DNA from: a virus | Lineage: Duplodnaviria > Caudoviricetes | Length of the DNA stretch: 63,423 bases | Direction: 5' to 3' (one strand) | Virus record (IMG/VR): IMGVR_UViG_3300032665_000026 | Coordinates: 1 to 63,423 of that record | Shown: positions 1 through 63,423 of the stretch, piece after piece | How positions within the stretch are numbered: the first letter of the stretch is position 1 | Layout: every line of letters starts with the position of its first letter | Translations under genes and position numbers: made by a program | The notes under the pieces: model-generated | The model's input: only the letters and a program-made list of their open reading frames with translations | Told to the model about the DNA's origin: nothing | The model's database searches: none

Positions 1-2
1 GC

Positions 3-842
3 CCTACGGGTATTACATCAGTTCAGGTTGTTGCCATTGGTGGCGGCGCGGGCGGAAATGCAACCGTTGGTGGTGATTCCTACTTTAGTTCTCTCACAAC
101 TGTTTGTGCTCCTGGTGGGTCTAGTTCGACTACCGCTTACGGTAACGCTGCTGCTGGTGGTACGGGTGGTGGTGCAACGGGTGGTAAGGGCGGTGGAGGT
201 GGCGGTGCAGGTGGTTACGGCGTCGCTGGTGGAAACGGCGGGTCGAACGCCGCCGGTTTAAGCGGCAGTTCTGGTGCGGGTGCAGGTGGTGGTTCCGCTT
301 CTACATCAGCCCACGGTGGCGGTGGCGGTGGTGGTTCCAATCTTTACGGCTACGCGGCTGGTACATCAACAGGTGGAGGCACTGGCGGTAACGGTGGCGG
401 TGGAGGTCTTGGAACCAACTCAAACGAAAACGGTGGCGCTGGTGGTACGGTCGCAACAACTGGTGTTGGGTCGGCAACTGCTGGGCTTCCCACGGGTGTA
501 ATATCGGGAACTGTATCAGCAAGTGCATCTACAAATGGTGGTGGTAACGCAACCGCAATCGGTACGGCCTACGGAGCCGGTGGTGGTGCATTTGGCGGTG
601 GAGGTGGCGGTGGCAACAACGGCACGGCTTACGCAGGCGGCAAGGGTGGATACCTTTGCTATAATACAGTTGCAGTAACACCTGGTAATACTTACACAGT
701 CGTAGTGGGGGTAGGCGGCCTTGACGGTAGCAACTACGGTGGTGGTGGTGGATCAGGCGCAGTTCGAATTATATGGGGCGCTGGTCGCAGTTTTGCAACA
801 AACACAAATGTCGGAACAACTACTAACGAGGTTTACAACTAA
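3..842 (+). CDS. Glycine-rich tail fibre/virion protein, 5'-truncated by the window edge (missing from the ORF track)
   Basis: Frame 3 reads PTGITSVQVVAIGGGAGG...GSGAVRIIWGAGRSF...TTNEVYN; its TAA (840-842) overlaps the next ATG; typical phage Gly-rich domain next to baseplate genes. Confidence 0.8.
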   Translation, partial: PTGITSVQVVAIGGGAGGNATVGGDSYFSSLTTVCAPGGSSSTTAYGNAAAGGTGGGATGGKGGGGGGAGGYGVAGGNGGSNAAGLSGSSGAGAGGGSASTSAHGGGGGGGSNLYGYAAGTSTGGGTGGNGGGGGLGTNSNENGGAGGTVATTGVGSATAGLPTGVISGTVSASASTNGGGNATAIGTAYGAGGGAFGGGGGGGNNGTAYAGGKGGYLCYNTVAVTPGNTYTVVVGVGGLDGSNYGGGGGSGAVRIIWGAGRSFATNTNVGTTTNEVYN

Positions 843-1051
843 TGTCCACGCTTGCTTTTGTAGACACAAACGGAAACGTAACGCTTGTGTTAAACACCGA
901 CCCTTCTTTGGCTCCATCCTTTACACAATCATCTCATATTGTTGATGTTAGCGATTTAACCGCTCAACCCTTGGTTGGTTGGGTTTATGACGGGATTAAT
1001 TTTTCAGATCCAACAATTGTTGAGTCTACTACCAATGAGGCCTATAACTAA
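842..1051 (+). CDS. Small tail-fibre-associated protein
   Basis: Coupled to the Gly-rich gene; GWVYDGINFSDP resembles small fibre-associated proteins. Confidence 0.55.
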   Translation: MSTLAFVDTNGNVTLVLNTDPSLAPSFTQSSHIVDVSDLTAQPLVGWVYDGINFSDPTIVESTTNEAYN

Positions 1052-1133
1052 TGTTATGGGCAGTTATGACCGCTTGGTGCGAAGCTGAACGGCTAGCATA
1101 ATGTATTATTACCCCTATTTTGCTTAAGATAGT

Positions 1134-1586
1134 ATGAAAACTATCTCAATCAGCAATGGTGATATACAATTGAGTGGTGGAAAGATCCAATTCGCTATTG
1201 GTAATAACAAGCTTGTGCAAGATATCACAAGATGGCTGGAAGAACCACTCGGAACAGGTCCAACTACACCTGGTTTTGGTAGTTTATTACTTGGAATGAT
1301 TGGTCAACAACTTAATAATTCGTCTATTAGCTCAATCCAGAGTGAGATAAGTAGAGTATTACAGCTTTATTTAGGACAACAGATTCTTAGTTTACAAACT
1401 GCTCAGAATTCTGCTCAGCTTTCTCTATGGAACAAGAGCGAAATTATTCAAAGCATAGATTCTGTTAACGTGACTGTACAAAACAGTAGTATTTTAGCTA
1501 ATATATCAATAACGACTTTGGCGAGTAATACAATCGATCTAACAGTGTCTTTAGACAATAACGGAGTTAACGTATACAATGGCTGA
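1134..1586 (+). CDS. Baseplate wedge protein (gp25/GpW-like)
   Basis: NGDI...LVQDITRWLEEPLG...PGFGSLL pattern; directly upstream of baseplate J. Confidence 0.7.
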   Translation: MKTISISNGDIQLSGGKIQFAIGNNKLVQDITRWLEEPLGTGPTTPGFGSLLLGMIGQQLNNSSISSIQSEISRVLQLYLGQQILSLQTAQNSAQLSLWNKSEIIQSIDSVNVTVQNSSILANISITTLASNTIDLTVSLDNNGVNVYNG

Positions 1587-4026
1587 TACCTCAGGAGTTT
1601 TAGCTAGGCTGCAAGCAGCACTATCGGTTTATGACCCAACATGGGATGTTGGAGTGGGCACCGCAACGTATAAAATCCTCGAAGCTGTATCTCAAGAAAT
1701 TGCTTATGCTAACAACAATTCAATCCTTCAAACTTATAGCTATGACATAAATACGAAATCAGGCACTGAGTTAGATGCCTTCTGCAACCTCTTCGGTATC
1801 TATCGTCAGCTGGGTAAAAGAGCAACTGGTCTGGTGACTTTCTCAATTGGCTCTGCTGCCACATCAATCATTGATATCCCCATTGGTACCCAAGTTGCCA
1901 TTCCTGTGGGCGGTAGTTATACAGCAGCCGTATACTTTGCCACTACAGCGCCAGCGATCATTAATGTTGGAGACTTTTCTCAAGACGTTCCAGTCGTAGC
2001 TGTATTGCCAGGAGCATTTGGTAACGCACCAGCGGATACAATTATCACGAAGATAAGTGCTCTTATGGGTGTTACTTCGGTTAATAACAACAGTGCAATC
2101 TCAGGCGGTTCTGACCCAGAGAGTGATTCAGCGCTCCGTGGCAGATGGCAGAGCACAGTATTTAGCAACACCGCTGGTACATATAGTAAATACATCCTTA
2201 CTGCTTTACAAGACCCAAACGTTACTTTAGCTAACGCATTCGGTCAACAAAATTATTTTGATGAGAATCTTCAGATATCGGGTACTTTAAGCAACAATAC
2301 TGGAACAGGCGGTGTCCAGCTAAACTTCGTTGCTTATAGCGGGCAAACAATAAATAATATCACTTACAGCGGGACTACGCTAGTGGCCACTAGTGGCATA
2401 GGTACAGCGACCACTCCTGGTGGTTTACAAGCATCTTTGAACACTATGATAAATAATGTTTATCCATCGTTTGTTACTAATAATGGGTTCACATTCTTAG
2501 TAAGTGGTACTACAACTATTTCTAACGGTTCTTTCACCGTTGGCGCTAATATGCCACTACCCTACAGGTTGACAATGTCTGGCACCACTATCAGTGGAGT
2601 AACTACTTCTGGCGGGTATACCTACTACGAATCAGTGACCTCGAGCAATCCTGATATTGGTTACCCAGGGACTCTTTCTTACAATGGCACTGTTAGTGGA
2701 TATTTATTCCCACAAGGTAATGAACTTGTTGGTAGTGGTCTAAACACTTATAGCCAGATAACATTCGCTAATTTAACTGACTATTACTATCCAACAACGC
2801 CAACTACTCAGCTAGCACTGACAATCGGGAATAGTACCAATAACCAAGCATTATTCTTAGGCAACACTGTAGAAGTAATTTCAGAGTATAGCCCAGCATC
2901 GAGTAGATCTACTGCAATTGCCAGCGGTAACTTTGTAGATGTTTTTATAAATGGCACTACTTCTAGCTCTATAACAGAGCAGATGGTATTCAACCCTAAC
3001 TTCATTTTAAGCAACGGATCAAGTACTAATTATCTGAATACAAATAATTATATATTAGCTAGTGGTACATTGGCATCAAGTAATACATCAACTAGCGGTG
3101 ACATTTATGTGCCATTGAATCAACAGCCAGCAATAAACTTCCCATCACAGTTGAGTATCTCTTCTTCGGGGGTTGCTGATACCGTCTACCTTTATAATGT
3201 TGCTACAGGTAGTGGTTTAACATACCCAATCGCTCTCAACCCCTATGCTTCTACAACGTTTACAGCAACAACCAGCTCAGGTGCTTTGATCGCTGGTACT
3301 ACTTTCCTCAACGTAACAAACGCAAATAGTTTCTTATACCCAGGAATGGCTTTGGCGAGTGGTGCTGTTGTTAGCGGTGCGAATTATTATATCTCTAGTA
3401 CCTCTACCAGCGGTATAACTTTGAATACTGTCTTACCCGTTGGTGCTTCAATCTCAGGTTCAGTAACTGGCAAAGCCATTGTCTATCCAATTTATGATAA
3501 TACAAACAATCAGAACAGTGTGCTACAATCCACTGGTCTTGTCTTCGACACTTCAACACCATTAACATCTTGGCCAGCTCTTCCAACGGGTAATAACATC
3601 AGTTGGCTTACTTATACACATGGCTATAACAGCGATGTTACTACTGTAGAATCATTGACTCAGCAAAGCAGACCGCTGGGTGTTAATACGCTAGTCCACC
3701 AAGTAAATTACGTAAATTTGACAATAAATGTCAATGTAGTAATCAGCACTGGCTATAGCCAATTAACTGTAGAATCAAACATCTATAATCTATTGAATGC
3801 ATATTTTAACAACTATACCTTTTTAGGTACAATATCCTTTGCTGACATTAACTCACAGATCTTATCTGTTGGTGGTATATCAAATTGCAGAACGACTAGC
3901 ATCAATGTCGTTGCCCTTGACGGTACAACTATTAGCACAAAGACCAACGATTTTATGTTAGCTAGTAACCAGCTGCCAAACCTTTATAACATAAACTTTA
4001 TTATCAGGGGATCTAGTAACTTCTAA
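1579..4026 (+). CDS. Baseplate J-like protein
   Basis: GTELDAFCNLFGIYR, ATGLVTF, GAFGN and GGSDPESDSALRGR are Baseplate_J motifs; long Ser/Thr-rich insertion. Confidence 0.9.
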   Translation: MADTSGVLARLQAALSVYDPTWDVGVGTATYKILEAVSQEIAYANNNSILQTYSYDINTKSGTELDAFCNLFGIYRQLGKRATGLVTFSIGSAATSIIDIPIGTQVAIPVGGSYTAAVYFATTAPAIINVGDFSQDVPVVAVLPGAFGNAPADTIITKISALMGVTSVNNNSAISGGSDPESDSALRGRWQSTVFSNTAGTYSKYILTALQDPNVTLANAFGQQNYFDENLQISGTLSNNTGTGGVQLNFVAYSGQTINNITYSGTTLVATSGIGTATTPGGLQASLNTMINNVYPSFVTNNGFTFLVSGTTTISNGSFTVGANMPLPYRLTMSGTTISGVTTSGGYTYYESVTSSNPDIGYPGTLSYNGTVSGYLFPQGNELVGSGLNTYSQITFANLTDYYYPTTPTTQLALTIGNSTNNQALFLGNTVEVISEYSPASSRSTAIASGNFVDVFINGTTSSSITEQMVFNPNFILSNGSSTNYLNTNNYILASGTLASSNTSTSGDIYVPLNQQPAINFPSQLSISSSGVADTVYLYNVATGSGLTYPIALNPYASTTFTATTSSGALIAGTTFLNVTNANSFLYPGMALASGAVVSGANYYISSTSTSGITLNTVLPVGASISGSVTGKAIVYPIYDNTNNQNSVLQSTGLVFDTSTPLTSWPALPTGNNISWLTYTHGYNSDVTTVESLTQQSRPLGVNTLVHQVNYVNLTINVNVVISTGYSQLTVESNIYNLLNAYFNNYTFLGTISFADINSQILSVGGISNCRTTSINVVALDGTTISTKTNDFMLASNQLPNLYNINFIIRGSSNF

Positions 4027-4970
4027 TGGCTGGTAACATTTTCCCCGTTAGGGTCCATACTACTTTTGATCAAAAAGTTAGTAACTTTCCCGACAACGTT
4101 TATAATTTCGATGACAACGATAATTTAACAACGTTAATGAAAATTTTATTGGGGAATAGTGGTACGGGCCAATTAAACAATATACAAATTGCTGCTAAAA
4201 TAAGCCAACAAAATATAGAGTTCAATAACCTTGATGACATACTCGGTACCATCCTTGATGTAAAAAGGAATTCAAGCGAAATTTATAGTTTTGCAACCAA
4301 TCCATTCATTGACCAACTTGTAACTGATCAATGGCAAAGTATCATAACAAGTGATGCTTCCTATAGAGAGCGCCTGCTCGGTGCAGCGGAAGCTTTTCAG
4401 ACCGGTGCTACTCTATGGGGTGTTGTTACGCTGTGCGAAGCACTTACCCAAATGAAGTTTTATGTAACTGAGAGTTGGAGATCGCCTGGTCATGGTAGGA
4501 GCTCGATCAATAATGCTCAAGAGATCGTTCTAATACCTTTGATTGGTGGAAGCCTTTGGTCATGGAACCAACAATTAGCTCAAGCAGTCCTTAGCACAGC
4601 ACAAAAATTGATTCCGTGTAACTTTATCATTAGTTTCGGCACACCGATACAAACATTCACTCAAGTTTCAGGCTCATATGTCATAACTACTAATGGGTAC
4701 TCAGAGTATTTCCATTTAGAAACTTATGTCAATGCGAATCAAATCAACCCGCCAGGGAACATCCTTCCTGGAGCTAATAGCAGATACTGGGTCCAAAACA
4801 ATGCGACAACCCTGGCACCAAACTTTGCCCACTTACAGACGCAAGAAACAATAATTGATATGACAGGCAATATTGCTTATTGCAATAGCACCGATACGAC
4901 TGGTTACCCAGCAAATAGTATTGCCAACCTTGGCGTCGAAGTGACTTCTACTATCTATGGGGCACAATAA
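4026..4970 (+). CDS. Baseplate wedge/tail protein (gpI-like)
   Basis: LDDILG...DASYRERL...GATLWGV pattern; follows baseplate J. Confidence 0.65.
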   Translation: MAGNIFPVRVHTTFDQKVSNFPDNVYNFDDNDNLTTLMKILLGNSGTGQLNNIQIAAKISQQNIEFNNLDDILGTILDVKRNSSEIYSFATNPFIDQLVTDQWQSIITSDASYRERLLGAAEAFQTGATLWGVVTLCEALTQMKFYVTESWRSPGHGRSSINNAQEIVLIPLIGGSLWSWNQQLAQAVLSTAQKLIPCNFIISFGTPIQTFTQVSGSYVITTNGYSEYFHLETYVNANQINPPGNILPGANSRYWVQNNATTLAPNFAHLQTQETIIDMTGNIAYCNSTDTTGYPANSIANLGVEVTSTIYGAQ

Positions 4971-7900
4971 TGTCAATTATCCCACAGAACACAGACCCTT
5001 TAAAAGATTATGTAACACAAAACATACAACCACCAATGACATTAAATGGTCTTGTATACAATAAAGTTTATGCTCACACAGGTGTTGTAGACTCGTTGGG
5101 TAACACCCAACAAACTGGTTATTCCGATCCTAATTTAGGTATAACCAACAACTCTAATAACATATCTACTTTTGAACAAGTTTTGCAAACGAGTTGGATT
5201 TCTGACACAGACTTCGGTGGCCCCAATAGCAACCCCGTTGTTCTTAAGTACGTTCTATCTAACAAGATAACGTATTACAACACAGTGCAATTAGCTGTAC
5301 TCAACGTCCCTTGCTTCGTAGAACTTTTGGACCAAAATGGTTCTGCGTTGCCAGGAACTTCTACTTTTATGATAGTCGGTGGAAGCGATATCAATACAAC
5401 AGATGACTGGGTTAGTCTAAATTATACAGCACCATCGACTCTTACGGCAGCAGCGAGTGGTAGTACCCAAGCTTCTATCTCTTTAAGGATAACGAGAAAC
5501 CAAGCTGTCCAAACGTATCAGAACCAATCTTTACCAGTTAATACACCTTATTCGATTGGCGTAACTGATTTCCGGTTCGGTCTTAGCGTGATGCAGGAAT
5601 CTGACATCCCATTGCCAGTTATCAACAATACGACACCATTAAACGGAATCATAACAAATCCAAGCGGTTTGATAACAACACAAAACTTTTTTGGTTTTGT
5701 AGAAAATTATCAGTTTACAAACAACAGCGTTTCTAACATATTTAATAATGACACCGCCTATTGGAAATGTTCTCCACAACCAGTTAAAGATTCTATTGTT
5801 TATTTTTACGCAAAGATTAGTGACCCAAGCCCAACTGCTATCAATAGAATTTATGTAGATCCAATTTATAGTGGTTGTAAATTTAATGTTTACTACACAA
5901 CAAACTCGGTAAGTGGTGGAATAGACCCAAGCCAATTTTATTGGGCTCCTATCCAGAGAGATTTTACTCTGCGTAAAGGCATCTATGAAATACCAACGAC
6001 CTCTTGCACGTATCTTAAGTTCGAATTCACGAAGTTAGTCCCAGAAGTTTATGACTTGCCGGTTGATTCCATTGCTAGAACAGTAAACATATTTCCACCG
6101 GATGTTGAACAATATTACTATGATCTTGAGCAATCTATCATCGATGGTAATAATGTCAATTACTCTTACACAGTTGGCAACAACCCAACAACTCAGACGC
6201 AGAACTCAAACCAGCTTAGTTCATCAACTGTGTTCGGTGCTGCTACAAATACAGTAGCAAACAACAATAGCTGGCCTAGTCTCGCTGCGCTCAATACTTC
6301 ACAACTCGGTGCATCGACAACCGTTGGTAACAACACGAGCTCTACAGTTATTGATCCAACAAAAAGCTACAAGCTAATAGATAGCAACGGCCAGTATAAT
6401 TTCCAATCATACTCTGAATTTTTGGATAGAAGGTTTTATGACACTAGAATCCATAATTACAATCAAGTAACAATCGATCAAAGTTGGCATCAATCGTATT
6501 TTGTTGGAGTTAGATATTTAACAACATTCTATGAGGTTGTCTATGATGACATGCGTGGAACGCCACAGAACCTGTTATCAAGGAACGGGAGTAACACTGG
6601 TTTCGCTTCACAAGATATAAATTACGTTTATATGAATACGAATGATACAGCTACGACCCCATGGATCCAAACTATCGATTCATTTAGTAGCTTTAATGTG
6701 GCTGGTCTTACAACTGACTGGAAAAGCTTTTTAACGCAGAATAATTCAATCAACAATGATATTACGTTGATGAATTATACCAACCCAAGTGTTATAAACA
6801 AAAACTCAATTGTTTCTATAGTAAGCAACTTTGGTAATGATGCACAAATAGTTCAAGTAGTTCAGAACCAACCAGGTATCTATGGTGTAGAAACACCTCA
6901 ATACAACGCGTCAACAAACCTATTAAGCTACTACGACGCGAACTTCACATCTGTTTCAGGTAATACCAATAAAGATTGGTTTGGTCTTGGATCGACCACA
7001 GTAACAGGTACCTCAGTATCTTGGGTCAATGGTACCACGGGTGGCACAGCCAGCGGTTTGTCTGTGAGTGGTGGATCATACTCGGTTGCGTATAATTTCA
7101 CCATACCGAACGTTTATAGCACCATGGGTACAACTCCGTGGACATTAGCACTTGGTACGCCATCGCTCGGTACAGTTGGGTACGCGAGCTATAATCCTAC
7201 TGGAACTGGTATAAACTATTATTTTCTTGCTACGTTGCAAGCATCAACTACCACAACTGGTACGTTGTACACACAGTTTATTAACCCAACAACAAGCGGA
7301 GTAATTTCTGGGACCCTCGTAAGCGGCAATACTATAACCGTAACCGGTGGCGTCACAAATGTTATGACGGTTACTGGAACCAATTATGTAGGTAGTACTC
7401 CTAGTAATACAATCCAAGTTGTTATTAGTGGGTCTAGCGGTACACCATTCAATATTTACCAAGCTGGTGCCTTTGCCTCACCCACATCCAGCTGGGTTAC
7501 TACTGCTGACCGAAGCAACATGAGAATTAGTGGTGTCGCAAGAATGTTCTTGCCACAAACCAACCAGGGTAACTACCAGATAAACTTAGTGGCTTACTCC
7601 ACCAGTATAAAATCCAATGGTGTTATACTTGCCTCGAAGAGCTATCTCCCTGGCGCAATGCCTGTTAATACTTGGTTTGATGTTGAGCTAGAAACATTTA
7701 CTGGCTCTAATTACCAATGGTTTAGTGTCCAGGTACTTCAGCTCAATGGGATCGCTGAGCCATTCTACTTGAGCATGCTTGCCCCCTTCTATCACCCAAT
7801 CCGTTATGAATACCGGAATACTATCAATGGCACATGGTACCCAATCACAACAGGGATCAATGACCCAGAAGTATTGATCAGCACAGCTTCAGGCATCCCA

Positions 7901-8161
7901 GCGAATGGTATCCAATTGAGAATGACTTCTCTAGACCCAGGAACATTCATTTCAGGCGTCAGTCTTGTTCCTAACTACAAACAGAACCCTTACTACTCAA
8001 ATCTACAGATTGATTACCTAGGTGGTAGTAAAACAAATGAAGTAGAATCACGTACTGCCATAGAGAATAAACCATATTTCCAACTGAATACTGAAGTGCA
8101 TCCTGCTATCTTTGACATCAATAGGATTGCTGGGACAATCATCCCATACTCGATCGATTGA
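4970..8161 (+). CDS. Large virion structural protein (baseplate/tail)
   Basis: 1063 aa, Asn/Thr/Ser-rich, coupled to baseplate genes. Confidence 0.6.
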   Translation: MSIIPQNTDPLKDYVTQNIQPPMTLNGLVYNKVYAHTGVVDSLGNTQQTGYSDPNLGITNNSNNISTFEQVLQTSWISDTDFGGPNSNPVVLKYVLSNKITYYNTVQLAVLNVPCFVELLDQNGSALPGTSTFMIVGGSDINTTDDWVSLNYTAPSTLTAAASGSTQASISLRITRNQAVQTYQNQSLPVNTPYSIGVTDFRFGLSVMQESDIPLPVINNTTPLNGIITNPSGLITTQNFFGFVENYQFTNNSVSNIFNNDTAYWKCSPQPVKDSIVYFYAKISDPSPTAINRIYVDPIYSGCKFNVYYTTNSVSGGIDPSQFYWAPIQRDFTLRKGIYEIPTTSCTYLKFEFTKLVPEVYDLPVDSIARTVNIFPPDVEQYYYDLEQSIIDGNNVNYSYTVGNNPTTQTQNSNQLSSSTVFGAATNTVANNNSWPSLAALNTSQLGASTTVGNNTSSTVIDPTKSYKLIDSNGQYNFQSYSEFLDRRFYDTRIHNYNQVTIDQSWHQSYFVGVRYLTTFYEVVYDDMRGTPQNLLSRNGSNTGFASQDINYVYMNTNDTATTPWIQTIDSFSSFNVAGLTTDWKSFLTQNNSINNDITLMNYTNPSVINKNSIVSIVSNFGNDAQIVQVVQNQPGIYGVETPQYNASTNLLSYYDANFTSVSGNTNKDWFGLGSTTVTGTSVSWVNGTTGGTASGLSVSGGSYSVAYNFTIPNVYSTMGTTPWTLALGTPSLGTVGYASYNPTGTGINYYFLATLQASTTTTGTLYTQFINPTTSGVISGTLVSGNTITVTGGVTNVMTVTGTNYVGSTPSNTIQVVISGSSGTPFNIYQAGAFASPTSSWVTTADRSNMRISGVARMFLPQTNQGNYQINLVAYSTSIKSNGVILASKSYLPGAMPVNTWFDVELETFTGSNYQWFSVQVLQLNGIAEPFYLSMLAPFYHPIRYEYRNTINGTWYPITTGINDPEVLISTASGIPANGIQLRMTSLDPGTFISGVSLVPNYKQNPYYSNLQIDYLGGSKTNEVESRTAIENKPYFQLNTEVHPAIFDINRIAGTIIPYSID

Positions 8162-8186
8162 TTTTTTCAATCAGTCATGCTAAGAT
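8158..8186 (+). promoter_or_regulatory. Sigma70/SigA-type promoter
   Basis: TTGATT-17 nt-TAAGAT with extended TG, just before the helicase ATG. Confidence 0.55.
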
Positions 8187-8192
8187 GCTTTT

Positions 8193-10052
8193 ATGCCCAA
8201 AGAGAAGACAATCTATGTTCAGAAGAGCAAACTTTTAAATGGGGTATTGAGGTACTCGACCCTTGATAACAATTTCAATGGTTCATCATTCCTTGATACG
8301 TATGGAACTCTTAAGAACCGAGATAAAATTGCTGAGTTCACAGAGCTAGCAATCAATGGTGGCTATACAATCATCTATGAAGATGACGAAGCCAAGACTT
8401 TGCATGATGAACTTTACGCCTGCAGCGTGGGCAAATACGTTGTTGATAGCCCCTTCTTAAACGATCACAATCTATTCCCATTCCAGCACGTTGGATTGAA
8501 TTATGTGTGGAAGCAAATGCACACAGAGAGCCCTAGGGTCTTAGTCCAATGGGACACTGGTGCTGGGAAAACCTTACTCAGTTGTTTAACAAGCCAGAAG
8601 CTTTTTGATAACAACGATGTTGATCTAGTCCTCGTATTCTCAAAGAAAATCAAGCAATACGACTGGGAACAAGAATTCCGACGCATGACATACTTGTCTG
8701 TAGATAGGGTAAGCGAGAAACTAACCCGAGCAAAAAGGCATAAGTTCTACAAGGAAAATAAAAGCCAAGTCCTTTGTCTTAACTATGAAAAAGTACGAGA
8801 AGGCAACCTTGTCAAGGTTAAGGGCAAGCGCAACCGTGTCCGATCATATGACCGTACAGACTTGATGCAAGTCCTCGAGCTTATCGAAGGAAAGCGCGTG
8901 TTAATCATCATTGATGAGGCGCAGAAGATTAATACAGGATCCTCATTGCTTGGCGAAGGTTTCTATAATGTCATCAATGATCCCAAGAATGATGTGCGTG
9001 TACTAGCATTGACCGCAACCCCATATACGACTAGCCCATTGAATATCCGTAACATTTTTTCTATTGTTGAACCTGGTATTAACGACGTTAGTAACATGCC
9101 ACGTGATGTTTTTAAGCGTTTTTATGGCAAAGAGTTCGGCATGTTCAACAACGGTTATGTCCAAGAACTCTATGTAAAAGAATGGGATAGGACTAAGCTC
9201 CCACTCCTAGGTAAAAAGCATGAGAATTGGACACACATCGCAATGAAGAGTGATCCGACTATCGCTGCACAATTCCCTGAAAGCATGCCTAAGAAAATTA
9301 TTTATGAATTGTCTGACATCGATCGTGCTGTTTACGATTGGGCTGAGGAACGTGCTAGGGAGAAGTATAACCCAGATAACCCAGTGGCAAACTGGTCTTA
9401 TATTGATATGCTTAGAATGATTTGCAATACAACCGAAGGCCTTAAAAAGAGTGAGAGCCGATTCGCCAAGGAGATTGTCGACCAATTCGGAGATGTTTTA
9501 AGCTTAAGCAATAGTGCTAAGTACCAGATCATTGAAAACAATATCGAAGAATATATCGAGAATGGTGAGAAAGTTGTACTGTTCACATTCTGGACCAATG
9601 GTACTTTGTTCCCTTATCTAGAAGCTCTAAAGAAGCGCTTCCCGGATATTCCAGTATTACCTATCTGGGGAGTTGGTATGAGCAGCGATACTGTAACTGA
9701 AAACATTAAAACCTTTAACTCCACTAAAGGGCCTGCTATACTTATTACTTCAGACGTAGGTCAGGAAGGTCTAAACTTATATGCCCCTTACCTTTGGAAC
9801 ATCGAAGTACCGCGCACTTACTCAGACTATAAGCAGCGTGCCAATAGAATCAATCGAGCAGACTCTAAAAGCAAAGGTATTGACCACACTTGGATCTTTC
9901 GAGCGGTGGCTGCGAACACGATTGAAGAACGAGCAGACGCCAAGATTCTACGTAGACGAGATGAAGCAGAAGCAATTCGTGGAGTAATCGACGAGGATGT
10001 AGACTTGTACGATGTGATAGATTTAACACCAAAAGGATTTCTATTCGGATAA
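8193..10052 (+). CDS. SNF2-like superfamily 2 helicase
   Basis: LFPFQ, DTGAGKT (Walker A), IIDEAQ, LTATP, GQEGLNL, QRANRINR. Confidence 0.9.
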   Translation: MPKEKTIYVQKSKLLNGVLRYSTLDNNFNGSSFLDTYGTLKNRDKIAEFTELAINGGYTIIYEDDEAKTLHDELYACSVGKYVVDSPFLNDHNLFPFQHVGLNYVWKQMHTESPRVLVQWDTGAGKTLLSCLTSQKLFDNNDVDLVLVFSKKIKQYDWEQEFRRMTYLSVDRVSEKLTRAKRHKFYKENKSQVLCLNYEKVREGNLVKVKGKRNRVRSYDRTDLMQVLELIEGKRVLIIIDEAQKINTGSSLLGEGFYNVINDPKNDVRVLALTATPYTTSPLNIRNIFSIVEPGINDVSNMPRDVFKRFYGKEFGMFNNGYVQELYVKEWDRTKLPLLGKKHENWTHIAMKSDPTIAAQFPESMPKKIIYELSDIDRAVYDWAEERAREKYNPDNPVANWSYIDMLRMICNTTEGLKKSESRFAKEIVDQFGDVLSLSNSAKYQIIENNIEEYIENGEKVVLFTFWTNGTLFPYLEALKKRFPDIPVLPIWGVGMSSDTVTENIKTFNSTKGPAILITSDVGQEGLNLYAPYLWNIEVPRTYSDYKQRANRINRADSKSKGIDHTWIFRAVAANTIEERADAKILRRRDEAEAIRGVIDEDVDLYDVIDLTPKGFLFG

Positions 10053-10111
10053 AAAGGAGGTGACAAATGAACCAACACCAAGAGTAATTATTCCTCAAGG
10101 ATTGGAAAATT

Positions 10112-10459
10112 TTGTTAAAGAAAACAATTATTACATTTGCATTATCATTAAGTTTATTTTTAGTTCCCTACACAGCATCAGCAGCAACAAAGCATCATCA
10201 TGTTGCTAAGATTATTCTGAGCGCAACAACCCTAGCCAAATGGCAGAAGGTTGCTAAGTGCGAAGAAGGAGGGAATTGGGGATATTTTAGTTATTGGTAC
10301 CCAGATGCATTAGGTATCGATAGACCCAACTGGATTCAGTTCGGGGGAAGTGTTGTAAAACCAAGTAGTAGAGCAACCCAAATAACCGTAGGGACAAAAT
10401 TCCTAAAGGCATATACTATGAGTATGCCTGATCAACAGGGCTACTGTGCCCCATGGTAG
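10112..10459 (+). CDS. Secreted Rpf-like (resuscitation-promoting factor) transglycosylase
   Basis: Signal peptide ending ASA; WQKVAKCEEGGNW matches the Rpf WxxxAxCESGGNW motif with catalytic Glu. Confidence 0.75.
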   Translation: MLKKTIITFALSLSLFLVPYTASAATKHHHVAKIILSATTLAKWQKVAKCEEGGNWGYFSYWYPDALGIDRPNWIQFGGSVVKPSSRATQITVGTKFLKAYTMSMPDQQGYCAPW

Positions 10460-10474
10460 AAAGATAAAGATAAA

Positions 10475-10690
10475 ATGACAATTAAAAAATATGCTCAGAT
10501 TCACGTTGATGTTATGGAACTGCTCCTTAGCGGAGAGATGCATAGCACACTGGTCGGCAAGCAGATTACACTCGGTGGTTCCAAGGAAAGTACCGTTAAG
10601 CAAGCCGACGAATTTGCACAATACATTGTAGATCTGCTCAAGAAGGCGGAACAATTTAGAAAGGACAATGTAAAGAGCAGCAATTCGTAG
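10475..10690 (+). CDS. Hypothetical protein
   Basis: In-strand ORF in a tight gene array. Confidence 0.55.
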   Translation: MTIKKYAQIHVDVMELLLSGEMHSTLVGKQITLGGSKESTVKQADEFAQYIVDLLKKAEQFRKDNVKSSNS

Positions 10691-10723
10691 CTTATCTAGT
10701 GAGGGCGTTTCTCGCCTCTCCTG

Positions 10724-10787
10724 AAGGGCCTGGTCTTCCTCGGGGGTTGCAGTCGGTGTTCATACCTTGACTCCCCCCGAGGCCCTT
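10724..10787. other. GC-rich intergenic stem-loop upstream of whiB
   Basis: CCTCGGGGG/CCCCCGAGG, AGTC/GACT and an alternative AAGGGCC/GGCCCTT pairing. Confidence 0.5.
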
Positions 10788-10813
10788 ACAGCTACTGCTT
10801 CCACATAAATATT

Positions 10814-11182
10814 ATGGAACTAAATACACTTGACCTGAAATGGCAAAAAGATGCTGCTTGCGCATCTATGTCATCAGAAGATTATGATGCTTTCTATCCA
10901 AAACATGGCAAAGTGTTTTTGAAAGAAACCCTAGCTATCTGCAATAGCTGCCCAGTTAGTTCATCTTGTCTAGATTATTCTCTTAAGTATGAAGAATATG
11001 GCTATTGGGCAGGGACCGGCACTACTGAACGTAGAAAGATGCGCAAAGAACTTGGCATCGAATTGGTTACATTGAACTCAGAGTTCATTAGAGACCAAGT
11101 AATTGAAACAATCAAAGAAACCTACCATCCAGTTAAGATTCAAGGGCGTGGTAGAAAGACTACAGTTAAGGATGAAGTATGA
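10814..11182 (+). CDS. whiB: WhiB-family transcription factor
   Basis: WQKDAAC...ICNSCPVSSSCLDYSL...YGYWAG: four Cys plus the GxWxG turn. Confidence 0.9.
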   Translation: MELNTLDLKWQKDAACASMSSEDYDAFYPKHGKVFLKETLAICNSCPVSSSCLDYSLKYEEYGYWAGTGTTERRKMRKELGIELVTLNSEFIRDQVIETIKETYHPVKIQGRGRKTTVKDEV

Positions 11183-11871
11183 AAATTGGTTTAATCGTTC
11201 CAGTTCTAAATATTTTTGAGCAGGCAATCGATCTTGTCTATAGTGCGGAGAGTGAACACGATCTAAAGGTCTTTATTCAGCCACAATATCGAGTCCAGGT
11301 GCCACTCGCAGCAGCATGGAACCGTGGCATCCGACAAGCTATTGCAGCAGACTGCGATGTCATTATTGTAAGCAACGATGATGCAATGTTTGGTCCAAAA
11401 ACCATTGACCGTCTTGCGGAGAATGTACTTGATATGGATGACAAGTATGTAATGGCATTCCCAGTGGACGTGCTCGACGGTCTAACCGATCCCAGTGATA
11501 TCCTGTTCGGTGATGGATGGGACCTAGACATTACTAACCCAGAAGATCAATCGTTCTCCTGCTTTGCTATCAAGCCAGACTTCTTCGACAAGTGTGGGAC
11601 TTTTGATGAGAACTTTGACCCAGCTTGGTGGGAAGATGCAGACATGAAATACCGTATGCACTTGCTTGGGTACAAGACTTTACAAACAGTTGTTCCATAC
11701 GTGCACTTGCGTCATCAAACTACGCAGAAGTTAAACCTCCCTCTCAACTCTATGAAGAGTGGAGAATACTTCGTAAAAAAGTGGGGTAGTGCTAAGAAAG
11801 ACTTGCATGAGACTTACGTTAACCCGTATAATGATAATAGTCTAAGTCCAAAAGAGTGGAGACCGTTGTGA
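11179..11871 (+). CDS. Glycosyltransferase family 2 (GT-A)
   Basis: IVPVLN, AAAWNRGI, SNDD, FDENFDPAWWEDAD. Confidence 0.85.
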   Translation: MKIGLIVPVLNIFEQAIDLVYSAESEHDLKVFIQPQYRVQVPLAAAWNRGIRQAIAADCDVIIVSNDDAMFGPKTIDRLAENVLDMDDKYVMAFPVDVLDGLTDPSDILFGDGWDLDITNPEDQSFSCFAIKPDFFDKCGTFDENFDPAWWEDADMKYRMHLLGYKTLQTVVPYVHLRHQTTQKLNLPLNSMKSGEYFVKKWGSAKKDLHETYVNPYNDNSLSPKEWRPL

Positions 11872-13139
11872 GCAAGATTAGAGTATTAGCCTGGGGTGAC
11901 TACGCGTGTAGCACAGGCTTCGGTACCGTAATGAAAAACATTATGGGAGAAATCAATAAGTCTGGTAGCTATGAGATCGATGTCGTAGGAGTCAACTACG
12001 ATGGTGGTCCATACGACACCACACTATGGCCAGGTAACCTATGGCCAGCAATCAGTGCTCTTCGTACACAAGGGCCTTATGGGGACGTTTTTGGTCGTCA
12101 AGTATTCTTAGACTTGCTCGCTCAGCGTGACTATGACATCGTATTCATCGTTCAGGATACTTTCATTGTTCAACCTATTGTCCCCCAGATTCTAGAACTC
12201 CAGCGTACAAAGCCTGAGACCTTTTCAACAATCTACTACTACCCATTCGACTGCACACCACAGGAAGACTGGGTTAAGCAGTGTGTGGCAGCTTTTGACT
12301 TCCCCGTAGCGTACACTGAATATGCTAAGAATGAGAGCCGGAAGTACATTGGTTCAGCTGCTGATAAGCAAGACGTTATTTACCACGGCACAAATACCAG
12401 TAACTTCTTCCCGCTGTCACCAGAGGGTAAGAAACGCGTTAAAGAAGAGATTTTCTCTGCTGTAAAAGATAAGTTCATCATTACCAATGTGAACCGCAAC
12501 CAGGGTCGTAAGGATGTATCACGTAGCCTTATGATTCTGAAGCAGCTCCGTAATATTGGTGTCGAGGACGCATTCCTTTATATGCATATGCAGGAGACTG
12601 ATTTCGGTGGTAGCATCATGAAGATGGCTAGTGCTATTGGTGTGGTCCCTGATAAGGACTTCACGATTCCCAACCCGCAGCAGTTTGGTGCTCACAGTGG
12701 GTTCCCAATCGAATTCCTCAACCAGATCTACAATGCAAGTGATCTTTACTTGACCACAACGCATGGTGAAGGATGGGGTCTAAGCATCACTGAAGCTATG
12801 GCTACTAAGCTCCCTGTCGTGGCCCCTAACAACACATCTTTGCCAGAGATTCTTGGAGATGATCGTGGTTGGAGAATTAGCAGCGGTCATACGCCTACCC
12901 ACTGGGTGATCAAAGAGAATGACAATGAGCGTATGCGCCCTCTGATGGATGTAGAAGAGGCTGCTGAAACAATCAAGTACATCATGGAACACCCAGAGGA
13001 AGCTGCTCTTAGAACAGAGAATGCTCACGCATGGATTCTAGACAATACTTGGGATAAAGTTTGCAAGCAGTGGACCAATGTATTCAATAAGGCAACCAAT
13101 AAGGCCCGAACAGCGCGAAAGTTCAAGGCACAAAAGTAA
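11856..13139 (+). CDS. Glycosyltransferase family 4 (GT-B); real start probably GTG 11868
   Basis: STGFG, NVNRNQGRKD, GEGWGLSITEAMA (EX7E). Confidence 0.9.
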   Translation: METVVSKIRVLAWGDYACSTGFGTVMKNIMGEINKSGSYEIDVVGVNYDGGPYDTTLWPGNLWPAISALRTQGPYGDVFGRQVFLDLLAQRDYDIVFIVQDTFIVQPIVPQILELQRTKPETFSTIYYYPFDCTPQEDWVKQCVAAFDFPVAYTEYAKNESRKYIGSAADKQDVIYHGTNTSNFFPLSPEGKKRVKEEIFSAVKDKFIITNVNRNQGRKDVSRSLMILKQLRNIGVEDAFLYMHMQETDFGGSIMKMASAIGVVPDKDFTIPNPQQFGAHSGFPIEFLNQIYNASDLYLTTTHGEGWGLSITEAMATKLPVVAPNNTSLPEILGDDRGWRISSGHTPTHWVIKENDNERMRPLMDVEEAAETIKYIMEHPEEAALRTENAHAWILDNTWDKVCKQWTNVFNKATNKARTARKFKAQK

Positions 13140-13924
13140 TGCCACGCCGTGTAGTTAGCATCACACCATTCTGGAATGAGACGCATATCCTTGAATTGCG
13201 TCTAGGCATCCTAGAAGATGTAGTTGATAAGTTCTATACGGTAGAAGCATCACAGACGTTCACAGGCATTGATAAACCAATGCTAGCCAACACAATCCAG
13301 CACCCAAAACATTCTGTAGTAGCTATTGATTTCCCCAAAGATATAATGGGTAGATCAATAGCTACGCAGGAATGGGGTCGAGAGAATTATCAAAGAGATC
13401 TGATCATTGATCTCTCTGAATACGATGATGATGATATCGTTCTAATCACTGACCTTGATGAGATTCCAAACCCAATTGCTGTTAAATTCTTGAGAGATAA
13501 CTTTGATCCTGATTTCACCTATGCATTCGACATGGTGGTCCATCAATATTATTTAAATAATCAAAATCTTGGCGAGGGTGTTTGGTCGAAGGCAAAAGCA
13601 TGCAGTGTAGCTGAATATCGTCGCGATGGATTCTGGGCCACTGGTCTTAGATTAGATGACAATTCTATTCATATACCAAATGGTGGATGGCATTGGACAT
13701 ATATTGGTGACCCAGAATTTATAAAGAATAAGATTGAAGCATTCGCTCATACTGAATTCGACATAGATAATGTCAAGAGCAACCTCGAGTACCATTATGA
13801 AAATAATACAGATACTCTTGGAAGAGGTTTTCAACTTCAGTTAGTTGAACTTGACAACGACTCATACCCAAAGTATATTAGAGACAACAAAGTTAAGTAC
13901 AACAAATATATTAAGGAACTTTAA
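13139..13924 (+). CDS. Glycosyltransferase family 17-like (MGAT3-like GlcNAc transferase)
   Basis: FWNETHILELRL, VEASQTFTG, ENYQR, DLDEIP, GGWHWTY. Confidence 0.85.
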   Translation: MPRRVVSITPFWNETHILELRLGILEDVVDKFYTVEASQTFTGIDKPMLANTIQHPKHSVVAIDFPKDIMGRSIATQEWGRENYQRDLIIDLSEYDDDDIVLITDLDEIPNPIAVKFLRDNFDPDFTYAFDMVVHQYYLNNQNLGEGVWSKAKACSVAEYRRDGFWATGLRLDDNSIHIPNGGWHWTYIGDPEFIKNKIEAFAHTEFDIDNVKSNLEYHYENNTDTLGRGFQLQLVELDNDSYPKYIRDNKVKYNKYIKEL

Positions 13925-14119
13925 ATGTTTCGAATGACTTTTGATGAGTGGTTAGAATATGGTGAAGAGCATGGTTATTGCTCAGAACAATTTTGTAATA
14001 CTCATGATCTTGTCCCAATGCATGAAAGTGAACAAAAAGCATGGGAAGAATATGGTGAAGACCCATGCGCCCATATGGTACGATTGGGTAGTCTAGAAGA
14101 TTGGGACATTAGCAAATGA
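13925..14119 (+). CDS. Hypothetical protein
   Basis: Short in-strand ORF with Cys/His pattern. Confidence 0.6.
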   Translation: MFRMTFDEWLEYGEEHGYCSEQFCNTHDLVPMHESEQKAWEEYGEDPCAHMVRLGSLEDWDISK

Positions 14120-14125
14120 TGCTCT

Positions 14126-14198
14126 GCTCCTATAGCTCAGTTGGAAGAGCAGGGGACTTTTAATCCCAAGGTCGTTGGTTCGAGCCCAACTGGGAGCA
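14126..14198 (+). tRNA. tRNA-Lys(UUU)
   Basis: Cloverleaf GCTCCTA/TGGGAGC, loop CTTTTAA, T loop TTCGAGC. Confidence 0.95.
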
Positions 14199-14263
14199 CT
14201 CCGAACGAAGCAAATACCGTAGATGCAGCAAGCTCCTGGGAATGAGATTAAACTTCCCAACAA

Positions 14264-14338
14264 CGGGTAGTAGCGCAGCTTGGTCAGCGCATCTGGTTTG
14301 GGTCCAGAGGGTCGGGGGTTCGAATCCCTCCTACCCGA
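14264..14338 (+). tRNA. tRNA-Pro(UGG)
   Basis: CGGGTAG/CTACCCG, TCTGG-TTTGGGT-CCAGA. Confidence 0.95.
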
Positions 14339-14345
14339 CGCAGTA

Positions 14346-14416
14346 GCCCTTGTAGTACAGTGGTAGTACACTAGACTTGTAATCTTGTGACGGGAGTTCG
14401 ATTCTCTCCGGGGGCA
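14346..14416 (+). tRNA. tRNA-Thr(UGU)
   Basis: GCCCTTG/CGGGGGC, loop CTTGTAA. Confidence 0.9.
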
Positions 14417-14461
14417 CGTAGTATGATAAGGTTGTTATCTGGTATGATGGTTTTTGTATAA

Positions 14462-14535
14462 GCCCTGATATCCCAATTGGCAGAGGAAGGGCGCTTAAAA
14501 CGCCCCAAGTGTGGGTTCGAGTCCCACTCAGGGTA
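14462..14535 (+). tRNA. tRNA-Leu(UAA) with short variable loop
   Basis: GCCCTGA/TCAGGGT, GGGCG-CTTAAAA-CGCCC, variable region only CAAGT. Confidence 0.9.
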
Positions 14536-14548
14536 CTAAGGAGATAGT

Positions 14549-14782
14549 ATGGCAATGACATTAAAACAAGCAGCGACGATTATGCTAGAATTGTGTAAGA
14601 TTCCTGCTGAACCGAAGCTCGTTGCAGCATTTAACAACTATGATGTTAATAGTATGTGGATCAAAAGTGTGCTTAAGGGAGCTGCTCCGGCAGCAAGCAC
14701 GTTGAGTAATCCTTATTATGAGGAAGCATTAAACGTTTTACGTGCAAATGGAATTGATATTAATATCTTTGATACCAACTAG
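14549..14782 (+). CDS. Hypothetical protein
   Basis: AAGGAG Shine-Dalgarno and ATG. Confidence 0.6.
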   Translation: MAMTLKQAATIMLELCKIPAEPKLVAAFNNYDVNSMWIKSVLKGAAPAASTLSNPYYEEALNVLRANGIDINIFDTN

Positions 14783-14796
14783 TAGAAAGAAAAAGT

Positions 14797-15093
14797 ATGC
14801 AGAGTAAGAATAAGTTTTTTATCGCAGTACCAGTGATTGTAATTATAATCTTATTATCTATTATTGGAGCTGTTCATCTTATCCATCCACAATGGATTGG
14901 TGAGCAAACTGATAAAGCTGGATACTTCCAGAAAGCAGTGGGACTGATCACGGATGCACCACATGCTACCGCTGAACTGTTCTATTCAACCCTAGAAGAC
15001 TTGGTGATCTTGTTTGTGGGCATCTCTTGGGGTAAGCGAATCTGGCACAAGGAACACAAGAAGTTTGACGAAGAACACGGAGTGAAGCACTAA
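14797..15093 (+). CDS. Hypothetical membrane protein
   Basis: Two hydrophobic segments. Confidence 0.6.
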   Translation: MQSKNKFFIAVPVIVIIILLSIIGAVHLIHPQWIGEQTDKAGYFQKAVGLITDAPHATAELFYSTLEDLVILFVGISWGKRIWHKEHKKFDEEHGVKH

Positions 15094-15392
15094 TGCCAAC
15101 TACTTGGGTAAAAATTGAACCACGTTTGTGCCAATGTGGTTGTGGGACTATTATTACAAAAAAGGAGAAAAGATCTCAAGGTCGTTTTTGCCAGGGGCAC
15201 ACATTCAAATCAGCAATAAATCGTGTACCTAACCCTTCTGCTCTGACTGAAGAGGATTATGCACGAATCCGTAAGATTCCAGCATGGAGAGCTGTTTATG
15301 AATCAGTAGAAGGCATTCTAGGAGAGTCTTTTAATGGCTATGAAGTGGTTAACTATGGTACACTAGAAGAGTTGGACGATCTTATTTATTAG
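15093..15392 (+). CDS. Hypothetical protein with CxCGCG...FxxGH motif
   Basis: LCQCGCG...RFCQGH. Confidence 0.6.
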   Translation: MPTTWVKIEPRLCQCGCGTIITKKEKRSQGRFCQGHTFKSAINRVPNPSALTEEDYARIRKIPAWRAVYESVEGILGESFNGYEVVNYGTLEELDDLIY

Positions 15393-15399
15393 ATCACAT

Positions 15400-15474
15400 G
15401 CCTCTATAGCACAAGGGATAGTGCAAAGGAGTTCTAACCCTGGGATCTCAGTTCGAGTCTGAGTGGAGGCACCA
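15400..15474 (+). tRNA. tRNA-Arg(UCU), CCA encoded
   Basis: GCCTCTA/TGGAGGC, loop GTTCTAA, A20 Arg identity element; anticodon stem has two mismatches. Confidence 0.8.
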
Positions 15475-15475
15475 A

Positions 15476-15547
15476 GGATGATTAGCTCAGCGGTAGAGCA
15501 ACTCGTTTACACCGAGAAGGTCGGGAGTTCAATCCTCTCATCATCCA
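15476..15547 (+). tRNA. tRNA-Val(UAC)
   Basis: GGATGAT/ATCATCC, loop TTTACAC. Confidence 0.9.
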
Positions 15548-15548
15548 C

Positions 15549-15577
15549 TTGCAACGTAGCAAGAATAATGATATAGT
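15549..15577 (+). promoter_or_regulatory. Sigma70-type promoter
   Basis: TTGCAA-17 nt-TATAGT with extended TG. Confidence 0.55.
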
Positions 15578-15599
15578 TATTTATGAGTAAGGAGAAAGT

Positions 15600-15938
15600 A
15601 TGCGTAAGAGTTCTAAGAGAAACTTATTTTTGTTCGGTGCTAGCATGGAAATGATTGCAGCGGGTAAGACACTAGAAATGGCTAGAAAGAGTATGGAAAA
15701 AGAAGAAGAAAGAGTCGCTAATGAGAATGCTCTACATGAGCAAAATTTTAGCCAAGAATACCAATATGTTTTTTATGAGCGTGCAGTAAAGAGCGTTTCA
15801 AAAACTGTATCGGACCTGCTAGAGATAATCGTTGCGAATGACATTGAAATCGATGATGCTATCCTATCAGAAGCAAACCGAATTCTTGTTATGATGGAAT
15901 GGGTACTATTGAATGAAGGAGAAGACAATGGAAGTTAA
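15600..15938 (+). CDS. Hypothetical protein
   Basis: AAGGAG Shine-Dalgarno. Confidence 0.6.
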   Translation: MRKSSKRNLFLFGASMEMIAAGKTLEMARKSMEKEEERVANENALHEQNFSQEYQYVFYERAVKSVSKTVSDLLEIIVANDIEIDDAILSEANRILVMMEWVLLNEGEDNGS

Positions 15939-16254
15939 GTTGAGCGTAAGCATCGGTGCTACCCTGCAGGTAAAGAATGCCAGGGGAGAATGGGACTGGA
16001 TCAAACCAGAAGTGGGCTGCGAGATTAGTATGAACAAAAATGAGGTTGGTTCTCCAGAAGTTTTATCAGACCAATTCGCTGCTATGTGGGATCAAGTTGT
16101 AGGTCCTCAGTTTGCATCGGTCGTACAAGAGCTCATTGCTGAACAGTCTCCCAAGACAGAAGAAACTGTTGAAGAGACTGCTAATGACGTTAGTGTTGAA
16201 GAAGATCTCATTGAGGAAGAAAAGCCCAATACCGATGAGGACGACTACTACTAA
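15913..16254 (+). CDS. Hypothetical protein with acidic tail (start probably 15928)
   Basis: GAAGGAG upstream of the second ATG. Confidence 0.6.
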   Translation: MKEKTMEVKLSVSIGATLQVKNARGEWDWIKPEVGCEISMNKNEVGSPEVLSDQFAAMWDQVVGPQFASVVQELIAEQSPKTEETVEETANDVSVEEDLIEEEKPNTDEDDYY

Positions 16255-16375
16255 TGGATGAATTTGATGCGTTTGTAAAGAAACATAATATTCAACCAGA
16301 TGAAATGGGCCCAGCATTTGCTGCCTGGTTATCAGGTGCCACTGGGTGGGATGGGAACTTTAAAAAGGTTGAACA

Positions 16376-16930
16376 ATGACAGTCATCGCAGCAGCTTTGA
16401 CCATTGATAGCGGTGTTGTCATCGTAGGTGACTCAGAACTTTCTACCCCATACACAAAGGACAGTGATGGTTATAGCAAAGTTTGGGTTGATGAGATCAA
16501 CGAAGGTTATATTTTCGGTGGTGCTGGCAACCTAAGAGATATCCAAGTTATTAAGTATCATGTATCATGGCCTTACTACAGAGACATCTATCCTGTCGAA
16601 GAGTTCGTTGTTAAGGAAGTCGTTCCTAAGATGCGTGAAGCCCTACTCGATAACGGTGTGAAGATGGAAGAGTATGAAAGCTCGTTCATCATGGCATGGG
16701 AAGATAACTTAGTTGTTATCGATGAAAAGTTTGGCGTTACAATTCCCAATAGTGCACGGTATGCCATTGGCTCTGGCCAGAGTGAAGCTTTGGGAGCGCT
16801 TGGTAACGAGGGCGGTTGGACAAAGAACGATGTGATCGAAGCAGCAAATCGTGCTATGGTTACAGCAGTCGGTGTCAGTGGTCCATTGTTCACAATCGAC
16901 ACGGTTGATCTGGTTGTAAGACAAGCATGA
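16376..16930 (+). CDS. HslV/proteasome beta-like Ntn peptidase
   Basis: N-terminal MT, GDS, SKV, GGAG, YAIGSG. Confidence 0.8.
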   Translation: MTVIAAALTIDSGVVIVGDSELSTPYTKDSDGYSKVWVDEINEGYIFGGAGNLRDIQVIKYHVSWPYYRDIYPVEEFVVKEVVPKMREALLDNGVKMEEYESSFIMAWEDNLVVIDEKFGVTIPNSARYAIGSGQSEALGALGNEGGWTKNDVIEAANRAMVTAVGVSGPLFTIDTVDLVVRQA

Positions 16931-16938
16931 ATTATTAT

Positions 16939-16967
16939 TTGACATCATTATCGTGGTATGATAAGAT
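16939..16967 (+). promoter_or_regulatory. Strong sigma70-type promoter
   Basis: TTGACA-17 nt-TAAGAT with extended TG. Confidence 0.7.
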
Positions 16968-16996
16968 TTATAACATAAACAGTAAGGACAACTCTA

Positions 16997-17686
16997 ATGA
17001 AGCAAAACTACATTATGCCCCAAAAGAAAGTACTCGCTACTACTCCCCTTCAGGAGGTTACGGAACCTACCTATGGGGAATCCAGCAAGGCTCAATCCCG
17101 AGCTGACGTACGTCGAACTAGTGCCAACGAAGAAGGTCTACTGATAGCAGTAGATGCCATCAATGGCTTGAATGAATTGATGTATTCTTTTGATGCAAAG
17201 GTTGCAAAGCCATTGTCACCAGTAGAGATCGATTCCTTGGCTGCTGAACTCGTTGCTGTGCGTAGGGTGAAGGATATAGTAGAAGGCCGTGAGGCATCTC
17301 TGAAGGCTTATGCGACTGAAGTAATCAATCTCAACATTGCTTCTATTGGCAACGATCCTTCAGAGACGAGTGGTTACCTTGTAAGCCCAGAGAATGGTAT
17401 CAAGCTTTCGAAGGAAGTCACGGGTGGTAAACTCAATATCGATATCGATTTGCTTGAGCAAGTTCTAGATACCGATCAATTCAAATCAGTAGTAAACATT
17501 GTAGAGACTCAGACTATTACTACAAAGCCTGATGGAAGCAAGCTAATTGAGGCAACGAAGGCATACCAGTTGAACGAAGAATGCCTCGAGAAGGAACTCA
17601 AAATAGGTAACATCGGCATGGAACAGGTTGTAAAGGCGACCATGCCTGGGAAGATTCGCTCAGCTTTTTATGTCCGAAGCCTATAA
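16997..17686 (+). CDS. Hypothetical protein
   Basis: 229 aa in-strand ORF. Confidence 0.6.
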   Translation: MKQNYIMPQKKVLATTPLQEVTEPTYGESSKAQSRADVRRTSANEEGLLIAVDAINGLNELMYSFDAKVAKPLSPVEIDSLAAELVAVRRVKDIVEGREASLKAYATEVINLNIASIGNDPSETSGYLVSPENGIKLSKEVTGGKLNIDIDLLEQVLDTDQFKSVVNIVETQTITTKPDGSKLIEATKAYQLNEECLEKELKIGNIGMEQVVKATMPGKIRSAFYVRSL

Positions 17687-18035
17687 GAAAAAGAAGGATA
17701 GCTTAAAGCTTCGAGACGATAAGCCATTGTTTACTGTTGCAATGGCTGCTGCTTTTTTTGATCTTAGTTCACAATCATTGAGGCAAAAAGAGCAATATCT
17801 TTTTGATTCTTTCGGTGAGCCAATCGTAATTAGCAGGACTCCTGGAGGAGATCGCAGGTATAGTCTTAATGATATACTAAAGATAGCTCATGCGCTAAGA
17901 AGAATGAATAAGATGACGGATAGACAACTTCGGTTAATTATTCTTCGTGTTGATTCTTTTAAAGAGCCAATCAAAAAAACTACGTTAAAGTATCGCAAAG
18001 GTACTATCAAAGGTGTTAGAGTAGACCCAACATGA
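17670..18035 (+). CDS. MerR-like HTH DNA-binding protein
   Basis: FTVAMAAAFFDLSSQSLRQKE...RTPGGDRRYSLNDI. Confidence 0.8.
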   Translation: MSEAYKKKKDSLKLRDDKPLFTVAMAAAFFDLSSQSLRQKEQYLFDSFGEPIVISRTPGGDRRYSLNDILKIAHALRRMNKMTDRQLRLIILRVDSFKEPIKKTTLKYRKGTIKGVRVDPT

Positions 18036-18982
18036 AAAAATGCTTAATCTTACTCGATGGCCACAATATTTTTATTAGATCGTTTTCCGGTTTAATGAGA
18101 CAAGGGCTTAGCGCACCAGATGGTTCTGGCACCTGGGGGACGTTCGGTGCTTTCAATACAATTGCTAGCATAGTTCGTAGGCATAACCCAACACATGTTA
18201 TGATCGCCTTCGATAAAGGTCGTAGCTCAAAGCGTTTGGCTATAGATCCAGAGTATAAAGCTAATCGGAAACGTAGAGATGATAAGCCAAGAAATCCTAT
18301 GGACGAAGCTTTCTCTCAAGAGTTCAAGCCACAACTTTCTGCTTTTATGGAATTATGCTTAAAGAATGGCATACCTTATATCCAATTAGAAAATGTAGAA
18401 GCTGATGATATCATTGCTACCGCAGCGTTGAGATTCTCAGAAGTGTTTGATAAAATAATCATTGTAAGCGCTGACCATGACTTACACCAATTGATTAGAC
18501 ATAACATCGTTGTTATTAAACCTAGTATTAGTTCCCGTGATATCGAAGAAGAAATTTTTAATGTCGAATCAGTGCTAAAAGAATGGGGTGTAGAACCTCA
18601 ACGCCTGCCTGAGATATGGGCTCTGATGGGAGACAAGGGAGATAATGTCAAAGGCATCCCAGGAGTAGGACCTAAAAAGGCTACTAAACTTATCAAGGAA
18701 CATGGCGATTTGAGTACTGTACTTGATTTAGATGATCCTAAGATCTCTGAGAATATTGATATTGTAAAGAAAGCATTCAGCCTGATAGAACTAGGTATCG
18801 ATGAAGAATTGCCATTCCCTCCTTTAGGGCAGCTACAATTTAATCCTATCCAACCAGGTTCAGATTACTCTGATGAATTAGAAGAACTTTTTGATCTACT
18901 TGGTTTTGTACAAATAAAGGATAGATGGAAACATCACAACCTGTGGTTAGATGCCCCTAGATTTGGTAAAAGATTACGATGA
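18032..18982 (+). CDS. 5'-3' exonuclease/flap endonuclease (PolA N-terminal-like)
   Basis: LLDGHN, YKANR, EADDIIA, SADHDL, GDKGDNVKGIPGVGPKKA. Confidence 0.95.
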   Translation: MKKCLILLDGHNIFIRSFSGLMRQGLSAPDGSGTWGTFGAFNTIASIVRRHNPTHVMIAFDKGRSSKRLAIDPEYKANRKRRDDKPRNPMDEAFSQEFKPQLSAFMELCLKNGIPYIQLENVEADDIIATAALRFSEVFDKIIIVSADHDLHQLIRHNIVVIKPSISSRDIEEEIFNVESVLKEWGVEPQRLPEIWALMGDKGDNVKGIPGVGPKKATKLIKEHGDLSTVLDLDDPKISENIDIVKKAFSLIELGIDEELPFPPLGQLQFNPIQPGSDYSDELEELFDLLGFVQIKDRWKHHNLWLDAPRFGKRLR

Positions 18983-18985
18983 CAA

Positions 18986-20062
18986 ATGTCTGATTGGATT
19001 ATCAACCCTAACTTAGATATGGTAAGCATCCTAGCCCAATATAGCCGCTTTTTAGAAAGTGATTATAGGATGGCTATAGAACATTTAGAAATCCCTAGGA
19101 CATTCGAAGAGAATGATACCAAAACAGGTCGAAACTTCTTAATAATAAGTTATAAAGAAGCTCCATGGGTAGTTGCTAAGAGTGTGTTTCTTTGCTTGAA
19201 GCTAGCTGGTCCAGATAGCGTAGTTGTAAAGACGTATAGCTTAGATGATTATTTCATGGTGCAAAATGTGTTCGAAAACTTTGGTGAAGGTGTACGTACT
19301 AAAGTTTTATTGACAATGCATGATGAGTTAAAACTCAGTAACGATTGGCGTGATGAGATAGAATTGTCAACAGATATAATAGTGTTTGGTGATTCCAACG
19401 CCATGGAAGCATTCCGTGAATACGAAACAGTAGACCGTCGTGTATGGGAGCATGGTTTCAAGTTTAGTTTTGGTGTCGTAAAATCAGAGAACCTTAACAT
19501 GACAATCATCAGACAAATCTGTTTTGATTTCTTCAGCTTTTATGGTGAAGGTACATTGGCACCAAAGTTCTATTTCATCATTGGGCCGATAACAAAATCT
19601 ATGGTAAAGCATTTCAGTGCAACGATGCAATCTTTGTACGAGATAGCGATCGACGAATACCGCAGTAAGCTTCCATTGACCCGTAAAAGCGATTTAGCAA
19701 AGAACCTCGTTGAAGCGAATCACTACGCTAAATTTGTACGCATTGATAGTTTGAACTCAAGAGAAAAGTTTGATAAGCTCTACGGTGACATAAGATTGAT
19801 TCATGTTGATGATCTAGAGCAGATCGGTGATTACATCGATAAAGTTGGTGATAGTATTAGTACTATCGCAGTGAACTTTGAAGATGATCATGATGTGCTA
19901 GACTATCTAGAAGATCGTATGGTCATGAGAGTTTGTGAAGTTGGAGAAATGCAATTTCCAGAATTCTTTGAGCAGTATGACAACATAGATGATTTCAATA
20001 TCTATGCACCAGAGGAAGATGATCTAGATTGCTTCTTTAACGGTGATGAAGACTATATTTAA
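18986..20062 (+). CDS. LuxC/acyl-CoA reductase-like protein
   Basis: DIIVFGDSNAM, HGFKFSFGVV, DFFSFYGEGTLAP and RVCEVGEMQFP resemble LuxC-family motifs. Confidence 0.5.
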   Translation: MSDWIINPNLDMVSILAQYSRFLESDYRMAIEHLEIPRTFEENDTKTGRNFLIISYKEAPWVVAKSVFLCLKLAGPDSVVVKTYSLDDYFMVQNVFENFGEGVRTKVLLTMHDELKLSNDWRDEIELSTDIIVFGDSNAMEAFREYETVDRRVWEHGFKFSFGVVKSENLNMTIIRQICFDFFSFYGEGTLAPKFYFIIGPITKSMVKHFSATMQSLYEIAIDEYRSKLPLTRKSDLAKNLVEANHYAKFVRIDSLNSREKFDKLYGDIRLIHVDDLEQIGDYIDKVGDSISTIAVNFEDDHDVLDYLEDRMVMRVCEVGEMQFPEFFEQYDNIDDFNIYAPEEDDLDCFFNGDEDYI

Positions 20063-20092
20063 TTCTTAAGTAAGGAAAGAGAGGAAGTAACC

Positions 20093-20374
20093 GTGACAGG
20101 TTTATTGTCAAAACCATGCATCCAAAAGTTGTATGATAAAATTATTGGGATTAAGATCTATAGAATGCTGTTGACACTCTGTGTAGCAATTAGTATTTTA
20201 TTAATTATCCCAATCGTACTGGTGACATCACCAATTTTGGTTGCATGGGATCTAGCTAAAAATGTAATAAATAAAAAGACAGCAATCAAAGAACAGAACA
20301 GTGACGGATTCAAAAGTTTCTGGGATAATTTCAATGATAAGCAAGACGGATGGAATAAGATGGGTAAAGATTAA
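20093..20374 (+). CDS. Hypothetical membrane protein
   Basis: Long hydrophobic stretch. Confidence 0.55.
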   Translation: MTGLLSKPCIQKLYDKIIGIKIYRMLLTLCVAISILLIIPIVLVTSPILVAWDLAKNVINKKTAIKEQNSDGFKSFWDNFNDKQDGWNKMGKD

Positions 20375-20760
20375 TGGATAAAATTCAAGACAAGTTAGCT
20401 CAAGTATCAGATGTAATGTTCGAAAGAAACATTGCTATCATTGCGGGTAAACGCCAAGAAGTACAAATCTTTAGTGATGGTTTTGTCTACGAAGGTTTCC
20501 TGTGCGGGCTTGACGAAAAATGGGTACAACTCTATGGGCATGAAGAGAACAATAAAGATAACATTGATTCTCAGTGGAGATTCATCCTAATAAGCAAAGA
20601 GAATATTTCAGCGATTGGACCCACTGGTCGTAACCTAGGTGATATCGATGAAGTAACACGCGTTTGGATCAGTAAGAAGATTCAGATTTTTTCAGATGTT
20701 TCTGAAAAGTTTCTGTCAGCAAAGGTAAACAAAAATGACAATAGAAGAGAAAAGCTTTGA
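20374..20760 (+). CDS. Sm/Hfq-like fold protein
   Basis: VQIFSDGFVYEGFLCGLDEKWVQL and LISKENISAI resemble Sm1 and Sm2 motifs. Confidence 0.5.
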   Translation: MDKIQDKLAQVSDVMFERNIAIIAGKRQEVQIFSDGFVYEGFLCGLDEKWVQLYGHEENNKDNIDSQWRFILISKENISAIGPTGRNLGDIDEVTRVWISKKIQIFSDVSEKFLSAKVNKNDNRREKL

Positions 20761-21202
20761 TGGACCTCTTGCTAACTATGATGATGATAGTTACGATGAG
20801 ATAGTAGAAGTAGAACGAGCAGCAAGTAAAGAAGATCTCGTTAAAGAATTAGATTTGTCAAAAGCTAATGCACGAGAATTGTTGTTGTATTTTTGTAGTA
20901 GATTCAAAGAGACTCAAGGCTACGACTACAACGTAGAGTGGGTCAAAGAAACATCGATTCTTAAGTCTTTTAAAGAACGTTATGGTGATAACGCTGGGTT
21001 AATGATTGAGCTCCTTTTTGATAAGCACAAGGGCAAGATTAATGATAAGGTGTTCACTATTACAGCTTTTAGTCAGGGCAGTAAATGGATGCAAGACATC
21101 CTTTACGTTGAGTTGCAACAAGATAAAATTAAAGAAGAAAACCGACCAAGTTCAGAAGGGTTAATGTCAACTGATGATTTCCTTAAACGATTCAATGTTT
21201 GA
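20735..21202 (+). CDS. Hypothetical protein in replication module
   Basis: Directly upstream of the helicase loader. Confidence 0.6.
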   Translation: MTIEEKSFDGPLANYDDDSYDEIVEVERAASKEDLVKELDLSKANARELLLYFCSRFKETQGYDYNVEWVKETSILKSFKERYGDNAGLMIELLFDKHKGKINDKVFTITAFSQGSKWMQDILYVELQQDKIKEENRPSSEGLMSTDDFLKRFNV

Positions 21203-21974
21203 TTGGCAGAAGGATTATGTCAATCTCAAGTATGATTTCCTAGACGATGATGAGATCGACTACCTAGCATTAAAGTACCCACAGTTTGAGACCTTCAATA
21301 AGCGTGGTTGCCCCACGTGCGAAGATCGATCATGTGGCGATTGCAAGATTCAGCTACAGCTTTATAAGCACTACCTGCGTGCAGGCATTGGTTTGAATTA
21401 TCAGAAGCTAAGCTGGGAAGACTTCCACGGTGATGAGAAGGCATCGGACCTCGCTCGTATTTACCTAGGTCAGCACAAGGAATTCGTCAAGGGTGGTATG
21501 GGATGCTTGTACCATGGTTCATGGGGAACCGGCAAGACACTCCTTACTAGTCTTATCGCTAAAGAATTGGTTAAGCTAGGCTACAAGGTGTACTTCGCTA
21601 CCTTCACCCAAATGGTTGACGAGTTCACCCGTGGTTGGGGAAGCAATGAGGACAAGGCTCGTTTCGAGAGCAAGGTAGTAAAGAGTGATGTATTCTTCTT
21701 AGATGACATTGGCAAGGAATTCCGAACCAAAAACAATCTTAGTGAAGCAACATTCGACCACGTGCTTCGTCAGCGTGCGCTCGATAACCGACCAACATTC
21801 ATCACCACGAATATGACGATTGAAGAATTGAACGAGGGATACGGTAGTGCTATTTTCTCATTGTTGAAAGAGCGTATGATCGTTCACAACATGGAAGGTA
21901 TCGACTACCGTGAGTATGCAAGAAACCGTACTCTAGATGAGATTAAGACCGGACAAGTAAGAAAGATTTTGTAA
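21174..21974 (+). CDS. DnaC/IstB-like AAA+ helicase loader
   Basis: GSWGTGKT, FLDDIGKE, ITTN; N-terminal CxxC pairs. Confidence 0.9.
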   Translation: MISLNDSMFDWQKDYVNLKYDFLDDDEIDYLALKYPQFETFNKRGCPTCEDRSCGDCKIQLQLYKHYLRAGIGLNYQKLSWEDFHGDEKASDLARIYLGQHKEFVKGGMGCLYHGSWGTGKTLLTSLIAKELVKLGYKVYFATFTQMVDEFTRGWGSNEDKARFESKVVKSDVFFLDDIGKEFRTKNNLSEATFDHVLRQRALDNRPTFITTNMTIEELNEGYGSAIFSLLKERMIVHNMEGIDYREYARNRTLDEIKTGQVRKIL

Positions 21975-23257
21975 TGGATATTGAACGCAGCCTTATAAAG
22001 CATTTCACCAACCTAGAGAGCTTTCAAAAGATTTGGGACCAAGGTATTCGTAGTGAGCACTTTTTCGATGTAGGAATCCGGGAGCTGTTTGACTACAGCC
22101 TTGATTACTACGTCCGCAGTGAATTCAAGCAGACGGTGACACAAGATTTCCTAGAGACAAAGTTTGATGATTATTTTGATCGTCATGACTGGCCAGAAGA
22201 GGAATACCTTGTTGGTGTACTCATCGAAGAAATGGTGACAAAATACCGTAAGTCAACTGCTCAGGGCGCATTACTACAAGCAGCTAACGCTTTGGATAAG
22301 GACCCTGAAGAAGGCATCTCGATCGCTTTAAGTAACCTTTCAAGAATCCAGAGTGACACTAGCACCCGTGCACGTATTGAAATCTATGGCGAAGGTTATG
22401 ACCGCCGTGTTAACCAATACATGGATGAAGTTGCTAACCCTACAAAGGATAAGAAAGGCATTTATCTTGGCTGGGATGCTCTTAATGACCACATGTATGG
22501 GATCCGCAAGGGTGAGCTTGCCGTGGTCGTTGGTATCCCAAACGTTGGTAAGTCATGGGTTGGATCAGTAATCGCACTAGAGGCAGCACGACGCAAGAAT
22601 AAGGTTTATTTCGCATCGCTAGAATTGAGCAAGGAGCTTACGCTCATGCGACTCGACTGCCTAGTCAGTGGTGTCCCTTACACTCGTTACGAACGTGGTG
22701 AACTTACTCCTAATGAGTTGAAGCGCCTTAAAGATGCTCGGGAAGAGATCATGGAATTTGGTGAGTACCTTCTTATCGATTCTCCAAGCAAGAAATCTGA
22801 GCGTAGTGTCATGGAACTTTATTCCAAGGCTAAGCATTGGGGTGCCGAACTTATGGTAGGTGACCAACTGTCATGGATCACTACTGATAAGAACTTCGGT
22901 TCAAACAGCAACTACCAATCGTTGCAAATGTCTGAAGTAATCACCGATGTCGCAGCTACTAATCGTGAGATGGGTATGGCATCCGTATGGCTTGCTCAGT
23001 TCAACCGTGAGGCTACGAAGAGTAAGAAGGGTCGTGGTGGTCTAGGCAATATCGGCCTTAGCTCACAGATCGAACAGATCGTAGACATTGCTCTCGGAAT
23101 CGGCTGTACTCAGGAGATGAAGCGTCAGGAAGCTCTAGTGCTTGATATCATGAAGAGCCGACGAAGCAACCTCAAGTCTTGGATGATGAGCATGGAGTTG
23201 CATGATCGAACCAACTTGAGTATTGTCAGAGAGTACGAAGAAGCTAACGCTGAGTAA
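21974..23257 (+). CDS. dnaB: DnaB-like replicative helicase
   Basis: GIPNVGKS, SLELS, DQL, LAQFNR, IEQIVD, KSR. Confidence 0.9.
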   Translation: MDIERSLIKHFTNLESFQKIWDQGIRSEHFFDVGIRELFDYSLDYYVRSEFKQTVTQDFLETKFDDYFDRHDWPEEEYLVGVLIEEMVTKYRKSTAQGALLQAANALDKDPEEGISIALSNLSRIQSDTSTRARIEIYGEGYDRRVNQYMDEVANPTKDKKGIYLGWDALNDHMYGIRKGELAVVVGIPNVGKSWVGSVIALEAARRKNKVYFASLELSKELTLMRLDCLVSGVPYTRYERGELTPNELKRLKDAREEIMEFGEYLLIDSPSKKSERSVMELYSKAKHWGAELMVGDQLSWITTDKNFGSNSNYQSLQMSEVITDVAATNREMGMASVWLAQFNREATKSKKGRGGLGNIGLSSQIEQIVDIALGIGCTQEMKRQEALVLDIMKSRRSNLKSWMMSMELHDRTNLSIVREYEEANAE

Positions 23258-23260
23258 TAC

Positions 23261-23304
23261 ACGGGTGTGGTGGTCTAGAATTTTGCCTAGTCCACCATAC
23301 CTGT
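23261..23304 (+). terminator. Intergenic hairpin after dnaB (terminator or processing site)
   Basis: ACGGGTGTGGTGG/CCACCATACCTGT pairing with G-U wobbles on the + strand. Confidence 0.5.
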
Positions 23305-23360
23305 TGTAAAACCTGCTAGTATGATAAACAGTGCAACAATAGTAGAGAAAGTTAGTAAGT

Positions 23361-23789
23361 ATGCAAACATTTTTACCCTATGAAAGCTTCAAAGAGTCAG
23401 CTGCATCGCTAGACCGTCAGCGTTTGGGGAAACAGCGGGTCGAAACTATGCAAGTTATGAAAGCCCTATTCGATCCTTCCTACGGTTGGCAGAACCATCC
23501 AGCTGTAAATATGTGGCGTGGTCACGAATGGTACCTTTATCTGTACCAGCTTGCTATCTGCAATGAATGGACTTCACGCGGGTATAAAGATACTTGCCTA
23601 GAAAAAACCACAGACATCATTCTTGGTAAGCCATTCGGATTGACAAAGCCTGATTGGTTAGGCAATGAAGAATTCCATCGCAGTCATCGTAGCAATTTGA
23701 CACGCAAGCTGCCTGAACATTATAATCAATTTTGGGATGAAGCAAATGATCTTCCCTACGTCTGGCCAGATGAAATCCTTGTACCATGA
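23361..23789 (+). CDS. Pyrimidine-dimer DNA glycosylase family (MSMEG_6728-like)
   Basis: MQTFLPY, LDRQRLGKQRVE, HPAVNMWRG, HRSNL, LPYVWP. Confidence 0.9.
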   Translation: MQTFLPYESFKESAASLDRQRLGKQRVETMQVMKALFDPSYGWQNHPAVNMWRGHEWYLYLYQLAICNEWTSRGYKDTCLEKTTDIILGKPFGLTKPDWLGNEEFHRSHRSNLTRKLPEHYNQFWDEANDLPYVWPDEILVP

Positions 23790-24337
23790 ACTGCTTTAAA
23801 CTCGGAGAGAAACTATGAATTTTAAATGCTTGTTAAAAGGCCATGACTACGGTAAGTGGTGTGAAGCTGTTAGGGCAAACGAATATGGTGAAGTCCCAAT
23901 AATTATTCGCTACTGCAATAATTGTAAATCAAGAGACTGGGTGAAGAGAGTATGAACTGCCGACACTGTAAGGAAACTCTCGTACAAGTAGATCTTGAAA
24001 ATGGTGATTGGTTCCCCATCCATGAAGGTTGGAGGCAGAATGTCTACACTCATCAAGCACCAGCCCGACCACCGAATCGCAGAAACGGAGAAGCCATGAC
24101 CATCAAAACATTTACCGTGTACCGCAAGGGCGACTTAAGCGAAACCCACGACGAAAATCAACGACCATTTGGGCCAGACATTGCCGCCTACTGGGGTGTT
24201 GTTTTCCCAGACGGAACCTGCGTTCTCCGTTGGAACGGTCCTTCGGTGTCCCACAGCATTTGGGCCTCGTTCGAGGACGCCATGAAGGTCCACGGACACC
24301 CCGAACCTCGCTATGGCACAGAGATTGTGTGGCACTC

Positions 24338-24556
24338 GTGACCCCCGCCGGACGCCAAGCCCTACGAGAGAAGCACAGCAAGCGTCTTAATGACGGGGGG
24401 CGGTGCTTGGCTTGTGGTGGAGCAATGTCACACCCCTGCGACGTAATCAAGGTACTAGACGCTTACGAAGAACTCTATGATGATAATAAGAAAACATTAG
24501 AAGCATTGACGATAGCGTTGAATTTTGCCCAATCACTAGCAAAGATGATCCCATGA
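24338..24556 (+). CDS. Small Cys-containing protein, paralog of the next gene (GTG start)
   Basis: RQALREKH...CLAC...PCDVIKVLDAYE. Confidence 0.6.
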   Translation: MTPAGRQALREKHSKRLNDGGRCLACGGAMSHPCDVIKVLDAYEELYDDNKKTLEALTIALNFAQSLAKMIP

Positions 24557-24834
24557 CTGAAGACGAGCGCCAAGCCCTACGAGAGAAGCACCGAGAAATA
24601 TTTGATGATTACGGCTCAATCTGCGATTACTGCGATAGGTGCGGTTGTGGCGAGTATTACGTGGAGTGGCCCTGCGACGTAATCAAGGTACTGGATGCTT
24701 ACGAATCATTGATTGAATACCATTATCATGATGGGGATACTGACCGAGAGGACCCGTGGTGTAGGACTTGCTGGAAGCCATATCCCTGCGAAAAGGGAAA
24801 GGCTTTAGGACACCCTGACGGAGCAGAAGTATGA
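24553..24834 (+). CDS. Small Cys-rich protein
   Basis: RQALREKH...CDYC...WPCDVIKVLDAYE...CRTC...YPC. Confidence 0.65.
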   Translation: MTEDERQALREKHREIFDDYGSICDYCDRCGCGEYYVEWPCDVIKVLDAYESLIEYHYHDGDTDREDPWCRTCWKPYPCEKGKALGHPDGAEV

Positions 24835-25028
24835 CCCCCGAAGAACTACCTAATCTTGTTGGTTTTGGTACAGTTTTTGAAGCTTATAAAAAGGTTGAAC
24901 CAGTCTATATTATCAGTCGTGATGGTTCATTAATGCCCTGACAATGGGGGGAAGGTGAGTATTATCTATGAACGCTGAAGAACTTGTAAAAGATGTAAAG
25001 ACCTGTAAAGGATCACTTTGTATGTTCC

Positions 25029-26075
25029 ATGGGCGTATCTTTGGATGTCACCAAGAGGATGAGAATTGTAATGCATGATATATTCAACGGCCTCAACGCT
25101 TATGTGGTGCTACAAGACATTTTAGGAGTAGGCGAGATCCATGAGAGTGGCGATGAGCTTATTCACTCGTGCCATCTCCGCATTGGCAACCATAAGAATG
25201 GGGATCAAAGCCCCAGTGCTAGCTTAAATAAAGATACTCTATTGTTTAATTGCTTTACGTGCGGGGGCGGTAGCGTAATTTGGCTAGTTCAGAACTCACT
25301 GAATGTAAGCCGTGAAGAAGCCGTTGCAATCCTCATGGGAGAAGCCAATGGGACTACGATCGTGCCGATTGAGGATTTTATCAAGCGTTTGGAAGGTGTT
25401 TTCGAGCAAAACCATCATGAACGTACTGATATCCCCATCTACAGTGATACATTGCTTAGACGTTGGGAAGGCCCATGCGACTACCTTACCTCCAGAGGGG
25501 TCTCAGAGGCCGTACAACGGGAGATGCGAACTGGTGTAGAGAAGAACCGGTCAGAGGTCCAAAAATCCCCACAGGGAGAGCGGATGGTTGCTGTCGATAG
25601 GGTTGTAATACCACATTTCATGAAAGGTCAACTAGTTGGATGGGTAGCACGTAAGCTACAAGATATTCAAGGAATTCCCAAGTACAGGAACTCTAAGGGT
25701 TTCCCTCGAGGTGCATGGCTGTTTAATTTGGATAATGCAATCTTGCACGATGAGGTGTACGTTGTTGAGAGCCCAATGAGCGTCCTTGTGATGAAAAGTC
25801 GGGGTATTGATAACGTCGTAGCAACATTCGGCGCAAAAGTTGATGCTAGCCAACTCGCTTTGCTACGTAATTTCTCTCGGGTGATTATCTTTATGGATGG
25901 TGACGCCCCTGGTCGTATGGCCACGAGTCATCTTATAGAGAGTTTAGGGAGTTATACGAAATTATCTATAATTGAGACCCCCGATGATGAAGATCCTGCT
26001 ACGCTAGATGTTATACCCGCTTCAGTAAATTCTTTTGAGTATCAGTTAAAACACTGCTTGACTTACAGCAGTTAA
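25029..26075 (+). CDS. dnaG: DnaG-like primase (zinc finger plus TOPRIM); start probably 25071
   Basis: CH...H...FNCFTC, PKYRNS, VVESPMS, MDGDAPG. Confidence 0.9.
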   Translation: MGVSLDVTKRMRIVMHDIFNGLNAYVVLQDILGVGEIHESGDELIHSCHLRIGNHKNGDQSPSASLNKDTLLFNCFTCGGGSVIWLVQNSLNVSREEAVAILMGEANGTTIVPIEDFIKRLEGVFEQNHHERTDIPIYSDTLLRRWEGPCDYLTSRGVSEAVQREMRTGVEKNRSEVQKSPQGERMVAVDRVVIPHFMKGQLVGWVARKLQDIQGIPKYRNSKGFPRGAWLFNLDNAILHDEVYVVESPMSVLVMKSRGIDNVVATFGAKVDASQLALLRNFSRVIIFMDGDAPGRMATSHLIESLGSYTKLSIIETPDDEDPATLDVIPASVNSFEYQLKHCLTYSS

Positions 26076-26086
26076 GCTGCTACTAT
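26058..26086 (+). promoter_or_regulatory. Sigma70-type promoter for the SSB gene
   Basis: TTGACT-17 nt-TACTAT with extended TG. Confidence 0.6.
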
Positions 26087-26157
26087 TGAAGATGCAGTAC
26101 AACAACAAAATAATAAAATACATACAGCCCTAGGGCTTTTAATAGAAAGATAAACTA

Positions 26158-26991
26158 ATGGCGTTGCAAAAAGGCATGGCTGCCGTAAAAGCCAGTATTG
26201 AACGTTCACAACAGAGTCAAGGCCCTCGAACGTATGAGCAGACTAAGTGGTTCTATTGGCGGTCTACAGAGACAAAGGCTCTGCGATTCCTGACGGATTC
26301 CAACGACATCTACGTCGTGCCAGTGCATGACAAGGTCCCTACCTTCGACGGTAAGACGACAGCTTTCGTCTGCCGTAGTGCGTTCGAAGAGTCTTGTGAG
26401 CTTTGTGCTCGTGAGAAGGGCACCCCTGGTGCGTACCGTCGTGATGTTGGTTATGGCATTGCCGTACTTCGTGAAGAAGTTAAGGAAAATGGTAAGACCA
26501 CTGGCTACCGTGATGTTACTGAAGAGTACGAAGACGTGGTAGACGGTAAGACTGTCATCAAGAAGCGTCCTTATGTCGGCATCGTCTCACAGGGTATGCG
26601 AAACTTCTGGAATCAGATTGCTGTTATCTCCGAGAAGTATGGGTCACTTCGTGATCGTGAAATCGAGATTATGCGACAAGGTGCTGGTACTGACACCACG
26701 TACATGGCATTCGCCCAACCTGAGAAGGAAATCGCCAACATGGACAGCCGTTACGAGAAGTTTGTACCAGACCTTGAGGCCTACCTCAAGCGTATTGGTT
26801 CAGCCGAGTACTACGACGCGAAGATCCGTGGTATTGTTAAGGATAAGATGGATAAGAAGCCATCTAGCTCCAGCAATTACTCCGCACCAGCAATGGCTGT
26901 TGAAGAAGAGTACGCAGAGGATGACTACGTATCCATTGAGGAAGAAACCACCGCAGAGCGTTTGCAGCGTAAGCTAGCAGCTCAGGCATAA
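26158..26991 (+). CDS. Single-stranded DNA-binding protein (gp32-like)
   Basis: LRFL, H...C...CELC zinc motif, RQGAGTDTTY, acidic C-terminus, replication context. Confidence 0.7.
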   Translation: MALQKGMAAVKASIERSQQSQGPRTYEQTKWFYWRSTETKALRFLTDSNDIYVVPVHDKVPTFDGKTTAFVCRSAFEESCELCAREKGTPGAYRRDVGYGIAVLREEVKENGKTTGYRDVTEEYEDVVDGKTVIKKRPYVGIVSQGMRNFWNQIAVISEKYGSLRDREIEIMRQGAGTDTTYMAFAQPEKEIANMDSRYEKFVPDLEAYLKRIGSAEYYDAKIRGIVKDKMDKKPSSSSNYSAPAMAVEEEYAEDDYVSIEEETTAERLQRKLAAQA

Positions 26992-27015
26992 CGTTTGCTT
27001 CCACAAGCAAAACCC

Positions 27016-27073
27016 AGCTAGTATGCCCAGAGTGCACACCATAAGCGATCGTTGCGCTCTGGGTATGCTAGTT
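27016..27073 (+). other. Long hairpin between SSB and groES
   Basis: AGCTAGTATGCCCAGAGTGCA pairs with TGCGCTCTGGGTATGCTAGTT (21 bp including G-U). Confidence 0.65.
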
Positions 27074-27094
27074 ACCAAAACAAAAGGAATGAAT

Positions 27095-27385
27095 ATGTCG
27101 TTTACTGTACTAGAAGATAAAGTAGTAATTAAGATTGCACAGGTAGAAGAAACCACTGAGAGTGGCCTTTACATCCCTGATTCAGCTGCTGCCATGCCAG
27201 AAACTGGTGTTGTGGTTGCCGTAGGTCCTGGTAGAGTTACCAGTAATGGCACCCTGCTGCCTACTGGCATTAGTGTTGGTGATACAGTAGTATTTAGCAA
27301 GCGTTCTGCGCAGAAGATTGTGATCGAGGATGAAGACTATCTTGTCTTCCTTTCTGACCACATTCTTGCTATTGTAGAAAACTAG
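27095..27385 (+). CDS. groES: Co-chaperonin GroES
   Basis: LEDKVVI, TESGLYIPDSA, VVAVGPG, VGDTVVF; AAGGA SD before ATG 27095. Confidence 0.95.
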   Translation: MSFTVLEDKVVIKIAQVEETTESGLYIPDSAAAMPETGVVVAVGPGRVTSNGTLLPTGISVGDTVVFSKRSAQKIVIEDEDYLVFLSDHILAIVEN

Positions 27386-27485
27386 TTTGCATTAAGTTTC
27401 GGGTCCTGGTATCCCCTTCCAACGCCCGTGAAGTAGCTGAAGTCTAGGATAGGCTGCTTCCTCCTCCATATAGTAAGGTTGAATC

Positions 27486-28889
27486 ATGACAGATAAATTA
27501 GTCGCTTTACACGTTCATTCAGAGCACAGTTGCCTCGATGGTCTCGCAACAATCGATGATATTGTTAACCGTGTAGTAGACCTTGGGCAGAGTGCCGTAG
27601 CTATTACCGATCACGGTGAATGCAGTGGCCACCTACAGCTCCAGCATGCAGCTGATAAGGCTGGTATCAAGCCCATCTATGGCATGGAAGGTTACTTCAC
27701 CGAGAATCGCCATGAGAAAGCTGGCAAGAAGGGCGAGAACTACGACCACATGACAATCCTGGCAATGAATTCCAAAGGCCTAGAGAACTTGTGGTCACTT
27801 TCCAGCCTTGCTTATATCGAAGGTAGCTACTACGGCAACCCACGCTTCGACTGGGAACTACTGGAAAAGTACAATGAAGGGCTTATCATCACTGGTGGTT
27901 GCATGGGTGGTTGCATCGGTAAGCACCTTAAAGATGAAGGTAATTATTCAAAGGCTGTAGAGCGTATCGGTCGATACCAAGCGATCTTTGGTGAACGATT
28001 CCACCTAGAGCTGCACACGTATCTTGACCCAGAGAGCAACGAATGGAACTTGCGCGTTGCAGAAGCTGCTCTTGACTACAGCGTTCCTCTGATTACCGTA
28101 GCAGACTCTCACTACGCTAAGCCCGACCAGTGGTATGCGCATGAACTCATGACAGCTATCCAGATGGGCAAGACCATCAATGACCCATCACGGTTCAGCT
28201 ATGGTTCTAATCAGTTGTGCCTCTTCTCAGAGGAAGAGACTCGTAGCCGTTTAAGCTATCTACCCGATTCGATTGTTGACGGAGCTATCAAACGTACTGG
28301 TGAGATTGCTGATATGTGCGATGCTCGGGTACCAGGCTCACGTAAGATGCCTGTATTCTACAATACTGCCAAGATGGACGAACGTAAGATGCGTGAGACT
28401 GCCGAAGAAGGCTTCGCCCGTAAGATCGTTGGGCATACCGCTGAAGATATGATTCAGGTATATCGAGACCGCCTAGAATACGAGATCGAAATCGTTACCA
28501 CTCGTGGATTCCCAGGCTACTTCTTGACCGTACAAGACCTCATCAATTGGAGTAAGAGTGAAGGATTCCTTGTAGGACCTAGCCGTGGATGTTTTTTACC
28601 TGGATCTTATGTAGGACAGTGTAATGGAGAACATAAGTTAATAGAGTTAATAGAGAAAGGTGACAAGGTAACAAATTACTTTGAAGGTGAAAGTACGGTT
28701 ATTAATACATTTGTTTATGAAATCGATGAAGATATAATTTCATTAGAATTCGAAGACGGTGCGATAATAAAATGTACGCAAGATCATAAGTTCTTGACTC
28801 AAAGAGGTTGGGTGCCTGCCATCGAATTAACGCTAGATGACGAGGTAATAGAACATTATGCAAGTTTACAAGACGACGAACAAAATTAA
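27486..28889 (+). CDS. dnaE: DNA polymerase III alpha N-terminal half (aa 1-368) fused to split intein N-fragment (aa 369-467)
   Basis: PHP motifs HVHSEHS, ITDHG, DSHY; VGPSRG followed by intein block A CFLPGS and block B IKCTQDHKFLT. Confidence 0.95.
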   Translation: MTDKLVALHVHSEHSCLDGLATIDDIVNRVVDLGQSAVAITDHGECSGHLQLQHAADKAGIKPIYGMEGYFTENRHEKAGKKGENYDHMTILAMNSKGLENLWSLSSLAYIEGSYYGNPRFDWELLEKYNEGLIITGGCMGGCIGKHLKDEGNYSKAVERIGRYQAIFGERFHLELHTYLDPESNEWNLRVAEAALDYSVPLITVADSHYAKPDQWYAHELMTAIQMGKTINDPSRFSYGSNQLCLFSEEETRSRLSYLPDSIVDGAIKRTGEIADMCDARVPGSRKMPVFYNTAKMDERKMRETAEEGFARKIVGHTAEDMIQVYRDRLEYEIEIVTTRGFPGYFLTVQDLINWSKSEGFLVGPSRGCFLPGSYVGQCNGEHKLIELIEKGDKVTNYFEGESTVINTFVYEIDEDIISLEFEDGAIIKCTQDHKFLTQRGWVPAIELTLDDEVIEHYASLQDDEQN

Positions 28890-29793
28890 CGGGAAATTTT
28901 ATATAGGGCAAGATACACACGATGATCCAAACTATTATGGGTCAGGGGTTGCCATCGTGAATGCTATAAAATTTTATGGAAAACTTAATTTTTTTAAAGA
29001 AGTACTCCAAGTTTGTAATACTATAGATGAACTCAATCAAGCAGAGATAGAATGGATTAGCAAACTAGATGCTAACAACAGGAAAATAGCTTACAATATA
29101 CAACCAGGTGGTAACCAAAAAGATTCGTATACAAATAACCCTAATAGAGAAGAGATTCTTAGAAAGTTAATAGAATCTAATGCAAGAGTTAATAATGATC
29201 CCGTGCTATCTAAAGCCAAACAAGATAAAACCACCGAAACAAAGATGAAGAATGGTACTCATCCTTCTTTGCCTGGAATGAAAAAAAAGTATAGTGAAGC
29301 TAATAAGGGTAGAGTATTTACAGAAGATACTTGTAAGAAAATTAGTGAAGCTAATAAAGGCAAAGCAAAGACTGAAGAACATAAAAAAAAGTTATCTTTA
29401 GCTAAAAAGGGGAAGCCTTCATCCAACAAAGGTAAGAAAATGAGTAAAGAAGGCATAGATAATATCAAATCGTCATGGACTGACAATCGTAGAGTTAAAC
29501 ATTCACAAATATTTTCTGGTAGGATTGTTTCGGAAGAAACTAAGAAAAAAATATCTGAATCTAAAATTGGGAAACCTGGCACACCGCATACGGAGGATTC
29601 TAAGAAGAAAATCTCTGAAGCCAATAAAGGGAAAATATTCTCAGAAGAATCACGAAAGAAAATGTCAGAAAGCAGTAGGGGACAAACTGCATGGAATAAA
29701 GGTATCCCATGCACAGAAGAAACAAAAGAAAAGATTCGTCAAAGTATTTTGAGTAAGAGAGAGAAAAATGAAGCTAAAATCAAAGACGATTGA
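28858..29793 (+). mobile_element. Free-standing GIY-YIG homing endonuclease with NUMOD3 repeats inside the fractured dnaE
   Basis: VYKTTNKINGKFYIG, YYGSG, ELNQAEIEWI, AYNI; repeats of (H/F)TEE(T/S)KKKISEANKG. Confidence 0.92.
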
Positions 29794-32065
29794 GCACTAT
29801 GTAGGCCCAGTCTATGATATTGGTGTATCGTCACAAGATCATAGTTATATTATTGGGAATAAAGTTGTCCACAACTCAGCTGGTGGTTCATTGCTGTCAT
29901 ACGTAATGGATATTACTGAGGTAGACCCTATCCCATCCGGCCTTATCTTCGAACGGTTCCTTAACCCTGAGCGCGTAAGTATGCCAGATATTGACATCGA
30001 CATGCCAAAGCTAGAACGTGGTATGGTACGCGTTTACCTCGAAAAGAAGTATGGCCGTTATAACATTGCTTCGATTGGCACATCGAACACCTTAGGGCCA
30101 AAGCAGTCAATCAAGGATGTTTGCCGTGGTTTAGGTATCAACAAGGAAGACACTCAAGAGATGTGTGACATCATTGAGGATGACTGGAACCTTAAGAACC
30201 GTGGTGCCAGCTGGGCAGATGTTATGCATCAGTATTCTAAGGATTATTCGCCGTGGATGGTAAAGTATCCTAAGCTATTCGATAATCTTCCTGAGTTTGT
30301 CAATCACATTCGTCACACCAGTGCTCACGCTGCAGGTATCGTAATCAGCAAAGATACACTCATTGGTGCTATGCCATTGCGCTACAGTCCTAGCCAAGAT
30401 GATATCCGCACACAATTCGATATGAACGGTGTAGACGAGCTTGGGTTCGTCAAGATCGACTTGCTCGGACTCCGCACACTTAGCACACTTATGGCTGCAT
30501 TAGATCTAATCAAGGAGAGCAACGATGGCACCCTACCTTTCCGTCATTTCTATGAATGGAACTACGACTGGGACACCTATTACAACGATAGTGCTGTCTG
30601 GGACTCCATCTGCACCGGTAACAATATTGGGTTATTCCAAATCGAGACAGGTCCCCTTAGAAGTCTGGTTAAGCGATTCCAACCAAGAAGCATAGAAGAC
30701 CTCTGCACCATGATTGCCATCTACCGCCCAGGTATTACTCGGTCAGTAGACTCTGAGACTGGACTTAATCTTCTCGAGATGTACATGCAGAAGCGTGAGG
30801 GCAAGCGTAACGTAACGTATAAGCACCCTAAGCTACGCGACATCCTCGGTGTATCCTACGGTAGTTTCGTTTATCAGGAACAGATCATGGAAACATGTGT
30901 AGCGCTAGCTGGCTATACCATTGTTGAGACTGACCGTGTTCGTAAGGCAGTGGCCAAGTCTAACTATGAGGACATGAAGGACGAAGCTGAGATCTTTGTT
31001 CAGAAGTGTATCGACAATGGAATCGATAAAAAGACTGCAGAATCTATTTTTGATGATATGCGTGCCTTTGGTATGTATGGTTTCAACAAAAGTCACGGTT
31101 ATGGTTATTCAATGCTCTCCTACTGGACTGCATGGGTGAAGCATCATTACCCGCAGGAGTTCATGACTGCATTGTTCCGTACTAATCCCAACGATAGTGT
31201 TATTTACCAGCGTGAATCTCGCCGTATGGGTATTGAGGTCCTTGGTCCAGACATTAACGAGAGCGGTGACAACTTCACACTCACTAGCGATGGGAATATC
31301 CGTTATGGTCTAAGCAAGGTTAAGCACGTTGCAAACGCTGCAGCTGAGATCAATAAGTTTGGCCCATTCGCTAGTATGGAAGACTTCTTGAACCGTGTGC
31401 CGACAAAGCGCATTAACAAGCGTGTTATTGTATCTATGATTAAATGTGGTGTCTTCGATAGTTTATGCGGTGACCCAAAAACTGCTTTGTACGAGTATTA
31501 CAAGACCCGTAAGGAATATAAAAAATATGTTGATAATAATTGCGATGCTGTTTGTATTTATTGTGCTGGACGTGACAATTATTTCGATTGTCTTTCAATC
31601 AACGTTGAAGCGATTGATGCGCGTGGTGCTAACGAACAGGACCTTTTGGGTACTATGGTTAGTATTGATCCTCTTGCTGATTACATCGAAGTAATTGAAG
31701 AAGAACACAATTTCCCCGGAGAGAAGCACATGTTCCAAGGTGAGAAAGCAATGCTCGGTGGTATCGTAACCATGATCAAACCATTGGTAACAAAGAAGGG
31801 CAAGCACCCAGGATCCGAAATGTGCCAACTATGGGTGGAACTACCGATCTCTAGCCTTGAAGACGATATGCTTGAAGAAGAAGAAGAATTATCGCAGAGA
31901 GATGAGACAGTACAGATCGTCGCATTCCCAGAAGCTTATAAAAGGGTGAAGAATGAGCTTGAAGTTGGTACACCTGTTCTGGTCCAAGTTGAGAAAATGC
32001 GTGATGGCTTAAGCTTAAGAAGTGTATTCCGACTTGACAAACTTAAAACCGATGCAGTAATATAA
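29768..32065 (+). CDS. dnaE: Split intein C-fragment (aa 1-36) fused to DNA polymerase III alpha C-terminal half
   Basis: VYDIGV...HSYIIGNKVVHN then SAGGSL, FERFLNPERVSMPDIDID, HAAG, KIDLLGL, FNKSH. Confidence 0.95.
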   Translation: MKLKSKTIEHYVGPVYDIGVSSQDHSYIIGNKVVHNSAGGSLLSYVMDITEVDPIPSGLIFERFLNPERVSMPDIDIDMPKLERGMVRVYLEKKYGRYNIASIGTSNTLGPKQSIKDVCRGLGINKEDTQEMCDIIEDDWNLKNRGASWADVMHQYSKDYSPWMVKYPKLFDNLPEFVNHIRHTSAHAAGIVISKDTLIGAMPLRYSPSQDDIRTQFDMNGVDELGFVKIDLLGLRTLSTLMAALDLIKESNDGTLPFRHFYEWNYDWDTYYNDSAVWDSICTGNNIGLFQIETGPLRSLVKRFQPRSIEDLCTMIAIYRPGITRSVDSETGLNLLEMYMQKREGKRNVTYKHPKLRDILGVSYGSFVYQEQIMETCVALAGYTIVETDRVRKAVAKSNYEDMKDEAEIFVQKCIDNGIDKKTAESIFDDMRAFGMYGFNKSHGYGYSMLSYWTAWVKHHYPQEFMTALFRTNPNDSVIYQRESRRMGIEVLGPDINESGDNFTLTSDGNIRYGLSKVKHVANAAAEINKFGPFASMEDFLNRVPTKRINKRVIVSMIKCGVFDSLCGDPKTALYEYYKTRKEYKKYVDNNCDAVCIYCAGRDNYFDCLSINVEAIDARGANEQDLLGTMVSIDPLADYIEVIEEEHNFPGEKHMFQGEKAMLGGIVTMIKPLVTKKGKHPGSEMCQLWVELPISSLEDDMLEEEEELSQRDETVQIVAFPEAYKRVKNELEVGTPVLVQVEKMRDGLSLRSVFRLDKLKTDAVI

Positions 32066-32231
32066 TTACAGTTAAGAAAGGTAGCTCAATGGCTCGTACA
32101 GCATCAAAAATGAAAAGATGGCGTTGCCCAAAATGCAGCGAAGAGATCCAAGCAATTGGTAGCGCAGTAGCTCACCGTTGCACCATGAACAAGAACCTAA
32201 CCACTATGTGGGAACTAGTAGAGGAATTGTG

Positions 32232-32537
32232 ATGAAGTATACAAATCTAGAGAATAGCAATATTAAATTATTGGCGCATGAACCAGACGAATGCAAAAGT
32301 CCTGATGCATGCACGATTCATAACCGCACAGACCACCATATGCGGAGCTTTAAGCAATTCTATCGATTTGGTCGTGGCATCATGGAACGTATCTGTAGCC
32401 ATGGCGTAGGCCATCCAGACCCAGATGACATCCGCATAATTAATAAGGCTGACGACGGGGTACATGGCTGCGATGGTTGTTGCATCCGTTTTGCTACTGA
32501 GGAAGAGTACGCTGATTCTCAGAAGTATGGTGAATAA
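32232..32537 (+). CDS. Hypothetical protein (His/Cys-rich)
   Basis: ERICSHGVGHPDPD...HGCDGCC; GAGG SD before ATG 32232. Confidence 0.6.
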   Translation: MKYTNLENSNIKLLAHEPDECKSPDACTIHNRTDHHMRSFKQFYRFGRGIMERICSHGVGHPDPDDIRIINKADDGVHGCDGCCIRFATEEEYADSQKYGE

Positions 32538-33164
32538 TGCACTTGTTTCTATTCCTAACTATATTAGTAGCAGCAAAAGCATATGTAACTTTTCTCTATA
32601 AGTTTTGGGATGGTCGCACCATTGACGGTACGGACTTAGAAGGCATCTATACCTGGAGCGCAGTGCTCTTTTCATTTATACTTAGTATTATTCTCATAGT
32701 AGTGATGGTGTATAGTATGTCAACAGTGTTTCTAAGGATTAGCGATGAGCTTTAACCCTGATTCAAAATGTCTATACTGTCACGTAGATATTGTTGCCAC
32801 TGATGGGGATAAGGGTATAGACTCTAGCGGTGTACTAAAGTGTTACCCATCGGCCGGTACAATGTCTACTTTACATAAGCCTCGTCTAAACCCAAAAGCT
32901 AATAACTCACGTAGGCAAGAGATCGAAGAAGAGTATTATGTAGTTAGACAGACTCACATCGATGCTCAAGCTCGGGTAAAAGAAACACATTATCTGGAGC
33001 TTGAAGCGCACAAGCTATACTTAAAGAAATTACACGAAGAAGGATTGTAGTGCAGATCACCATAAACATTGATCAGAGAACGTACCAGAACTTGATGCGT
33101 GACGCTCAATACTATAGAATTACTGGCATAGAAGATTTCATCGAAACTAAATTAGAGGAGCTGT

Positions 33165-34274
33165 ATGGCTAAAGACGCGATCGATAAACTTATTTCAGAT
33201 TTAAATAAGTTCACACCGGAAGGCAGTCTTAAACCACTTGTTCTACGTGGTAACAGTATCGAAAAGGTGAATGCTATCCCTTGCTTCACACCCGCATTAG
33301 CGTACCTTCTGGGTATTGGTGGATGGCCTGAGGGTAAGCTCATCGAGTTCTTTGGCAAAGAACACTCTGGTAAGACTTCATTCGCTATTATGGCATTGAA
33401 GGACTGCTACGATTATTACAAGGGCGAAAAGATGGTCGCCATCATTGACCTTGAACACCGTTTCAACCCTGAATGGGCAGAGAAGCTTGGGCTTAAGGTC
33501 GATGACAACCTAATCGTTGTACAGCCACCAGACGCAGAGACAGCTACTGATATGATGGTTGCCCTAATTAAGAGCAAGCAAATTGGTGCTATTGTGTGGG
33601 ACTCCGTAGGAGCAGCAGCTACTAAGCACAGCATGCAGCAACTCACTGATAAGAACGATAAGATGGGTGGTAACGCTGCCGTTATGAAGCGTAACGTCCA
33701 GACTGTTGCCCCATTAGCTAACCTGTACGGTGTCACCTGTTTCTATCTTAACCAACTCCGTGCTGATATGGATGGGTACAACCGTCCCATGACTCCAGGT
33801 GGTCACGCAGTCAAGCATGCGATGAGTGTACGTATCTACCTACGCCCAGGTAGCGATAAGTACTTTGACAAGATCAACGGTGAGAACACCCAGGTTGGTA
33901 ACCCAATTGTTGTCAAGACAGTAAAGAATAGCTATGGCCCTCCATTCCGTGAGGGTTGGACTGATTTCTACAGCCAGCCGTGTACTTTCTTGGACCATCC
34001 AGGTATTGATACGAAGCGTGACCTTGCTCGTATGGGTATTTTGCTAGGTGTAGCCACCCGTGGTGGTGCTTGGTTCACTTGGAGAGATATTAAGGCTCAA
34101 GGCCGTGATACTTTCTTCGAACAGATTTGGAATAGTGGCATGGCAGAAGAATTCGAAGCAGAGATCGTAACTGCTATCAAAAAGGGCTCAGGTATGGCAG
34201 TGGTAGAAGATGATGATTTCTTCGGTAGACCATTGACTGATGCAAAAGATGACTTACACGACCCAGAAGTTTAG
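33165..34274 (+). CDS. recA: RecA-like recombinase
   Basis: GKEHSGKT, IDLEH, VWDSV, LNQLR, TPGGHAVKH. Confidence 0.95.
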   Translation: MAKDAIDKLISDLNKFTPEGSLKPLVLRGNSIEKVNAIPCFTPALAYLLGIGGWPEGKLIEFFGKEHSGKTSFAIMALKDCYDYYKGEKMVAIIDLEHRFNPEWAEKLGLKVDDNLIVVQPPDAETATDMMVALIKSKQIGAIVWDSVGAAATKHSMQQLTDKNDKMGGNAAVMKRNVQTVAPLANLYGVTCFYLNQLRADMDGYNRPMTPGGHAVKHAMSVRIYLRPGSDKYFDKINGENTQVGNPIVVKTVKNSYGPPFREGWTDFYSQPCTFLDHPGIDTKRDLARMGILLGVATRGGAWFTWRDIKAQGRDTFFEQIWNSGMAEEFEAEIVTAIKKGSGMAVVEDDDFFGRPLTDAKDDLHDPEV

Positions 34275-35180
34275 AAAGGAAACATAATGAATATTGGAGA
34301 TACAGTAACTACAGTTAATTCACTAGGTACCATCGTTGGTGTTGCCACGAATGGTTTGCCAATCGTTGAATGGGCTTCTAAGGAATACATGACCTATGCG
34401 CCAGAAGAGCTCATCGTTGTAGAACTTCCTGAGCCCAATGACGAACTTAACCCGATGAGCGAAGAAGAAGAGGAAGCGTATCAAAAATGGCTTCTTGCTA
34501 AGCGCGAAGAGAAGACAGAGTCATTCGTTAAGATGGTAGAAGAAAAGATTGAAGAAAACAACAAAGAAAAAGGCACAGAATGACTGAGCACGAAGAAGAA
34601 TACGAAGGCGTAACCCTTTACGTTGATGCTGAAGGATGGCCAGATAACCTAGAAGGGTTGCACCTCATCGAACAGAATGTATACATGGAAAATGGTAAAG
34701 TCAAGATCATTGGCGACCCAATCTGGAAATTTGGGGAGGATGGATGAGTTGGATTGGACATTTTTGCCATGAATGCCATGTAAAGTTTATAAAGGCTAGA
34801 GACTATATCATTCATCACAGTGAGAATCACTTGTCTAGCAACCAGAGTAAAGATTCTATAGAATGGGAAGAGTCACTCGCTAGGCAGAAGTTTAAGGAAC
34901 AAGAATGACGTACGAACCAAAAAAAGCTAATTGTAAGAACTGTCACCGTAAGTTCGGTGATATCAGAGAAATTTTACAAGGCGCTGATGGAACATGGGTT
35001 CATCAAACGCGCTATTATGATGTTAAATGCAACCCTTTTGATGCTTGGGTGGCTGAACCCGAGGAGGGGTGATGGAAGAAAAAGATAACATGGACAGATT
35101 AAAGCATGGTTGGGGAGAACGTTTACTCCACATACAGAATTCACCTGGGAACCCTTTGAACTGGTTCAAGAAAGAAGAAG

Positions 35181-35522
35181 ATGATGGCAACGCCGAAGAA
35201 AGCTGAAATGACTGAATTCGAAAAAGTCATCAAAGAAATCACAGATCTTCATAATAAGAAGCAATCAGACTATGGTCGTCCAGAACAGGGCGACCCATTC
35301 GCCAATGTCCGTGCCAGCGAAGATTTCGGTATCCCTGGTTATTTAGGTGCTGTTATCAGGGCCAATGACAAAGTCAGACGAATCCAGAAGTATGCTCGTG
35401 GTGGTACAATGATTAATGAATCTGTCGAAGATTCTCTGTTAGATGCAGCAGTATACTTTATCATCGCTCTGTGCCTATTCAGGGAAAACGATGGGAAACA
35501 AGACCAGACTGTGGAGGGATGA
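35181..35522 (+). CDS. Nucleotide modification-associated domain 1 (DUF1599-like) protein
   Basis: KKQSDYG, DPFAN, IRANDKVRRI, ESVEDSLLDAAVY. Confidence 0.75.
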   Translation: MMATPKKAEMTEFEKVIKEITDLHNKKQSDYGRPEQGDPFANVRASEDFGIPGYLGAVIRANDKVRRIQKYARGGTMINESVEDSLLDAAVYFIIALCLFRENDGKQDQTVEG

Positions 35523-35665
35523 TCCAATGGAATACACCAATGCCTACCTCGTGAATAGGGTAACCACACTCGAGGCGATGCTAAACCGTGTCAAAGAAGT
35601 TATTGAACTCGTTGGAGTGGATGACGATATCAAAATTCCTATGATTAAGGGTACATTAAACCCTT

Positions 35666-36121
35666 ATGGGGTTACTAAGCAAGTGCCAAACAAAAATGAA
35701 GCGTAACCTATGGAGAAAAGTAGAACGTGAAGGCGATTGCTGGGTCTGGACTGGTAGTACAGCTAATCGAGGGTACGGTAGCATCCACCACGATGGTAGG
35801 AACGGCTATCTTCCTCACAGACTAGCCTATGAGCTCCTGGTTGGGCCGATACCTGAAGGTTTAGTACTTGACCACATGTGCCAGAATAGACGCTGTGTGA
35901 ACCCTAAACATTTGGATCCTGTGACAAACCGTGTTAATATCTTACGTGGTAAGAGTGTTGCAGCCTTGAACTTCATCAAGACTGAATGCGTCAATGGCCA
36001 TCCATTCGATCAGAAGAATACAAAAATTAGGAAGGATAAGACAAGATCATGCAGACAATGCGAAAAAGATCGTCTAAAAAAGTTCAGAGAAAATCAAAAG
36101 CTACAAAAGCACCAGAGGTAA
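35666..36121 (+). CDS. HNH endonuclease
   Basis: CWVWTG, HRLAYE, LDHMCQNRRCVNPKHL, C-terminal CVNGH...CRQC. Confidence 0.9.
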   Translation: MGLLSKCQTKMKRNLWRKVEREGDCWVWTGSTANRGYGSIHHDGRNGYLPHRLAYELLVGPIPEGLVLDHMCQNRRCVNPKHLDPVTNRVNILRGKSVAALNFIKTECVNGHPFDQKNTKIRKDKTRSCRQCEKDRLKKFRENQKLQKHQR

Positions 36122-37199
36122 AAATGGGTAAGAAGATCGATATGGCAATTGATTCTGTCTACGCATTGACAGTTGAAGCCTATGGTAAAGTTGATCATCA
36201 TGCCAGTGAACATGATTTTGGTTATGCTCAGGGTCTTACCGAAGCTATGAAAGTTCTGCGTGATATCCAGCAGGGCAATAACCGTAGGTTCCCTCGTTAC
36301 TAATGGGGACAGAAAGCTACTGGCGTCATGAGCACAGCAAATTGCAGGAAGAATTGCGTCAAGTGTATCAACAAGTAAACTATTACGTCAATGAGAATAC
36401 TAGATTACGTGAAGAGAATGAAATACTGAAAGATCATTTCATGGGATCTGAAAGCAAGGTAGAAAATGAATGAATGCAAGCATAGCAAAGAAGTAAATGG
36501 TAAGCTCGTACCTTATCACTCTTATTTCTGCCCAGATTGTGATGAACGACTCATCCCGCAGGAGATGAATCCTTGTGCACACCCAAAGCGTAGAGATGGA
36601 ACATGTGTAAAGGTAGGCTGTTATGGAAAACTTTGAAGATAAATGCTATCATGGGTTAGATGGTGTTGGCTTGCCAGGAACTTTGAATAGTGTCGCCACC
36701 AACCAGGAAAGAAAACAAATTAAGTTTTGCTGCCTATGCGGTGGTGAAGTTGTTGAATATGACCCAGAGAGTTTTACCCCAAATTTATTAGGGATTTCCC
36801 CAGTCATGGAAAGTTTTGATAACAATGGTGAGGAAGAATAATATGGAATGTGAAAATTGCTTAGATACAATTAAACTCGGTAAAGTATGGTGGGTTCATC
36901 ATACTACAAACGATACATGGTGCTATCCTATGAGCAACCAATTTGCTACAGAGTACGTGGTAGCCAAACCCAAAGAGCTTGTATGAAAGAATTAAGTAGA
37001 GTATGACAAATAAACTTTGGGTAGCTAAGCTTAGTAATAAAAAGATTCATCTAGAGTACAATAAAAGAGTACCCAGAAAGAAGAAGAAGTTTATTAAAGA
37101 TATTTTTAAGCTAGCTGGAGATGCATCAGGAGATATTGTTCTTGTGAGCCCTAGGTTGATTGATGTACTCAATGGTCTAAAAATTAAGCTAGGGAAATA

Positions 37200-37619
37200 A
37201 TGGGAAAGATGCAACAAAAAATGTCACAACGCCAAGAGCGGGAGCTTGAAGCAGAGTGGCCAGAGGCAGAACGTACAGTTGGTTCTGGAAACAAGTGGCA
37301 GAAGGCGGATCTACAAACTCAAGAGACTCAGAACATCGATTTTGTCATCGAGTGTAAGAGCACACAGAGCAATAGTTTTAGCATTACTAAAAGCATTTGG
37401 AATACGGTAAAGAGCCATGCTCAGAACAAGAGCTGGACATCTAGACCCATCCTTGCAGTTAGGCTCTATGGCCCTACTATTGAGATGACAGAGTGGGGAG
37501 AGCGAGAGAACACCGCAGAGACATTACCAGTTGAGCTAGATCTTATCTGCATGGGAAAGGATGATTGGCTCGAATTCTATTACGACTATTTACGGTTGAA
37601 GGAACTAGAAAATGGCTGA
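37200..37619 (+). CDS. PD-(D/E)XK nuclease, Holliday junction resolvase-like
   Basis: QE...GSG...KAD...IECKST. Confidence 0.75.
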   Translation: MGKMQQKMSQRQERELEAEWPEAERTVGSGNKWQKADLQTQETQNIDFVIECKSTQSNSFSITKSIWNTVKSHAQNKSWTSRPILAVRLYGPTIEMTEWGERENTAETLPVELDLICMGKDDWLEFYYDYLRLKELENG

Positions 37620-37853
37620 AGAACAACTGCAATTTGATATCTTCCGTGAGTATGGTACTGCTTACTCACTCGGGTATAAATCAGGTGATGAAGTAAAGAT
37701 GGTTGATCCCGTAATCATGGGAGATATTACTCCCGGCTGGAAGATGGACGAAAATATTATGCAATTTGAAGGCCATCAATGGCAAGTAATCAGTTCTACC
37801 GTAAAGATCTATGGTGTTTACTACAACGCAACAATTAAGAGAGAGAACAAAGA

Positions 37854-38603
37854 GTGAGTTTTCTTGATCGTACGTTAGCTGCGTACCAAAATGATGAACC
37901 TATTACACGATACATCGAGGAAGCCTTAATGCTTGGCGATGTTTTCCCTGAAGAGTATCCTGTCAAGGTTTACAACAAGGAACGTAAATTTGATAACATG
38001 TATCACCCTTCTTCTGATGTAAGTGCCGGTGAATTGCAGCTATATTATAGGTTCCATCCAGAAAAGAGGTTATCATTACAAGAAGAAAGAATAACACCAA
38101 CGCTCGCTATGACGTTCCAGGTTGGCTCGGTTTTTCACTCTGTAATACAGAACTTATTGATCCATTTAGGCTTCACCACCTTGGACAAAGTAGAAGTGAA
38201 ATTCAGAAACGAAGAGAGAATGGTCGCTGGTGCAGTCGATGTGTTAGAACTAATAACTCCAGATGGAGAAAGCTTTTTAGTCGATATTAAGAGCACCAAC
38301 CAGCTTCCTAAAGAGGCTAGTTATCAATATGCCATGCAGCTTAGGACGTATCAGGATAATTGCCCTGGTGCACCTGACCGCATGGCATTATTGTTTATTC
38401 AGAAGGCTTATCCGCATAAGATTAAGACAATCGAAGTTAAGAAGGACCAAGATGAACTTGATAAAGTATACGACAAGTGGGATCGTGTTCGAGTGGCCAT
38501 CAAAAACAACGATCCATCTGGACTCAAGCACTGCTGCAACGGTCCTACAGATGAAGTTTTTCTTGGATGCCCTGCGCGAAAAATCTGCCACTACTACAAC
38601 TGA
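37854..38603 (+). CDS. PD-(D/E)XK exonuclease (Cas4/RecB-like)
   Basis: GSVFH, GAVD, VDIKS, QLRTY, C-terminal C...CPARKIC. Confidence 0.8.
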   Translation: MSFLDRTLAAYQNDEPITRYIEEALMLGDVFPEEYPVKVYNKERKFDNMYHPSSDVSAGELQLYYRFHPEKRLSLQEERITPTLAMTFQVGSVFHSVIQNLLIHLGFTTLDKVEVKFRNEERMVAGAVDVLELITPDGESFLVDIKSTNQLPKEASYQYAMQLRTYQDNCPGAPDRMALLFIQKAYPHKIKTIEVKKDQDELDKVYDKWDRVRVAIKNNDPSGLKHCCNGPTDEVFLGCPARKICHYYN

Positions 38604-38998
38604 TGAGTAAAGAGTGCATAGTCTGTTCAAAACCAACACAGAACGCAAGGCTATCCTACTGCTCGAACAAATGTAAAGCTCAAAAGAAGCATGAATATAG
38701 CGTAGAGTATAGACTCCGCACTGTATACAACATGACTCTTGAAGATTACAACTCCATCCTTGAAGAACAGGGTGGAGTTTGCGCTATCTGTGAGACAAAA
38801 CCTAAGAAAGCTAAGTTAGCTGTTGATCACAACCATGTGACAGGCCAGATTCGTGGACTCTTATGCAAGATGTGCAACCATCGTGTACTTGGCGGAGCTA
38901 AGGAGAATGCTGATATTCTTCGTAAGGCTGCAGACTATCTCGAGAACCCACCTGCTCAGTACAGAGGGCTCATATCAGCTGAGTATTTAACTAAATAG
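38602..38998 (+). CDS. Endonuclease VII (recombination endonuclease)
   Basis: QGGVCAIC, LAVDHNHVTGQIRGLLCKMCN. Confidence 0.9.
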
Positions 38999-39000
38999 TA

Positions 39001-39029
39001 TTGATGTACTGATGTAATTAAGATATACT
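39001..39029 (+). promoter_or_regulatory. Sigma70-type promoter
   Basis: TTGATG-17 nt-TATACT. Confidence 0.5.
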
Positions 39030-39056
39030 AACCTAGTCGTTTGAGAATGGAAATAG

Positions 39057-39620
39057 ATGAGTTCATACAGTGGTTTCAGGAAGGGCCTAGAAGGTCTTAC
39101 CGAACCAGAGCTTGATGTCGCACATGATGATAAGTTCGGTGATCTTCATCGTTTTGTAGTCAGATCTTTCAGGTGGGAGAGCAAACCTGAAGAGAAGGAA
39201 ATGCTTGATAGTATTGAGCAGATCGTTAGTTCCTTTATGCAAGAGTATATTGATCCCGCTGAGGTTATCATTGCTCGTTTTAACTCGGGTGGCGACATCG
39301 GTGGTTCAGAAGGTGATCGACTGTTCCTTAACTTACAAAGCTCTCTCGTGGCGATTGAGGAAGAAGTCACCCGCAGATACCTTAAAGCACAGTTCTCTTA
39401 CTACATGCTAGATGATAAGTACAACACTTCGTACGTAAAGCATGCAAAGGGTACGACGAATGATTTAAATGCTCGTGCTCGTATGGAAACAAGAGACGAT
39501 CGTTTGTTCTACTTCGTGCAGTATAGCGCATGGAGAATCATTAATGATAAGGTAAATAGCTTGAAAGCTACTCAGAGACATATCCAAAACCAATTGTATA
39601 GGAACAGCTATGGACGATGA
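39057..39620 (+). CDS. Hypothetical protein
   Basis: 187 aa in-strand ORF. Confidence 0.6.
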   Translation: MSSYSGFRKGLEGLTEPELDVAHDDKFGDLHRFVVRSFRWESKPEEKEMLDSIEQIVSSFMQEYIDPAEVIIARFNSGGDIGGSEGDRLFLNLQSSLVAIEEEVTRRYLKAQFSYYMLDDKYNTSYVKHAKGTTNDLNARARMETRDDRLFYFVQYSAWRIINDKVNSLKATQRHIQNQLYRNSYGR

Positions 39621-39981
39621 TCTCCCAAAGAAGAGAAAGTCTAGGATCCAAGAAGTAGTTAGAGGCCAGATGACCTGGCAAATTCTAGAACGTATTCTAA
39701 ATAATTATTGGGAGTGGTACGAGGTTTATCTTACTTCTGGTAACCCTGAGCTTCAGTTGCTTAATGGTATAACCATAAATATTTATGATGTTATGAAAGG
39801 TATAGACAGACTTCCGCCTCGTCAAAAGCAGGCAGTTGTACTCTCATGCCTTGAGAACCGTAAAGAAGTCGAAGTAGCAAGAATGATGGGTTTCACAAAA
39901 TGGTCATCTCAGGTGGGCATGTATAAAAGAAAAGCTTTGCAGCAGCTTTGTCGTACAGTCTGGAGCACGGAGATAGACTAA
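39610..39981 (+). CDS. Sigma-70 region 4-like HTH protein
   Basis: IDRLPPRQKQAVVL...EVEVARMMG...RKALQQL. Confidence 0.8.
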   Translation: MDDDLPKKRKSRIQEVVRGQMTWQILERILNNYWEWYEVYLTSGNPELQLLNGITINIYDVMKGIDRLPPRQKQAVVLSCLENRKEVEVARMMGFTKWSSQVGMYKRKALQQLCRTVWSTEID

Positions 39982-40335
39982 TGGGTGAAGAAAACACGAT
40001 TGAACCAACAAATGATCCTACGCCTGAACAACAGTATAGCAAGCTAGAAAACACATATAGAGATAGACTCCCTCAAAATTGGGAAGAAATGAGTATGGGT
40101 GCCAAGCTAGATTGGTTCGGCCACCGCATACTGCTCGATCTTAGAGAAGAATCTGGTAGAGAAGCCACAAAAGATTGGGGATTCCTCAGCGAATACCAAT
40201 TAGAGCGGCGTAGACGCAGAGAAGTCCAGAGCAAATTAAACGGTTGGGATGAATTGCCACCGAAGCAGGGTGTGTTTAGGCGAACGCATGTTGATAAGAA
40301 CAACCTTTTGACAGGTAGAAAACCCGAGGATAAAA

Positions 40336-41073
40336 ATGGACCGCAGAACCCGTGAGTATAAAGATCTAGTTAAGATGACGCCTACTACGGCTGATTTGCT
40401 TAGCGAAGAGATAGATGGTGAGATTTTCCTCTATAAGTACTCACCTTTATGCAAGATTTGCAATAGTAGCGATGAATTGAAGAGCATCATTGATTCATTA
40501 CTTTTGTTCCCTAAAACGTATAAAGAGGTGCTTACCCTCGTTCAACCACTGCAAGATAAATTAGGCATTGAAGGCTCAGATCGCATCAATTACGAGAATA
40601 TTCGTAATCACCAGAAGAACCATCTGCCTTTTGAGAAGAAAATCGTACGCGACATCGTTGAAAAACGTGCCCGTGAGAAAAATCGTAGCATATTAGATGC
40701 TGGCGAACGAGGATCAGCAGGTTTGCTAACTGCAGAAGCTTTCTACGAAATAATCGTTGCCAAAGGTTTCGAAGACATTGCTCAGGGTTATGAGAAACCT
40801 ACACTAACTCAGACAATGCATGCGATGGAAATGCTTCAAAAGCTTGAGAAGGAAGGGCAGGACAACTATCGTCCTGAAGACCTCATTAGCCAACTTGACG
40901 TTATTCTACTAGCTATTCGTGATACCCTGCCATCTGATATGAAGGAAAAACTCTTTAATAAGATCGAAGAGTACCAGAACGGTTCGGTTGACGTTCCGGG
41001 CAAACCTAAAAAACTTAAGCAAGCTGACTTTGGAGAAGAATATATTGATGTTGATCTGGAAGAAGACTTCTAA
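40336..41073 (+). CDS. Hypothetical protein (CxxC...HxxxH; possible small terminase-like)
   Basis: CKIC and IRNHQKNH motif, helical body; function is inference only. Confidence 0.45.
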   Translation: MDRRTREYKDLVKMTPTTADLLSEEIDGEIFLYKYSPLCKICNSSDELKSIIDSLLLFPKTYKEVLTLVQPLQDKLGIEGSDRINYENIRNHQKNHLPFEKKIVRDIVEKRAREKNRSILDAGERGSAGLLTAEAFYEIIVAKGFEDIAQGYEKPTLTQTMHAMEMLQKLEKEGQDNYRPEDLISQLDVILLAIRDTLPSDMKEKLFNKIEEYQNGSVDVPGKPKKLKQADFGEEYIDVDLEEDF

Positions 41074-41129
41074 ATATATGTAAAAAGTACTTTAAAACGC
41101 TAGAGTAATTGTAATTATTAGGAGTATCT

Positions 41130-41576
41130 ATGGATAAATTATCAGCAAAAATTCCCAGATTTCCCAGACGAGGCATCCCTACTGATGAAGCTGACGCCCC
41201 AATCCGCTTTAGATCTTCTAAGACTGTAATTACTGACTTAATCAATGAGGAGACTGGCGAGCCAGCAATCCCAATAGGTTCAGACCCACAAACAGAGGTA
41301 AGACGATCAGAAAATCGTCAACAAGGTAACCTAGGATTCAATAGTTATAATGAGTTCGCAAAATCTGGATTAACACAGATGTATTCATCTGATCCCGAGG
41401 CAATAATACCGAGCGCTAGAGATGAAAATGGAAGAGTAGATCCAGGTCTTACTAAATCCGGTCTAGTTGTATGCCATAGATGCAAACAGAACGTTAGCCC
41501 AAGCAGAGTAACCCCAAAGAAGCAAAGGAACGGCGAATACCACAAGGTATGCCGCAGTGGTTGTGAAGAATGGTAA
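41130..41576 (+). CDS. Hypothetical protein with C-terminal zinc-binding motif
   Basis: CHRC...H..C...C; AGGAG SD. Confidence 0.6.
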   Translation: MDKLSAKIPRFPRRGIPTDEADAPIRFRSSKTVITDLINEETGEPAIPIGSDPQTEVRRSENRQQGNLGFNSYNEFAKSGLTQMYSSDPEAIIPSARDENGRVDPGLTKSGLVVCHRCKQNVSPSRVTPKKQRNGEYHKVCRSGCEEW

Positions 41577-41600
41577 TCCTTAAAAGATTAGGAAATAATC

Positions 41601-42437
41601 ATGGTTGTTAACGAACCAGAACTTAGTAAATCTGGCCAGGATTATAAAGATTTGGCTGAAGGCTTCGCTAGAACCGTCAAAGATAACGGTGAGAAGGCCC
41701 CAGATGATGTTCGACTTGGGCGTAATGCTCAGATTTCTAAGTCAAAAGTACCTAGCTTATACAGAGGAATCAATAAGAATGCGACGAGCATCATAGAAGG
41801 TGGTAATGAAAATTACCCCGTAATGAGCTATGATCCTAATGCTGGTTCATTCCCAAATTCTCCCAGGTTCACGAAGGCTTTAAGAGATGCTTGGCCTTCT
41901 TTCACAGCTATTAGCAATAGTATGCAAAGCGGCTATTACAGCGATAAAGATGAGAAGACCATCTTACATCCTTGCGCCATTAGTAACGACGTAGGTAAGC
42001 ACTTACACGACTTTTTGAGCACTAGAAAAGCAGGAGATAGCATGGAAAGCATGCCATTTTCTGGTATAAGTAGTGTAACAAAATGCCCAACATGCACTGA
42101 TTGCATCGACTGCCATCGTCATAAAGAAGAAATGGTAAAATCTTTGCACGGTTTACTTGGCAAAGATGATGGTATGAGATTGTACCACGCTAAGAATCTA
42201 ATAACTACGTTAAATAGCTGGTCTAGTCACCACGATTCACGTGGTGGAGATGAAGACACCTGCGAAGATAGACGCTATGATGGTTGCAGCGAAGGCCATA
42301 AACGTATTGGTGGCGGCTTGAAAACATTGGCATATAAGCTAAATAGATCTTTAGAAGATGATTACGCAGCAGCACCTGGTATCGGTGGTGGTTGGCACCG
42401 TGATAAGGGTGATGGCGATGAAGGTGAAGCATACTAA
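41601..42437 (+). CDS. Hypothetical Cys/His-rich protein
   Basis: 278 aa ORF coupled to the next gene. Confidence 0.6.
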   Translation: MVVNEPELSKSGQDYKDLAEGFARTVKDNGEKAPDDVRLGRNAQISKSKVPSLYRGINKNATSIIEGGNENYPVMSYDPNAGSFPNSPRFTKALRDAWPSFTAISNSMQSGYYSDKDEKTILHPCAISNDVGKHLHDFLSTRKAGDSMESMPFSGISSVTKCPTCTDCIDCHRHKEEMVKSLHGLLGKDDGMRLYHAKNLITTLNSWSSHHDSRGGDEDTCEDRRYDGCSEGHKRIGGGLKTLAYKLNRSLEDDYAAAPGIGGGWHRDKGDGDEGEAY

Positions 42438-45133
42438 TGAAAAAAGTCAGTGATATTTTCTCTAAGAATAAAGGGACTGTTGCAGAAGACAAACCACAGG
42501 ATGCTGGCCGCGTAGGTGCATTCCCTGTGGAAATGGGCGAGATTACTGGTGCGTCTAACTGCAAATGTTTTAAGACATTCGTTAATGAGCGCACTGATCC
42601 AAGTACGGGCGCAATAACTAGTGATTTCCCTCACTCATATGCGATGGAAATGCTCAAGCACCCAACGAGGAGCATAAAGCGTTCACAACCATACCATCGT
42701 TTTGTGGTCGACAAAATCATGGGATTAATGGACGAGCCTGATGCTGTAAAAAGAGAACAGAATGTAAAAGTCCTCGAGGGCTTGCACGAGCAGTCTGGTT
42801 CTGGTGACATACGTTCTAGGAATATTGGCTTTATAAACCACTTGGTCAGCCATGCCCAAAATTCTGGTATGAGCCAAAAAGAGACTGAAGATAAAATTGG
42901 TCTGTCATCTGGAGAGATGCAATCGTTTAGATCCGCCAGAGGGGGTATGGCTTATAAGACTGAACAGGAGCAAAAGGCTAATAAAGTACGCTCAACACCA
43001 ACTTCACCCAGCTCATTCGGCATAGAAGACTGCGCCACGTGTGAACACCATCGACAGAATTTTAACAATGGCATCCTCAGCGTCAAGAAAGATCAAGCCG
43101 ATAAGTTATTAAGAAGCGGCCCTATCTCTTCAGAGTATGCGAATAGGGCTGCCGCTGGTGTGGCAAGTGATGTTTATAAGCAATGGCGTGCAGATGAAGA
43201 GCCATCTTTGGAAGCAGGTATAAGCACCCACCTTCTGCATGATTCGCTTGATAGTTGGGACAAGCACAACAAGTCTGCGCACGGCATCTCTTTTAAAGAT
43301 GTTGACCAAGATATTCAGAGTAAAGCAGATAATAAACCCAGGAAGAAAAATAGGTCTATTGGTGGATGGTCAATAGAGAGAACACCAGGTGTATCAACAA
43401 CTGATATTACTCCTTCTTTTGAAAGAAAATCATACGAGACTGAAGAAGAGCACGGGAAACGCCTCGATTATCTCACTAAGAAACTTAGAGCCGAAACACT
43501 AAGCGCCACTGAGACAAGAGAACCTCTTGTAAAACCAAAAAACTTGCTCTACCAGCCATCATCGATGGAAGGAGTAGAGAAAGCTACAGAATACCCAAGC
43601 AGACAAGGTCCCATCGTAGGTCCTTCTCCCAGCGTAGACACTGGTGCGACCATGCAAACTGGCGAGAGTTGGAATAGTGTAAGACCAATCGAAGATCCTG
43701 GCCTGAAAAGAAGAACGATATACCGTACTCCGCGTTTTAGAGCTGAGGGGTTCGAAGAAAAGGACGAGAACAAGGTTACGTACTATGAGAAAGAACGTGA
43801 GAATCCAAACCCAATGGTATACAAGCCATCGGAAGATCCTCGGTCTATCTTATTCGAGAATCCAGTACATACAGAAGAACATCCAGAGATAACTCATCCA
43901 GCATTACGTTCTGGCTTGGCGGCTAACTTACCGAGAGAACATAAGTTCTTGTTCCAGCGAGAACGTGTACTACCAGATTTGAGTGGTTACGAAGACTTCA
44001 ACAAAAAGTTGGATGCATACAAGAACCAACCGACCCATGAGTCGGTGGATACCGGTAGAACAGAAGAGATAGAAGAGCCAGTAACTGAAAAGAAGCTAAA
44101 GCTTGATGAAAGCGGCAATCCAGTAACTCGGAAAATAATTCCTGATCGTGGCAAAAAACGAACCCTCGTCCAGGCTCCTTCCGAATACGAGGAGAGCGTC
44201 TTCGAAGAAGTACCTAAATTAGACCGTAGCGGGAAGCCAGTCACTAAAAAGACCACTCGTAGAATATTTGAGCAACGCCCCATCCCTCAAGAAAGAATGC
44301 TTCCAGCACCCGTTTTGAGTGACGATGCAAAGCATAATTATGAGTCTTCATTCAAAGATGCTTTAACTAAGGCCTACCCCTATATTGATACGACCACCGA
44401 ATCAGGTAGACAAGCAGCCATGCAAACTCTTAAATCTGAGCACGCCAAGAGGATTGGTGAATTAGAGGCTATTCGTGACGAAAGCATGCAAGCAAAGAAC
44501 CGCAGAATCCAAGCAAAGAAAGATAATAAAATGATCCGCAGCACATTCAATTCAAATACTAAGTTGGCTAGCGGTATTGGTGCTGCCATTGTTAATCATG
44601 TCGCAACACACGGTGTCGATGGCGTTAAACAACTCGCCAATCATGTCGTCGACTATGCCATGGGAAAGACACATAGCTCCAACGCTGGCACATGCCCCAT
44701 AACAGTTGCAAATACACCTGGCATTCCCAGTGGTGTTAACGCTCAAAGTTATGTTCAAGCACAGTGCGATAACTGGCGCCAGGGTGTAATTAATAACGTA
44801 ACCAAAGACCAGAATGGTAGCGGCGCTGCTCACATGCCAGGGAAAGTCATGGATTTCTTGAAAGGTACGTTCCTTGTCGGTAACGGTGCAGCAGCAGTCG
44901 CCGTAAGAAATAAGCTAAAAGAGCGTGAAAATAGTCGAAAGAGTGGATCTCGTGTATCTGCTAATATAGACTCTATACAAGATAAGTTGTCAGCGGCCAA
45001 GAAGAATGTTATCTGTACCGACTGTGGTGCTAAGGGCTGCGAAGGTGACCCAGCATGCCGCCAGCGTGTATTAGAAAAAATGCGTGGTGTAGCCGCTGAT
45101 AACTCTTTCAATACAATAGAACACAACAGCTGA
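42437..45133 (+). CDS. Large hydrophilic hypothetical protein (possible head-internal protein)
   Basis: 898 aa, charged and probably partly disordered. Confidence 0.6.
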   Translation: MKKVSDIFSKNKGTVAEDKPQDAGRVGAFPVEMGEITGASNCKCFKTFVNERTDPSTGAITSDFPHSYAMEMLKHPTRSIKRSQPYHRFVVDKIMGLMDEPDAVKREQNVKVLEGLHEQSGSGDIRSRNIGFINHLVSHAQNSGMSQKETEDKIGLSSGEMQSFRSARGGMAYKTEQEQKANKVRSTPTSPSSFGIEDCATCEHHRQNFNNGILSVKKDQADKLLRSGPISSEYANRAAAGVASDVYKQWRADEEPSLEAGISTHLLHDSLDSWDKHNKSAHGISFKDVDQDIQSKADNKPRKKNRSIGGWSIERTPGVSTTDITPSFERKSYETEEEHGKRLDYLTKKLRAETLSATETREPLVKPKNLLYQPSSMEGVEKATEYPSRQGPIVGPSPSVDTGATMQTGESWNSVRPIEDPGLKRRTIYRTPRFRAEGFEEKDENKVTYYEKERENPNPMVYKPSEDPRSILFENPVHTEEHPEITHPALRSGLAANLPREHKFLFQRERVLPDLSGYEDFNKKLDAYKNQPTHESVDTGRTEEIEEPVTEKKLKLDESGNPVTRKIIPDRGKKRTLVQAPSEYEESVFEEVPKLDRSGKPVTKKTTRRIFEQRPIPQERMLPAPVLSDDAKHNYESSFKDALTKAYPYIDTTTESGRQAAMQTLKSEHAKRIGELEAIRDESMQAKNRRIQAKKDNKMIRSTFNSNTKLASGIGAAIVNHVATHGVDGVKQLANHVVDYAMGKTHSSNAGTCPITVANTPGIPSGVNAQSYVQAQCDNWRQGVINNVTKDQNGSGAAHMPGKVMDFLKGTFLVGNGAAAVAVRNKLKERENSRKSGSRVSANIDSIQDKLSAAKKNVICTDCGAKGCEGDPACRQRVLEKMRGVAADNSFNTIEHNS

Positions 45134-45146
45134 GAAAGAATAAACA

Positions 45147-45632
45147 ATGACTACTGACCCATACGACCTGCCAGGAATTCGCCCTGAGGATGTAAAGCAA
45201 ACACCTGCTCAAATTGCACAGGTTAATGCTTATCTTGCTCAACAGAAGGCTGAAGAAGAAGCACTCGGTAAGGAGCAGCCCATTGAGCTTATGGAATCAG
45301 AACTCATGGGTGTTTGGAAGCTCCTGCAGGAACTCCAGGACAAATATGGTTATCGCAAGGGTAGCTTCGAAAACCTTACATCCATGCGCAATGAAGCTGA
45401 TGAAAAGTTCGCTTTGCTTGGTTTTCAAGTCGTTGTAGACTGGGTAATGCCAGGAATTAGTTCAACTCCTACTCCACCTACCATTACTATCGTAGGGCGC
45501 ATCGATGGTAGCGTATTCAACAATGAACAGAACCGTTATGAGACTGGTAAGGGTGTCGCTGACACATATTACGAGGCTAAGCGTGCAAGCCTTGGGATGA
45601 GCAGTAAGAAGCTCATCCTCCCCGGAATGTAA
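45147..45632 (+). CDS. Hypothetical protein
   Basis: 161 aa in-strand ORF. Confidence 0.6.
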   Translation: MTTDPYDLPGIRPEDVKQTPAQIAQVNAYLAQQKAEEEALGKEQPIELMESELMGVWKLLQELQDKYGYRKGSFENLTSMRNEADEKFALLGFQVVVDWVMPGISSTPTPPTITIVGRIDGSVFNNEQNRYETGKGVADTYYEAKRASLGMSSKKLILPGM

Positions 45633-45642
45633 CAGGTAACCT

Positions 45643-47217
45643 ATGCTTGATGATCAAATACAGAATATAAAACTGGCAATCATCGAGAAGCATACACCTG
45701 ACTTCTTGGAAGCTAGGAACAAGAAACACCAAGTAAATATGTGGTATGAAAAGCCTGGTGGTGAACCAGAACCTCGTACTGTTATACCATCTGAACTTGG
45801 TAAAGATCCAAAGAGTGGTAAAACATACCTCAGAGCTTTTTGCCTAAGCAGAAAAGACTGGCGCAGTTTTAGGTTAGACCGTGTGCATAGTATAATCTCT
45901 ACAGAGCCTAGAAGTATTGAGCCACCGGAAGATCCCACTCCATTCTCTCCTAAGGGCAATAAGTCTTCGGTTGATACAACGGTTGAAGAAAAGCCAAAGT
46001 ATGAACACCAAGGATATTTCCACGGCGTGTTAGAAATGCCCGAGGACATCGGTGATAATAAATCTCCATCTAAAAAGGATGGCATAACTAAAGAAGAAGC
46101 TGATGAAGCTAAAGGTGATGCTGGTTTAAATCTACCTTCATATTCTTTTGCCAGAGGTCTTGGTATCAGCCATTCTGATGTTATGGATGCTAACAGCTGG
46201 GACAAGGGGAAACGTCCAACTAAGCATATATTACATAACATCGGTGGAAAGAGGGGTCTCTTCGACTATGATCGTCATCTTGATGATTATGCCAATGCTA
46301 GGCGATCAGGTGCTAGCCACGAACAGATTAAAGAAGCTTACTCCAAAGGCGTAGACTGCCGCACTTATGTTGCTGGTAAGACTGCTGGTATGCCACATGG
46401 TGAGATATTAGATACCCATTCCCGTGGTTTAACCCCATGGGAAATAAGACATAGGGAACAAAAGAGAAAAAGCGTGGAAGATTATAAAGATACTTTCGAT
46501 GTTGGCAGTAGCGAATCAAAAGTTGAGCCAACTGATGAAGAATATAATCATGTTAAAAGTCTTGATGTAGATCCCCAGAGTTTTGATAAGGCAACGTATA
46601 AAAGGTTACGTAACATTGGTGCAACTCATAACAATTGCGTAGAAGCATTGACTGATGGAATCCCATTGGAAGATTATGAGACAGCGTACAAGAACAATGG
46701 TGACCATTCCAAGGCCAAACAAGAGGCTCTAGGATACCAAAAGAATTACGCCCAAACTATCAGCGACAACGAAAAGCTTTTAAACTCAACGGGTGGAAGG
46801 CACCTTCAGGGCGCGACCATATACAGTTCAAATGTTGAGCATGATGATGATGTAAGAGACCTTTTTGGTCACCATTTGGCATTAAAGAATAGACCCAAAC
46901 TTGGTGGTAATTACATAGACACACCATGGCGTAGGCGTGCTAACGAGTGGATGTTGAATGAGTGCTCTAAGTTAGACCCATCGTTGAAAGAACATGTCAG
47001 TAATACTGAAGTTAATGATGATAGCATGATATTACCGATAGAATCCTACTACGATAAGACTAACAAGCTTACGAATCACTATCGTCTAAAGCAAGCACAG
47101 AGTAGAACAATAGGTGAATTTGTTAAGAATAGAAGAGCAGTTAACTCACTGGTTAACCTAGGCAGCAGTCAATTCTTGCCTTCAGACTATCAGCACGATA
47201 AGTACGAGGAAGAATAA
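45643..47217 (+). CDS. WYL-domain protein with helical repeats
   Basis: MWYEKPGGEPEPRTVIP...YLRAFCLSRKDWRSFRLDRV is a WYL signature. Confidence 0.8.
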   Translation: MLDDQIQNIKLAIIEKHTPDFLEARNKKHQVNMWYEKPGGEPEPRTVIPSELGKDPKSGKTYLRAFCLSRKDWRSFRLDRVHSIISTEPRSIEPPEDPTPFSPKGNKSSVDTTVEEKPKYEHQGYFHGVLEMPEDIGDNKSPSKKDGITKEEADEAKGDAGLNLPSYSFARGLGISHSDVMDANSWDKGKRPTKHILHNIGGKRGLFDYDRHLDDYANARRSGASHEQIKEAYSKGVDCRTYVAGKTAGMPHGEILDTHSRGLTPWEIRHREQKRKSVEDYKDTFDVGSSESKVEPTDEEYNHVKSLDVDPQSFDKATYKRLRNIGATHNNCVEALTDGIPLEDYETAYKNNGDHSKAKQEALGYQKNYAQTISDNEKLLNSTGGRHLQGATIYSSNVEHDDDVRDLFGHHLALKNRPKLGGNYIDTPWRRRANEWMLNECSKLDPSLKEHVSNTEVNDDSMILPIESYYDKTNKLTNHYRLKQAQSRTIGEFVKNRRAVNSLVNLGSSQFLPSDYQHDKYEEE

Positions 47218-47948
47218 TGTTTAATGCCAAGTACGCCAATTCTGAAGAGTTCGACAATAGCATCTTCGAGAGGCCTGAAGGAGAACGTCTATATAGATCA
47301 GTCCCTAAGCTAATCGTTGGGTTCGATACGGAAACTACTGGTTTTAAGCCTGTTAAAGAAGAACCAGTATCTTATGGTATGGTTGTTTATAGGCATGGTA
47401 AAAAAACTGATGAACATGAGCACTTTCTAGTACATAATGGTTCTTTCCCAAACTCACCAGGTGCCACGAGCGTTCACCACTTTACCGATGAAGATTTAGA
47501 ATCTAGTTATAGCGGCAACATTATAAAAGATCACACCGGGAATATATTCAGCCCTGCTTTGCACCCACAGGTTGGTATTAATAGATTCGTTCAAAGATTA
47601 GCACACTACCAGAAACAAGGTGCTGTTTTCTTAGGTTCGAATCTCGGTTTCGACCATAATATGCTAGAGCACAATTATGCTAGATACAATCGCTTACCTA
47701 TTAGCTCTAGTGGGTTTGATCTTGCTGATGCTAGAAAAAGAACTATAAATACTGACGTGCATGAAGGTGTTATAGAACCTAGAGCAATTAAAGATAGAAA
47801 GCATCCAGGCTATAAATCGCATGGCCTTGAACAATTATGTTCAGATTACGGCGTCGATTTGGGTAGACACACTTCAATGGATGATGCCAACGCAGCAGTT
47901 AAAGTGTTCCTTAAACAAGTAGATCGAGTGAAGCGAGAAGGACGATGA
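47217..47948 (+). CDS. DEDDh 3'-5' exonuclease (DnaQ-like)
   Basis: FDTETTG, NLGFD, HTSMDDA. Confidence 0.9.
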   Translation: MFNAKYANSEEFDNSIFERPEGERLYRSVPKLIVGFDTETTGFKPVKEEPVSYGMVVYRHGKKTDEHEHFLVHNGSFPNSPGATSVHHFTDEDLESSYSGNIIKDHTGNIFSPALHPQVGINRFVQRLAHYQKQGAVFLGSNLGFDHNMLEHNYARYNRLPISSSGFDLADARKRTINTDVHEGVIEPRAIKDRKHPGYKSHGLEQLCSDYGVDLGRHTSMDDANAAVKVFLKQVDRVKREGR

Positions 47949-48208
47949 CAGAATGGAACATACGTTATGCATCTGTTGGTGGTAGCGGTATAGATTATAA
48001 AAAGATCTCACCATTTTGCATAGAAAGCAAGAGTTATTGCCCATCTTGTAAACATCTAGACCAAGTTGAAGCAAAGAATAAAGACAAAGATGGCAAAGTG
48101 ATCGATAAAGATCACGCAAAAACCATTAAAACAGTTCGTGGAATACACAAAGGTGATATAAATACTATGTTACCAAAAGCAGCTAACAAAGAAGGAAACA
48201 ATGCGTAA
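47945..48208 (+). CDS. Hypothetical protein with WNIRYA leader
   Basis: ATGA overlap with the previous gene. Confidence 0.55.
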   Translation: MTEWNIRYASVGGSGIDYKKISPFCIESKSYCPSCKHLDQVEAKNKDKDGKVIDKDHAKTIKTVRGIHKGDINTMLPKAANKEGNNA

Positions 48209-48563
48209 AGTATCTAGAGCAGAAGAACTTTCAACTACTATTAACTTCCACACGGCTAGTGATAGGTGCGAGGGTCCTAACTGTCTTAATAAGCCTGAGC
48301 CTGGTGCTAGCCATTGTGCTTCATGCGCTGATAAGGTAGCTAATCCAACCAGTCGTCCATACGAAGTATCGAAGACAGCTGGCGCATGGCCTAGCGAAGT
48401 AGATCACAACGCTCACATTTCTAGCATGGAAACATTGGCAGATCACCACTCAAAGGGTGTTGCTTGGCACTCTAAGCAAGGTGATAAGGTTCAGGCTGGT
48501 CGTCACGCTGCTGCACTTGCTGCTCTCACTGGTGCCATTGAAGCTTGCAAGATTGCGAGATAA
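48201..48563 (+). CDS. Hypothetical protein with zinc-finger-like Cys cluster
   Basis: CEGPNC...HCASC. Confidence 0.55.
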   Translation: MRKVSRAEELSTTINFHTASDRCEGPNCLNKPEPGASHCASCADKVANPTSRPYEVSKTAGAWPSEVDHNAHISSMETLADHHSKGVAWHSKQGDKVQAGRHAAALAALTGAIEACKIAR

Positions 48564-48565
48564 TC

Positions 48566-48928
48566 ATGAATTGGAACTTACGTTACGCTAAAGATAAAGA
48601 GAGTGGCAAATTTAAGCCACCAGCATCAGTGCAATCCGCTGCCAAGCATGCACTCAAACTAATTGAACAAGGTAAAGCTGGTGACGGTTTTACTAGCGTA
48701 GGTCGTCACCGCGCCCATCAGCTTGCCGCTGGTGAGATGGTTCCTCTTAGTGACATCAAGCGTATGCACTCATACTTCTCACGCCATGGTGTTGACAAGA
48801 AGGGTAAAGACTGGAACAATGATAGCCCAGGTAAGGTAGCATGGCTTGCATGGGGTGGTGACGCTGGTAAATCATGGGCAGCTAGCATCGTAAAGAAGCA
48901 TGGCGGCGGAAAGAAAGAGAAAGACTAA
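48566..48928 (+). CDS. Phage head-associated domain protein
   Basis: VGRHRAHQL...IKRMHSYFSRH...AWLAWGGDAG resembles a domain I recall from phage head-morphogenesis genes. Confidence 0.6.
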   Translation: MNWNLRYAKDKESGKFKPPASVQSAAKHALKLIEQGKAGDGFTSVGRHRAHQLAAGEMVPLSDIKRMHSYFSRHGVDKKGKDWNNDSPGKVAWLAWGGDAGKSWAASIVKKHGGGKKEKD

Positions 48929-49368
48929 TGAAATTTAACGAACGATACGCTAATGAAAAGACTGCTAACCAGTACATTGAGAAGCAGGGCGATAAGTGGG
49001 TCATTACACAAAAAGGTACCGGTAAGGTACTGTCGCACCACGACACAAAAGAAAAGGCTGAAGCCTCTTTCGCTGCTATGATGGTAAGTAAGCACGGTAG
49101 TGGTGATAGAAAAGAAGCCGCTCTAGGTTGCTTGAGCTGTGGTCGTCCTAAGGGCACCAAGCCTGGGAAATGTGGTAAAGAGGGTGGCCAAGAGTGCAAA
49201 GATGCTATGAAGGAAAAGGCCAGAGGCAATGCTGCTAATGCTACTAACTACGCTGACCATAGTATAGGTGATTCCTACACTGTCGTTAGCCATGTCTCGG
49301 CTGATGAATCTGACCATAACACTAGCCCATGGCTTGAGCGTTATAGTAACCTTGATTCAGATTGGTAG
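48928..49368 (+). CDS. Hypothetical protein with FNERYA leader
   Basis: IEKQGDKWVI...GKVLSHHDTKEKA. Confidence 0.55.
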   Translation: MKFNERYANEKTANQYIEKQGDKWVITQKGTGKVLSHHDTKEKAEASFAAMMVSKHGSGDRKEAALGCLSCGRPKGTKPGKCGKEGGQECKDAMKEKARGNAANATNYADHSIGDSYTVVSHVSADESDHNTSPWLERYSNLDSDW

Positions 49369-49371
49369 ACC

Positions 49372-51366
49372 TTGCCAAAGATAACTAAGAATTCTAATGC
49401 CAATATCTTACGTGGTCAAAATGACTTCTTTGAGATAGCGAAGAAAAGCCTCAAAGAGAACCCAGAGCTACCAGACATTGTTACGTTCGCTGAGCACCCC
49501 GAATTCTTAGGCCGTAAGCTATACCCTCGTCAAAAGACTTTACTCCGACTTATGTGCCTGGAAACAGAACACATGACAGACTATGACTATGAAGTCATTG
49601 ATGAATGGACAAAGAATTTTGATCGCAATGGAGTGGCAATTGGTGTCTCCCCTGATGTTCTTGAGCGCGTAGATTACCTTAAAGCAAATGGCTATAAACA
49701 TTTCCGTGAAGTAGTCAATATCACTGGTCGTCGTGGTGGTAAAGGCCACATTGGTGGTATCATGGGTGCGTATCTTAATTGGCAGCTAATTATGCTAGAT
49801 GATCCCCAATGGTATTACGGCATCGATAAATCTAAAGATATTTATACGTTGTGCGTAGCTACCAACATTGAACAGGCTAAGCGCTACCAATTTGCTGACC
49901 TTTCTAACACGATCATTGATGCTCCTTGCTTCCAGCCATATATCGCTGACTCTAAAGAGCATTTCCTTGCGTTGCGTACTCCTGCAGACATTAGACGTAT
50001 TGCAGCATTCGAAGCTAGAGGTCTACGACCAAGTCGTTTGATCGCTAGTGTTCGGAATATGGCTGTTACGAGTAACTCTAAAGCCAGTCGTGGTGCTACG
50101 GTATACTCAGTTCTGTTCGACGAGTTCGCACACATGATCGAAGGTACAGGTGGCGCCAGAACGTCTGAAGAAGTCTATAACGCTATTACTCCCGCATTGG
50201 ACCAATTCAACAAAGATGGTTTTATCTATATACCGTCGTCACCATTCACAAAAGTTGGTAAAGCGTATAACTTGTACGAGTCTGCCCTAGAGCGTAACGT
50301 AGAAGAGAACACTCCCGCTTATCCCAACATGATGATGGCTCAGCTCCCTTCATGGGGCCCCTATGAAGACTGGGCAGACCCACGAGCAACAGGTGGGTTT
50401 AATTTCCGTGGTGCTCCTCAAGAATATGATGAAAGCATGAAACTCCTTGAAAAACGTGAGCCTGATGCTTTTAAGGTAGAGCGGATGAGCCAGTGGGCTG
50501 AAGTTACCAACGCTTACCTTAACCCTAAGATGGTTGAGCGTATGTTCGAACCATTCATTGACTCTAAGGGTGAGACTCGTATCCTCGAGCCAGTTTTCGA
50601 AGGTAAGTTTAGCGTAATTTATCAGGGGCACTGCGACCCATCGAAGAGTGGTGCTAACACTGCTGCGATGATTGGTCACGTTGAAAAGATGTATGACGAA
50701 GAAGATGGCGAAGAATGGTACCACGTTATCATTGACTGGATTAAGGTATGGGATCCTGAAGACTATGAAGACCATCAGATCGACTATGAGCAGGTAGAAG
50801 AAGAGCTTGTAGACATACTATGCTCGTTCCGTACTACTAAAGTATTCTCATTCGACCAATATGGTGCTTTCGTTACGCTTCCTAGACTAAAGAAGCGTCT
50901 ATCGCAGCTTAACCCACCACATAAGGTTAAGATACGTGAAGAAAAGTTCTCCAAGGAAAGCAACATGAAGCGTGCAGAACGTTTCAAATCTGCTATTGGT
51001 ATGAACTGGATCCACTCATACCGAGATGACTTTGGTCCTGATGGCACTAGCTTATTAGAACAAGAACTTAAATTCCTTCAAGAGATTAATGGTAGGGTAC
51101 GTAAGCAGGACTTTGGTCCTATTCGCACAGAAGACCTCTCGGACTGCATCATGGTTATTGTTGATGGTTTGCTCGAAGACAACTTCGTTAAGCTAGAGAT
51201 GCGTGATCGTCTTAGCAACACCAATCTATACCCTGGTTCTCAAGGTGGCTATCACACACGTAATTCTAGTGATATGCAACCTGTCTCTGCCAGAGATAGG
51301 CTAAGAGTATTCGGTGCTCAGCGAGCAAACCGTGACTACGGTGGTATGTCAAGAGGCCGACGATGA
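49372..51366 (+). CDS. terL: Terminase large subunit
   Basis: LYPRQ, GRRGGKG (Walker A), VLFDEFAH (Walker B), HCDPS, FDQY, EDLSD nuclease residues. Confidence 0.88.
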   Translation: MPKITKNSNANILRGQNDFFEIAKKSLKENPELPDIVTFAEHPEFLGRKLYPRQKTLLRLMCLETEHMTDYDYEVIDEWTKNFDRNGVAIGVSPDVLERVDYLKANGYKHFREVVNITGRRGGKGHIGGIMGAYLNWQLIMLDDPQWYYGIDKSKDIYTLCVATNIEQAKRYQFADLSNTIIDAPCFQPYIADSKEHFLALRTPADIRRIAAFEARGLRPSRLIASVRNMAVTSNSKASRGATVYSVLFDEFAHMIEGTGGARTSEEVYNAITPALDQFNKDGFIYIPSSPFTKVGKAYNLYESALERNVEENTPAYPNMMMAQLPSWGPYEDWADPRATGGFNFRGAPQEYDESMKLLEKREPDAFKVERMSQWAEVTNAYLNPKMVERMFEPFIDSKGETRILEPVFEGKFSVIYQGHCDPSKSGANTAAMIGHVEKMYDEEDGEEWYHVIIDWIKVWDPEDYEDHQIDYEQVEEELVDILCSFRTTKVFSFDQYGAFVTLPRLKKRLSQLNPPHKVKIREEKFSKESNMKRAERFKSAIGMNWIHSYRDDFGPDGTSLLEQELKFLQEINGRVRKQDFGPIRTEDLSDCIMVIVDGLLEDNFVKLEMRDRLSNTNLYPGSQGGYHTRNSSDMQPVSARDRLRVFGAQRANRDYGGMSRGRR

Positions 51367-51389
51367 AAAAGTTTAGAGATATATTCTGA

Positions 51390-51416
51390 GGGTAGTTTTT
51401 GCACATACCCAGGTGC
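51390..51416 (-). ncRNA. H-type pseudoknot motif, copy 1
   Basis: GCAC-CTGGGTAT-GTGC-AAAAAC-TACCC. Confidence 0.75.
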
Positions 51417-51429
51417 GCCTTCACACGGA

Positions 51430-51624
51430 TTAATCTAATAGTGCATGAACATTGATGCACCAGTACTTATCACCAGCAAGAGCTTCCCACATGGCTAAGT
51501 TCTCGTGTTTCTTCCATTCAGCTCCAGGCACAGCAGCTTGGGCTTTATTTAAACTAGTATATAGTCCAGATATTTCCATGCTATTGTAGCTGGTATCATA
51601 GAGTAATGCATAAACTATTTTCAT
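51430..51624 (-). CDS. Hypothetical protein
   Basis: Last gene of the leftward unit. Confidence 0.55.
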   Translation of the reverse strand: MKIVYALLYDTSYNSMEISGLYTSLNKAQAAVPGAEWKKHENLAMWEALAGDKYWCINVHALLD

Positions 51625-51632
51625 GTTTATAT

Positions 51633-52328
51633 CTATCCTTCTATGACAGTCTGATTTAAGTTGGCGTTCTTGCCACTTAGTATACCAGCATCGTACCCGT
51701 TAATAGAAGTTAACTTATCTGATTGTCTGGATTTCTTTTTACCAACACTTTGAAAATAATCTTCGATAGCATGCTGCTTATCTCGGACTACTAGCTCCAC
51801 TGATGTACCAATAATTTCATTATCCTTAATGACTTTGGCCTTAGATTCTTTGATACGTTCACTAATAGTAACAGCATACCCTGCAAAGAAACTCTTTGTC
51901 CAAGCTTTAACTGGCAAAGTATCATTATAAATAGCCTTAGCTTTTTCTAACTTAATTTTCATCTCGCTAACCATATGGGGACAAAGGATCTCGTAAAGAG
52001 TTAAGCAAAAATCAATATCGCTTTGATAACCATAGATCATGCAGTAACCATCTCCTCGCAATACCTTGCAAAAGTTATGTTTAGCAATGGAATTAAGTAG
52101 CACACTCTTATCAATAAGATATGGTTTATTTACTTCAATCCTTGATGAAGTAATGCCACCAGAACCCACATGGTTATTAAGCTGAGCTTCCTCAATCTGG
52201 TATTGCGTAATGAGCTCCTGAGCAAGTGATTGAGCTGCTGCTACTTCTCCAGGGTGATTACTACTCTCCGCTAAGCGTAAGATTTTTTGTACCCTAGAAA
52301 TAATATCAGTAAGTTTGCTTACCATCAT
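51633..52328 (-). CDS. DUF2786-domain protein
   Basis: RVQKILRLAESSNHPGEVAAAQSLAQELITQY; SFFAGYA; GYDAG. Confidence 0.8.
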   Translation of the reverse strand: MMVSKLTDIISRVQKILRLAESSNHPGEVAAAQSLAQELITQYQIEEAQLNNHVGSGGITSSRIEVNKPYLIDKSVLLNSIAKHNFCKVLRGDGYCMIYGYQSDIDFCLTLYEILCPHMVSEMKIKLEKAKAIYNDTLPVKAWTKSFFAGYAVTISERIKESKAKVIKDNEIIGTSVELVVRDKQHAIEDYFQSVGKKKSRQSDKLTSINGYDAGILSGKNANLNQTVIEG

Positions 52329-52344
52329 TGTTCCTTCCTTGTTA

Positions 52345-52407
52345 TAGTCTAGCCATCATCGGCGGAGAGACGACTAATCCTCTCCGTACACCTCCCGGTG
52401 TTTCGGC
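52345..52407 (-). ncRNA. Type II hammerhead ribozyme, variant core
   Basis: GCC GAAA CACC-GGGA-GGTG TA CGGAGAG-loop-CTCTCCG CCGATGA T GGC; loop TAGTC pairs with 3' GACTA. Confidence 0.75.
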
Positions 52408-52411
52408 AATT

Positions 52412-52657
52412 CTAACTTAACAGCTTATTAATGCTTTTGATGTGGATATTCATGTTACTTATCTGCTCTTCCATAGCTTTCAAAGCACATTCGTACAGAG
52501 CTAAAGCTGCCTCATAGACTGATATGTTAAGGCTTCCCTTGTGATTGTTATAGATCTCAAAACCCTCTAACAATTCAGTGAAGCATTTACTTACTTCGTC
52601 TAATTGATTGACCATAGACTGTACTTGCGAAATTTTGTCTTCGCCAATTACTTGCAT
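52412..52657 (-). CDS. Hypothetical protein
   Basis: In-strand ORF. Confidence 0.55.
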   Translation of the reverse strand: MQVIGEDKISQVQSMVNQLDEVSKCFTELLEGFEIYNNHKGSLNISVYEAALALYECALKAMEEQISNMNIHIKSINKLLS

Positions 52658-52675
52658 TATATGCCTTACTCTTAT

Positions 52676-52969
52676 TTAATATTCTCCATCGTACTCGTAT
52701 GAGTCGATGTATTCATATGAAGCGTCAAATGTTACTTCTTCCTCCTTTCCTGTTTTAGGGCAGATATAATAGAATGTACCTTCTCCATCACCCCAGCTAC
52801 CGCTAGTTACCCAACCACCGCTATATATACTCCCACTGCGATTGTGTGAGTAACAAGTCATAGTGATGCCTTCGATACCAGTATGTGGTTCACCACAAGG
52901 GCATTCTACATCTCTAGTAGCTTCCTCTTCAATCGGTTCTGGTTCATCATCTGGTTCGTAATATCCCAT
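52676..52969 (-). CDS. Hypothetical acidic protein
   Basis: AAGGAG SD. Confidence 0.6.
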   Translation of the reverse strand: MGYYEPDDEPEPIEEEATRDVECPCGEPHTGIEGITMTCYSHNRSGSIYSGGWVTSGSWGDGEGTFYYICPKTGKEEEVTFDASYEYIDSYEYDGEY

Positions 52970-53021
52970 TGTTTCTCCTTTATTTTTATTGTTATATGTG
53001 AAATGCGAGGAGTTAGCTTCC

Positions 53022-53144
53022 TTATAGGAAGTCTACTAGATCTCCATCAAAGCCGTAGCTTTCAAGCTCACGATACATAGAAACAGGGCTAATTTTCCCA
53101 TTGTACATGTCGCTTACTAGTTCTTCTACCTGTTCATCATCCAT
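53022..53144 (-). CDS. 40-aa hypothetical protein (below track cutoff)
   Basis: AAGGA SD; MDDEQVEELVSDMYNGKISPVSMYRELESYGFDGDLVDFL. Confidence 0.55.
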   Translation of the reverse strand: MDDEQVEELVSDMYNGKISPVSMYRELESYGFDGDLVDFL

Positions 53145-53158
53145 GATGTATCCTTTAT

Positions 53159-53220
53159 TTAACCTATCTCATCAGTCCATAGGCGGTCAACCCTATGAAT
53201 ACGCCTCCCGGCGTTTCGAT
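53159..53220 (-). ncRNA. Type II hammerhead ribozyme, canonical core
   Basis: ATC GAAA CGCC-GGGA-GGCG TA TTCATAGG-GTTGACCG-CCTATGGA CTGATGA GAT; loop TTGACC pairs with 3' GGTTAA. Confidence 0.9.
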
Positions 53221-54871
53221 TCATTAATTAATACTCAGCACAGCCACAGTCATAGCCATTGGCAAAATTGCTGCAGCAGTAACTTACTTGCACTACTTGT
53301 CCAGAGGCATTGCGCATATAACCATCTGGTAATGTATCATCATATACATCTGAATCAAATTGGATTGTGTAAGTCATAGCTTACATCTCCTTAACTATTA
53401 GTTCAATTACTCTGTCGAGAGTATCCGATTGACCGCACTTATAGGGATCATCTCCCAACTCAAACGGATAAAACTTCATGATCTTTTCGATCAGCTCATT
53501 TTTATTCATGACACTTCTTTCCAGTTGTTGTTGTTTAATTGATCTAATGTGTCTTGGAACTCGTACAATATATCCCTCTCAGTCTCACCAGTTTCTGTGA
53601 AAGGATCAGCAAATACCCACTCGTTTAAGTTAGGTACAAAAACGTTCTTACCTTTATCAAAACGGGCAAGAGTTGTTTCCCAATCTATGTACCAACCTTT
53701 ACTCTCAGACCACGTTACCACGTAATGATATTCCATTATACTTATTCTCCTACTTCTGTATCTGTCAAGAAACCGTAGACACGTTTAAGATTATGGATAG
53801 CACGTTCTACGCTGCCATCTTTCTCTGAATCATTGATAGCCCATTTAGTTAGGCTAATTGCTGCCTCTAGTGTCTCTGGATCCATTACTCTTCCTCCTTG
53901 TTTCCGGTTACTGTGTAACCTTTCTCTACTACGAACCAATCGTCGTTCCAACCGTCAATCCAGTCGGGGCTTGATTCATCTGGCTCAGGGTGGTTGACGT
54001 ACAACCAACCCCACCCTTCCTCAAAACTATCAAACTCAATACCATCAAACAGGATGTTGTTCATCCAGTCGCGGATAAGGTACTTACTCATTGTTTCCTC
54101 CTAAGTATGTGTGCAACATGAACTACAGTCACCACAGTCACCACAACGACCATCACGACTAGCTAATTCATATTCTCTACCACAGGTGTCACACTCACCC
54201 ATCTCACTACATATGGGGCATAAACCATTGCAATGCTGACAATAGTTTTCATATACAGTAGGTCCATGATCACATGGTTCACATATCATAACTTACTCCT
54301 TACTTGATTGGGAACTCATTGAGGAATGTTTCAAAGACTGATGCCCGAGCTTTGTCCAGCTCATTGTTTAACTCATCGAGATCATCTTGATCTAAATCAG
54401 TGAAATCAATCTCTTCAAACCATTCTTCTAGGTTATCTTTAGTTACTTCATCCATTATACTCCCCAGCATTCATCACATGTACCATCATCACATTCGTCA
54501 CATGGGTGCTTTAATGGAGTATCTAACTCCATACCGCATGTTAAACAAATAGGATATTTCTTACTCACTATGCTTCCTCTCCTGTGTTTACGATAGCCCA
54601 ATCATCCCAATCGATGTTGTCCCACCAGAAGTCAGACTCTAATTGCTTATCTATCAGTTGCTGACCATCCAACCACTGATTTAGTTTCTCGGTTGCTTCT
54701 TCGGGGCTGCTTGCTACAACAGCAACGTCCATAGAAACTTTTGTGTAATACTCTTTCATTGCTTACTCCTCTAACATATTTATTACTTCATTGAGCTGTT
54801 CACATCGATCCAACAATTTAGCAATAACTTTCATTGCTTCTGCTAAGTTAGTTGGAGTCTCGATGCCATAA

Positions 54872-55141
54872 TCAAACAGTAACATCATACTTGCTACCTT
54901 TCTTTGGCATTCCTTTGACTGCCCTACGCTGTAGCTGTGTCATACCACCGAAGATACCAACGACCACGTTGTTATCAATGGCGTACTTTAGGCATTCCTG
55001 TTGCACTATGCAATTGTCACAGTATACCTTAGCTGCATCCATCTTTATTTTTATTTCTCTTGGTAACATTCTACCTTCAAAGAAAAACACATCAGTGTCT
55101 ACACCGATGCAATTGGCATCATCACGCCAGTTCTGATTCAT
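54872..55141 (-). CDS. whiB: Second WhiB-family transcription factor
   Basis: WRDDANC...FF...CDNCIVQQECLKYA...GIFGGMT...RR. Confidence 0.92.
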   Translation of the reverse strand: MNQNWRDDANCIGVDTDVFFFEGRMLPREIKIKMDAAKVYCDNCIVQQECLKYAIDNNVVVGIFGGMTQLQRRAVKGMPKKGSKYDVTV

Positions 55142-55310
55142 TTTATCTCCTCTACCTCATCTACTTCCATTTCATGACCATCGATGAGGAATGCATGGCC
55201 GTTTGCCCACACATCTTCTGCCCATGCTTCAGGAGTATAGCCCTTAGGCATGTCTTCTTCGGTGAATTCATAATAGTATTCAACCGTAGCAATGGCTGTA
55301 TACTTTTTCA

Positions 55311-55700
55311 TCATACCCCCTTAAATAAACTGATGAATTCATCAAACGTCACTGGATCAGTTGCAGTCCACTTGATAGTTTCTTGGTAGTGTTCTATGCT
55401 GATGTCTGAGTAATCAACTTCTTTAATCACAACAGTCCTATCTACATGGTTAACTACAACAATACGCCATACGTCATCATGCTCTGATAGACCAATGCCA
55501 TAGCCAGTTTCACCCATTACTTCACCGAAAATCATCTCTGAGAAGATGATACGGTTGAGATACTCATCATCACCCCAACGACCTTTCCCACGCCCTAGAG
55601 CATTAGCTACAGTCATAGGAAGATAATCAGCACCCCAATGGGTATACAAAAACACTGAACCCTCAGCACTAACCAATTCTACCTGTCCACGGTCTCCCAT
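55311..55700 (-). CDS. Hypothetical phage protein
   Basis: MGDRGQV...FLYTHWG...RWGDDEYLNRII. Confidence 0.65.
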   Translation of the reverse strand: MGDRGQVELVSAEGSVFLYTHWGADYLPMTVANALGRGKGRWGDDEYLNRIIFSEMIFGEVMGETGYGIGLSEHDDVWRIVVVNHVDRTVVIKEVDYSDISIEHYQETIKWTATDPVTFDEFISLFKGV

Positions 55701-55737
55701 GTTATTCTCCTTGCTTGTTTAACCTCATTATGAGGAG

Positions 55738-55788
55738 CACCCTAAGCTAGATTCGAACTAGCATACATCACCACCAATTGGCTAGGGA
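55738..55788 (-). ncRNA. Mini tRNA-like element 1 (acceptor stem plus T arm)
   Basis: TCCCTAG-CCAATTGGTGGTGATGTAT-GCTAG-TTCGAAT-CTAGC-TTAGGGT-G. Confidence 0.7.
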
Positions 55789-55796
55789 TACCTTAA

Positions 55797-56345
55797 CTAC
55801 CAGCTACTTACGTAATAAACGTCGTGACCTTTATTAATTGCTTCTCGTGCTTCCAAGATAAGTTCCAGGTCTTCATTGTAGTAATATGAATCTGAATTCT
55901 CACCAAAGAAAAATCCTGAAGTTGAAGGTAATGTACCAAGGCGTACATGCATTTCTAACTGGTCCAAGTCACCAACATTTAACCTCAACGGTTGGTTGTT
56001 AAAGATTCGAGACTTGTGTAAATTAGCAGCCATCGAAGCATACTGCTCTTGTCGAATGATAGCTTTCATAGCTTCTTCAGATGTTACCATCTCAAGCATC
56101 TCTGGGGTAACTTCTGACTTATCGACTACACCAACCATGTGAGCAACAACTTCAGTAAGAAACCTTTTATCTCCTTCAAAGCCTTGCGCGTTTGCTTTGC
56201 TATTGAATAGATCTTCCATCCATCCTTCAAGGTTGGGGTGCTTACGACGATAAGCTAACTCAAATGTATCAGCATCTTCTGAGTACATAAAGTCAGTGTT
56301 ATCTTCATGACGTTCAACCATGAATACGTACTGGTCTAAACCCAT
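55797..56345 (-). CDS. Hypothetical phage protein
   Basis: MGLDQY...RKHPNLEGWM...GFFFG...VYYVSSW. Confidence 0.7.
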   Translation of the reverse strand: MGLDQYVFMVERHEDNTDFMYSEDADTFELAYRRKHPNLEGWMEDLFNSKANAQGFEGDKRFLTEVVAHMVGVVDKSEVTPEMLEMVTSEEAMKAIIRQEQYASMAANLHKSRIFNNQPLRLNVGDLDQLEMHVRLGTLPSTSGFFFGENSDSYYYNEDLELILEAREAINKGHDVYYVSSW

Positions 56346-56386
56346 AATCTTACTCCTTGTTTAACTTACTATTCCCTACTTGGGAG

Positions 56387-56434
56387 CGTCCTAAGATGGG
56401 ATCGAACCATCATACATCATCACCAGATTAGGAC
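56387..56434 (-). ncRNA. Mini tRNA-like element 2 (acceptor stem plus T arm)
   Basis: GTCCTAA-TCTGGTGATGATGTAT-GATGG-TTCGATC-CCATC-TTAGGAC-G. Confidence 0.75.
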
Positions 56435-56441
56435 CACCTTA

Positions 56442-56849
56442 CTACTCTACATCAGGGAACAACGACCTAAGGTAACTACCATCTAAGATAGAAGACGTTG
56501 CTGCTTTTGCTGCTTCAATGATTTCTGCAGCTTTTTCTAGGCTATCAATCGCTAGAGTGTTGCCTTCATCATCAATGCCACCAGTGATAATGATATCACC
56601 GACAATCATATCAGTCATGCCATACTCGTGAATCCATAGAGCAGTCCCGAATACGTTCATGCGTGGGTTCTCAACGAGCTTTCCTTCGTCATCGATCCAC
56701 AGATCAATACCGAGTGAATCGATACTTACGCATTGGATCAAGCCACCACCAGTGGCTGCTTTCAGTTGCTTGTATGAATTTGCCTCATCAAAGTCAACGA
56801 TTGCAATCTCATTGGTAGCTGCATCAGAAGTGATTGCATACTTTCCCAT
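56442..56849 (-). CDS. DUF3846-like protein
   Basis: GGLIQCV...LWIDDEGKL...N...IVGDIIITG. Confidence 0.75.
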   Translation of the reverse strand: MGKYAITSDAATNEIAIVDFDEANSYKQLKAATGGGLIQCVSIDSLGIDLWIDDEGKLVENPRMNVFGTALWIHEYGMTDMIVGDIIITGGIDDEGNTLAIDSLEKAAEIIEAAKAATSSILDGSYLRSLFPDVE

Positions 56850-56881
56850 TATATTCCCCTTACTTGTTTGGTTTATTTGAG

Positions 56882-56910
56882 TGGGCAGTTTAATGACATA
56901 CCCAGGTCAT
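56882..56910 (-). ncRNA. H-type pseudoknot motif, copy 2
   Basis: ATGAC-CTGGGTAT-GTCAT-TAAAC-TGCCCA. Confidence 0.8.
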
Positions 56911-56920
56911 ACTAACTTAA

Positions 56921-57634
56921 CTACTTAGGGAAAACAATTTCAATTTGCTTACCATTAATAGTAATGAACTGCGGTGCAGCAGGTACATCTGGTTCTACTG
57001 GTGCTACTGATACAGGTTCTAACACTGGATTAATTGCTTCAATAACGTCTCCGATACTATCAAACATCATACTAAAGCCTGGAATATCTGCTTTGTCTCC
57101 ACCGAAATCCCATGCGCTTGTGTCAATGGTGAATGAGGTATCAATCATTGGTTCGGGTTCTACTTCTGCTACAACAGTAGTTGGTGCATCTTCAGTAACA
57201 CTGGAGGTAGTTTCAACCGTTGTAGGAATAGTAGAATATACCATACCTAGATCTGACTTCTCTTTCCAAACACCATCGATTGAGATGCAAGGATTCAAGA
57301 CAATGCCAGTCTTACCAACCTCGTACGATAGACCAAGCATACGGTAGAGAAAGTACTTACGCGCAATATCTCGATTAGTCTCAGTCTGTGCCATTTGTAG
57401 CATCGTAGCGATATTTGCCTTAGCATCTTGGTGAGTTGCATAGAACATACGCCCAATGATAGTACGTGCTCGTCCAGTTTCTTCATCGTTCTTAGAACAA
57501 CGAATATCTACTCGGGAGAAACTTGTTGGTGTCTCCTTAGTAACAGTGAACGCTAGGTCAACTATGTCGCGAGTACGACTAGAATTCCAGCACTTACCAT
57601 CTGGTTTTGGTACCCAGATAAGTTCGTTAGTCAT
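56921..57634 (-). CDS. Hypothetical protein
   Basis: 237 aa in-strand ORF. Confidence 0.6.
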   Translation of the reverse strand: MTNELIWVPKPDGKCWNSSRTRDIVDLAFTVTKETPTSFSRVDIRCSKNDEETGRARTIIGRMFYATHQDAKANIATMLQMAQTETNRDIARKYFLYRMLGLSYEVGKTGIVLNPCISIDGVWKEKSDLGMVYSTIPTTVETTSSVTEDAPTTVVAEVEPEPMIDTSFTIDTSAWDFGGDKADIPGFSMMFDSIGDVIEAINPVLEPVSVAPVEPDVPAAPQFITINGKQIEIVFPK

Positions 57635-57662
57635 CTTACTAGTTCCTTCCTTACTTGTTTAT

Positions 57663-57722
57663 TTGACCTCTTCATTCAGCCGGTGGTGGTCAATCCACCG
57701 AGAGTCCTCCCGGACTTTCTGT
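57663..57722 (-). ncRNA. Type II hammerhead-like ribozyme, divergent core
   Basis: GAAA GTCC-GGGA-GGAC TC TCGGTGG-ATTGACCA-CCACCGG CTGAATGA; TTGACC/GGTCAA pseudoknot; stem II weak. Confidence 0.65.
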
Positions 57723-57732
57723 TCTTATTACT

Positions 57733-57915
57733 TTAATCTTTAACTCTTGGTGTGCAAAGGCCATCCATAATGAGTCCTTCTGCCATGCGACCGTAATGAC
57801 CTTGAAGACTCCAAGCCATTCCAGTGTCAATCAAGTACTGAAACAGTTCAATTGTTTCCTCTCCATTCAAACTGCCCTGTTCGTAGTCAATAATATTAGA
57901 TAGTGTATCGTACAT
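57733..57915 (-). CDS. Small hypothetical phage protein
   Basis: IIDYEQG...LFQYLIDTGMAWSLQGHYGR. Confidence 0.7.
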   Translation of the reverse strand: MYDTLSNIIDYEQGSLNGEETIELFQYLIDTGMAWSLQGHYGRMAEGLIMDGLCTPRVKD

Positions 57916-57939
57916 AATTCTCCTTTTTATTTTATTGTT

Positions 57940-58362
57940 TTACAACGGGTAACCAGAAATACTGCGGATATAACTACTAGGGCCAACAGGCTCTGGTGCT
58001 TTAGCGCTTTCATAACAGCTTAATTGCTCAATGAACCAAGCTTCTGCTTCAACTGATCTTTTACCATACAGCAATCTTGCACTGAATAATAGAGCATCAA
58101 CAAAGTTTTTAGCAAGATAAGAGCTTTGAAACTCTCGTACAAATAATACTTTATTTGCTACTTTCTTACCATCATCCCGCTTACGAACGATAAGCCTTGC
58201 ATTCTTATTAACAATGCCGTATTGAGAACCAGCTTCTAACGTAAAAGATAGATCTACATTATGATTGTATAGCCACCATTTTCTTTCAGGATGTGTTTTG
58301 GCAGTCCAAACAACATCATCATCATTCTTCCTTAGACGCCAATGCAATTCACGACTAATCAT
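57940..58362 (-). CDS. Hypothetical protein
   Basis: In-strand ORF with ATGA overlap. Confidence 0.55.
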   Translation of the reverse strand: MISRELHWRLRKNDDDVVWTAKTHPERKWWLYNHNVDLSFTLEAGSQYGIVNKNARLIVRKRDDGKKVANKVLFVREFQSSYLAKNFVDALLFSARLLYGKRSVEAEAWFIEQLSCYESAKAPEPVGPSSYIRSISGYPL

Positions 58363-58580
58363 GATTCTCCTTGCTTAACAAACTTATTAACAAGTTTGCC
58401 CATGTCTTCTGAGCTTGGAACCTCTTCCGAACTAACATCGAATACAGCTGCCTTTTGACTCTTGGCAAACTCTTCGACCATTAGCTTGAAATAAGCACCG
58501 AATGATTCCATTTGATCAGGATCATCGAACTCAACTTCGATAGTAAGGTTAGGACCTACTTGAGTACCTTTAATCTGCAT
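58359..58580 (-). CDS. Hypothetical protein
   Basis: AAACAAGGAG leader. Confidence 0.6.
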   Translation of the reverse strand: MQIKGTQVGPNLTIEVEFDDPDQMESFGAYFKLMVEEFAKSQKAAVFDVSSEEVPSSEDMGKLVNKFVKQGES

Positions 58581-58608
58581 AGCTATTCTCCTTGTTTAGT
58601 TATTTATG

Positions 58609-58636
58609 TGGGCACTTTATCGTCATACCCAGGACG
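58609..58636 (-). ncRNA. H-type pseudoknot motif, copy 3
   Basis: CGTC-CTGGGTAT-GACG-ATAAAG-TGCCCA. Confidence 0.8.
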
Positions 58637-58747
58637 CCATACACTCGTGTAACACACAGGTAGTAGGCTAACCTACATGAGCTGCTCCTCATGCTGAGTC
58701 TGTGTTGCATCACATCGCGTCGCGGTCCATGCGATACACAAGAAAGG

Positions 58748-58774
58748 GGGCAGTTTTTCTGTCATACCCAGGAC
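58748..58774 (-). ncRNA. H-type pseudoknot motif, copy 4
   Basis: GTC-CTGGGTAT-GAC-AGAAAAAC-TGCCC. Confidence 0.75.
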
Positions 58775-59667
58775 GCAACGATTACTCTACCTTCCAACCG
58801 ATAAGCTGGCTTCTTACGCTCCGCCGCGTGTGTTCTTTCCGGCATCCACTACTTCCGATATGAGCTTCCCCTCATACTGAGTGTGTTATCAAACTAATCG
58901 TGTCTCTGTCCCTGTCATCAACTTCATGAGCTTGTCCTAACAACCATAGCTTAATTACAACAGGGCCTATGTACACAACGAAGCATACATAGGCTTGAGC
59001 TTTATTCCAGACGCTGTGCTCAAAGCGCCCCTAGTTCCTTTGTATCATACCAACTAGGAAGTATTATTGAGCTAACGGATCAAACCGGCTACATTGAGGC
59101 AGTAGCTTCCCTTCTATTAAGTAGGCTTCTGATTACCTCCATACGCTTCCCCGTATGGTGAGGATGGCAGTTGCAGATGCCAGCTGGGACGGTTTATACT
59201 CACCGTGAGTAGCACCCATACCAACCATGACAGCTGGTATGGGTTCATCCGTTAAGAGTGGATGGGTTGGCTAGGTTTAAGGAGAGCCTACGTTCCTGTG
59301 CAAACTTCCCCCTGCACTGAGAGGTTTGTTTGGTAGTACCCGTCTACCAGCTTTCAGTTCTTTAACTGAATAAGCCATGAAAGCAACCGCCTCTCCTACT
59401 CACGGCATAGCCCAGGCCAGGGTTTTAATGACAACCCTCCACATCATGATGCTTTTAACGTGATCCAAACACGTCTATTGAGCTAACCCCACACACACAC
59501 GTTGTTTGTGAAATGCGTGGAGTTAGCTCCTTAGAGCTGATAGCTTCCTCAAGAAACCCAGAGGAGCTATGGAGATGCCACAACAAGAAGGAAAAGCACT
59601 CTCCATAACCCCTCTCAATTGCTTGAGCGAAGTATATGTCGAGCTTATCATCCTTGCCGACGTTATG

Positions 59668-59988
59668 CTATGATCCCAGAAGAACCTTAGCTTTTGCTAG
59701 GGCAGTTTCGAATCCAGCAATACTATCGAGAGCATAGACGCCACTGAGCTTGAGAGCGATCTCAATTTCCTCAACGACATCGACAAGTCCTTTAGCTACC
59801 GTTTGGTAGATGATGACTTTGTTCTCGAGAGCAGCGATCTGTTCTTTGGACAGATCAACCAGTTTGTCGACATTGATGAGAAGATCGACAAGTATCAGGG
59901 AATATTCCCTTAGCTTATCGATGTCCTCAGCAACGTTGATCTTGGATTGAATCTCTTCAACCCGTGCCTGGATACCAGTAGTGTTCAT
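59668..59988 (-). CDS. Hypothetical coiled-coil protein (start 59988)
   Basis: AAGGAG SD before MNTTGIQARVEE. Confidence 0.6.
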   Translation of the reverse strand: MNTTGIQARVEEIQSKINVAEDIDKLREYSLILVDLLINVDKLVDLSKEQIAALENKVIIYQTVAKGLVDVVEEIEIALKLSGVYALDSIAGFETALAKAKVLLGS

Positions 59989-59998
59989 CGCTTTCTCC

Positions 59999-60358
59999 TT
60001 ATGCCCAGTGGTCCTGGTGACCACAATTCTTGTTGGTACCATCGCACTCAGGGTGATGAGCACTGTGCCATTGGAATGGCGCACCCAAAACATTGACAGC
60101 TTCTTTCTGCAAGATGTCATAGAGTTCATTGAGGTGGTCAATCGTTAGCTTAAGCCCAAGAGGGAACATGCGACTAGCATTTTCCAACTCATTGACGCTG
60201 CTATCCTCATTCATCAAGATCTGAGCAATGATTGAGAAAGGTGAAATGATCTCACCCATCTTACCACCCCAGTCCTTGATGCCCTCAAGGAATTCAACGT
60301 GAGCAATACGTGCCTCAGCTGCTTCATCAAGTTTCAAGTCGAGATTGAACTCTTCCAT
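59999..60358 (-). CDS. Hypothetical protein (start 60358)
   Basis: AAACAAGGAG leader before MEEFNLDL. Confidence 0.6.
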   Translation of the reverse strand: MEEFNLDLKLDEAAEARIAHVEFLEGIKDWGGKMGEIISPFSIIAQILMNEDSSVNELENASRMFPLGLKLTIDHLNELYDILQKEAVNVLGAPFQWHSAHHPECDGTNKNCGHQDHWA

Positions 60359-60490
60359 TGTTGCTCCTTGTTTATTTGTTACAGTACCAATCTGGTACAC
60401 TGTGTATCATAAGACACACATGGCACTCAGGTGTAACCATATAGACCACACCTGAGTTGTTGAGTTATAAGTTACTCAATGAACTTGGGG

Positions 60491-61984
60491 CTAAAGCAAA
60501 CCAAGCAAAGCGTCACGGATAGGACCAGCAGGCTTATTGATAAGCTTGCCAGCCTTGAACCCCTTGACTGCTTCTTCAACACTCGGAATCATAATGATCC
60601 GGTGCTTCTTGACCAGTTGAGCACACTGCTTAGTTAATTCATTGTTGCGTCCATCAGTCTTGCTGGTGACGATACCATCACATACCCAGATAAGATCCTC
60701 ACCGGGATGACGTTGATTGATAGCCCACGTAAGAGCAGGACCATCAACACCGTTACCCATCCCACCTACAGATGGGATCTCAGCTACACGCCAACCACGC
60801 CTAGCAAAGATCCAAGCATTGGGCTGATCATCACCACAGTGACTGTACGCCATGATGACAGCAGCTGGTGCTGCCTCAACGATGGACTCGATGTCAGATT
60901 GAGTCAGGCTCATAGAACCTGAGATATCAATCAACACCACGCCACCACGTACCCTCTTCTTGTGAGTGAAGATTCGTCGCTCAGGGTCAGTGTAAAGTCG
61001 GCTGATGTTGCCGATGCTACGACCGAACTGAGCAGGCTTACGCTTGCGCTTCATGTACCCTTCTACCTCAACAGATAGCACGAGAGAATCATCGATGTTA
61101 AGCTTGGCAAACATGCCACGCTCATCGGTGGGGAACTCGTAATCATCAGGTAGCTCATCTTTGAGTGGAGTTCTAAAGGGAGATAACTTACCCTCTTCAC
61201 TCGGCTCAGTGGATTCACCATACTCTGAAGCACGCTTATCCTCTTCCTCGTCACGCTCACGCTGGATAGTTTCAGGAGCTTTCATGCCTGTTGAAGCATA
61301 CTGTGAGATCTCAGCAGCAACACGGATTGTGTTGTTGAAGCCACGAGGGCCAGTAACACCACCACCAAAATCGTATGGGGAAGTGTCACCGAGATCCATG
61401 GGATCACCCAACAGAACCTTATCGAGCCTCTTGCTGAGCTTACGCAACCGCTCAGACCATTCAGGGTTCACAGACCTAACGCCACTCGCGAACGAGTCAA
61501 ACGATTTGGTACCGTGATGCTCCACAGTGAACTTGAGTGCCTCATCCCAGTGCCTAGACGACTTGCCTGTAGCAAGCATCACTCCACGCTTCTTCTCATT
61601 GCCAAGTATCTCGTTAGAATCAACGCCCTTGAGCTCTAAGAATGGCTTGGCGACAGCATTGACTCGGGCTTGTTCTGCAACACGAAGCATAGCATCAGTA
61701 ATACCATGCGACTTGTAAGTAATACCACCCTGCTTGTAAATGTTGTCATCCATTGGAGAGATACGAGCTTCAATTAGCTTGCGCACCTTCAACTGCTGTG
61801 ACTGACTGTCCCCCGTGAGAGGGACAGCCAATACACTCGCAGCGAAGTCTACACCAGCGCCGTACTCACCCACTGTTGTAACAACTTCCCAGTTGTTACC
61901 AGTAGGCGCATCATCACGGTATGAAACGATCGCACCAACTAGTGGCTTGACCCCTTCTTCCTCGATAGCGTAGTCTTCACTCAT
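60491..61984 (-). CDS. VWA-domain protein (CobT/MoxR partner)
   Basis: VLIDISGSMS MIDAS motif, GNGVDGPAL, WVCDG. Confidence 0.85.
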   Translation of the reverse strand: MSEDYAIEEEGVKPLVGAIVSYRDDAPTGNNWEVVTTVGEYGAGVDFAASVLAVPLTGDSQSQQLKVRKLIEARISPMDDNIYKQGGITYKSHGITDAMLRVAEQARVNAVAKPFLELKGVDSNEILGNEKKRGVMLATGKSSRHWDEALKFTVEHHGTKSFDSFASGVRSVNPEWSERLRKLSKRLDKVLLGDPMDLGDTSPYDFGGGVTGPRGFNNTIRVAAEISQYASTGMKAPETIQRERDEEEDKRASEYGESTEPSEEGKLSPFRTPLKDELPDDYEFPTDERGMFAKLNIDDSLVLSVEVEGYMKRKRKPAQFGRSIGNISRLYTDPERRIFTHKKRVRGGVVLIDISGSMSLTQSDIESIVEAAPAAVIMAYSHCGDDQPNAWIFARRGWRVAEIPSVGGMGNGVDGPALTWAINQRHPGEDLIWVCDGIVTSKTDGRNNELTKQCAQLVKKHRIIMIPSVEEAVKGFKAGKLINKPAGPIRDALLGLL

Positions 61985-62730
61985 TACAGTGAAGCCGTCG
62001 TGCTCAAGGTACCGAGACGAATGACATCGATGATAGAGTCAGCAAGCTTACCGAAGACAAGCTTTGCAGCACGCTCCGTGGAGAACGCTGGGTTCTGACG
62101 CAGAAGCTGGAACTCCTTCCAAGCACGCAATGAAGCACGCTCGCCGTTCTGACCAGCAACAATAGCTGCAGCAAGCATGCGCAACTCTGGTGGCAATGCA
62201 GCGACCAACGCAGCCGGGTGGGCAGCGTCAATCTTGATTGCAACCGGGAAGCGGTCACGCAATGGAGCAGCGATCATGTTGGGATCCGTGAAGTTCGTGG
62301 TCATGATAGCCGAGAAGTTCTCATTAGGACGAATAGTCTCGCCCGTGTAAGGATTCTTCCAGACCGATGACTCCGCACTGTCAAGGAACGCCATCAGCGT
62401 CGACTCAACGTCACCGGAAGCACGGTTGATCTCGTCAATAACTGCACGAGCACCGGACTTCCAAGCACGAGCCAATGCACCCTCGACGAAGCCGAAACCA
62501 CCGCTAGGCGTAGGCAGCATTGCACCTACGATGTCGCCTGTGGTCATGTCCTCGGAGCAGATGAGTCGCTCAGACCCAGCGTCACCGACGCCGAGAGTGA
62601 GAGCCGAGTAGGTCTTGCCGGTCCCAGGAGGGCCGTACAGGATGACCTTCTTGACACCTGCAGCGATTACGTCCTCCAAGTCGATGAAGCACTGGGGAAC
62701 GGGAATGCCTTCGTATGAAGTTTCGCTCAT
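61984..62730 (-). CDS. MoxR/CbbQ-like AAA+ ATPase
   Basis: GPPGTGKT, IDEINRA, MTTN, PLRDRF. Confidence 0.9.
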   Translation of the reverse strand: MSETSYEGIPVPQCFIDLEDVIAAGVKKVILYGPPGTGKTYSALTLGVGDAGSERLICSEDMTTGDIVGAMLPTPSGGFGFVEGALARAWKSGARAVIDEINRASGDVESTLMAFLDSAESSVWKNPYTGETIRPNENFSAIMTTNFTDPNMIAAPLRDRFPVAIKIDAAHPAALVAALPPELRMLAAAIVAGQNGERASLRAWKEFQLLRQNPAFSTERAAKLVFGKLADSIIDVIRLGTLSTTASL

Positions 62731-62808
62731 AATAGTTTTCCTTCTTGTTTGTTTGTTGTTTTACGGTGCTTGTTATCACCGGACACATACCGGTTATGGT
62801 ATGTATCG

Positions 62809-62878
62809 CACTGCAGATGGGAATCGAACCCACAATCTTCTAGCTGAACTAGACGCTCTACCATTGAGCCACTGCAGT
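62809..62878 (-). tRNA. Atypical tRNA with shortened anticodon arm centred on UCA
   Basis: ACTGCAG TG GCTC-AATGGTA-GAGC G TCTAG-TTCAG-CTAGA AGATT GTGGG-TTCGATT-CCCAT CTGCAGT G. Confidence 0.75.
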
Positions 62879-62891
62879 AACCACTTACCTA

Positions 62892-63341
62892 CTAGTAACG
62901 CTTGTTGTCATAAACAAGGCGAGAGGTATAGGTTTCTGTCGCATGAGTGAAAGTGATGACCGATGCTTTAAACTGCGCAAGACTAGCACCATTACCAAGC
63001 ACCAACAACGTTGTTGAAGCAAGGCTTGACAGAGCAACAGCCAATACATTGGTGTCACTGTTCAGTGTGTAGTCAGGAGAGTTAGAGTGACGGTTGAGCA
63101 CAATAGCATCGTTAGCCAGTGCATGAGCAGCGGCTCGTGATGCAGAAAGATTGTTGTTGTTAAGCCCAATCTCCAGTGCTGAATAGTCCTTAAGCATCTT
63201 TGACACGATCGGTTGTGTCGCATGCTTCCAAGCATTGTACTTACTCAGTGGGCTAGCACTGACAGCAACTGCAGGGAGCATGAGTGTTGTAACCACAACC
63301 ACACTCGCAACCTTCTTAGTTAGACTAATTAGATTCATCAT
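62892..63341 (-). CDS. Secreted/exported helical protein (start 63341)
   Basis: AAACAAGGAG leader; signal peptide KKVASVVVVTTLMLPAVAVSA. Confidence 0.65.
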   Translation of the reverse strand: MMNLISLTKKVASVVVVTTLMLPAVAVSASPLSKYNAWKHATQPIVSKMLKDYSALEIGLNNNNLSASRAAAHALANDAIVLNRHSNSPDYTLNSDTNVLAVALSSLASTTLLVLGNGASLAQFKASVITFTHATETYTSRLVYDNKRY

Positions 63342-63376
63342 TTCTCCTTGTTTGTTTGGAATAACAGGTGTTACTC

Positions 63377-63418
63377 CGATGGGTACCCAAGCCTGTCGTC
63401 CGACTTGGATACCCATCG
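63377..63418 (-). other. Long hairpin upstream of the secreted-protein gene
   Basis: CGATGGGTATCCAAG/CTTGGGTACCCATCG, 15 bp with one U-G pair on the - strand. Confidence 0.6.
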
Positions 63419-63423
63419 CAGCA

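Follow-up and report, generated by a model that had tools for sequence, protein, structure and literature searches.

A conserved H-type pseudoknot RNA of about 27 nt behind phage and bacterial genes and its possible role as a barrier at cistron ends

The phage genome studied here (the window, the whole 63,423-nt stretch of virus record IMGVR_UViG_3300032665_000026) carries a short motif at several separate places, which raises the question of what the motif is and what it does at the ends of genes. The first-pass annotation had described four dispersed copies of an H-type pseudoknot with covarying stems. All four were recovered at the positions that it gave, read on the minus strand and thus in the same direction as the leftward genes (Table 1). 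The stems that it listed are present and close CUGGGUAU, and each copy continues into an A-rich linker, ending in AAAC in all but copy 3, and then U(G/A)CCC; the hexaloop module noted near copies 3 and 4 is also there, twice. Copy 1 sits at the end of the leftward unit facing terL, as had been claimed, 16 nt past the stop of the last leftward ORF and with the terL 3' end opposite (terL stop at 51366); in its tail, U-A replaces U.G. The closing C of copy 2 lies 14 nt past the stop of the ORF upstream, and its fold stops about 33 nt short of the ATG of ORF 56442-56849 (DUF3846). For copy 3, about 29 nt separate the fold from the ATG of ORF 58359-58580; copy 4 lies 139 nt upstream of copy 3, within an ORF-poor stretch of about 1.09 kb. 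A supposed expanded copy near 59404-59418 found no support: its letters are present, but the covariance model gave no match there at E 10 with filters off, and the pairing register differs.

Table 1 Pseudoknot copies and neighboring features in the window
Feature	Position	Strand	Description
Pseudoknot copy 1	51390..51416	-	P1 GCAC/GTGC, loop CUGGGUAU, tail UACCC; 36.4 bits
Pseudoknot copy 2	56882..56910	-	P1 ATGAC/GUCAU; 48.0 bits
Pseudoknot copy 3	58609..58636	-	P1 CGUC/GACG, linker end AAAG; 42.8 bits
Pseudoknot copy 4	58748..58774	-	P1 GUC/GAC; 42.3 bits
Pseudoknot copy 5 (new)	14233..14258 (model match 14229-14261)	+	loop CUGGGAAU, tail UUCCC; 17.7 bits
tRNA gene directly downstream of copy 5	14264..14338	+	
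ORF upstream of copy 1	51430..51624	-	64 aa; last gene of leftward unit
ORF upstream of copy 2	56921..57634	-	237 aa, no family found
Hexaloop module, two copies	58676-58699 and 58859-58882	-	

Chance is excluded as the source of the copies in the window. The motif 8-mer occurs 8 times against 1.66 expected (8 or more in 0 of 100 shuffles), and the 10-mer CCTGGGTATG occurs four times, only on the minus strand, with no occurrence of the reversed control. The loop-plus-tail pattern matched three times against 0.08 expected; copy 1, with its UACCC tail, escapes this pattern. The covariance model scored copies 1-4 at 36.4-48.0 bits (E 5e-9 to 2e-12) and matched a fifth, diverged copy at E 0.0014 in the window and E 0.017 in a larger search. 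In copy 5 the loop (GGGAA) and the tail have changed together, a compensatory replacement of U.G by A-U. It lies between two tRNA genes on their strand, with tRNA-Lys 33 nt before and tRNA-Pro 5 nt after.

Judged from covariation, the repeated motif is a real H-type pseudoknot RNA of about 27 nt. P1 has 4-5 variable pairs and a C-G closing pair, L1 is CU, and P2 pairs GGGUA with U(G/A)CCC. L2 is a single base (U in 96 of 102 distinct copies, A in 6), L3 is an A-rich stretch of 5-6 nt that ends in AAAC in 96 of the 102, and the distance from the closing G to the tail is fixed at 9 nt in 77 of them. Both helices covary in an alignment of 91 sequences, with 96.1% of cells paired overall against 82.4% in shuffles. 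The loop-tail helix P2, which the covariance model used to find variants did not encode, is 100% paired, with two-sided compensatory changes in four of its five pairs. These results bear out the loop-tail pairing and the covarying stems proposed earlier; the loop, described as invariant, is so within the window, whereas elsewhere it varies jointly with the tail. While the helices covary, the nucleotides that are invariant across phyla occupy six loop and junction positions (C8, U9, A14-U27, A23, A24). The P1/P2 stack has 9-10 bp, and a U precedes the first G-C pair of P2. Nested folding reached only -4.7 to -8.3 kcal/mol and was no better than shuffles (z +0.1 to -1.5).

The same fold of roughly 27 nt was found in many uncultured phages, cultured actinophages, cyanophages, crAss-like phages and a microvirus, the hosts spanning Actinobacteria, Cyanobacteria and Bacteroidota, and also on bacterial contigs of many phyla. 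Rhodococcus phage Trina, Microbacterium phage Count and Corynebacterium phage phi673 are among the cultured carriers. Phage genomes carry 1-5 dispersed copies. The Rfam scan that had been suggested as a check, covering Rfam 15 with its RAGATH motifs and small ribozymes, matched no family to the motif; in the window and on 20 bacterial loci the models hit tRNAs and gave chance microRNA-like matches elsewhere, none on the motif.

In general, the element goes with the ends of genes, including convergent junctions such as that of copy 1. Of 90 copies that could be classified, 83 share their strand with the gene upstream and 7 oppose it; for the gene downstream, 74 copies agree in direction and 20 do not. 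A co-oriented ORF of at least 60 codons ends near 87 copies, and its stop lies 7-10 nt before the loop-closing C (4-7 nt before P1) in 52 of these and at 2-6 nt in none. The modal spacing is 8-9 nt; copies 1 and 2 of the window are off the mode. Twelve copies have a tRNA 5' end 4-7 nt past the end of the fold. The following start codon has no tight spacing and lies 10-60 nt or more away. The genes upstream of the motif are mutually unrelated (Hsp20, CMD, capsid, DUF932, ArdC and others), and the neighboring genes have no common functional theme, none being tied to queuosine. The base after the tail is not conserved, A being the commonest (81 of 138 copies), and a U-run follows within 10 nt of the tail in 19 of 138. 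The 12 terminator-like sites in 51000-60600 all lie apart from the copies, no such site was found near copy 1, and a canonical terminator is absent at most of the convergent sites examined, while an ordinary terminator follows some copies (L090, L120).

A site acting at the level of DNA, for promotion, recombination or replication, is highly improbable on this evidence. Such a site might be gained or lost between close relatives, as the element is (the copy 1 site is empty in relatives L201 and L212, where the two genes abut), and might stand, as it often does, before genes at a typical 5' UTR distance. However, pseudoknot covariation is meaningless in duplex DNA, the strand follows transcription, and the anchor is the stop codon rather than the start codon. 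The spacings of sigma-54 and sigma-70 promoters, read from the sequence, do not fit, and the organisms that carry the motif have unrelated transcription machineries. The orientation-independence in relatives that the first-pass annotation associated with a DNA site was not seen.

The stop spacing could instead point to the ribosome. With the stop codon in the A site, the knot would abut the mRNA entrance and might modulate termination or block read-through or re-initiation, and recoding pseudoknots have a similar spacer geometry. In bacterial operons, 16 of 17 loci have a conserved micro-ORF in frame with the knot; the stop codon there lies 1-7 nt before the closing C or within the knot (a UGA inside the knot in 10 of the 16), and the knot could stall the ribosome as a regulatory leader. 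However, a slippery site and a conserved extended frame are both lacking; the six bases ahead of the stops show no relation to one another, and spacings of 7, 8, 9 or 10 nt keep no reading frame. A role directed at the ribosome also leaves unexplained the 4-7 nt spacing to tRNAs and the copies that oppose their upstream ORF, and we consider it rather unlikely.

The explanation that best fits the contexts, one that we hold tentatively and at less than even odds, is that the motif is a self-contained, cis-acting barrier at the cistron end that defines and protects RNA 3' ends. The fold, strand, spread and positional rules are observed; from them we infer the barrier and the enzymes that would act on it. 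This agrees in substance with the 3'-end protector or exonuclease block put forward in the first-pass annotation. The knot would be transcribed together with the surrounding genes and fold into a compact H-type pseudoknot, placed as near behind the stop as a terminating ribosome permits, so that translation would never melt it. It would then halt 3'-to-5' exonucleases. The end to be protected would arise either where transcription stops or through cleavage downstream, with RNase P cutting at a neighboring tRNA or an endonuclease cutting within the A/U-rich spacer. The knot would thereby define and stabilize the 3' end of the upstream RNA. Since 3' exonucleases need a longer tail to load, an RNase P cut at a tRNA 4-7 nt away would probably leave a tail too short for them.

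Several findings weigh against such a barrier. At the 7 copies with the upstream ORF on the opposite strand there is no co-oriented upstream gene to protect, and where an ordinary terminator follows, as at the L090 and L120 copies, a protector would be superfluous. The position of the stop in the bacterial micro-ORF operons means that the ribosome must melt the knot. Because the nested fold is no more stable than shuffles, a barrier role would need tertiary contacts, a ligand or a protein. The off-mode distances of copies 1 and 2 (16 and 14 nt) also depart from the proposed placement. Finally, as a heuristic, letters invariant across phyla point to ligand binding or catalysis over plain stability: section 17 of Weinberg et al. 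2017 (PMC5737381) treats a pseudoknot found in several phyla with many conserved nucleotides in this way.

That heuristic applies to the motif and speaks for a ligand-binding aptamer, which might represent a novel, very small class akin to riboswitches. Bound at the P1/P2 junction, a small molecule or ion would steady the knot and so tune RNA stability, termination or ribosome passage. The invariant nucleotides lie exactly at the junction and in the loops of covarying helices, the motif occurs in many phyla, and its topology and size resemble those of the preQ1-I aptamer, an H-type knot with an A-rich L3. On the other hand, riboswitch models including preQ1-I gave no match up to E 10 over the region of copies 3 and 4 (58560-59700), and the preQ1-I model (RF00522) gave none at its gathering score in the whole window. 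The neighbor genes lack a common function, the motif is tied to upstream stops and tRNA 5' ends rather than to downstream ribosome-binding sites, and the 1-5 dispersed copies per phage genome come with no conserved expression platform. The aptamer of preQ1 or SAM-II size suggested earlier thus keeps a small probability, which we put on a par with that of a ribosome-directed role.

Relatives bring a further possibility into view. Behind the orthologue of the ORF upstream of copy 2 they carry either the pseudoknot or, at the corresponding syntenic position, a mini-element that resembles a tRNA and has a covarying T-arm, and in one of them the unit also contains a hammerhead ribozyme, so that the unit appears punctuated by RNA-processing elements. 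The motif might itself be a processing signal: its coaxial P2/P1 stack would pass for the acceptor arm of a tRNA, or for some other RNase substrate, and be cut by RNase P or another nuclease; that the knot cuts itself is a less likely variant. The presence of the knot in tRNA clusters at tRNA-like spacing is consistent with this. Pre-tRNA ends are marked by U(-1), G1-C72 and A73, and the invariant U before the first P2 G-C pair and the frequent A after the tail resemble them. A T-loop and CCA are absent, however, the stack is short for such a substrate (9-10 bp), the base after the tail varies, and no ribozyme family among the Rfam models matches the motif; to our knowledge, no natural self-cleaver is as small as 27 nt. 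We regard a processing signal as unlikely, if slightly less so than an aptamer.

Still more doubtful is the reading that the knot binds a protein, as a site or decoy for an RNA-binding protein of the phage or host, or as a ToxI-like antitoxin. The conserved loop nucleotides and the pair of copies 139 nt apart in a non-coding stretch would suit it. The range of hosts, plus the microvirus, leaves no obvious single phage protein partner, none of the 17 leftward ORFs had a PADLOC match, and no tandem array stands beside a nuclease gene.

A bolder proposal can also be made. The 27-nt knot would be the smallest natural 'sophisticated' RNA, binding a ubiquitous small molecule or catalyzing or directing its own processing, and would serve as universal gene-end punctuation in phages of at least four bacterial phyla and in some bacteria, where it would be wired to the conserved micro-ORF ahead of Rrf2/Hcp stress operons. 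We think this improbable, though marginally less so than the processing signal.

In any case, phages of Actinobacteria, Cyanobacteria and Bacteroidota, a microvirus and bacterial chromosomes share a short RNA that has invariant letters, pairs as a knot, is strictly placed and is absent from Rfam 15. A portable barrier that works without a host factor would account for the way in which phages whose units are long and polycistronic set and guard their RNA ends, and would offer synthetic biology a 27-nt insulator or stabilizer; ligand binding or directed cleavage would make the motif the smallest natural example of its kind. The question is directly testable, since the motif is present in several cultured phage-host pairs.

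Among known systems, the preQ1-I riboswitch aptamer (RF00522), the smallest natural aptamer we know of, is likewise an H-type pseudoknot, about 30 nt long. Its P1 is short, its A-rich L3 lies in the P1 groove, and its conserved nucleotides gather at the helix junction. Its covariance model gave no match to the motif even at E 10, and it differs in its conserved letters and in its multi-nucleotide L2 with a ligand-reading C, where the motif has a single U or A. The motif stands behind genes of any function or before tRNAs, not in the leaders of queuosine or transporter genes.

The luteovirus-type frameshift knots and the MuLV read-through knot are compact recoding pseudoknots of RNA viruses that lie a few nt past the decoded codon. 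They share with the motif a length of about 28 nt, a 2-nt L1 starting with C, an A-rich L3 and probable base triples, and the motif resembles them in placement (52 of 87 stops 7-10 nt before the closing C, none at 2-6). Unlike them, it has neither a slippery sequence nor an extended frame and occurs in DNA phages and bacteria behind ordinary stops of unrelated genes.

The 3'-end module of MALAT1 and MEN-beta places a triple helix ahead of the tRNA-like mascRNA, where RNase P cuts. A compact multi-stranded structure just upstream of a tRNA or tRNA-like element recalls the 4-7 nt spacing from knot to tRNA, and RNase P would make the 3' end that the structure guards, as might be the case with the tRNA-like syntenic element in the relatives. 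The MALAT1 module is eukaryotic and joins an A-rich tract with a U-rich hairpin instead of forming an H-type knot, so the parallel is an analogy of mechanism only, with RNase P cleavage at the motif putative. The engineered evopreQ1 and mpknot elements on prime-editing guide RNAs are small H-type knots at a 3' end that slow 3' exonucleolytic decay; being artificial and used in eukaryotic cells, they are not evidence for the phage motif.

ToxI and other type III antitoxin RNAs are also small, pseudoknotted and phage-associated. ToxI forms tandem direct repeats next to a ToxN-family nuclease gene, and the antitoxin mimic suggested by the first-pass annotation is disfavored, the copies being dispersed (14.2, 51.4, 56.9 and 58.6-58.8 kb) with different stems, and the 17 leftward ORFs matching no defense family in PADLOC. 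Terminator and REP-type 3' stabilizing hairpins and the PeSL cassette borders of T4-type phages are simple hairpins whose loops are not conserved, whereas the motif is a knot with loop letters invariant across phyla and is seldom followed by a U-run. Like the motif, they are short structured elements at gene ends, patchy between relatives, and they stabilize or delimit transcripts.

The motif is an RNA-level, self-contained knot of about 27 nt. Each copy reads, 5' to 3', as a variable stem (P1) closed by a C-G pair, the loop CUGGGUAU, the 3' strand of P1, an A-rich linker (L3) ending in AAAC and the tail U(G/A)CCC, and the GGGUA of the loop is complementary to the tail, which gives an H-type pseudoknot with a second stem (P2). 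In the window, the four dispersed copies described in the first-pass annotation were recovered, as the 10-mer CCTGGGTATG occurs four times, above chance, always between ORFs and always on the minus strand, matching the direction of the leftward genes; the reversed control had zero occurrences. The 8-mer alone had 8 matches in the window against 1.66 expected (0 of 100 shuffles reached 8), and the remainder of the motif is present at only four of these eight sites. An expanded copy suggested at 59404-59418 was rejected by sequence inspection and a covariance-model search.

The pairing of P1 was tested by scanning public collections with only the loop and tail as the pattern. This gave at least 120 matches in at least 119 loci of viral contigs. 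The linker ended in AAAC, an ending not demanded by the pattern, in 75 of the viral-contig matches listed, and 72 of those 75 had at least two Watson-Crick P1 pairs beyond C-G, for which chance is about 1 in 16. When AAAC was included in the pattern, genome contigs yielded 56 matches in 55 loci; such a P1 was present in 45, and the remaining 11 resemble chance matches in G+C-rich coding sequence. Four pair types were seen at each of two P1 positions in an alignment of 109 instances, taken from 111 that passed a filter for at least two P1 pairs and an A-rich linker (two dubious instances, L009 and L130, were left out). Because the same filter demanded that these two positions pair, independent evidence for P1 comes from the count of 72 among 75.

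For P2, we built a covariance model with P1 only, blind to P2, and searched it against the window and all fetched loci. Loop and tail changed together in every diverged match (see table). An alignment of 91 sequences was hand-picked from the five window copies and 86 model matches; 100% of its P2 cells were paired, two-sided changes were found at four of the five pairs, the observed scores were unmatched by any shuffle, and shifted partner columns brought pairing to only 31-51%. About 13 probable chance matches without P1 were left out, as were five length or other variants, all of them P2-compatible (L071:7250, L032:3492, L182, L067:10878 and L076:2195), and two sub-threshold matches were kept (L057:7867, E 0.4; L064:4810, E 0.12). 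The P2 covariation bears out the loop-tail pairing of an H-type pseudoknot, as originally annotated. Nested folding of the motif (-4.7 to -8.3 kcal/mol, z +0.1 to -1.5) was no better than that of shuffles, so the structural argument is made from covariation only.

Coordinates of the features discussed, and loop and tail sequences of knot variants
Feature	Location	Strand	Loop	Tail
Knot copy 1	window 51390-51416	-		
Knot copy 2	window 56882-56910	-		
Knot copy 3	window 58609-58636	-		
Knot copy 4	window 58748-58774	-		
Knot copy 5, between tRNA-Lys and tRNA-Pro genes	window 14233-14258	+	GGGAA	UUCCC
Knot variant			AGGUA	UGCCU
Knot variant			UGGUA	UGCCA
Knot variant			GAGUA or GAGCA	UGCUC
Knot variant			GGACA	UGUCC
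Knot variant			GGCCA	UGGCC
Knot variant			GGGCA	UGCCC
Knot variant			GGGUA	UACCC
Knot variant, loop and tail each one base longer			GGGGCA	UGCCCC
terL	window 49372-51366	+		
ORF upstream of copy 2	window 56921-57634	-		
ORF downstream of copy 2 (DUF3846)	window 56442-56849	-		
497-aa gene	window 60491-61984	-		
Three hairpins after the 497-aa gene	window 60401-60490			
tRNA-like mini-element	L208 12538-12624	-		
tRNA-like mini-element	L204-206 ~12591-12677	-		
Type II hammerhead ribozyme	L204 13269-13330	-		
Two-ORF DNA polymerase (whole span 27486-32065)	window 27486-28889 and 29768-32065	+		
311-aa ORF	window 28858-29793			
Single tRNA gene	window 62809-62878	-		
Main tRNA cluster	window 14.1-15.5 kb			
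Hairpin-rich segment	window 58581-59667	-		
Long hairpin	window 59548-59627			
Hexaloop module	window 58676-58699 and 58859-58882	-		

Several positions hardly vary. The C and U of L1, the junction-side A-U pair of P2 and two A's of L3 are invariant, and the single base of L2 (U in 96 and A in 6 of 102 copies), the final C of L3 and the closing C-G pair are nearly so; the closing G lies 9 nt from the tail in 77 of 102 distinct copies. By a rule of thumb in PMC5737381, junction nucleotides of this kind that are invariant across phyla point to ligand binding or catalysis, and they favor reading the knot as a ligand-binding aptamer, which we consider improbable. The earlier suggestion of an aptamer of preQ1-like size found no counterpart among catalogued families: Rfam 15 had no family for the motif at the gathering score over the whole window or in 20 bacterial loci, nor in the segment around copies 3 and 4 with the cutoff relaxed to E 10, which ruled out membership in preQ1-I or any other catalogued family. 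Literature searches with the motif strings returned, among the matches listed, only primer noise and none with the RNA-letter form of the motif. Keyword searches of main article texts turned up no account of a knot like this in phages, which may be listed elsewhere under another name.

The window record is linear, with a CheckV completeness of 43%, and belongs to a myovirus-like phage encoding a baseplate, a split DNA polymerase, UvsX and tRNAs, the terminase of which is closest (~43% identity) to those of large actinophages such as Rhodococcus phages Finch and E3. The two DNA polymerase ORFs, both phrog_405, are separated by a 311-aa ORF, which could be a homing endonuclease or an intron-like insertion. 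Genes run rightward as far as terL and leftward from ~63.4 kb down to 51.4 kb. The leftward unit holds a single tRNA gene, far from the main tRNA cluster, and about 1.09 kb between genes of 157 and 73 aa that is rich in hairpins and without a convincing ORF. This segment may be the source of one or more non-coding RNAs; its long hairpin attracts chance microRNA-like Rfam matches. A second repeated module, composed of ACTCAG followed by a G-rich hexaloop on a stem of 6 bp (YATGAG/CTCATR), has exactly two copies in the window against 0 expected by chance, one each upstream of knot copies 3 and 4. An array of ToxI type, which bears on the antitoxin reading of the first-pass annotation, was ruled out by a PADLOC defence-family search of 17 leftward ORFs, which gave no match.

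As relatives we compared 17 loci in which terL is 73-90% identical, and none of them has the knot at the terL junction. In two (L201 and L212) the convergent genes abut there, indicating that copy 1 occupies an extra segment of ~55 nt. The content of the copy 2 site, after the orthologue of its upstream ORF or before that of the DUF3846 ORF, differs among relatives: the window, L212 and L197/198 have the knot, and L207/L213, L208 and L204-206 have a different, tRNA-like mini-element, also carried by L211. In the mini-element an acceptor-like stem (CCCCA/UGGGG) encloses an arm with a covarying stem and a canonical T-loop (TTCGATT or TTCAATT); it is without an anticodon arm and has no Rfam match. 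A type II hammerhead ribozyme (37.3 bits against a gathering score of 37) directly follows the orthologue of the window 497-aa gene in L204, where the window has three hairpins, and in the same relative a tRNA begins 1 nt after another knot. Knot and mini-element alternating at one site, with a hammerhead nearby, suggest that the leftward unit is punctuated by interchangeable RNA-processing or RNA-structure elements.

The knot is widespread. Rhodococcus phage Trina, Microbacterium phage Count, Corynebacterium phages phi673 and phi674 and Cylindrospermopsis virus CrV-01T carry it, as do crAss-like phage cr7_1, with a U-run directly after, and a Microviridae genome, in which TTTTTT follows. Copies in named phages sit between annotated genes on the gene strand, and whole-record searches gave 1-5 copies per phage genome. 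The copy in Staphylococcus phage StB12 is doubtful, one of its P2 pairs being mismatched, and BLAST rows only link the motif to Gordonia phage OneUp, crAss-like phage cr124_1, Cellulosimicrobium phage DS1 and Synechococcus phages S-B05, RB11-B and S-SCSM1. PLSDB plasmids searched at BLAST sensitivity had no knot, the one match being a chance match within a coding gene. Bacterial contigs with the knot are assigned to Saccharibacteria, Omnitrophota, Planctomycetota, Cyanobacteria, Deltaproteobacteria, Bacillota, Chloroflexi and others; many of these contigs are from short metagenome bins and could be of phage origin. Contig L152 is clearly chromosomal, by its Rnf, Rrf2, ferredoxin, hybrid-cluster protein and peroxiredoxin genes. 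Four Saccharibacteria contigs (L127, L149, L154 and L157) have the knot behind a DUF7249 gene at the usual 8-12 nt, and L140 has three knots inside 2.1 kb.

Placement was analyzed in 138 non-redundant copies, collected with a pattern that tolerated the variants seen and demanded P2 pairing and two or more P1 pairs; a few chance matches remain. The upstream gene was on the same strand in 83 of 90 classifiable cases and opposite in 7 (downstream, 74 same and 20 opposite), indicating that the element goes with the end of the preceding gene, convergent junctions such as that of copy 1 included. The orientation-independence in relatives by which a DNA site had been expected to reveal itself was thus not seen. 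A promoter or duplex-DNA site was ruled out: the GG/GC spacing does not fit a sigma-54 promoter, TATGAC as '-10' would lie 12-13 nt from the putative start, and an N4-type hairpin promoter, which needs a 3-nt loop, was rejected on loop size. A frameshift or read-through signal was also rejected, with no conserved frame and no slippery site.

A co-oriented ORF of at least 60 codons ends near 87 of the 138 copies. Its stop ends 7-10 nt before the closing C in 52 of the 87 (6, 19, 18 and 9 cases at 7, 8, 9 and 10 nt), in none at 2-6 nt, and in three at 1 nt or less; the stop lies most often 6 nt, and never less than 3-4 nt, from the first P1 pair. In the window the distance from stop to closing C is 14 nt for copy 2 and 16 nt for copy 1, and copies 3 and 4 have no such ORF ending nearby. 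Genes upstream of knots are functionally unrelated. Spacing to the next start codon is spread across 10-60 nt and beyond, an A comes directly after the tail in 81 of 138 copies, and a U-run follows the tail in 19 of 138. Twelve knots end 4-7 nt ahead of the 5' end of a tRNA that is co-oriented with them (Asn, Gly, Lys, Pro, Ile or Met), and spacing from a preceding tRNA is loose (33-57 nt). That the knot serves as an RNase signal is improbable in our view.

In 17 bacterial loci (L124, L126, L133, L141-143, L151, L152, L160, L161, L163, L164, L166, L169, L172, L175 and L178) the order begins with a promoter and its palindromic operator; then come a strong Shine-Dalgarno sequence, a conserved micro-ORF, the knot and further genes. 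The micro-ORF has 18-27 codons with the core AHC-x-(D/E)-G-(C/H), ends in or just before the knot, and is coding, as judged from third-codon variation; its peptide matched no Pfam or NCBIfam family. In 7 or more of these 17 loci the gene behind the knot encodes an Rrf2-family regulator, recognized by its conserved MKLITR start (confirmed by Pfam in L151 and L172), and other downstream genes are GRDB-like (L163) or encode an aspartyl protease (L164); L152 has ferredoxin and hybrid-cluster-protein (hcp) operon genes further downstream. The knot is in frame with the micro-ORF in 16 of 17 loci, where the last codons would read S-W-V and then UGA, a triplet made up of L2, the closing G and, from the P1 3' strand, its first base. 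No interruption is seen in ten of the 16; in the other six a TAG lies in frame one to three codons before. A ribosome translating the micro-ORF has to melt the knot, in contrast to the situation at the phage copies. That the knot is a ribosome-directed element is improbable in our view.

Judged from sequence, the best reading of the knot, though a tentative one, is a barrier at the end of a cistron. A terminating ribosome covers a stretch of mRNA ahead of the A site equal to the minimum stop-to-knot distance, so the knot could remain folded during termination, and the short, tight spacer would leave little RNA unprotected. Engineered small knots protect RNA 3' ends. Against a barrier stand the low stability predicted by nested folding, the junction nucleotides invariant across phyla, copies without a co-oriented upstream gene, others with an ordinary terminator after them, and the micro-ORF operons, which do not fit. 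In favor of a barrier, at knots followed by a tRNA a cut by RNase P 4-7 nt downstream would leave too short a tail for 3' exonucleases, which need a longer one to load. This arrangement of knot then tRNA resembles that of MALAT1, in which a triple helix is followed by mascRNA.

Follow-up and report, generated by a model that had tools for sequence, protein, structure and literature searches.

The window, that is, the whole 63,423-nt stretch of phage DNA analyzed here, carries a leftward gene unit at 51.4-63.4 kb. The phage is probably actinobacterial, because two WhiB genes are present. According to the original prediction, most of the larger spacers in this unit hold a defined sense-strand RNA element. 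This was confirmed for all ten internal minus-strand spacers of at least 50 nt, and each predicted class of RNA was found in its place on the minus strand. The related phages used for comparison were four records, namely the window (W), G001, G003, and G004. The element of each of the ten spacers has a counterpart in at least one related IMG/VR phage. Two models were built in this analysis, R1 for the hammerheads and R2 for the mini-tRNAs. The features are as follows.

51389..51416, minus strand: pseudoknot PK1, downstream of the final leftward gene, with the convergent terminase gene opposite; fits the 17-base family pattern
52340..52409, minus strand: hammerhead HH1 (type II); R1 71.7 bits, Rfam Hammerhead_II only 13.2 bits
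52991..53018, minus strand: repeated motif GCUAACUCCNCGCAUUUCACA; second copy at 59501-59528
53154..53222, minus strand: hammerhead HH2 (type II); R1 81.8 bits, Rfam RF02276 29.3 bits
55720..55792, minus strand: mini-tRNA 2; R2 70.9 bits
56369..56438, minus strand: mini-tRNA 1; R2 88 bits, Rfam tRNA only 11.8 bits
56882..56910, minus strand: pseudoknot PK2; orthologues precede the DUF3846 gene in G001 and G004
57658..57724, minus strand: hammerhead HH3 (type II); R1 64.4 bits
58581..59667, minus strand: non-coding region of 1087 nt, ORF-poor, modular and structured; fold z = -5.75 (980 nt against 20 shuffles)
58609..58636, minus strand: pseudoknot PK3, closing the 1.1-kb non-coding region on its 3' side; orthologues in G003 and G004
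58747..58774, minus strand: pseudoknot PK4, within the 1.1-kb region, where a repeated module ends
60401..60490, minus strand: three-hairpin cluster after the 497-aa gene
about 62762-62805, minus strand: hairpin cluster
62808..62878, minus strand: atypical full-length tRNA-like element; Rfam tRNA 61.8 bits, ARAGORN anticodon UCA
14233..14259, plus strand: fifth pseudoknot, between tRNA-Lys and tRNA-Pro, outside the leftward unit
20374-20760: Phage_Hfq-like gene, in the rightward replication block
45643-47217: WYL gene, in the rightward replication block
47217-47948: RNase_T/DEDDh gene, in the rightward replication block

Several of the elements had been described as lying close to the upstream stop codon and ending before the next SD. 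The distances from the upstream stop to the element start are 2, 5, 8, 7, 8, and 10 nt, and 9-32 nt separate the element ends from the next start codon, in agreement with this description. A role in processing had also been suggested for the Hfq-like, WYL, and DEDDh proteins; the genes are real, but nothing ties them to these RNAs. The four records encode neither RtcB nor a CCA-adding enzyme. Therefore, any enzymatic processing would rely on host enzymes.

Hammerheads and mini-tRNAs at the cistron boundaries

All three predicted hammerheads were located with a conserved fold, although only HH2 has a canonical core (CUGAUGA / GAAA / GUA). In HH2, the 3' tail GGUUAA pairs with loop I (UUGACC) as a pseudoknot, and cleavage is predicted between 53200 and 53199. 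The HH1 core is CCGAUGA, with C at position 4, plus an additional U after A9. Its upstream stop lies 2 nt before the start of the element, the SD follows the pseudoknot tail, and the predicted cleavage site is between 52387 and 52386. The same C4 core is kept in the HH1 orthologues of G001 and G003. HH3 possesses the core CUGAAUGA with an additional A after A6, a weak stem II, and a predicted cleavage site between 57702 and 57701; its G004 orthologue has the canonical CUGAUGA. Since the cores of HH1 and HH3 are non-consensus, these two may be cleaved slowly or not at all.

An Rfam scan had been proposed as a check. The atypical tRNA was matched by the Rfam tRNA model. None of the three hammerheads was detected in the scan of the 12 kb. 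HH2 matched RF02276 in a 111-nt scan (E 1.2e-4), where the gathering score is 37, and HH3 had no Rfam hammerhead match at E<=10. None of the three window hammerheads reached the Hammerhead_II gathering score. Strong R1 matches were confined to the homologous operons of the four phage records (3, 4, 4, and 1 copies). The alignments used for covariation had been fitted to the models, and their sequences are related paralogues and orthologues; in the one for the hammerheads (12 distinct copies, four lineages), 86.6% of the cells were paired versus 66.6% after shuffling, and 0 of 500 shuffles reached the observed value. Pairing was 95.6% in stem I, 100% in stem III, and 74% in the loop-I/tail pseudoknot, which had been left out of R1 and in which three of six pairs were altered on both sides. 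The core variants seen were U3-A8, U13a as GAUAA, A6a, U15.1-A16.1, and a stem II of 1-3 bp.

Clustered type II hammerheads are an already known kind (Perreault 2011). In that report (Perreault et al. 2011, PMC3088659), such clusters were proposed to cut phage polycistronic RNA into gene-length pieces, and cleavage of prophage polycistronic RNA by triple arrays was shown both in vitro and in vivo. It also reports these natural core variants for type II hammerheads, A6a being of low activity. As in those clusters and RF02276, loop I here forms a pseudoknot with the 3' tail, multiple copies flank single genes within one phage transcription unit, and the rare variants U3-A8, U13a, A6a, and U15.1-A16.1 recur. 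In contrast to RF02276 members, every copy here falls under the Rfam gathering threshold. The sections of PMC3088659 that were consulted do not mention C at core position 4, nor the combination of C4 with an additional U after A9 that is found in the HH1 lineage of three phages. Furthermore, unlike the clusters described in it, the present hammerheads share slots with non-ribozyme tRNA-like elements.

The mini-tRNAs are acceptor-stem plus T-arm minihelices. Mini-tRNA 1 has a 7-bp acceptor stem with its 5' end at 56434, a 19-nt linker containing UGG, a 5-bp T stem with a UUCGAUC loop, and the discriminator G (56384), without CCA. The hairpin CUCCC-AAGUA-GGGA (56370-56382) and then an SD follow. 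ARAGORN gave no call on this element. In mini-tRNA 2, the acceptor stem (6 bp and one mismatch, 5' end 55788) is followed by the linker, the T arm GCUAG-UUCGAAU-CUAGC, the discriminator G (55738), and a small hairpin; syntenic copies occur in G001, G003, and G004. Strong R2 matches were confined to the homologous operons of the four records (12 copies), and true tRNAs scored at most 18.8 bits. Three additional contigs have a mini-tRNA copy. Pairing in the 12 copies from four lineages was 91.8% versus 74.9% after shuffling (acceptor stem 94%, T arm 100%), and 11 of 16 pairs were altered on both sides. For hammerheads and mini-tRNAs alike, none of the 500 column shuffles or the slid controls reached the observed pairing. 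The T-loop G-UUC-R-A is invariant among nine aligned copies, and the linker contains UGG in all but one of the 12, the exception having only GG.

The tRNA-like domain of tmRNA, acceptor/T-arm minihelices, and mascRNA-type 3'-end signals are substrates of RNase P and RNase Z. As in the tmRNA domain and the mascRNA type, the mini-tRNAs have an acceptor stem stacked on the T arm, a canonical T loop, and a short substitute for the D loop. Unlike tmRNA, they lack the G3-U70 alanine identity pair, an mRNA-like domain, and an encoded CCA; unlike both, they occur in several copies per genome with differing acceptor sequences. From this shape alone, cleavage of the minihelices by RNase P and RNase Z may be inferred.

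The acceptor of the atypical tRNA is ACUGCAG with A1-U72 and G73, and its anticodon stem can close to a 5-nt loop. As for its UCA anticodon, TGA is the stop codon in 30 of the 93 predicted genes.

Slot exchange and the proposed processing of the operon RNA

The search for the same elements at gene boundaries of related phages, another check that had been proposed, showed them to be conserved, covarying, and strand-specific at cistron boundaries. The slot before the 237-aa gene orthologue is occupied by a hammerhead in W, G003, and G004, and by a mini-tRNA in G001. Since a hammerhead and a tRNA-like minihelix interchange at this orthologous slot, the sequence comparison speaks for selection on RNA cutting itself. 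The slot before the AAA-ATPase gene holds tRNA-Met in G001, the UCA tRNA-like element in W, a tRNA-like element capped by a GGGA tetraloop in G004, and, in G003, a mini-tRNA that shares its acceptor and T arm with the W tRNA-like element. Because these occupants retain it, the half that RNase P and RNase Z would read, acceptor plus T arm, appears to be the part kept.

We therefore favor, with moderate confidence, the reading that the boundary elements are cistron-boundary processing and end-protection signals acting via self-cleavage and host tRNA-processing enzymes. It starts from the observed folds, conservation, covariation, placement, and slot exchanges, from which we infer cleavage, the enzymes, and a stabilizing effect. 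The leftward operon would be transcribed as a long polycistronic RNA, in which three interchangeable classes of signal mark the cistron boundaries. The type II hammerheads would self-cleave between stem III and stem I, leaving an upstream piece with a terminal hairpin that bears a 2',3'-cyclic phosphate and a downstream piece that begins with a 5'-OH hairpin right before the ribosome-binding site. In the minihelices, the short UGG linker would substitute for the D loop; host RNase P would cut the 5' side and host RNase Z would cut after the discriminator, because no CCA is encoded. The small hairpin 3' of the minihelix would cap the 5' end of the downstream mRNA. The H-type pseudoknot, directly after a stop codon or an sRNA/tRNA unit, would form a stable 3' boundary, most likely by blocking 3'-to-5' exonucleases; alternatively, it may itself be an RNase P-type substrate.

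Mitochondrial polycistronic transcripts are explained by the tRNA punctuation model. As in that model, tRNA-shaped structures lie between cistrons here, and their proposed reading by RNase P and RNase Z would separate the mRNAs. The marks here, however, are mostly minihelices without D and anticodon arms, the operon is that of a dsDNA phage, a dedicated hairpin follows each mark, and the marks alternate with ribozymes. Our literature search found no description of minihelix punctuation alternating with ribozymes in a dsDNA phage operon. Synthetic insulators include RiboJ (a ribozyme and a hairpin before the RBS) and tRNA-spaced guide-RNA arrays. As in RiboJ, a small hairpin comes after the cleavage element, immediately upstream of the ribosome-binding site, and each cistron would therefore obtain a defined 5' end; unlike RiboJ and the guide-RNA arrays, the arrangement is natural and combines three element types in one operon. 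Cutting of bacterial and phage non-tRNA RNAs by RNase P, namely operon mRNAs, T4 gene 32 mRNA, P1/P7 C4 RNA, and phi80 M3 RNA, is described in PMC11143913.

In the mini-tRNAs, both the linker (UGGUGAUGAAGUAU-like) and the leader on the 5' side (UAAGGU) are conserved beyond the apparent need of a bare RNase P/RNase Z substrate and are unaccounted for by that role. This conservation, and a 1.1-kb region that resembles an array of small structured modules and less a UTR, would suit element classes that are functionally unrelated, with released small RNAs as the point and mRNA cutting incidental. The mini-tRNAs and the odd tRNA would then be effectors or decoys, for example baits for tRNA-targeting host defences, or for tRNA-modifying or CCA-adding enzymes. 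We consider this unlikely. A hammerhead, which yields no tRNA-like product, fills the mini-tRNA slot in three of four lineages; the acceptor sequences vary between copies, and therefore no single identity is mimicked; and every mini-tRNA copy lies precisely between two cistrons, followed by the hairpin and SD.

The H-type pseudoknot

PK1 to PK4 share the CUGGGUAU loop. This element is a real, uncatalogued H-type pseudoknot; no pseudoknot or riboswitch family of Rfam matches it. PK2 consists of P1 (AUGAC/GUCAU), L1 (C), S2 (UGGGUA/UGCCCA), L2 (U), and L3 (UAAAC), starting 10 nt past the upstream stop and ending 32 nt ahead of the next start. The next start codon lies 28 nt downstream of PK3. 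The fifth pseudoknot carries the compensated S2 variant UGGGAA/UUCCCA, and tRNA-Pro begins 4 nt after its end. PK1 forms the end of the operon in W, and a pseudoknot forms the end of the non-coding region in W, G003, and G004.

At least 240 viral loci carry the pseudoknot, and covariation supports both of its stems. In P1, 274 of 309 cells were paired (shuffled mean 145, maximum 166). The compensated S2 pattern GAG/CUC occurred in at least 121 loci, 119 of them with P1, versus 19 loci for the mismatch control GAG/CCC, where two of 13 distinct stretches read by regex had P1. The orientation was the same as that of the upstream ORF in 80 cases and opposite in 20 (77 versus 24 downstream). A next start was found in only 54 of 136 loci, at 17-209 nt.

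The TYMV-type tRNA-like acceptor arm is a pseudoknotted RNase P substrate, and compact H-type pseudoknots are also known as preQ1-I aptamers and viral frameshift or readthrough stimulators. The phage element resembles the TYMV and preQ1-I types in its H-type fold, 1-nt L1, A-rich L3, and coaxial stems of about 10 bp, and the U-G at its L1/S2 junction resembles an RNase P site. Unlike TYMV-type substrates, it has no single-stranded RCCA tail after it. Unlike recoding and aptamer pseudoknots, it is intergenic, with an S2 that is near-invariant across hundreds of unrelated phage contigs, and, unlike known compact pseudoknots, it also lies within tRNA arrays and inside non-coding RNA. For a biotin-aptamer pseudoknot, RNase P cleavage in loop 1 is reported in PMC12710915.

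The predicted RNA-based transcript processing thus gains comparative evidence in conservation, covariation, strand, and slot exchange, but the pseudoknot also occurs apart from this toolkit. A Hammerhead_II match was found in only one of 50 other pseudoknot-bearing viral contigs, and that contig is a relative. Since a tRNA lies nearby in only 5 of 104 loci, the pseudoknot may serve a function that has nothing to do with cutting. If it stopped 3' exonucleases within a tRNA array, trimming of the tRNA before it would also be impeded, except where RNase Z does this work.

If the pseudoknot regulated translation or transcription in cis and did not protect ends, it could bind a ligand or protein as an operator of the gene downstream, signal to the terminating ribosome, or be a put-like RNA that makes RNA polymerase termination-resistant. 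Of 109 loci, 54 have the start of the pseudoknot 4-8 nt past the upstream stop (17 nt or less in 78), a spacer equal to that of frameshift and readthrough stimulators. However, L3 frequently contains UAA and the spacing varies in frame; therefore, readthrough products are unlikely. An SD and start were found downstream in 50 of 104 distinct viral loci (25 of them at 18-40 nt), and some copies precede intrinsic terminators or promoters, as read from the sequences. These placements favor regulation of a neighboring gene, whereas PK1 has no downstream gene, and the copies inside the non-coding region and between two tRNAs have no upstream ORF. In contigs assigned to many phyla, the loop and S2 (UGGGUA or UGAGUA) hardly vary in sequence, and this points to a universal partner. 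Against a ligand, no Rfam riboswitch model matches, and the single-nucleotide L2 would leave little room for a preQ1-I-type pocket. On balance, such regulation seems quite improbable, and we retain end protection as the preferred role.

The 1.1-kb non-coding region

The region contains a long hairpin (59552-59621) whose pyrimidine loop is conserved, a hairpin of 17 bp formed on the GCUAACUCC motif, hairpins with GGGAAG loops, and two pseudoknots; it had no significant Rfam match. Its blocks are 90-96% identical to those of G001 but in another order, and the flanking genes are 64-84% identical. This reordering, together with the post-minihelix hairpin CUCCCAAGUAGGGAA, identical in distant relatives, could point to DNA recombination linkers for cassette exchange between related phages, with secondary RNA folds, but this is very improbable, as the stems vary by compensating substitutions, which are not expected from selection on DNA identity, and the RNA signatures are strand-specific (hammerhead core, T loop, and gene co-orientation). 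The hairpins at 60401-60490 are likewise kept with compensating changes in G001 and G003, as read from the sequences. The GCUAACUCCNCGCAUUUCACA motif occurs in two copies in the window and in two copies at syntenic places in G001.

The leftward operon and its relatives

The window is an entire IMG/VR virus record (63,423 bases), for which CheckV estimates a completeness of 43%. The rightward block of the window carries tail, replication and packaging genes, and the leftward block, which begins at about 51.4 kb and runs up to the end of the window, carries small genes whose function is mostly unassigned. Since two WhiB genes (10814-11182 and 54872-55141) are present in the window, we infer an actinobacterial host.

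No match was obtained when the 12-kb region was compared with cultured phages by megablast, and a search for related loci with a 497-aa protein gave no relative. The relatives were reached by motif scans and genome search, which yielded four related uncultured records: G001 (132 kb), G002 (near-identical to G001 over the operon region and therefore not counted separately), G003 (116 kb) and G004 (58 kb). The gene order of the leftward operon is shared by these records and the window, with a coding DNA identity of 64-84%.

Structured elements analyzed in the leftward operon of the window
51389..51416, minus strand: pseudoknot PK1
52340..52409, minus strand: hammerhead HH1
53154..53222, minus strand: hammerhead HH2
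55720..55792, minus strand: mini-tRNA (acceptor-stem plus T-arm minihelix)
56369..56438, minus strand: mini-tRNA
56882..56910, minus strand: pseudoknot PK2
57658..57724, minus strand: hammerhead HH3
58581..59667, minus strand: non-coding gap (1.1-kb region)
58609..58636, minus strand: pseudoknot PK3
58747..58774, minus strand: pseudoknot PK4
62808..62878, minus strand: tRNA-like element with anticodon UCA

The original prediction stated that most of the larger spacers of this operon hold a structured RNA, several of these RNAs starting close behind one gene and ending just ahead of the next SD. The internal minus-strand spacers of at least 50 nt are located at 52329-52411, 52970-53021, 53145-53227, 55701-55796, 56346-56441, 56850-56920, 57635-57732, 58581-59667, 60401-60490 and 62731-62891, and all ten are occupied by an element named in the prediction. 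The distance from the upstream stop codon to the element is 2-10 nt and that from the element to the next start codon 9-32 nt, and for every spacer element at least one relative carries a counterpart. These results agree with the prediction. Sigma-70 and terminator scans gave matches at shuffle level; long read-through transcripts would fit this result, which is, however, no evidence for them.

Hammerheads, mini-tRNAs and their exchange at orthologous slots

Three hammerheads had been proposed in the operon, with an Rfam scan as a check. In a scan of 111 nt, a sub-threshold match to Hammerhead_II (RF02276) was detected at 53158-53221, in HH2 (29.3 bits, E 1.2e-4, gathering 37). HH1 gave 13.2 bits and HH3 no match, and none of the three reached the gathering threshold of 37 bits. 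The whole-window scan at the gathering threshold returned only tRNAs, and no hammerhead appeared there or in the 12-kb E-value scan. Because the latter missed the hammerhead seen in the 111-nt scan, blanks in large scans are weak evidence.

A search model (R1) was built from nine hammerhead paralogues and orthologues. It recovered all three hammerheads in the window, four in G001, four in G003, one in G004 and none in an unrelated contig, and all matches were in the homologous operons. Among the 12 distinct copies, 86.6% of the cells were paired, compared with 66.6% in shuffled alignments (0 of 500 shuffles reached the observed value), in alignments of mutually related sequences fitted to our own models; slid controls gave 34-45%. 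Stem I was 95.6% paired, with seven of eight pairs changed on both sides, and stem III was 100% paired, while stem II was weak (62.9%). The copies have a three-way junction in which stems I and III are capped and stem II is open. In addition, a pseudoknot between loop I and the 3′ tail, which is absent from R1, was 74% paired, with three of six pairs changed on both sides. The proposal of three hammerheads holds as regards the fold. Three extra hammerheads of G001 (110235-112982, plus strand; L178, L181 and L183), outside the training set of R1, lie upstream of the part homologous to the window end. Therefore, the window operon is probably cut off at 63423, and further elements may lie beyond.

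The core of HH2 fits fully to CUGANGA, GAAA with A15.1-U16.1, and the cleavage triplet NUH. The core of HH1 is CCGAUGA with an extra U after A9, and that of HH3 is CUGAAUGA. Departures from the consensus among the copies are listed below.

Core variants among the hammerhead copies
U3-A8: G003, UUGAUAA
U13a: two G003 copies, GAUAA
A6a: window HH3, CUGAAUGA
U15.1-A16.1: two G001 copies
Stem II of 1-3 bp: several copies

All five are natural hammerhead variants according to the available part of Perreault et al. 2011 (PMC3088659), where the A6a variant is given a low activity. Neither C at core position 4 nor its combination with an extra U after A9 is among the variants in the same part of that paper (PMC3088659). 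The combination is kept in the HH1 orthologues of the window and G001, and the G003 orthologue has C4 without the extra U. The window hammerheads have the type II architecture with pseudoknot described there (PMC3088659). As far as its available text goes, triple hammerhead arrays flank single prophage genes and cleave polycistronic RNA in vitro and in vivo, and a processing of polycistronic RNA into gene-length mRNAs is proposed (PMC3088659). As far as the hammerheads are concerned, the finding is thus genuine, although of a kind already known; their self-cleavage in the window, which would leave 5′-OH and 2′,3′-cyclic phosphate ends, is putative.

The two mini-tRNAs, also part of the prediction, occupy two 96-nt spacers with the order 7-bp acceptor stem, 10-20-nt linker, 5-bp T stem, discriminator, small hairpin and SD. 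The linker contains a conserved UGG and replaces the D and anticodon arms. The T loop is GUUCRANNC, and the acceptor stem, stacked on the T stem, and the discriminator are those expected of tRNA, with no CCA after the discriminator base. The small hairpin is CUCCC-AAGUA-GGGA or a GNRA-capped stem, followed by the SD. No four-arm cloverleaf with an anticodon arm was detected in the mini-tRNAs by ARAGORN, and RF00005 gave only a truncated match of 11.8 bits.

The mini-tRNA search model (R2) recovered both window copies among 12 copies in the window, G001, G003 and G004, and the true tRNAs of the window scored at most 18.8 bits. A 15-mer scan for the small hairpin gave 25 loci; R2 was run on 21 of them, four in G001, G002 and G004 being left aside, and three matched, the other 18 being chance. 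Mini-tRNAs are thus present as one copy each in three further contigs. Pairing amounted to 91.8% of the cells against 74.9% in shuffled alignments (0 of 500) for 12 copies of related sequences in a model-fitted alignment. The acceptor stem was 94% and the T arm 100% paired, and 11 of 16 pairs were changed on both sides. Since the changes are compensating and the T loop is invariant, the possibility that the mini-tRNAs are decaying pseudogenes is excluded; they are conserved and covarying in the relatives. Most copies carry a UAAGGU (or GGU) leader directly 5′ of the acceptor stem (in the window at 55793-55796 and 56439-56441, and in the orthologues). This conserved leader is unexplained by a simple RNase P substrate model. 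We found no description of mini-tRNA punctuation in phages in the literature, and the candidate catalogue of PMC10690425, of which a part was available, may hold it unnamed.

Different elements were found at two orthologous slots.

Occupants of two orthologous slots
Before the orthologue of the 237-aa gene (56921-57634): window, hammerhead; G001, mini-tRNA; G003, hammerhead; G004, hammerhead
Before the AAA-ATPase gene: window, tRNA-like element with anticodon UCA and a stem capable of a 5-nt loop; G001, tRNA-Met (ARAGORN); G003, mini-tRNA; G004, tRNA-like element with a GGGA tetraloop capping the anticodon arm and no D arm

The window element at 62808-62878 scored 61.8 bits against RF00005. 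ARAGORN assigned the anticodon UCA, and in the Rfam alignment the anticodon stem is extended until a loop of 5 nt remains. Of the 93 predicted genes, 30 end in TGA; therefore, a general UGA suppressor role for this element is unlikely. Degenerate forms occupy the orthologous slots, and the G003 mini-tRNA and the window element have the same ACUGCAG acceptor and GUGGG T arm. The acceptor/T-arm half, which is the part recognised by RNase P and RNase Z (for RNase P, see the review PMC11143913), is kept in every lineage at the AAA-ATPase slot.

These slot exchanges are the key new evidence. The role of bacterial and phage hammerheads has been a standing question since 2011, and the finding of a hammerhead or an RNase P/Z-type minihelix at one orthologous slot would give it a concrete and testable answer, namely that the cut is the selected function. 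Likewise, the series from tRNA through an odd tRNA and a capped tRNA-like element to a mini-tRNA would show a bacterial virus paring a decoding RNA down to a signal for processing, in parallel to mitochondrial tRNA punctuation.

A small pseudoknot behind stop codons

The four copies of the pseudoknot in the leftward block share one layout: stem P1 (3-5 bp, covarying), C, UGGGUA, U, P1′, an A-rich loop L3 ending in AAAC, and U-R-CCC-A. A 17-base pattern was found at at least 120 viral loci, and 116 of the matches listed have at least two further P1 pairs. Among the matches listed, P1 pairs 2, 3 and 4 can form at 102, 101 and 71 of 103 loci, with four Watson-Crick types, and the total was 274 of 309 cells, whereas 1000 shuffles averaged 145 and never exceeded 166. 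The unconstrained positions fit a second stem, S2, of 6 bp: among 104 distinct contexts of the matches listed, R is G in 70, A in 32 and U in 2, and the base after CCC is A in 72.

The compensated S2 pattern GAG...CUC was found at at least 121 loci, and among the matches listed 119 have P1 and 116 have AAAC. In contrast, the mismatch control GAG...CCC gave 19 loci, and in the 13 distinct stretches read, P1 was present in two and AAAC in none. Other compensated S2 variants are at window 14233-14259 (GGGAA/UUCCC), L018 and L110. In total, the pseudoknot was found at at least 240 viral loci. The window copy at 14233-14259 (plus strand) is flanked by tRNA-Lys and tRNA-Pro, and 4 nt separate its end from the 5′ end of tRNA-Pro. 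At other loci, ARAGORN placed the tRNA start 3-4 nt (L019, L054 and L083) or 18 nt (L025) past the pseudoknot end.

A scan of GTDB genomes gave 122 loci, of which 54 have P1; the 68 loci without P1 look like chance, as expected for 596 Gb. Clear loci are in contigs labelled Saccharibacteria, Planctomycetes, Bacillota, Actinomycetota, Dehalococcoidia and others. In a Saccharibacteria-labelled MAG, one 2150-bp contig has three copies about 700-850 nt apart (L274-L276); the use of several copies, one per gene, thus extends beyond this phage group.

No match to the pseudoknot at E<=10 was obtained from Rfam 15, including preQ1-I/II/III, SAM-II/V, pistol, HDV-like and other families, in a 216-nt scan with two copies or in the 12-kb scan; the sole overlap was RAGATH-13 at chance level (20.5 bits, E 4.9). 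Comparison of one locus (L061) with cultured phages by blastn gave no match. We found no description of the pseudoknot in phages in the literature; the catalogue of candidates in PMC10690425, in its available part, may include it unnamed. The pseudoknot represents an RNA family without an Rfam 15 entry that is small, sharply delimited and extremely widespread. Its structure is shown by the database test of compensated against mismatched stems, and its placement right after stop codons is distinctive. It should be easy to study biochemically and is a candidate for a natural insulator part.

Among the matches listed, the pseudoknot was co-oriented with the upstream ORF in 80 cases versus 20, and with the downstream ORF in 77 versus 24. 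P1 starts 4-8 nt past the upstream stop in 54 of 109 listed loci and within 17 nt in 78 of them, and a next start codon was found in 54 of 136 listed loci, at 17-209 nt. When gene fragments upstream of the pseudoknot were identified (65 of 69 fragments, near-duplicates dropped), Hsp20 was found in 12 of 65, with a few head-related matches. We read the pseudoknot as a portable element that closes a unit, which can be an ORF, the last gene of the window operon, a non-coding module or a tRNA spacer.

Several other assignments were rejected. A minimal HDV-like (theta) or pistol ribozyme needed extra helices that could not be drawn by eye from the variable flanks. As for a tRNA-array element, tRNAs were present in the flanks of only 5 of 104 listed loci. 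As for a ribozyme-associated motif, Hammerhead_II was detected in one of 50 pseudoknot contigs, that one being a relative, with an Rfam model so insensitive that it detected one of the four G003 copies. The pseudoknots had been correctly described as four copies with a shared layout, but we do not read them as members of a ribozyme toolkit.

The most likely role of the pseudoknot is that of a 3′-end cap: its 3′ strand would be buried in S2 and, with the A-rich L3, would block 3′ exonucleases. The U-G step at the junction of loop L1 and S2, together with a coaxial helix of about 10 bp, would also fit an RNase P-type substrate, judging from the available parts of PMC12710915 and PMC11143913.

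Tentatively, we consider it possible that phages possess portable RNA modules that mark the end of a unit and can replace one another, namely the pseudoknot, the minihelix and the hammerhead. The pseudoknot of about 30 nt would then mark boundaries universally, being recognised by machinery that every host has, either RNase P or the 3′ exonucleases. Operon-borne tRNA genes would have been whittled down to acceptor/T-arm minihelices serving only as cut marks, and hammerheads would do this boundary job in a third way, without any enzyme. If true, such modules would finally explain why phages carry hammerheads.

The 1.1-kb region and associated genes

The 1.1-kb region contains no ORF longer than 43 aa, and its fold has a z of -5.75. 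No match to the Rfam models of large structured ncRNAs from bacteria and phages (GOLLD, ROOL, HEARO, raiA and others) was obtained, and the only Rfam matches were those of generic hairpin (miRNA) models, on 59548-59627. The region shares with G001 blocks of 44-134 nt that are 91-96% identical but in a different order; with G003 and G004 it has no more in common than the long hairpin that comes first and the block with the terminal pseudoknot. Hairpins with a GGGAAG loop and pseudoknot-terminated units were found as modules. The region looks like an array of small modules, not one large RNA.

The long hairpin at its start (59552-59621, minus strand) has a 17-nt pyrimidine loop that is kept in G003 and G004, with 94-96% identity. 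An exact complement of 14 nt to this loop is located about 3 kb further upstream in the operon, at about 62738-62751 (minus strand), where the AAA-ATPase gene has its ribosome-binding site; among the relatives, the complement is shortened to about 9-10 nt, as judged by eye. From this complementarity, the hairpin may be an antisense or kissing regulator. The motif GCUAACUCCNCGCAUUUCACA has exactly two copies in the window, at 52991-53018 and 59501-59528 (minus strand), and two in G001 at syntenic positions. The copy in the non-coding region is the 5′ arm of a 17-bp hairpin, and the other is just before an SD. GCUAACUCCNCGCAUUUCACA is no general promoter, and the GCUAACUCC motif was rejected as a general phage promoter, with only two occurrences per genome.

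As for the proteins, it had been suggested that the phage uses its own Hfq-like, WYL and DEDDh proteins in RNA processing. Phage_Hfq-like (27.4 bits, cut-off 24.2), WYL and RNase_T/DEDDh genes are indeed present, but nothing ties them to the elements. Neither a phage-encoded RtcB nor a CCA-adding enzyme was found in the four records, all of which are incomplete. The gene for DNA polymerase III alpha is split over two plus-strand ORFs (27486-28889 and 29768-32065), with a NUMOD3 homing-endonuclease-like ORF (28858-29793) between the two parts. The end of the first part has a weak match to intein splicing, and the split may be due to an intein or intron insertion.

What the first reader, a model, noticed from the sequence alone, without database searches (positions are those of the whole stretch)
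58600..59660. ~1.05 kb ORF-free, ornate structured RNA in a gene-dense phage
Seen on the - strand: GAGGGGTTATGGAGA/TCTCCATAGCTCCTC; GAGCTAACTCCACGCAT/GTGTGTGGGGTTAGCTC; ACCCATACCAGC/GTTGGTATGGGT; GCCTATGTA/TACATAGGC; CCTAGTT/AACTAGG. Long-range helices GCCGTGAGTAG/CTACTCACGGT (enclosing ~180 nt) and GGAGAG/CTCTCC are present. A further pseudoknot has stem GGCGCT/AGCGTC and loop TTGAGC pairing with GCTCAA. G-U wobbles fit the - strand. Established: phages carry large ornate ncRNAs such as GOLLD and ROOL. I cannot match this one to them by eye, so it may be a new class (inference).
Basis: partly seen in the sequence, partly recalled or inferred. Interest (0 to 1): 0.85.

Follow-up and report, generated by a model that had tools for sequence, protein, structure and literature searches.

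The report
Phage tandem array of pseudoknotted RNAs
The gene-free kilobase in this lake phage is a real, conserved, heavily folded non-coding RNA region made of four repeated hairpin-and-pseudoknot units, and one of its building blocks is a small pseudoknot found in many other phages and listed in no catalogue.

Summary
The 1,087-nt gap (58581-59667, minus strand) is real, ORF-free and shows no codon periodicity. It matches none of the 4,227 Rfam 15 families. A syntenic gap of 0.44-1.57 kb occurs in 25 of 31 distinct related uncultured phage loci.

It is not one fixed ornate fold. It has a 5' leader (two long hairpins, a pseudoknot, three hairpins) followed by four tandem paralogous units of about 160-280 nt. 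Each unit starts with CUCA, a 7-bp hairpin with a GGGAAG loop, and AGG. Each unit ends in an H-type pseudoknot that I call PK-B. Relatives carry 1-6 units in shuffled order.

Covariation is strong, and G-U pairs place the fold on the gene-sense strand, so it is RNA. The two long-range helices are not conserved.

PK-B is widespread: at least 119 exact-pattern stretches in IMG/VR. It typically starts 2-11 nt after a stop codon. It ends 3-7 nt before a tRNA in 11 of 95 contexts, and 5 nt before tRNA-Phe in cultured Gordonia phage OneUp.

No RNA-seq run held the stretch, so function is inferred. My best guess is an array of stable small RNAs, each closed by a 3' pseudoknot and displaying GGGAAG loops to one common partner.

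The parts
59548..59627 (-). HP1: long hairpin just after the upstream stop codon, with a conserved pyrimidine-rich loop of about 17 nt
   Evidence: Inverted repeat I1; coordinates. It is 88-94% identical in L009-L014, whose vWA protein is only about 55% identical. A stem change compensated on both sides is visible in L014 (listing).
59474..59535 (-). HP2: long hairpin. It is the first element of the gap in L003, L004, L007, L008 and L015.
   Evidence: Inverted repeat I2. A 36-nt look-alike of one arm lies at 52991-53027.
59419..59447 (-). PK-A: H-type pseudoknot (5-bp stem, 10-nt purine-rich loop, A-rich linker, 4-nt strand pairing back to the loop)
   Evidence: Read from the listings, with coordinates. 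The second stem pair changes U-A to C-G in L004 and L008. Not quantified.
59373..59412 (-). HP3: hairpin with a purine-rich loop.
59331..59370 (-). HP4 and HP5: two short hairpins that end the leader
   Evidence: also present in L003, L004, L059 and L065 (listing).
59165..59325 (-). Unit 1: CUCA plus GGGAAG-loop hairpin (R1 match 59291-59325), P2 hairpin, CUUAA-loop hairpin, 12-bp hairpin (59214-59244), divergent PK-B-like pseudoknot (59165-59186)
   Evidence: R1 33.0 bits, E 1e-4. Consensus fold of 20 units of this type gives 28 pairs, 20 with changes on both sides..
58886..59166 (-).
   Evidence: R1 48.0 bits, E 3.4e-8. An 86% identical 254-nt block occurs in L003..
58703..58885 (-). Unit 3: GGGAAG hairpin (R1 match 58851-58885), middle hairpins, canonical PK-B (58748-58774), pyrimidine-rich tail and spacer hairpin (58701-58740)
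   Evidence: R1 47.3 bits; R2 46.8 bits, E 1.1e-10.
58599..58702 (-). Unit 4: hairpin with variant loop GAGCAG (R1 match 58668-58702), short middle part, canonical PK-B (58609-58636) about 20 nt before the RBS of the 73-aa gene
   Evidence: R1 44.1 bits; R2 46.3 bits, E 1.5e-10.
56872..56912 (-). PK-B copy outside the gap, between the stop of the 237-aa gene and the RBS of the DUF3846 gene
   Evidence: R2 54.2 bits, E 1.2e-12; context; Pfam.
51379..51419 (-). PK-B copy at the very end of the minus-strand gene block, in the convergent junction with the plus-strand block
   Evidence: R2 35.7 bits, E 1e-7; ORF map.
14229..14269 (+). PK-B copy (its loop and tail covary relative to the consensus) inside the tRNA cluster. 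The pseudoknot ends 4 nt before tRNA-Pro.
   Evidence: R2 34.7 bits, E 1.8e-7.

Best explanation
The gap encodes, on the gene-sense (minus) strand, a modular non-coding RNA. It has a 5' leader (HP1, HP2, PK-A, HP3-5) followed by four tandem paralogous units of about 160-280 nt.

Each unit opens with CUCA, a 7-bp hairpin whose stem is free to vary and whose loop is held as GGGAAG, and AGG. A small second hairpin or pseudoknot and variable covarying hairpins follow. Each unit closes with an H-type pseudoknot of the PK-B class: a 3-6 bp stem, the loop C-UGGGUA-U, an A-rich linker ending AAAC, and UGCCCA pairing back to the loop.

Shown: the structures, their covariation, their strand, the unit architecture, unit gain and loss among relatives, and the wide occurrence and fixed placement of PK-B.

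Inferred:
(1) The array is transcribed with its flanking genes, because it lies on the same strand and no terminator-like site was found on that strand.
(2) PK-B is a compact 3'-end module that closes off or protects the RNA upstream of it. Where a tRNA follows within 2-7 nt, RNase P cutting would leave the pseudoknot at a 3' end with a tail too short for exonucleases. This is comparable to the MALAT1 triple helix with mascRNA (recalled knowledge).
(3) The array is therefore cut into, or behaves as, several stable small RNAs. Their invariant GGGAAG loops all address one partner (a protein, or a pyrimidine-rich RNA), making a multivalent decoy, sponge or scaffold made early in infection.
For: Structure and strand:
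- The R1 model finds 68 matches (61 at E<=0.001) in 359,370 bases searched on both strands. All are on the sense strand and all inside the syntenic gap, with 4 in the window.
- The stem is 100% paired, 7 of 7 pairs change on both sides, and the basal pair is G-U or U-G in 31 of 54 distinct copies.
- Test free of selection for pairing: an IMG/VR-wide pattern with no pairing requirement gave 45 matches. The 21 in this phage family all have 7 of 7 pairs. The other 24 have at most 4 of 7.

Units:
- Spacing between hairpin starts is 141-309 nt, apart from one 1,446-nt interval in L084. Relatives carry 1-6 units, and unit order differs.
- The gap is 441-1,573 nt long.
- 28 consensus pairs in one unit type, 20 with changes on both sides.

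PK-B:
- The inner stem is 100% paired and the pseudoknot helix 94% paired, with covariation, in 33 copies.
- In 99 distinct copies from 95 other phage loci, the inner stem is 99.3% and the pseudoknot helix 99.7% paired. Changes such as G-C to A-U or C-G occur in hits that depart from the consensus.
- The distance between the two conserved halves varies from 4 to 14 nt and the stem from 3 to 7 bp. This argues against a two-box promoter.

Placement of PK-B:
- It starts 2-11 nt after a same-strand stop codon in 52 of 95 contexts. A same-strand upstream ORF is found in 87 of 95, against 70 of 95 downstream.
- It ends 3-7 nt before a tRNA in 11 of 95 contexts, 4 nt before one in the window, 2 nt in G002, and 5 nt in Gordonia phage OneUp.
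- One copy sits at the end of an operon at 51379-51419.
- Upstream genes include Hsp20 (10 of 42), protease (5 of 42) and head protein (2 of 42).
- Each of the four window units ends in a PK-B or a PK-B-like knot.
Against: There is no transcript evidence at all. No listed sequencing run holding the stretch is RNA. Transcription, processing, RNA ends and stability are therefore all inferred.

PK-B also sits 7-29 nt before ribosome-binding sites in 22 of 95 contexts, with the downstream ATG 17-41 nt after it in 40 of 95. It also sits just before extended -10-like promoter elements in 26 of 95. It could equally be a 5' or intercistronic element. The tight spacing on both sides may only reflect compact phage genomes.

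Two of the four unit-ending knots in the window are divergent and are not found by the R2 model at E<=0.01.

No partner for the GGGAAG loop was identified. The 10 neighbouring proteins scanned have no RNA-related Pfam family, 9 of them were also scanned against PHROGs with no RNA-related match, and the vWA protein model shows only a vWA fold.

Alignments A2-A4 were picked by scripts that required pairing. Their percent-paired values are therefore partly built in. Searches are the less biased tests.
Confidence: 0.45

Rival explanations
1. One large ornate RNA particle. The whole ~1 kb folds and acts as a single molecule, possibly oligomerising like GOLLD or ROOL. The repeated units would be internally duplicated domains. 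The purine-rich GGGAAG loops would dock on the pyrimidine-rich loop of HP1 and on the pyrimidine-rich tails after internal PK-B copies.
For: The region is long, ORF-free and conserved in a phage from lake water. Purine-rich loops (4 GGGAAG-type loops and the HP3 loop) coexist with recurrent pyrimidine-rich single strands (the HP1 loop and the tail after PK-B at 58748-58774) that could pair with G-U wobbles (read; not tested). The HP1 loop is nearly invariant across distant relatives.
Against: No conserved global architecture exists. Unit number is 1-6, order differs and length is 441-1,573 nt. The proposed long-range helices are not conserved. HP1 is absent from several relatives that keep the units (L003, L004, L007, L008, L015). 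No Rfam match, so nothing from GOLLD or ROOL, which I recall are Rfam families.
Confidence: 0.2
2. A purely cis-acting untranslated region. The structures would only tune stability, processing or translation of the flanking polycistronic mRNA (the 106-aa gene upstream, the 73-aa gene downstream) and have no function in trans.
For: The region lies on the same strand as both neighbours, with no terminator-like site on that strand. The last PK-B lies about 20 nt before the RBS of the downstream gene in the window and in relatives. PK-B occurs in ordinary short intergenic spacers elsewhere.
Against: A kilobase with more than 20 conserved, covarying helices is far more than the roughly 30-nt PK-B that serves other genes of the same phage. 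The aligned parts are more conserved at the DNA level than the neighbouring protein gene: 92 mismatches in 633 aligned positions against 360 in 1,451 for L003. The GGGAAG hairpins occur nowhere else in 359 kb of these phages.
Confidence: 0.15
3. A DNA-level element: a replication origin, a packaging site, or a recombination cassette like the T4-type promoter/stem-loop (PeSL) motifs. The repeats would act as DNA.
For: The region carries repeated motifs and is hypervariable in copy number. PK-B is often followed by extended -10-like promoter elements (26 of 95), which resembles terminator-promoter cassettes (PMC4122927, passages read).
Against: Stems covary while loops are conserved. G-U pairs make the fold strand-specific. 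PK-B follows the direction of the local genes on both strands of the window: plus at 14229, minus at 51379-58778. PeSL stem-loops as described are simple hairpins with other sequences.
Confidence: 0.05
4. A template array for a reverse transcriptase, like the UG27-associated phage ncRNA arrays of ~150-nt pseudoknotted units that template cDNA.
For: The overall picture is the same: phage-encoded tandem structured units with a pseudoknot, diverse in sequence, with gain and loss of single units (preprint 10.64898/2026.09.22.753630, section 9 read).
Against: No RVT_1 match in the window or in two related records of 132 kb that are 89% and 83% complete. The unit described there is a main hairpin with an asymmetric internal loop, which differs from these units. 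That covariance model was not available to test.
Confidence: 0.03

Closest known systems
GOLLD and ROOL large ornate RNAs of phages and bacteria
   Same: Long, ORF-free, multi-helix, conserved RNA regions carried by phages, often near tRNA genes, with function unknown. GOLLD was first seen in lake metagenomes (abstract of PMC12286853 seen in the listing; the rest is recalled).
   Different: No match to any Rfam 15 family at gathering scores, and only weak miRNA-precursor matches at E<=10. No fixed global architecture. The region is built of 1-6 exchangeable units. No supported long-range helices.
UG27 reverse-transcriptase-associated ncRNA arrays in phages (preprint 10.64898/2026.09.22.753630)
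   Same: Tandem arrays of structured units of about 135-167 nt with a pseudoknot. Units are sequence-diverse but share a fold. Closely related loci differ by one or two units (section 9 read).
   Different: No reverse transcriptase was found in 3 records. Units here are 160-280 nt and have another architecture: a 5' GGGAAG hairpin and a 3' PK-B. Their hosts are mostly gut Bacteroidota and Bacillota, whereas this is a lake phage.
Small H-type pseudoknot RNAs with an A-rich third loop (preQ1-I and SAM-II riboswitches, frameshift pseudoknots, T-even gene 32 leader)
   Same: PK-B has the same topology: stem 1, a one-nucleotide loop, stem 2, and an A-rich linker that could lie in the groove of stem 1. 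It sits a few nucleotides after a stop codon, much as frameshift or readthrough knots sit after their recoding site (recalled).
   Different: No Rfam riboswitch model matches. No expression platform is present. No extended reading frame follows it. It also precedes tRNAs and sits inside a non-coding array.
MALAT1 / MEN-beta 3' triple helix followed by a tRNA-like RNase P site (recalled knowledge)
   Same: A compact A-rich knotted structure immediately 5' of a tRNA-shaped RNase P substrate. This would leave the structure at the new 3' end. PK-B ends 2-7 nt before tRNAs in 14 cases.
   Different: That is a eukaryotic nuclear RNA with a different fold (a U-A·U triple helix, not an H-type knot). 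Processing and protection by PK-B are untested.
PeSL promoter/stem-loop cassettes of T4-type phages (PMC4122927, PMC2839356)
   Same: Short conserved intergenic cassettes after genes and before promoters, associated with gene shuffling in phages (passages read). 26 of 95 PK-B contexts have an extended -10-like element within 45 nt.
   Different: PeSL stem-loops are simple hairpins with lineage-specific sequences. PK-B is a pseudoknot with one conserved core across many phage lineages.
Type III toxin-antitoxin RNA repeats (ToxI and phage pseudo-ToxI; recalled, review PMC5086642 seen only in the listing)
   Same: Tandem repeats of pseudoknot-forming RNA that can expand in phages and act as protein-binding decoys.
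   Different: Those repeats are short (about 34-36 nt), near-identical, and lie next to an endoribonuclease toxin gene. Here the units are 160-280 nt and diverged, and no toxin family was hit among the 10 neighbours.

Membership tests
GOLLD / ROOL / OLE / other Rfam large RNAs, group I/II introns, RNase P, tmRNA | Match to the family's covariance model | tested here: not met
   cmscan of the whole window at gathering scores gave 7 tRNAs only. cmscan of 58300-59900 at E<=10 gave only five weak miRNA-model matches to HP1, far below their gathering scores. That these families are in Rfam 15 is recalled, not shown by a call.
tRNA / tmRNA | Cloverleaf or tRNA-like domain with tag found by ARAGORN | tested here: not met
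   ARAGORN finds 7 tRNAs in the window, none in 58581-59667, and none in the gaps of 13 relatives.
UG27-type RT-associated ncRNA array | Adjacent UG27 reverse transcriptase with two accessory proteins | tested here: not met
   PF00078 gave no match in G000, G001 or G002. The control genomes were hit in 3 of 14.
UG27-type RT-associated ncRNA array | Unit fold: main hairpin interrupted by an asymmetric internal loop, basal hairpin, pseudoknot | not testable with these tools
   The authors' covariance model and figures are not held. From the text the fold differs from the units seen here.
Type III toxin-antitoxin antitoxin RNA | Near-identical short tandem repeats next to a ToxN/AbiEii-type endoribonuclease gene | tested here: not met
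   Units are 141-309 nt and diverged. Pfam scan of 10 flanking proteins found only AAA-family domains and DUF3846. PADLOC was not run.
Riboswitch (preQ1-I, SAM-II, fluoride and other pseudoknot classes) | Match to the aptamer model, and an expression platform (RBS or terminator overlapping the knot) | tested here: not met
   No Rfam match on the window region, on 10 phage loci or on 8 bacterial loci holding PK-B. The RBS lies 7-29 nt away at variable distance, and copies precede tRNAs.
Ro60 / Y-RNA module | TROVE-domain Ro60 protein next to the RNA genes | tested here: not met
   The 497-aa neighbour has no Pfam family. A profile search against PDB sequences finds no Ro60. The AlphaFold model (pLDDT 82) matches only vWA domains, weakly, with best E 7e-3.
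Protein-coding region with small ORFs | Conserved open frame and 3-periodic substitution | tested here: not met
   The longest sense ORF is 43 aa. No periodicity in the gap, against clear periodicity in the neighbouring CDS.

The most novel reading that the evidence does not exclude
PK-B is a new, widespread class of self-contained RNA device of about 30 nt. It would be either an exonuclease-proof 3'-end cap (a bacterial or phage counterpart of the MALAT1 triple helix with RNase P arrangement) or a very small self-cleaving or processing signal. Phages place it right after stop codons and right before tRNAs. The 1-kb locus would then be a new kind of phage weapon: a tandem array of stable decoy RNAs built on this cap, each presenting the same GGGAAG loop to titrate a host or phage factor.
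Probability: 0.3. Interest if true: 0.85.

Novelty: new variant of a known kind. Interest (0 to 1): 0.72.

Why it matters
Phage genomes are tightly packed, so a conserved kilobase without a gene is costly and must pay for itself.

The locus adds a well-supported new structured RNA, with dozens of covarying pairs and 25 related loci, to the short list of large phage non-coding RNAs. None of those has a known function.

It also shows a different construction principle: exchangeable units rather than one fixed fold.

The by-product may matter more. PK-B is a roughly 30-nt pseudoknot with an almost invariant core. It occurs in well over a hundred phage contigs and about two dozen genome-bin contigs. 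It sits at a fixed distance after stop codons and before tRNAs, and it matched no Rfam family in any stretch scanned.

Because one copy lies in cultured Gordonia phage OneUp, 5 nt before tRNA-Phe, its role in RNA end formation, stability or processing can be tested directly.

Tried and rejected
- DNA and protein searches of the cultured-phage collection with the gap, the 497-aa neighbour and a 1,063-aa protein found nothing near.
- Single-protein locus searches found nothing. A profile of 35 homologues was needed.
- Sequencing runs: 24 runs hold the stretch, all lake or freshwater DNA. No RNA holder is listed.
- Ro60/Y-RNA idea: rejected.
- Reverse-transcriptase template idea: no RT found.
- Sigma-54 or two-box promoter reading of PK-B: rejected because the spacing between the two conserved halves varies (4-14 nt linker, 3-7 bp stem) and the stems covary.
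- Pistol ribozyme, preQ1-I and fluoride riboswitch resemblances were recalled. No Rfam match at E<=10.
- PeSL cassettes: the sequences and structures described differ.
- Literature: four searches found no description of the motif (and 74 for PeSL). Supplements are closed, so motif lists in supplements of RNA-discovery papers could not be checked.
- Single-linkage clustering of units merged 58 of 68 units into one cluster and gave no usable subtypes.
- My first regular expression for PK-B had the loop boundary wrong and returned chance hits. It was corrected.
- Of the 32 exact PK-B pattern matches in cellular genomes, 8 have a stem of 2 bp or less. These include Pseudoalteromonas, Catenovulum and Mycolicibacterium, the only records among the 31 not labelled MAG or SAG. 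I do not count those 8 as PK-B.
- Earlier scan notes: nothing for this genome or sequence.
- A quantified test of PK-A and of the P2 pseudoknots was not completed.
Full report
**What is there.** The window is an uncultured virus record of 63,423 bases, estimated 43% complete. Twenty-four sequencing runs hold the stretch, all labelled lake-water or freshwater metagenome DNA.

Genes from about 51.4 kb to the end of the window lie on the minus strand. The flagged gap runs from the stop of a 106-aa gene (59668) to the ATG of a 73-aa gene (58580) that has a good RBS. It is 1,087 nt long.

The longest sense-strand ORF inside is 43 aa. Substitutions against three relatives show no codon periodicity: 37/30/25, 20/25/26 and 26/36/29 by position mod 3. 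The neighbouring 497-aa gene gives 208/88/64, 199/82/60 and 131/62/43.

Aligned parts of the gap are better conserved at the DNA level than that gene. Against L003 there are 92 mismatches in 633 positions in the gap, compared with 360 in 1,451 in the gene.

**Known families.** cmscan of the whole window at gathering scores finds only seven tRNAs, none in the gap. A permissive scan of 58300-59900 at E<=10 gives only five weak miRNA-precursor matches to the first hairpin, far below their cut-offs. ARAGORN finds nothing in the gap. The cultured-phage collection holds nothing similar by blastn or tblastn.

**Relatives.** The 497-aa neighbour has 99 homologues in metagenomes. It has a C-terminal vWA fold and sits beside an AAA_5 ATPase. 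A 35-sequence profile brought in 19 IMG/VR loci and 30 JGI metagenome loci, which reduce to 31 distinct loci.

Downstream of the gene, in the same position, every locus with enough sequence and at least 40% protein identity has a gap without long ORFs. In the 12 distinct IMG/VR loci measured it is 441 to 1,573 nt long. blastn shows that the window's gap is conserved in pieces that occur in different orders and copy numbers.

**The repeated hairpin.** Four times in the window, and 1-6 times in relatives, the sense strand carries the same element. It consists of CUCA, a 7-bp stem of free sequence, the loop GGGAAG (53 of 60 script-found copies), and AGG.

On 58 copies (54 distinct), all cells pair and all 7 pairs change on both sides. 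The basal pair is G-U or U-G in 31 of 54, which would be A-C on the other strand. Those copies were chosen by a script that required pairing, so two less biased tests matter more.

- First test: an IMG/VR-wide scan with a pattern that fixes only CUCA, the loop with its closing pair, and AGG gave 45 matches. The 21 in contigs of this phage family all have 7 of 7 stem pairs. The other 24 have at most 4 of 7.
- Second test: a covariance model (R1) run over the window and 31 loci (359,370 bases, both strands) gives 68 matches, 61 of them at E<=0.001. Every match is on the gene-sense strand and inside the syntenic gap.

In all, 25 of 31 loci have at least one match. The six without are two distant loci (34-35% protein identity) and four truncated contigs.

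**Units.** Distances between successive hairpins are 141-309 nt, apart from one 1,446-nt interval in L084. A consensus fold of 20 units of one type gives 28 pairs, 20 with changes on both sides. These cover the GGGAAG hairpin, a 4-bp second hairpin that switches between two sequence types, a helix of a further knot, and a 12-bp hairpin.

By eye on the listings, the loop of the second hairpin pairs with the bases just after a UAAA linker. The same plan recurs in PK-A at 59419-59447. I could not quantify these two elements.

**PK-B.** Each unit of the window ends in an H-type pseudoknot with these parts:
- a stem of 3-6 bp;
- the loop C-UGGGUA-U;
- the return strand of the stem;
- an A-rich linker that usually ends AAAC;
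- UGCCCA, which pairs with the loop.

In 33 copies the three inner stem pairs are 100% paired. Two of them are split almost evenly between two pair types, and the third is C-G in 32 of 33. The six knot pairs are 94% paired. One position is U-G 22, C-G 6, U-A 4 and A-U 1, and others show G-C to A-U exchanges.

Its stem and its loop-tail pairing both change in step with copies in L016, L060, L004 and L073. The knot at 59165-59186 is another divergent member. The R2 model finds only the two canonical copies in the gap.

**PK-B outside the locus.** R2 finds just 5 copies in the window, 5 in a 132-kb relative and 3 in another. Outside the gap the window copies are as follows:
- One lies before the DUF3846 gene (56872-56912).
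- One lies at the very end of the minus-strand block (51379-51419).
- One lies on the plus strand in the tRNA cluster. There the knot ends 4 nt before tRNA-Pro, and its loop and tail have changed together.

In the second relative it ends 2 nt before tRNA-Ser.

In 115 of 118 fetched matches the flanking bases form a stem of 3 bp or more, although the pattern did not ask for it.

Among 95 distinct contexts:
- A same-strand ORF stops 2-11 nt before the stem in 52.
- A tRNA starts 3-7 nt after the knot in 11.
- An extended -10-like element lies within 45 nt in 26.
- An RBS follows in 22.

The preceding stop codons are TAA 35, TAG 14 and TGA 4. The preceding genes include Hsp20 (10 of 42), a protease family (5 of 42) and head proteins (2 of 42).

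R2 on these 95 loci gives 112 matches. The 17 that depart from the exact pattern show compensated changes in the knot helix. No Rfam family covers PK-B in 10 phage loci or 8 bacterial loci.

The variable distance between the two halves, together with the covariation, rules out a two-box promoter. The orientation follows the local genes on both strands, which ties PK-B to transcripts.

A cultured example exists. In Gordonia phage OneUp the knot (R2 23.9 bits) ends 5 nt before tRNA-Phe.

The complementary segments are in the sequence. However, the 5' partner is present without the 3' partner in L059 and L065, and the reverse holds in L073. In L003 and L004 the two lie about 490 and 930 nt apart, with several units between them. 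In relatives the 5' partner is a local hairpin with a purine-rich loop. I found no helix that closes the whole region.

**What it most likely is.** Shown: a sense-strand RNA structure made of a leader and four exchangeable units, each bounded by a conserved 5' hairpin and a 3' pseudoknot of a widespread class.

Inferred: PK-B is a 3'-end module. The reasons are as follows:
- It hugs the stop codon of the gene before it.
- It nearly always has a same-strand gene upstream (87 of 95), against 70 of 95 downstream.
- It sits at an operon end.
- Where a tRNA follows, RNase P would leave it with a 2-7-nt tail.

On this reading the array yields several stable small RNAs that all show the same GGGAAG loop to one partner.

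This is a guess about function, at about 45% confidence. No RNA data exist, and PK-B could equally be a 5' or intercistronic element. The rivals are scored in their own section: one large particle, a purely cis-acting untranslated region, a DNA element, and a reverse-transcriptase template.

**Comparison with what is known.** The nearest concept in print is the UG27 reverse-transcriptase-associated array of ~150-nt pseudoknotted units in phages (preprint 10.64898/2026.09.22.753630; section 9 and passages read). No reverse transcriptase is found in the window or in two related 132-kb records (89% and 83% complete), and the unit fold described there differs.

GOLLD and ROOL share the 'large ornate phage RNA' character but not the architecture. 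The vWA neighbour is not a Ro60. It has no TROVE by Pfam, by profile search of PDB sequences or by fold search of a pLDDT-82 model.

Four literature searches found no description of either motif. Supplements could not be read.

**Verdict.** The interpretation 'new structured RNA class' holds, but as a modular tandem array rather than one ornate fold. Its terminal pseudoknot is a widespread phage motif that matched no Rfam family in any stretch scanned and deserves study in its own right.

Noticed in passing
window 62808-62878 (-); L003:5117-5189, L004:5119-5190, L007:5087-5158, L008:3478-3549, L015:136-208: A tRNA just upstream of the AAA ATPase gene is called tRNA-SeC with anticodon UCA (a UGA reader) in the window. 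The tRNA in a corresponding position upstream of the vWA gene in relatives is called with other, partly odd anticodons: att, cat, a 2-base 'ta', and ata. A tRNA whose anticodon varies between relatives may point to stop-codon suppression or recoding.
   Followed up: no
L211, L215, L222, L224, L227, L228, L233, L237, L238 (bacterial MAG/SAG contigs): In nine contigs from Omnitrophota, Planctomycetales, Deltaproteobacteria, Spirochaetes and Aminicenantes bins, a tiny ORF of about 22-26 codons with a good RBS encodes a peptide with an HCxEGC-like motif. It runs into PK-B and ends ...SWV at a UGA inside the knot. In 4 of the 9 a TAG comes just before. In at least 4 of the loci a gene follows whose product starts like an Rrf2-family regulator (my reading of the N-terminus, not a database hit). 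It looks like a leader peptide coupled to the pseudoknot.
   Followed up: partly
L240:1499-1527 (Gordonia phage OneUp, NC_030917.1 5238-5266): A PK-B copy in a cultured actinophage lies in an unannotated spacer of its tRNA cluster. It ends 5 nt before tRNA-Phe. A weaker second match lies at L240:1110-1151. This gives a tractable system for experiments.
   Followed up: partly
window 52991-53027 (-): A 36-nt look-alike (86% identity) of one arm of HP2 lies about 6.5 kb away, among small early-type ORFs.
   Followed up: no
window 59571-59595 (HP1 loop) and 58735-58747 (after PK-B of unit 3); L003, L004, L007, L008, L015: A pyrimidine-rich motif (CCUUUCUUGUGU-like) recurs in the HP1 loop and right after internal PK-B copies. 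It could pair with the GGGAAG loops through G-U wobbles, and it resembles the pyrimidine-rich 3' tail of 16S rRNA (recalled). Neither idea was tested.
   Followed up: no
window 60491-62730 (-): An AAA_5 ATPase (248 aa; also hits PHROG families labelled 'ATPase' and 'porphyrin biosynthesis') and a 497-aa protein with a C-terminal vWA fold and a helical N-terminal domain of no known family form a conserved pair just upstream of the RNA array. It is a CobS/CobT- or MoxR-like pair.
   Followed up: partly
L091-L208 (IMG/VR loci with PK-B): In 26 of 95 contexts a TGnTAnnnT extended -10-like element starts 0-19 nt after PK-B. PK-B therefore often sits where a terminator-promoter junction would be expected. 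Ten of 42 genes that end just before PK-B are Hsp20 homologues.
   Followed up: partly
L004:9590-9650 (gap, 3' end): The gap of L004/L006 ends with a stretch that contains a T-arm-like sequence (a GGUUCGAAC-type loop), although ARAGORN calls no tRNA there.
   Followed up: no
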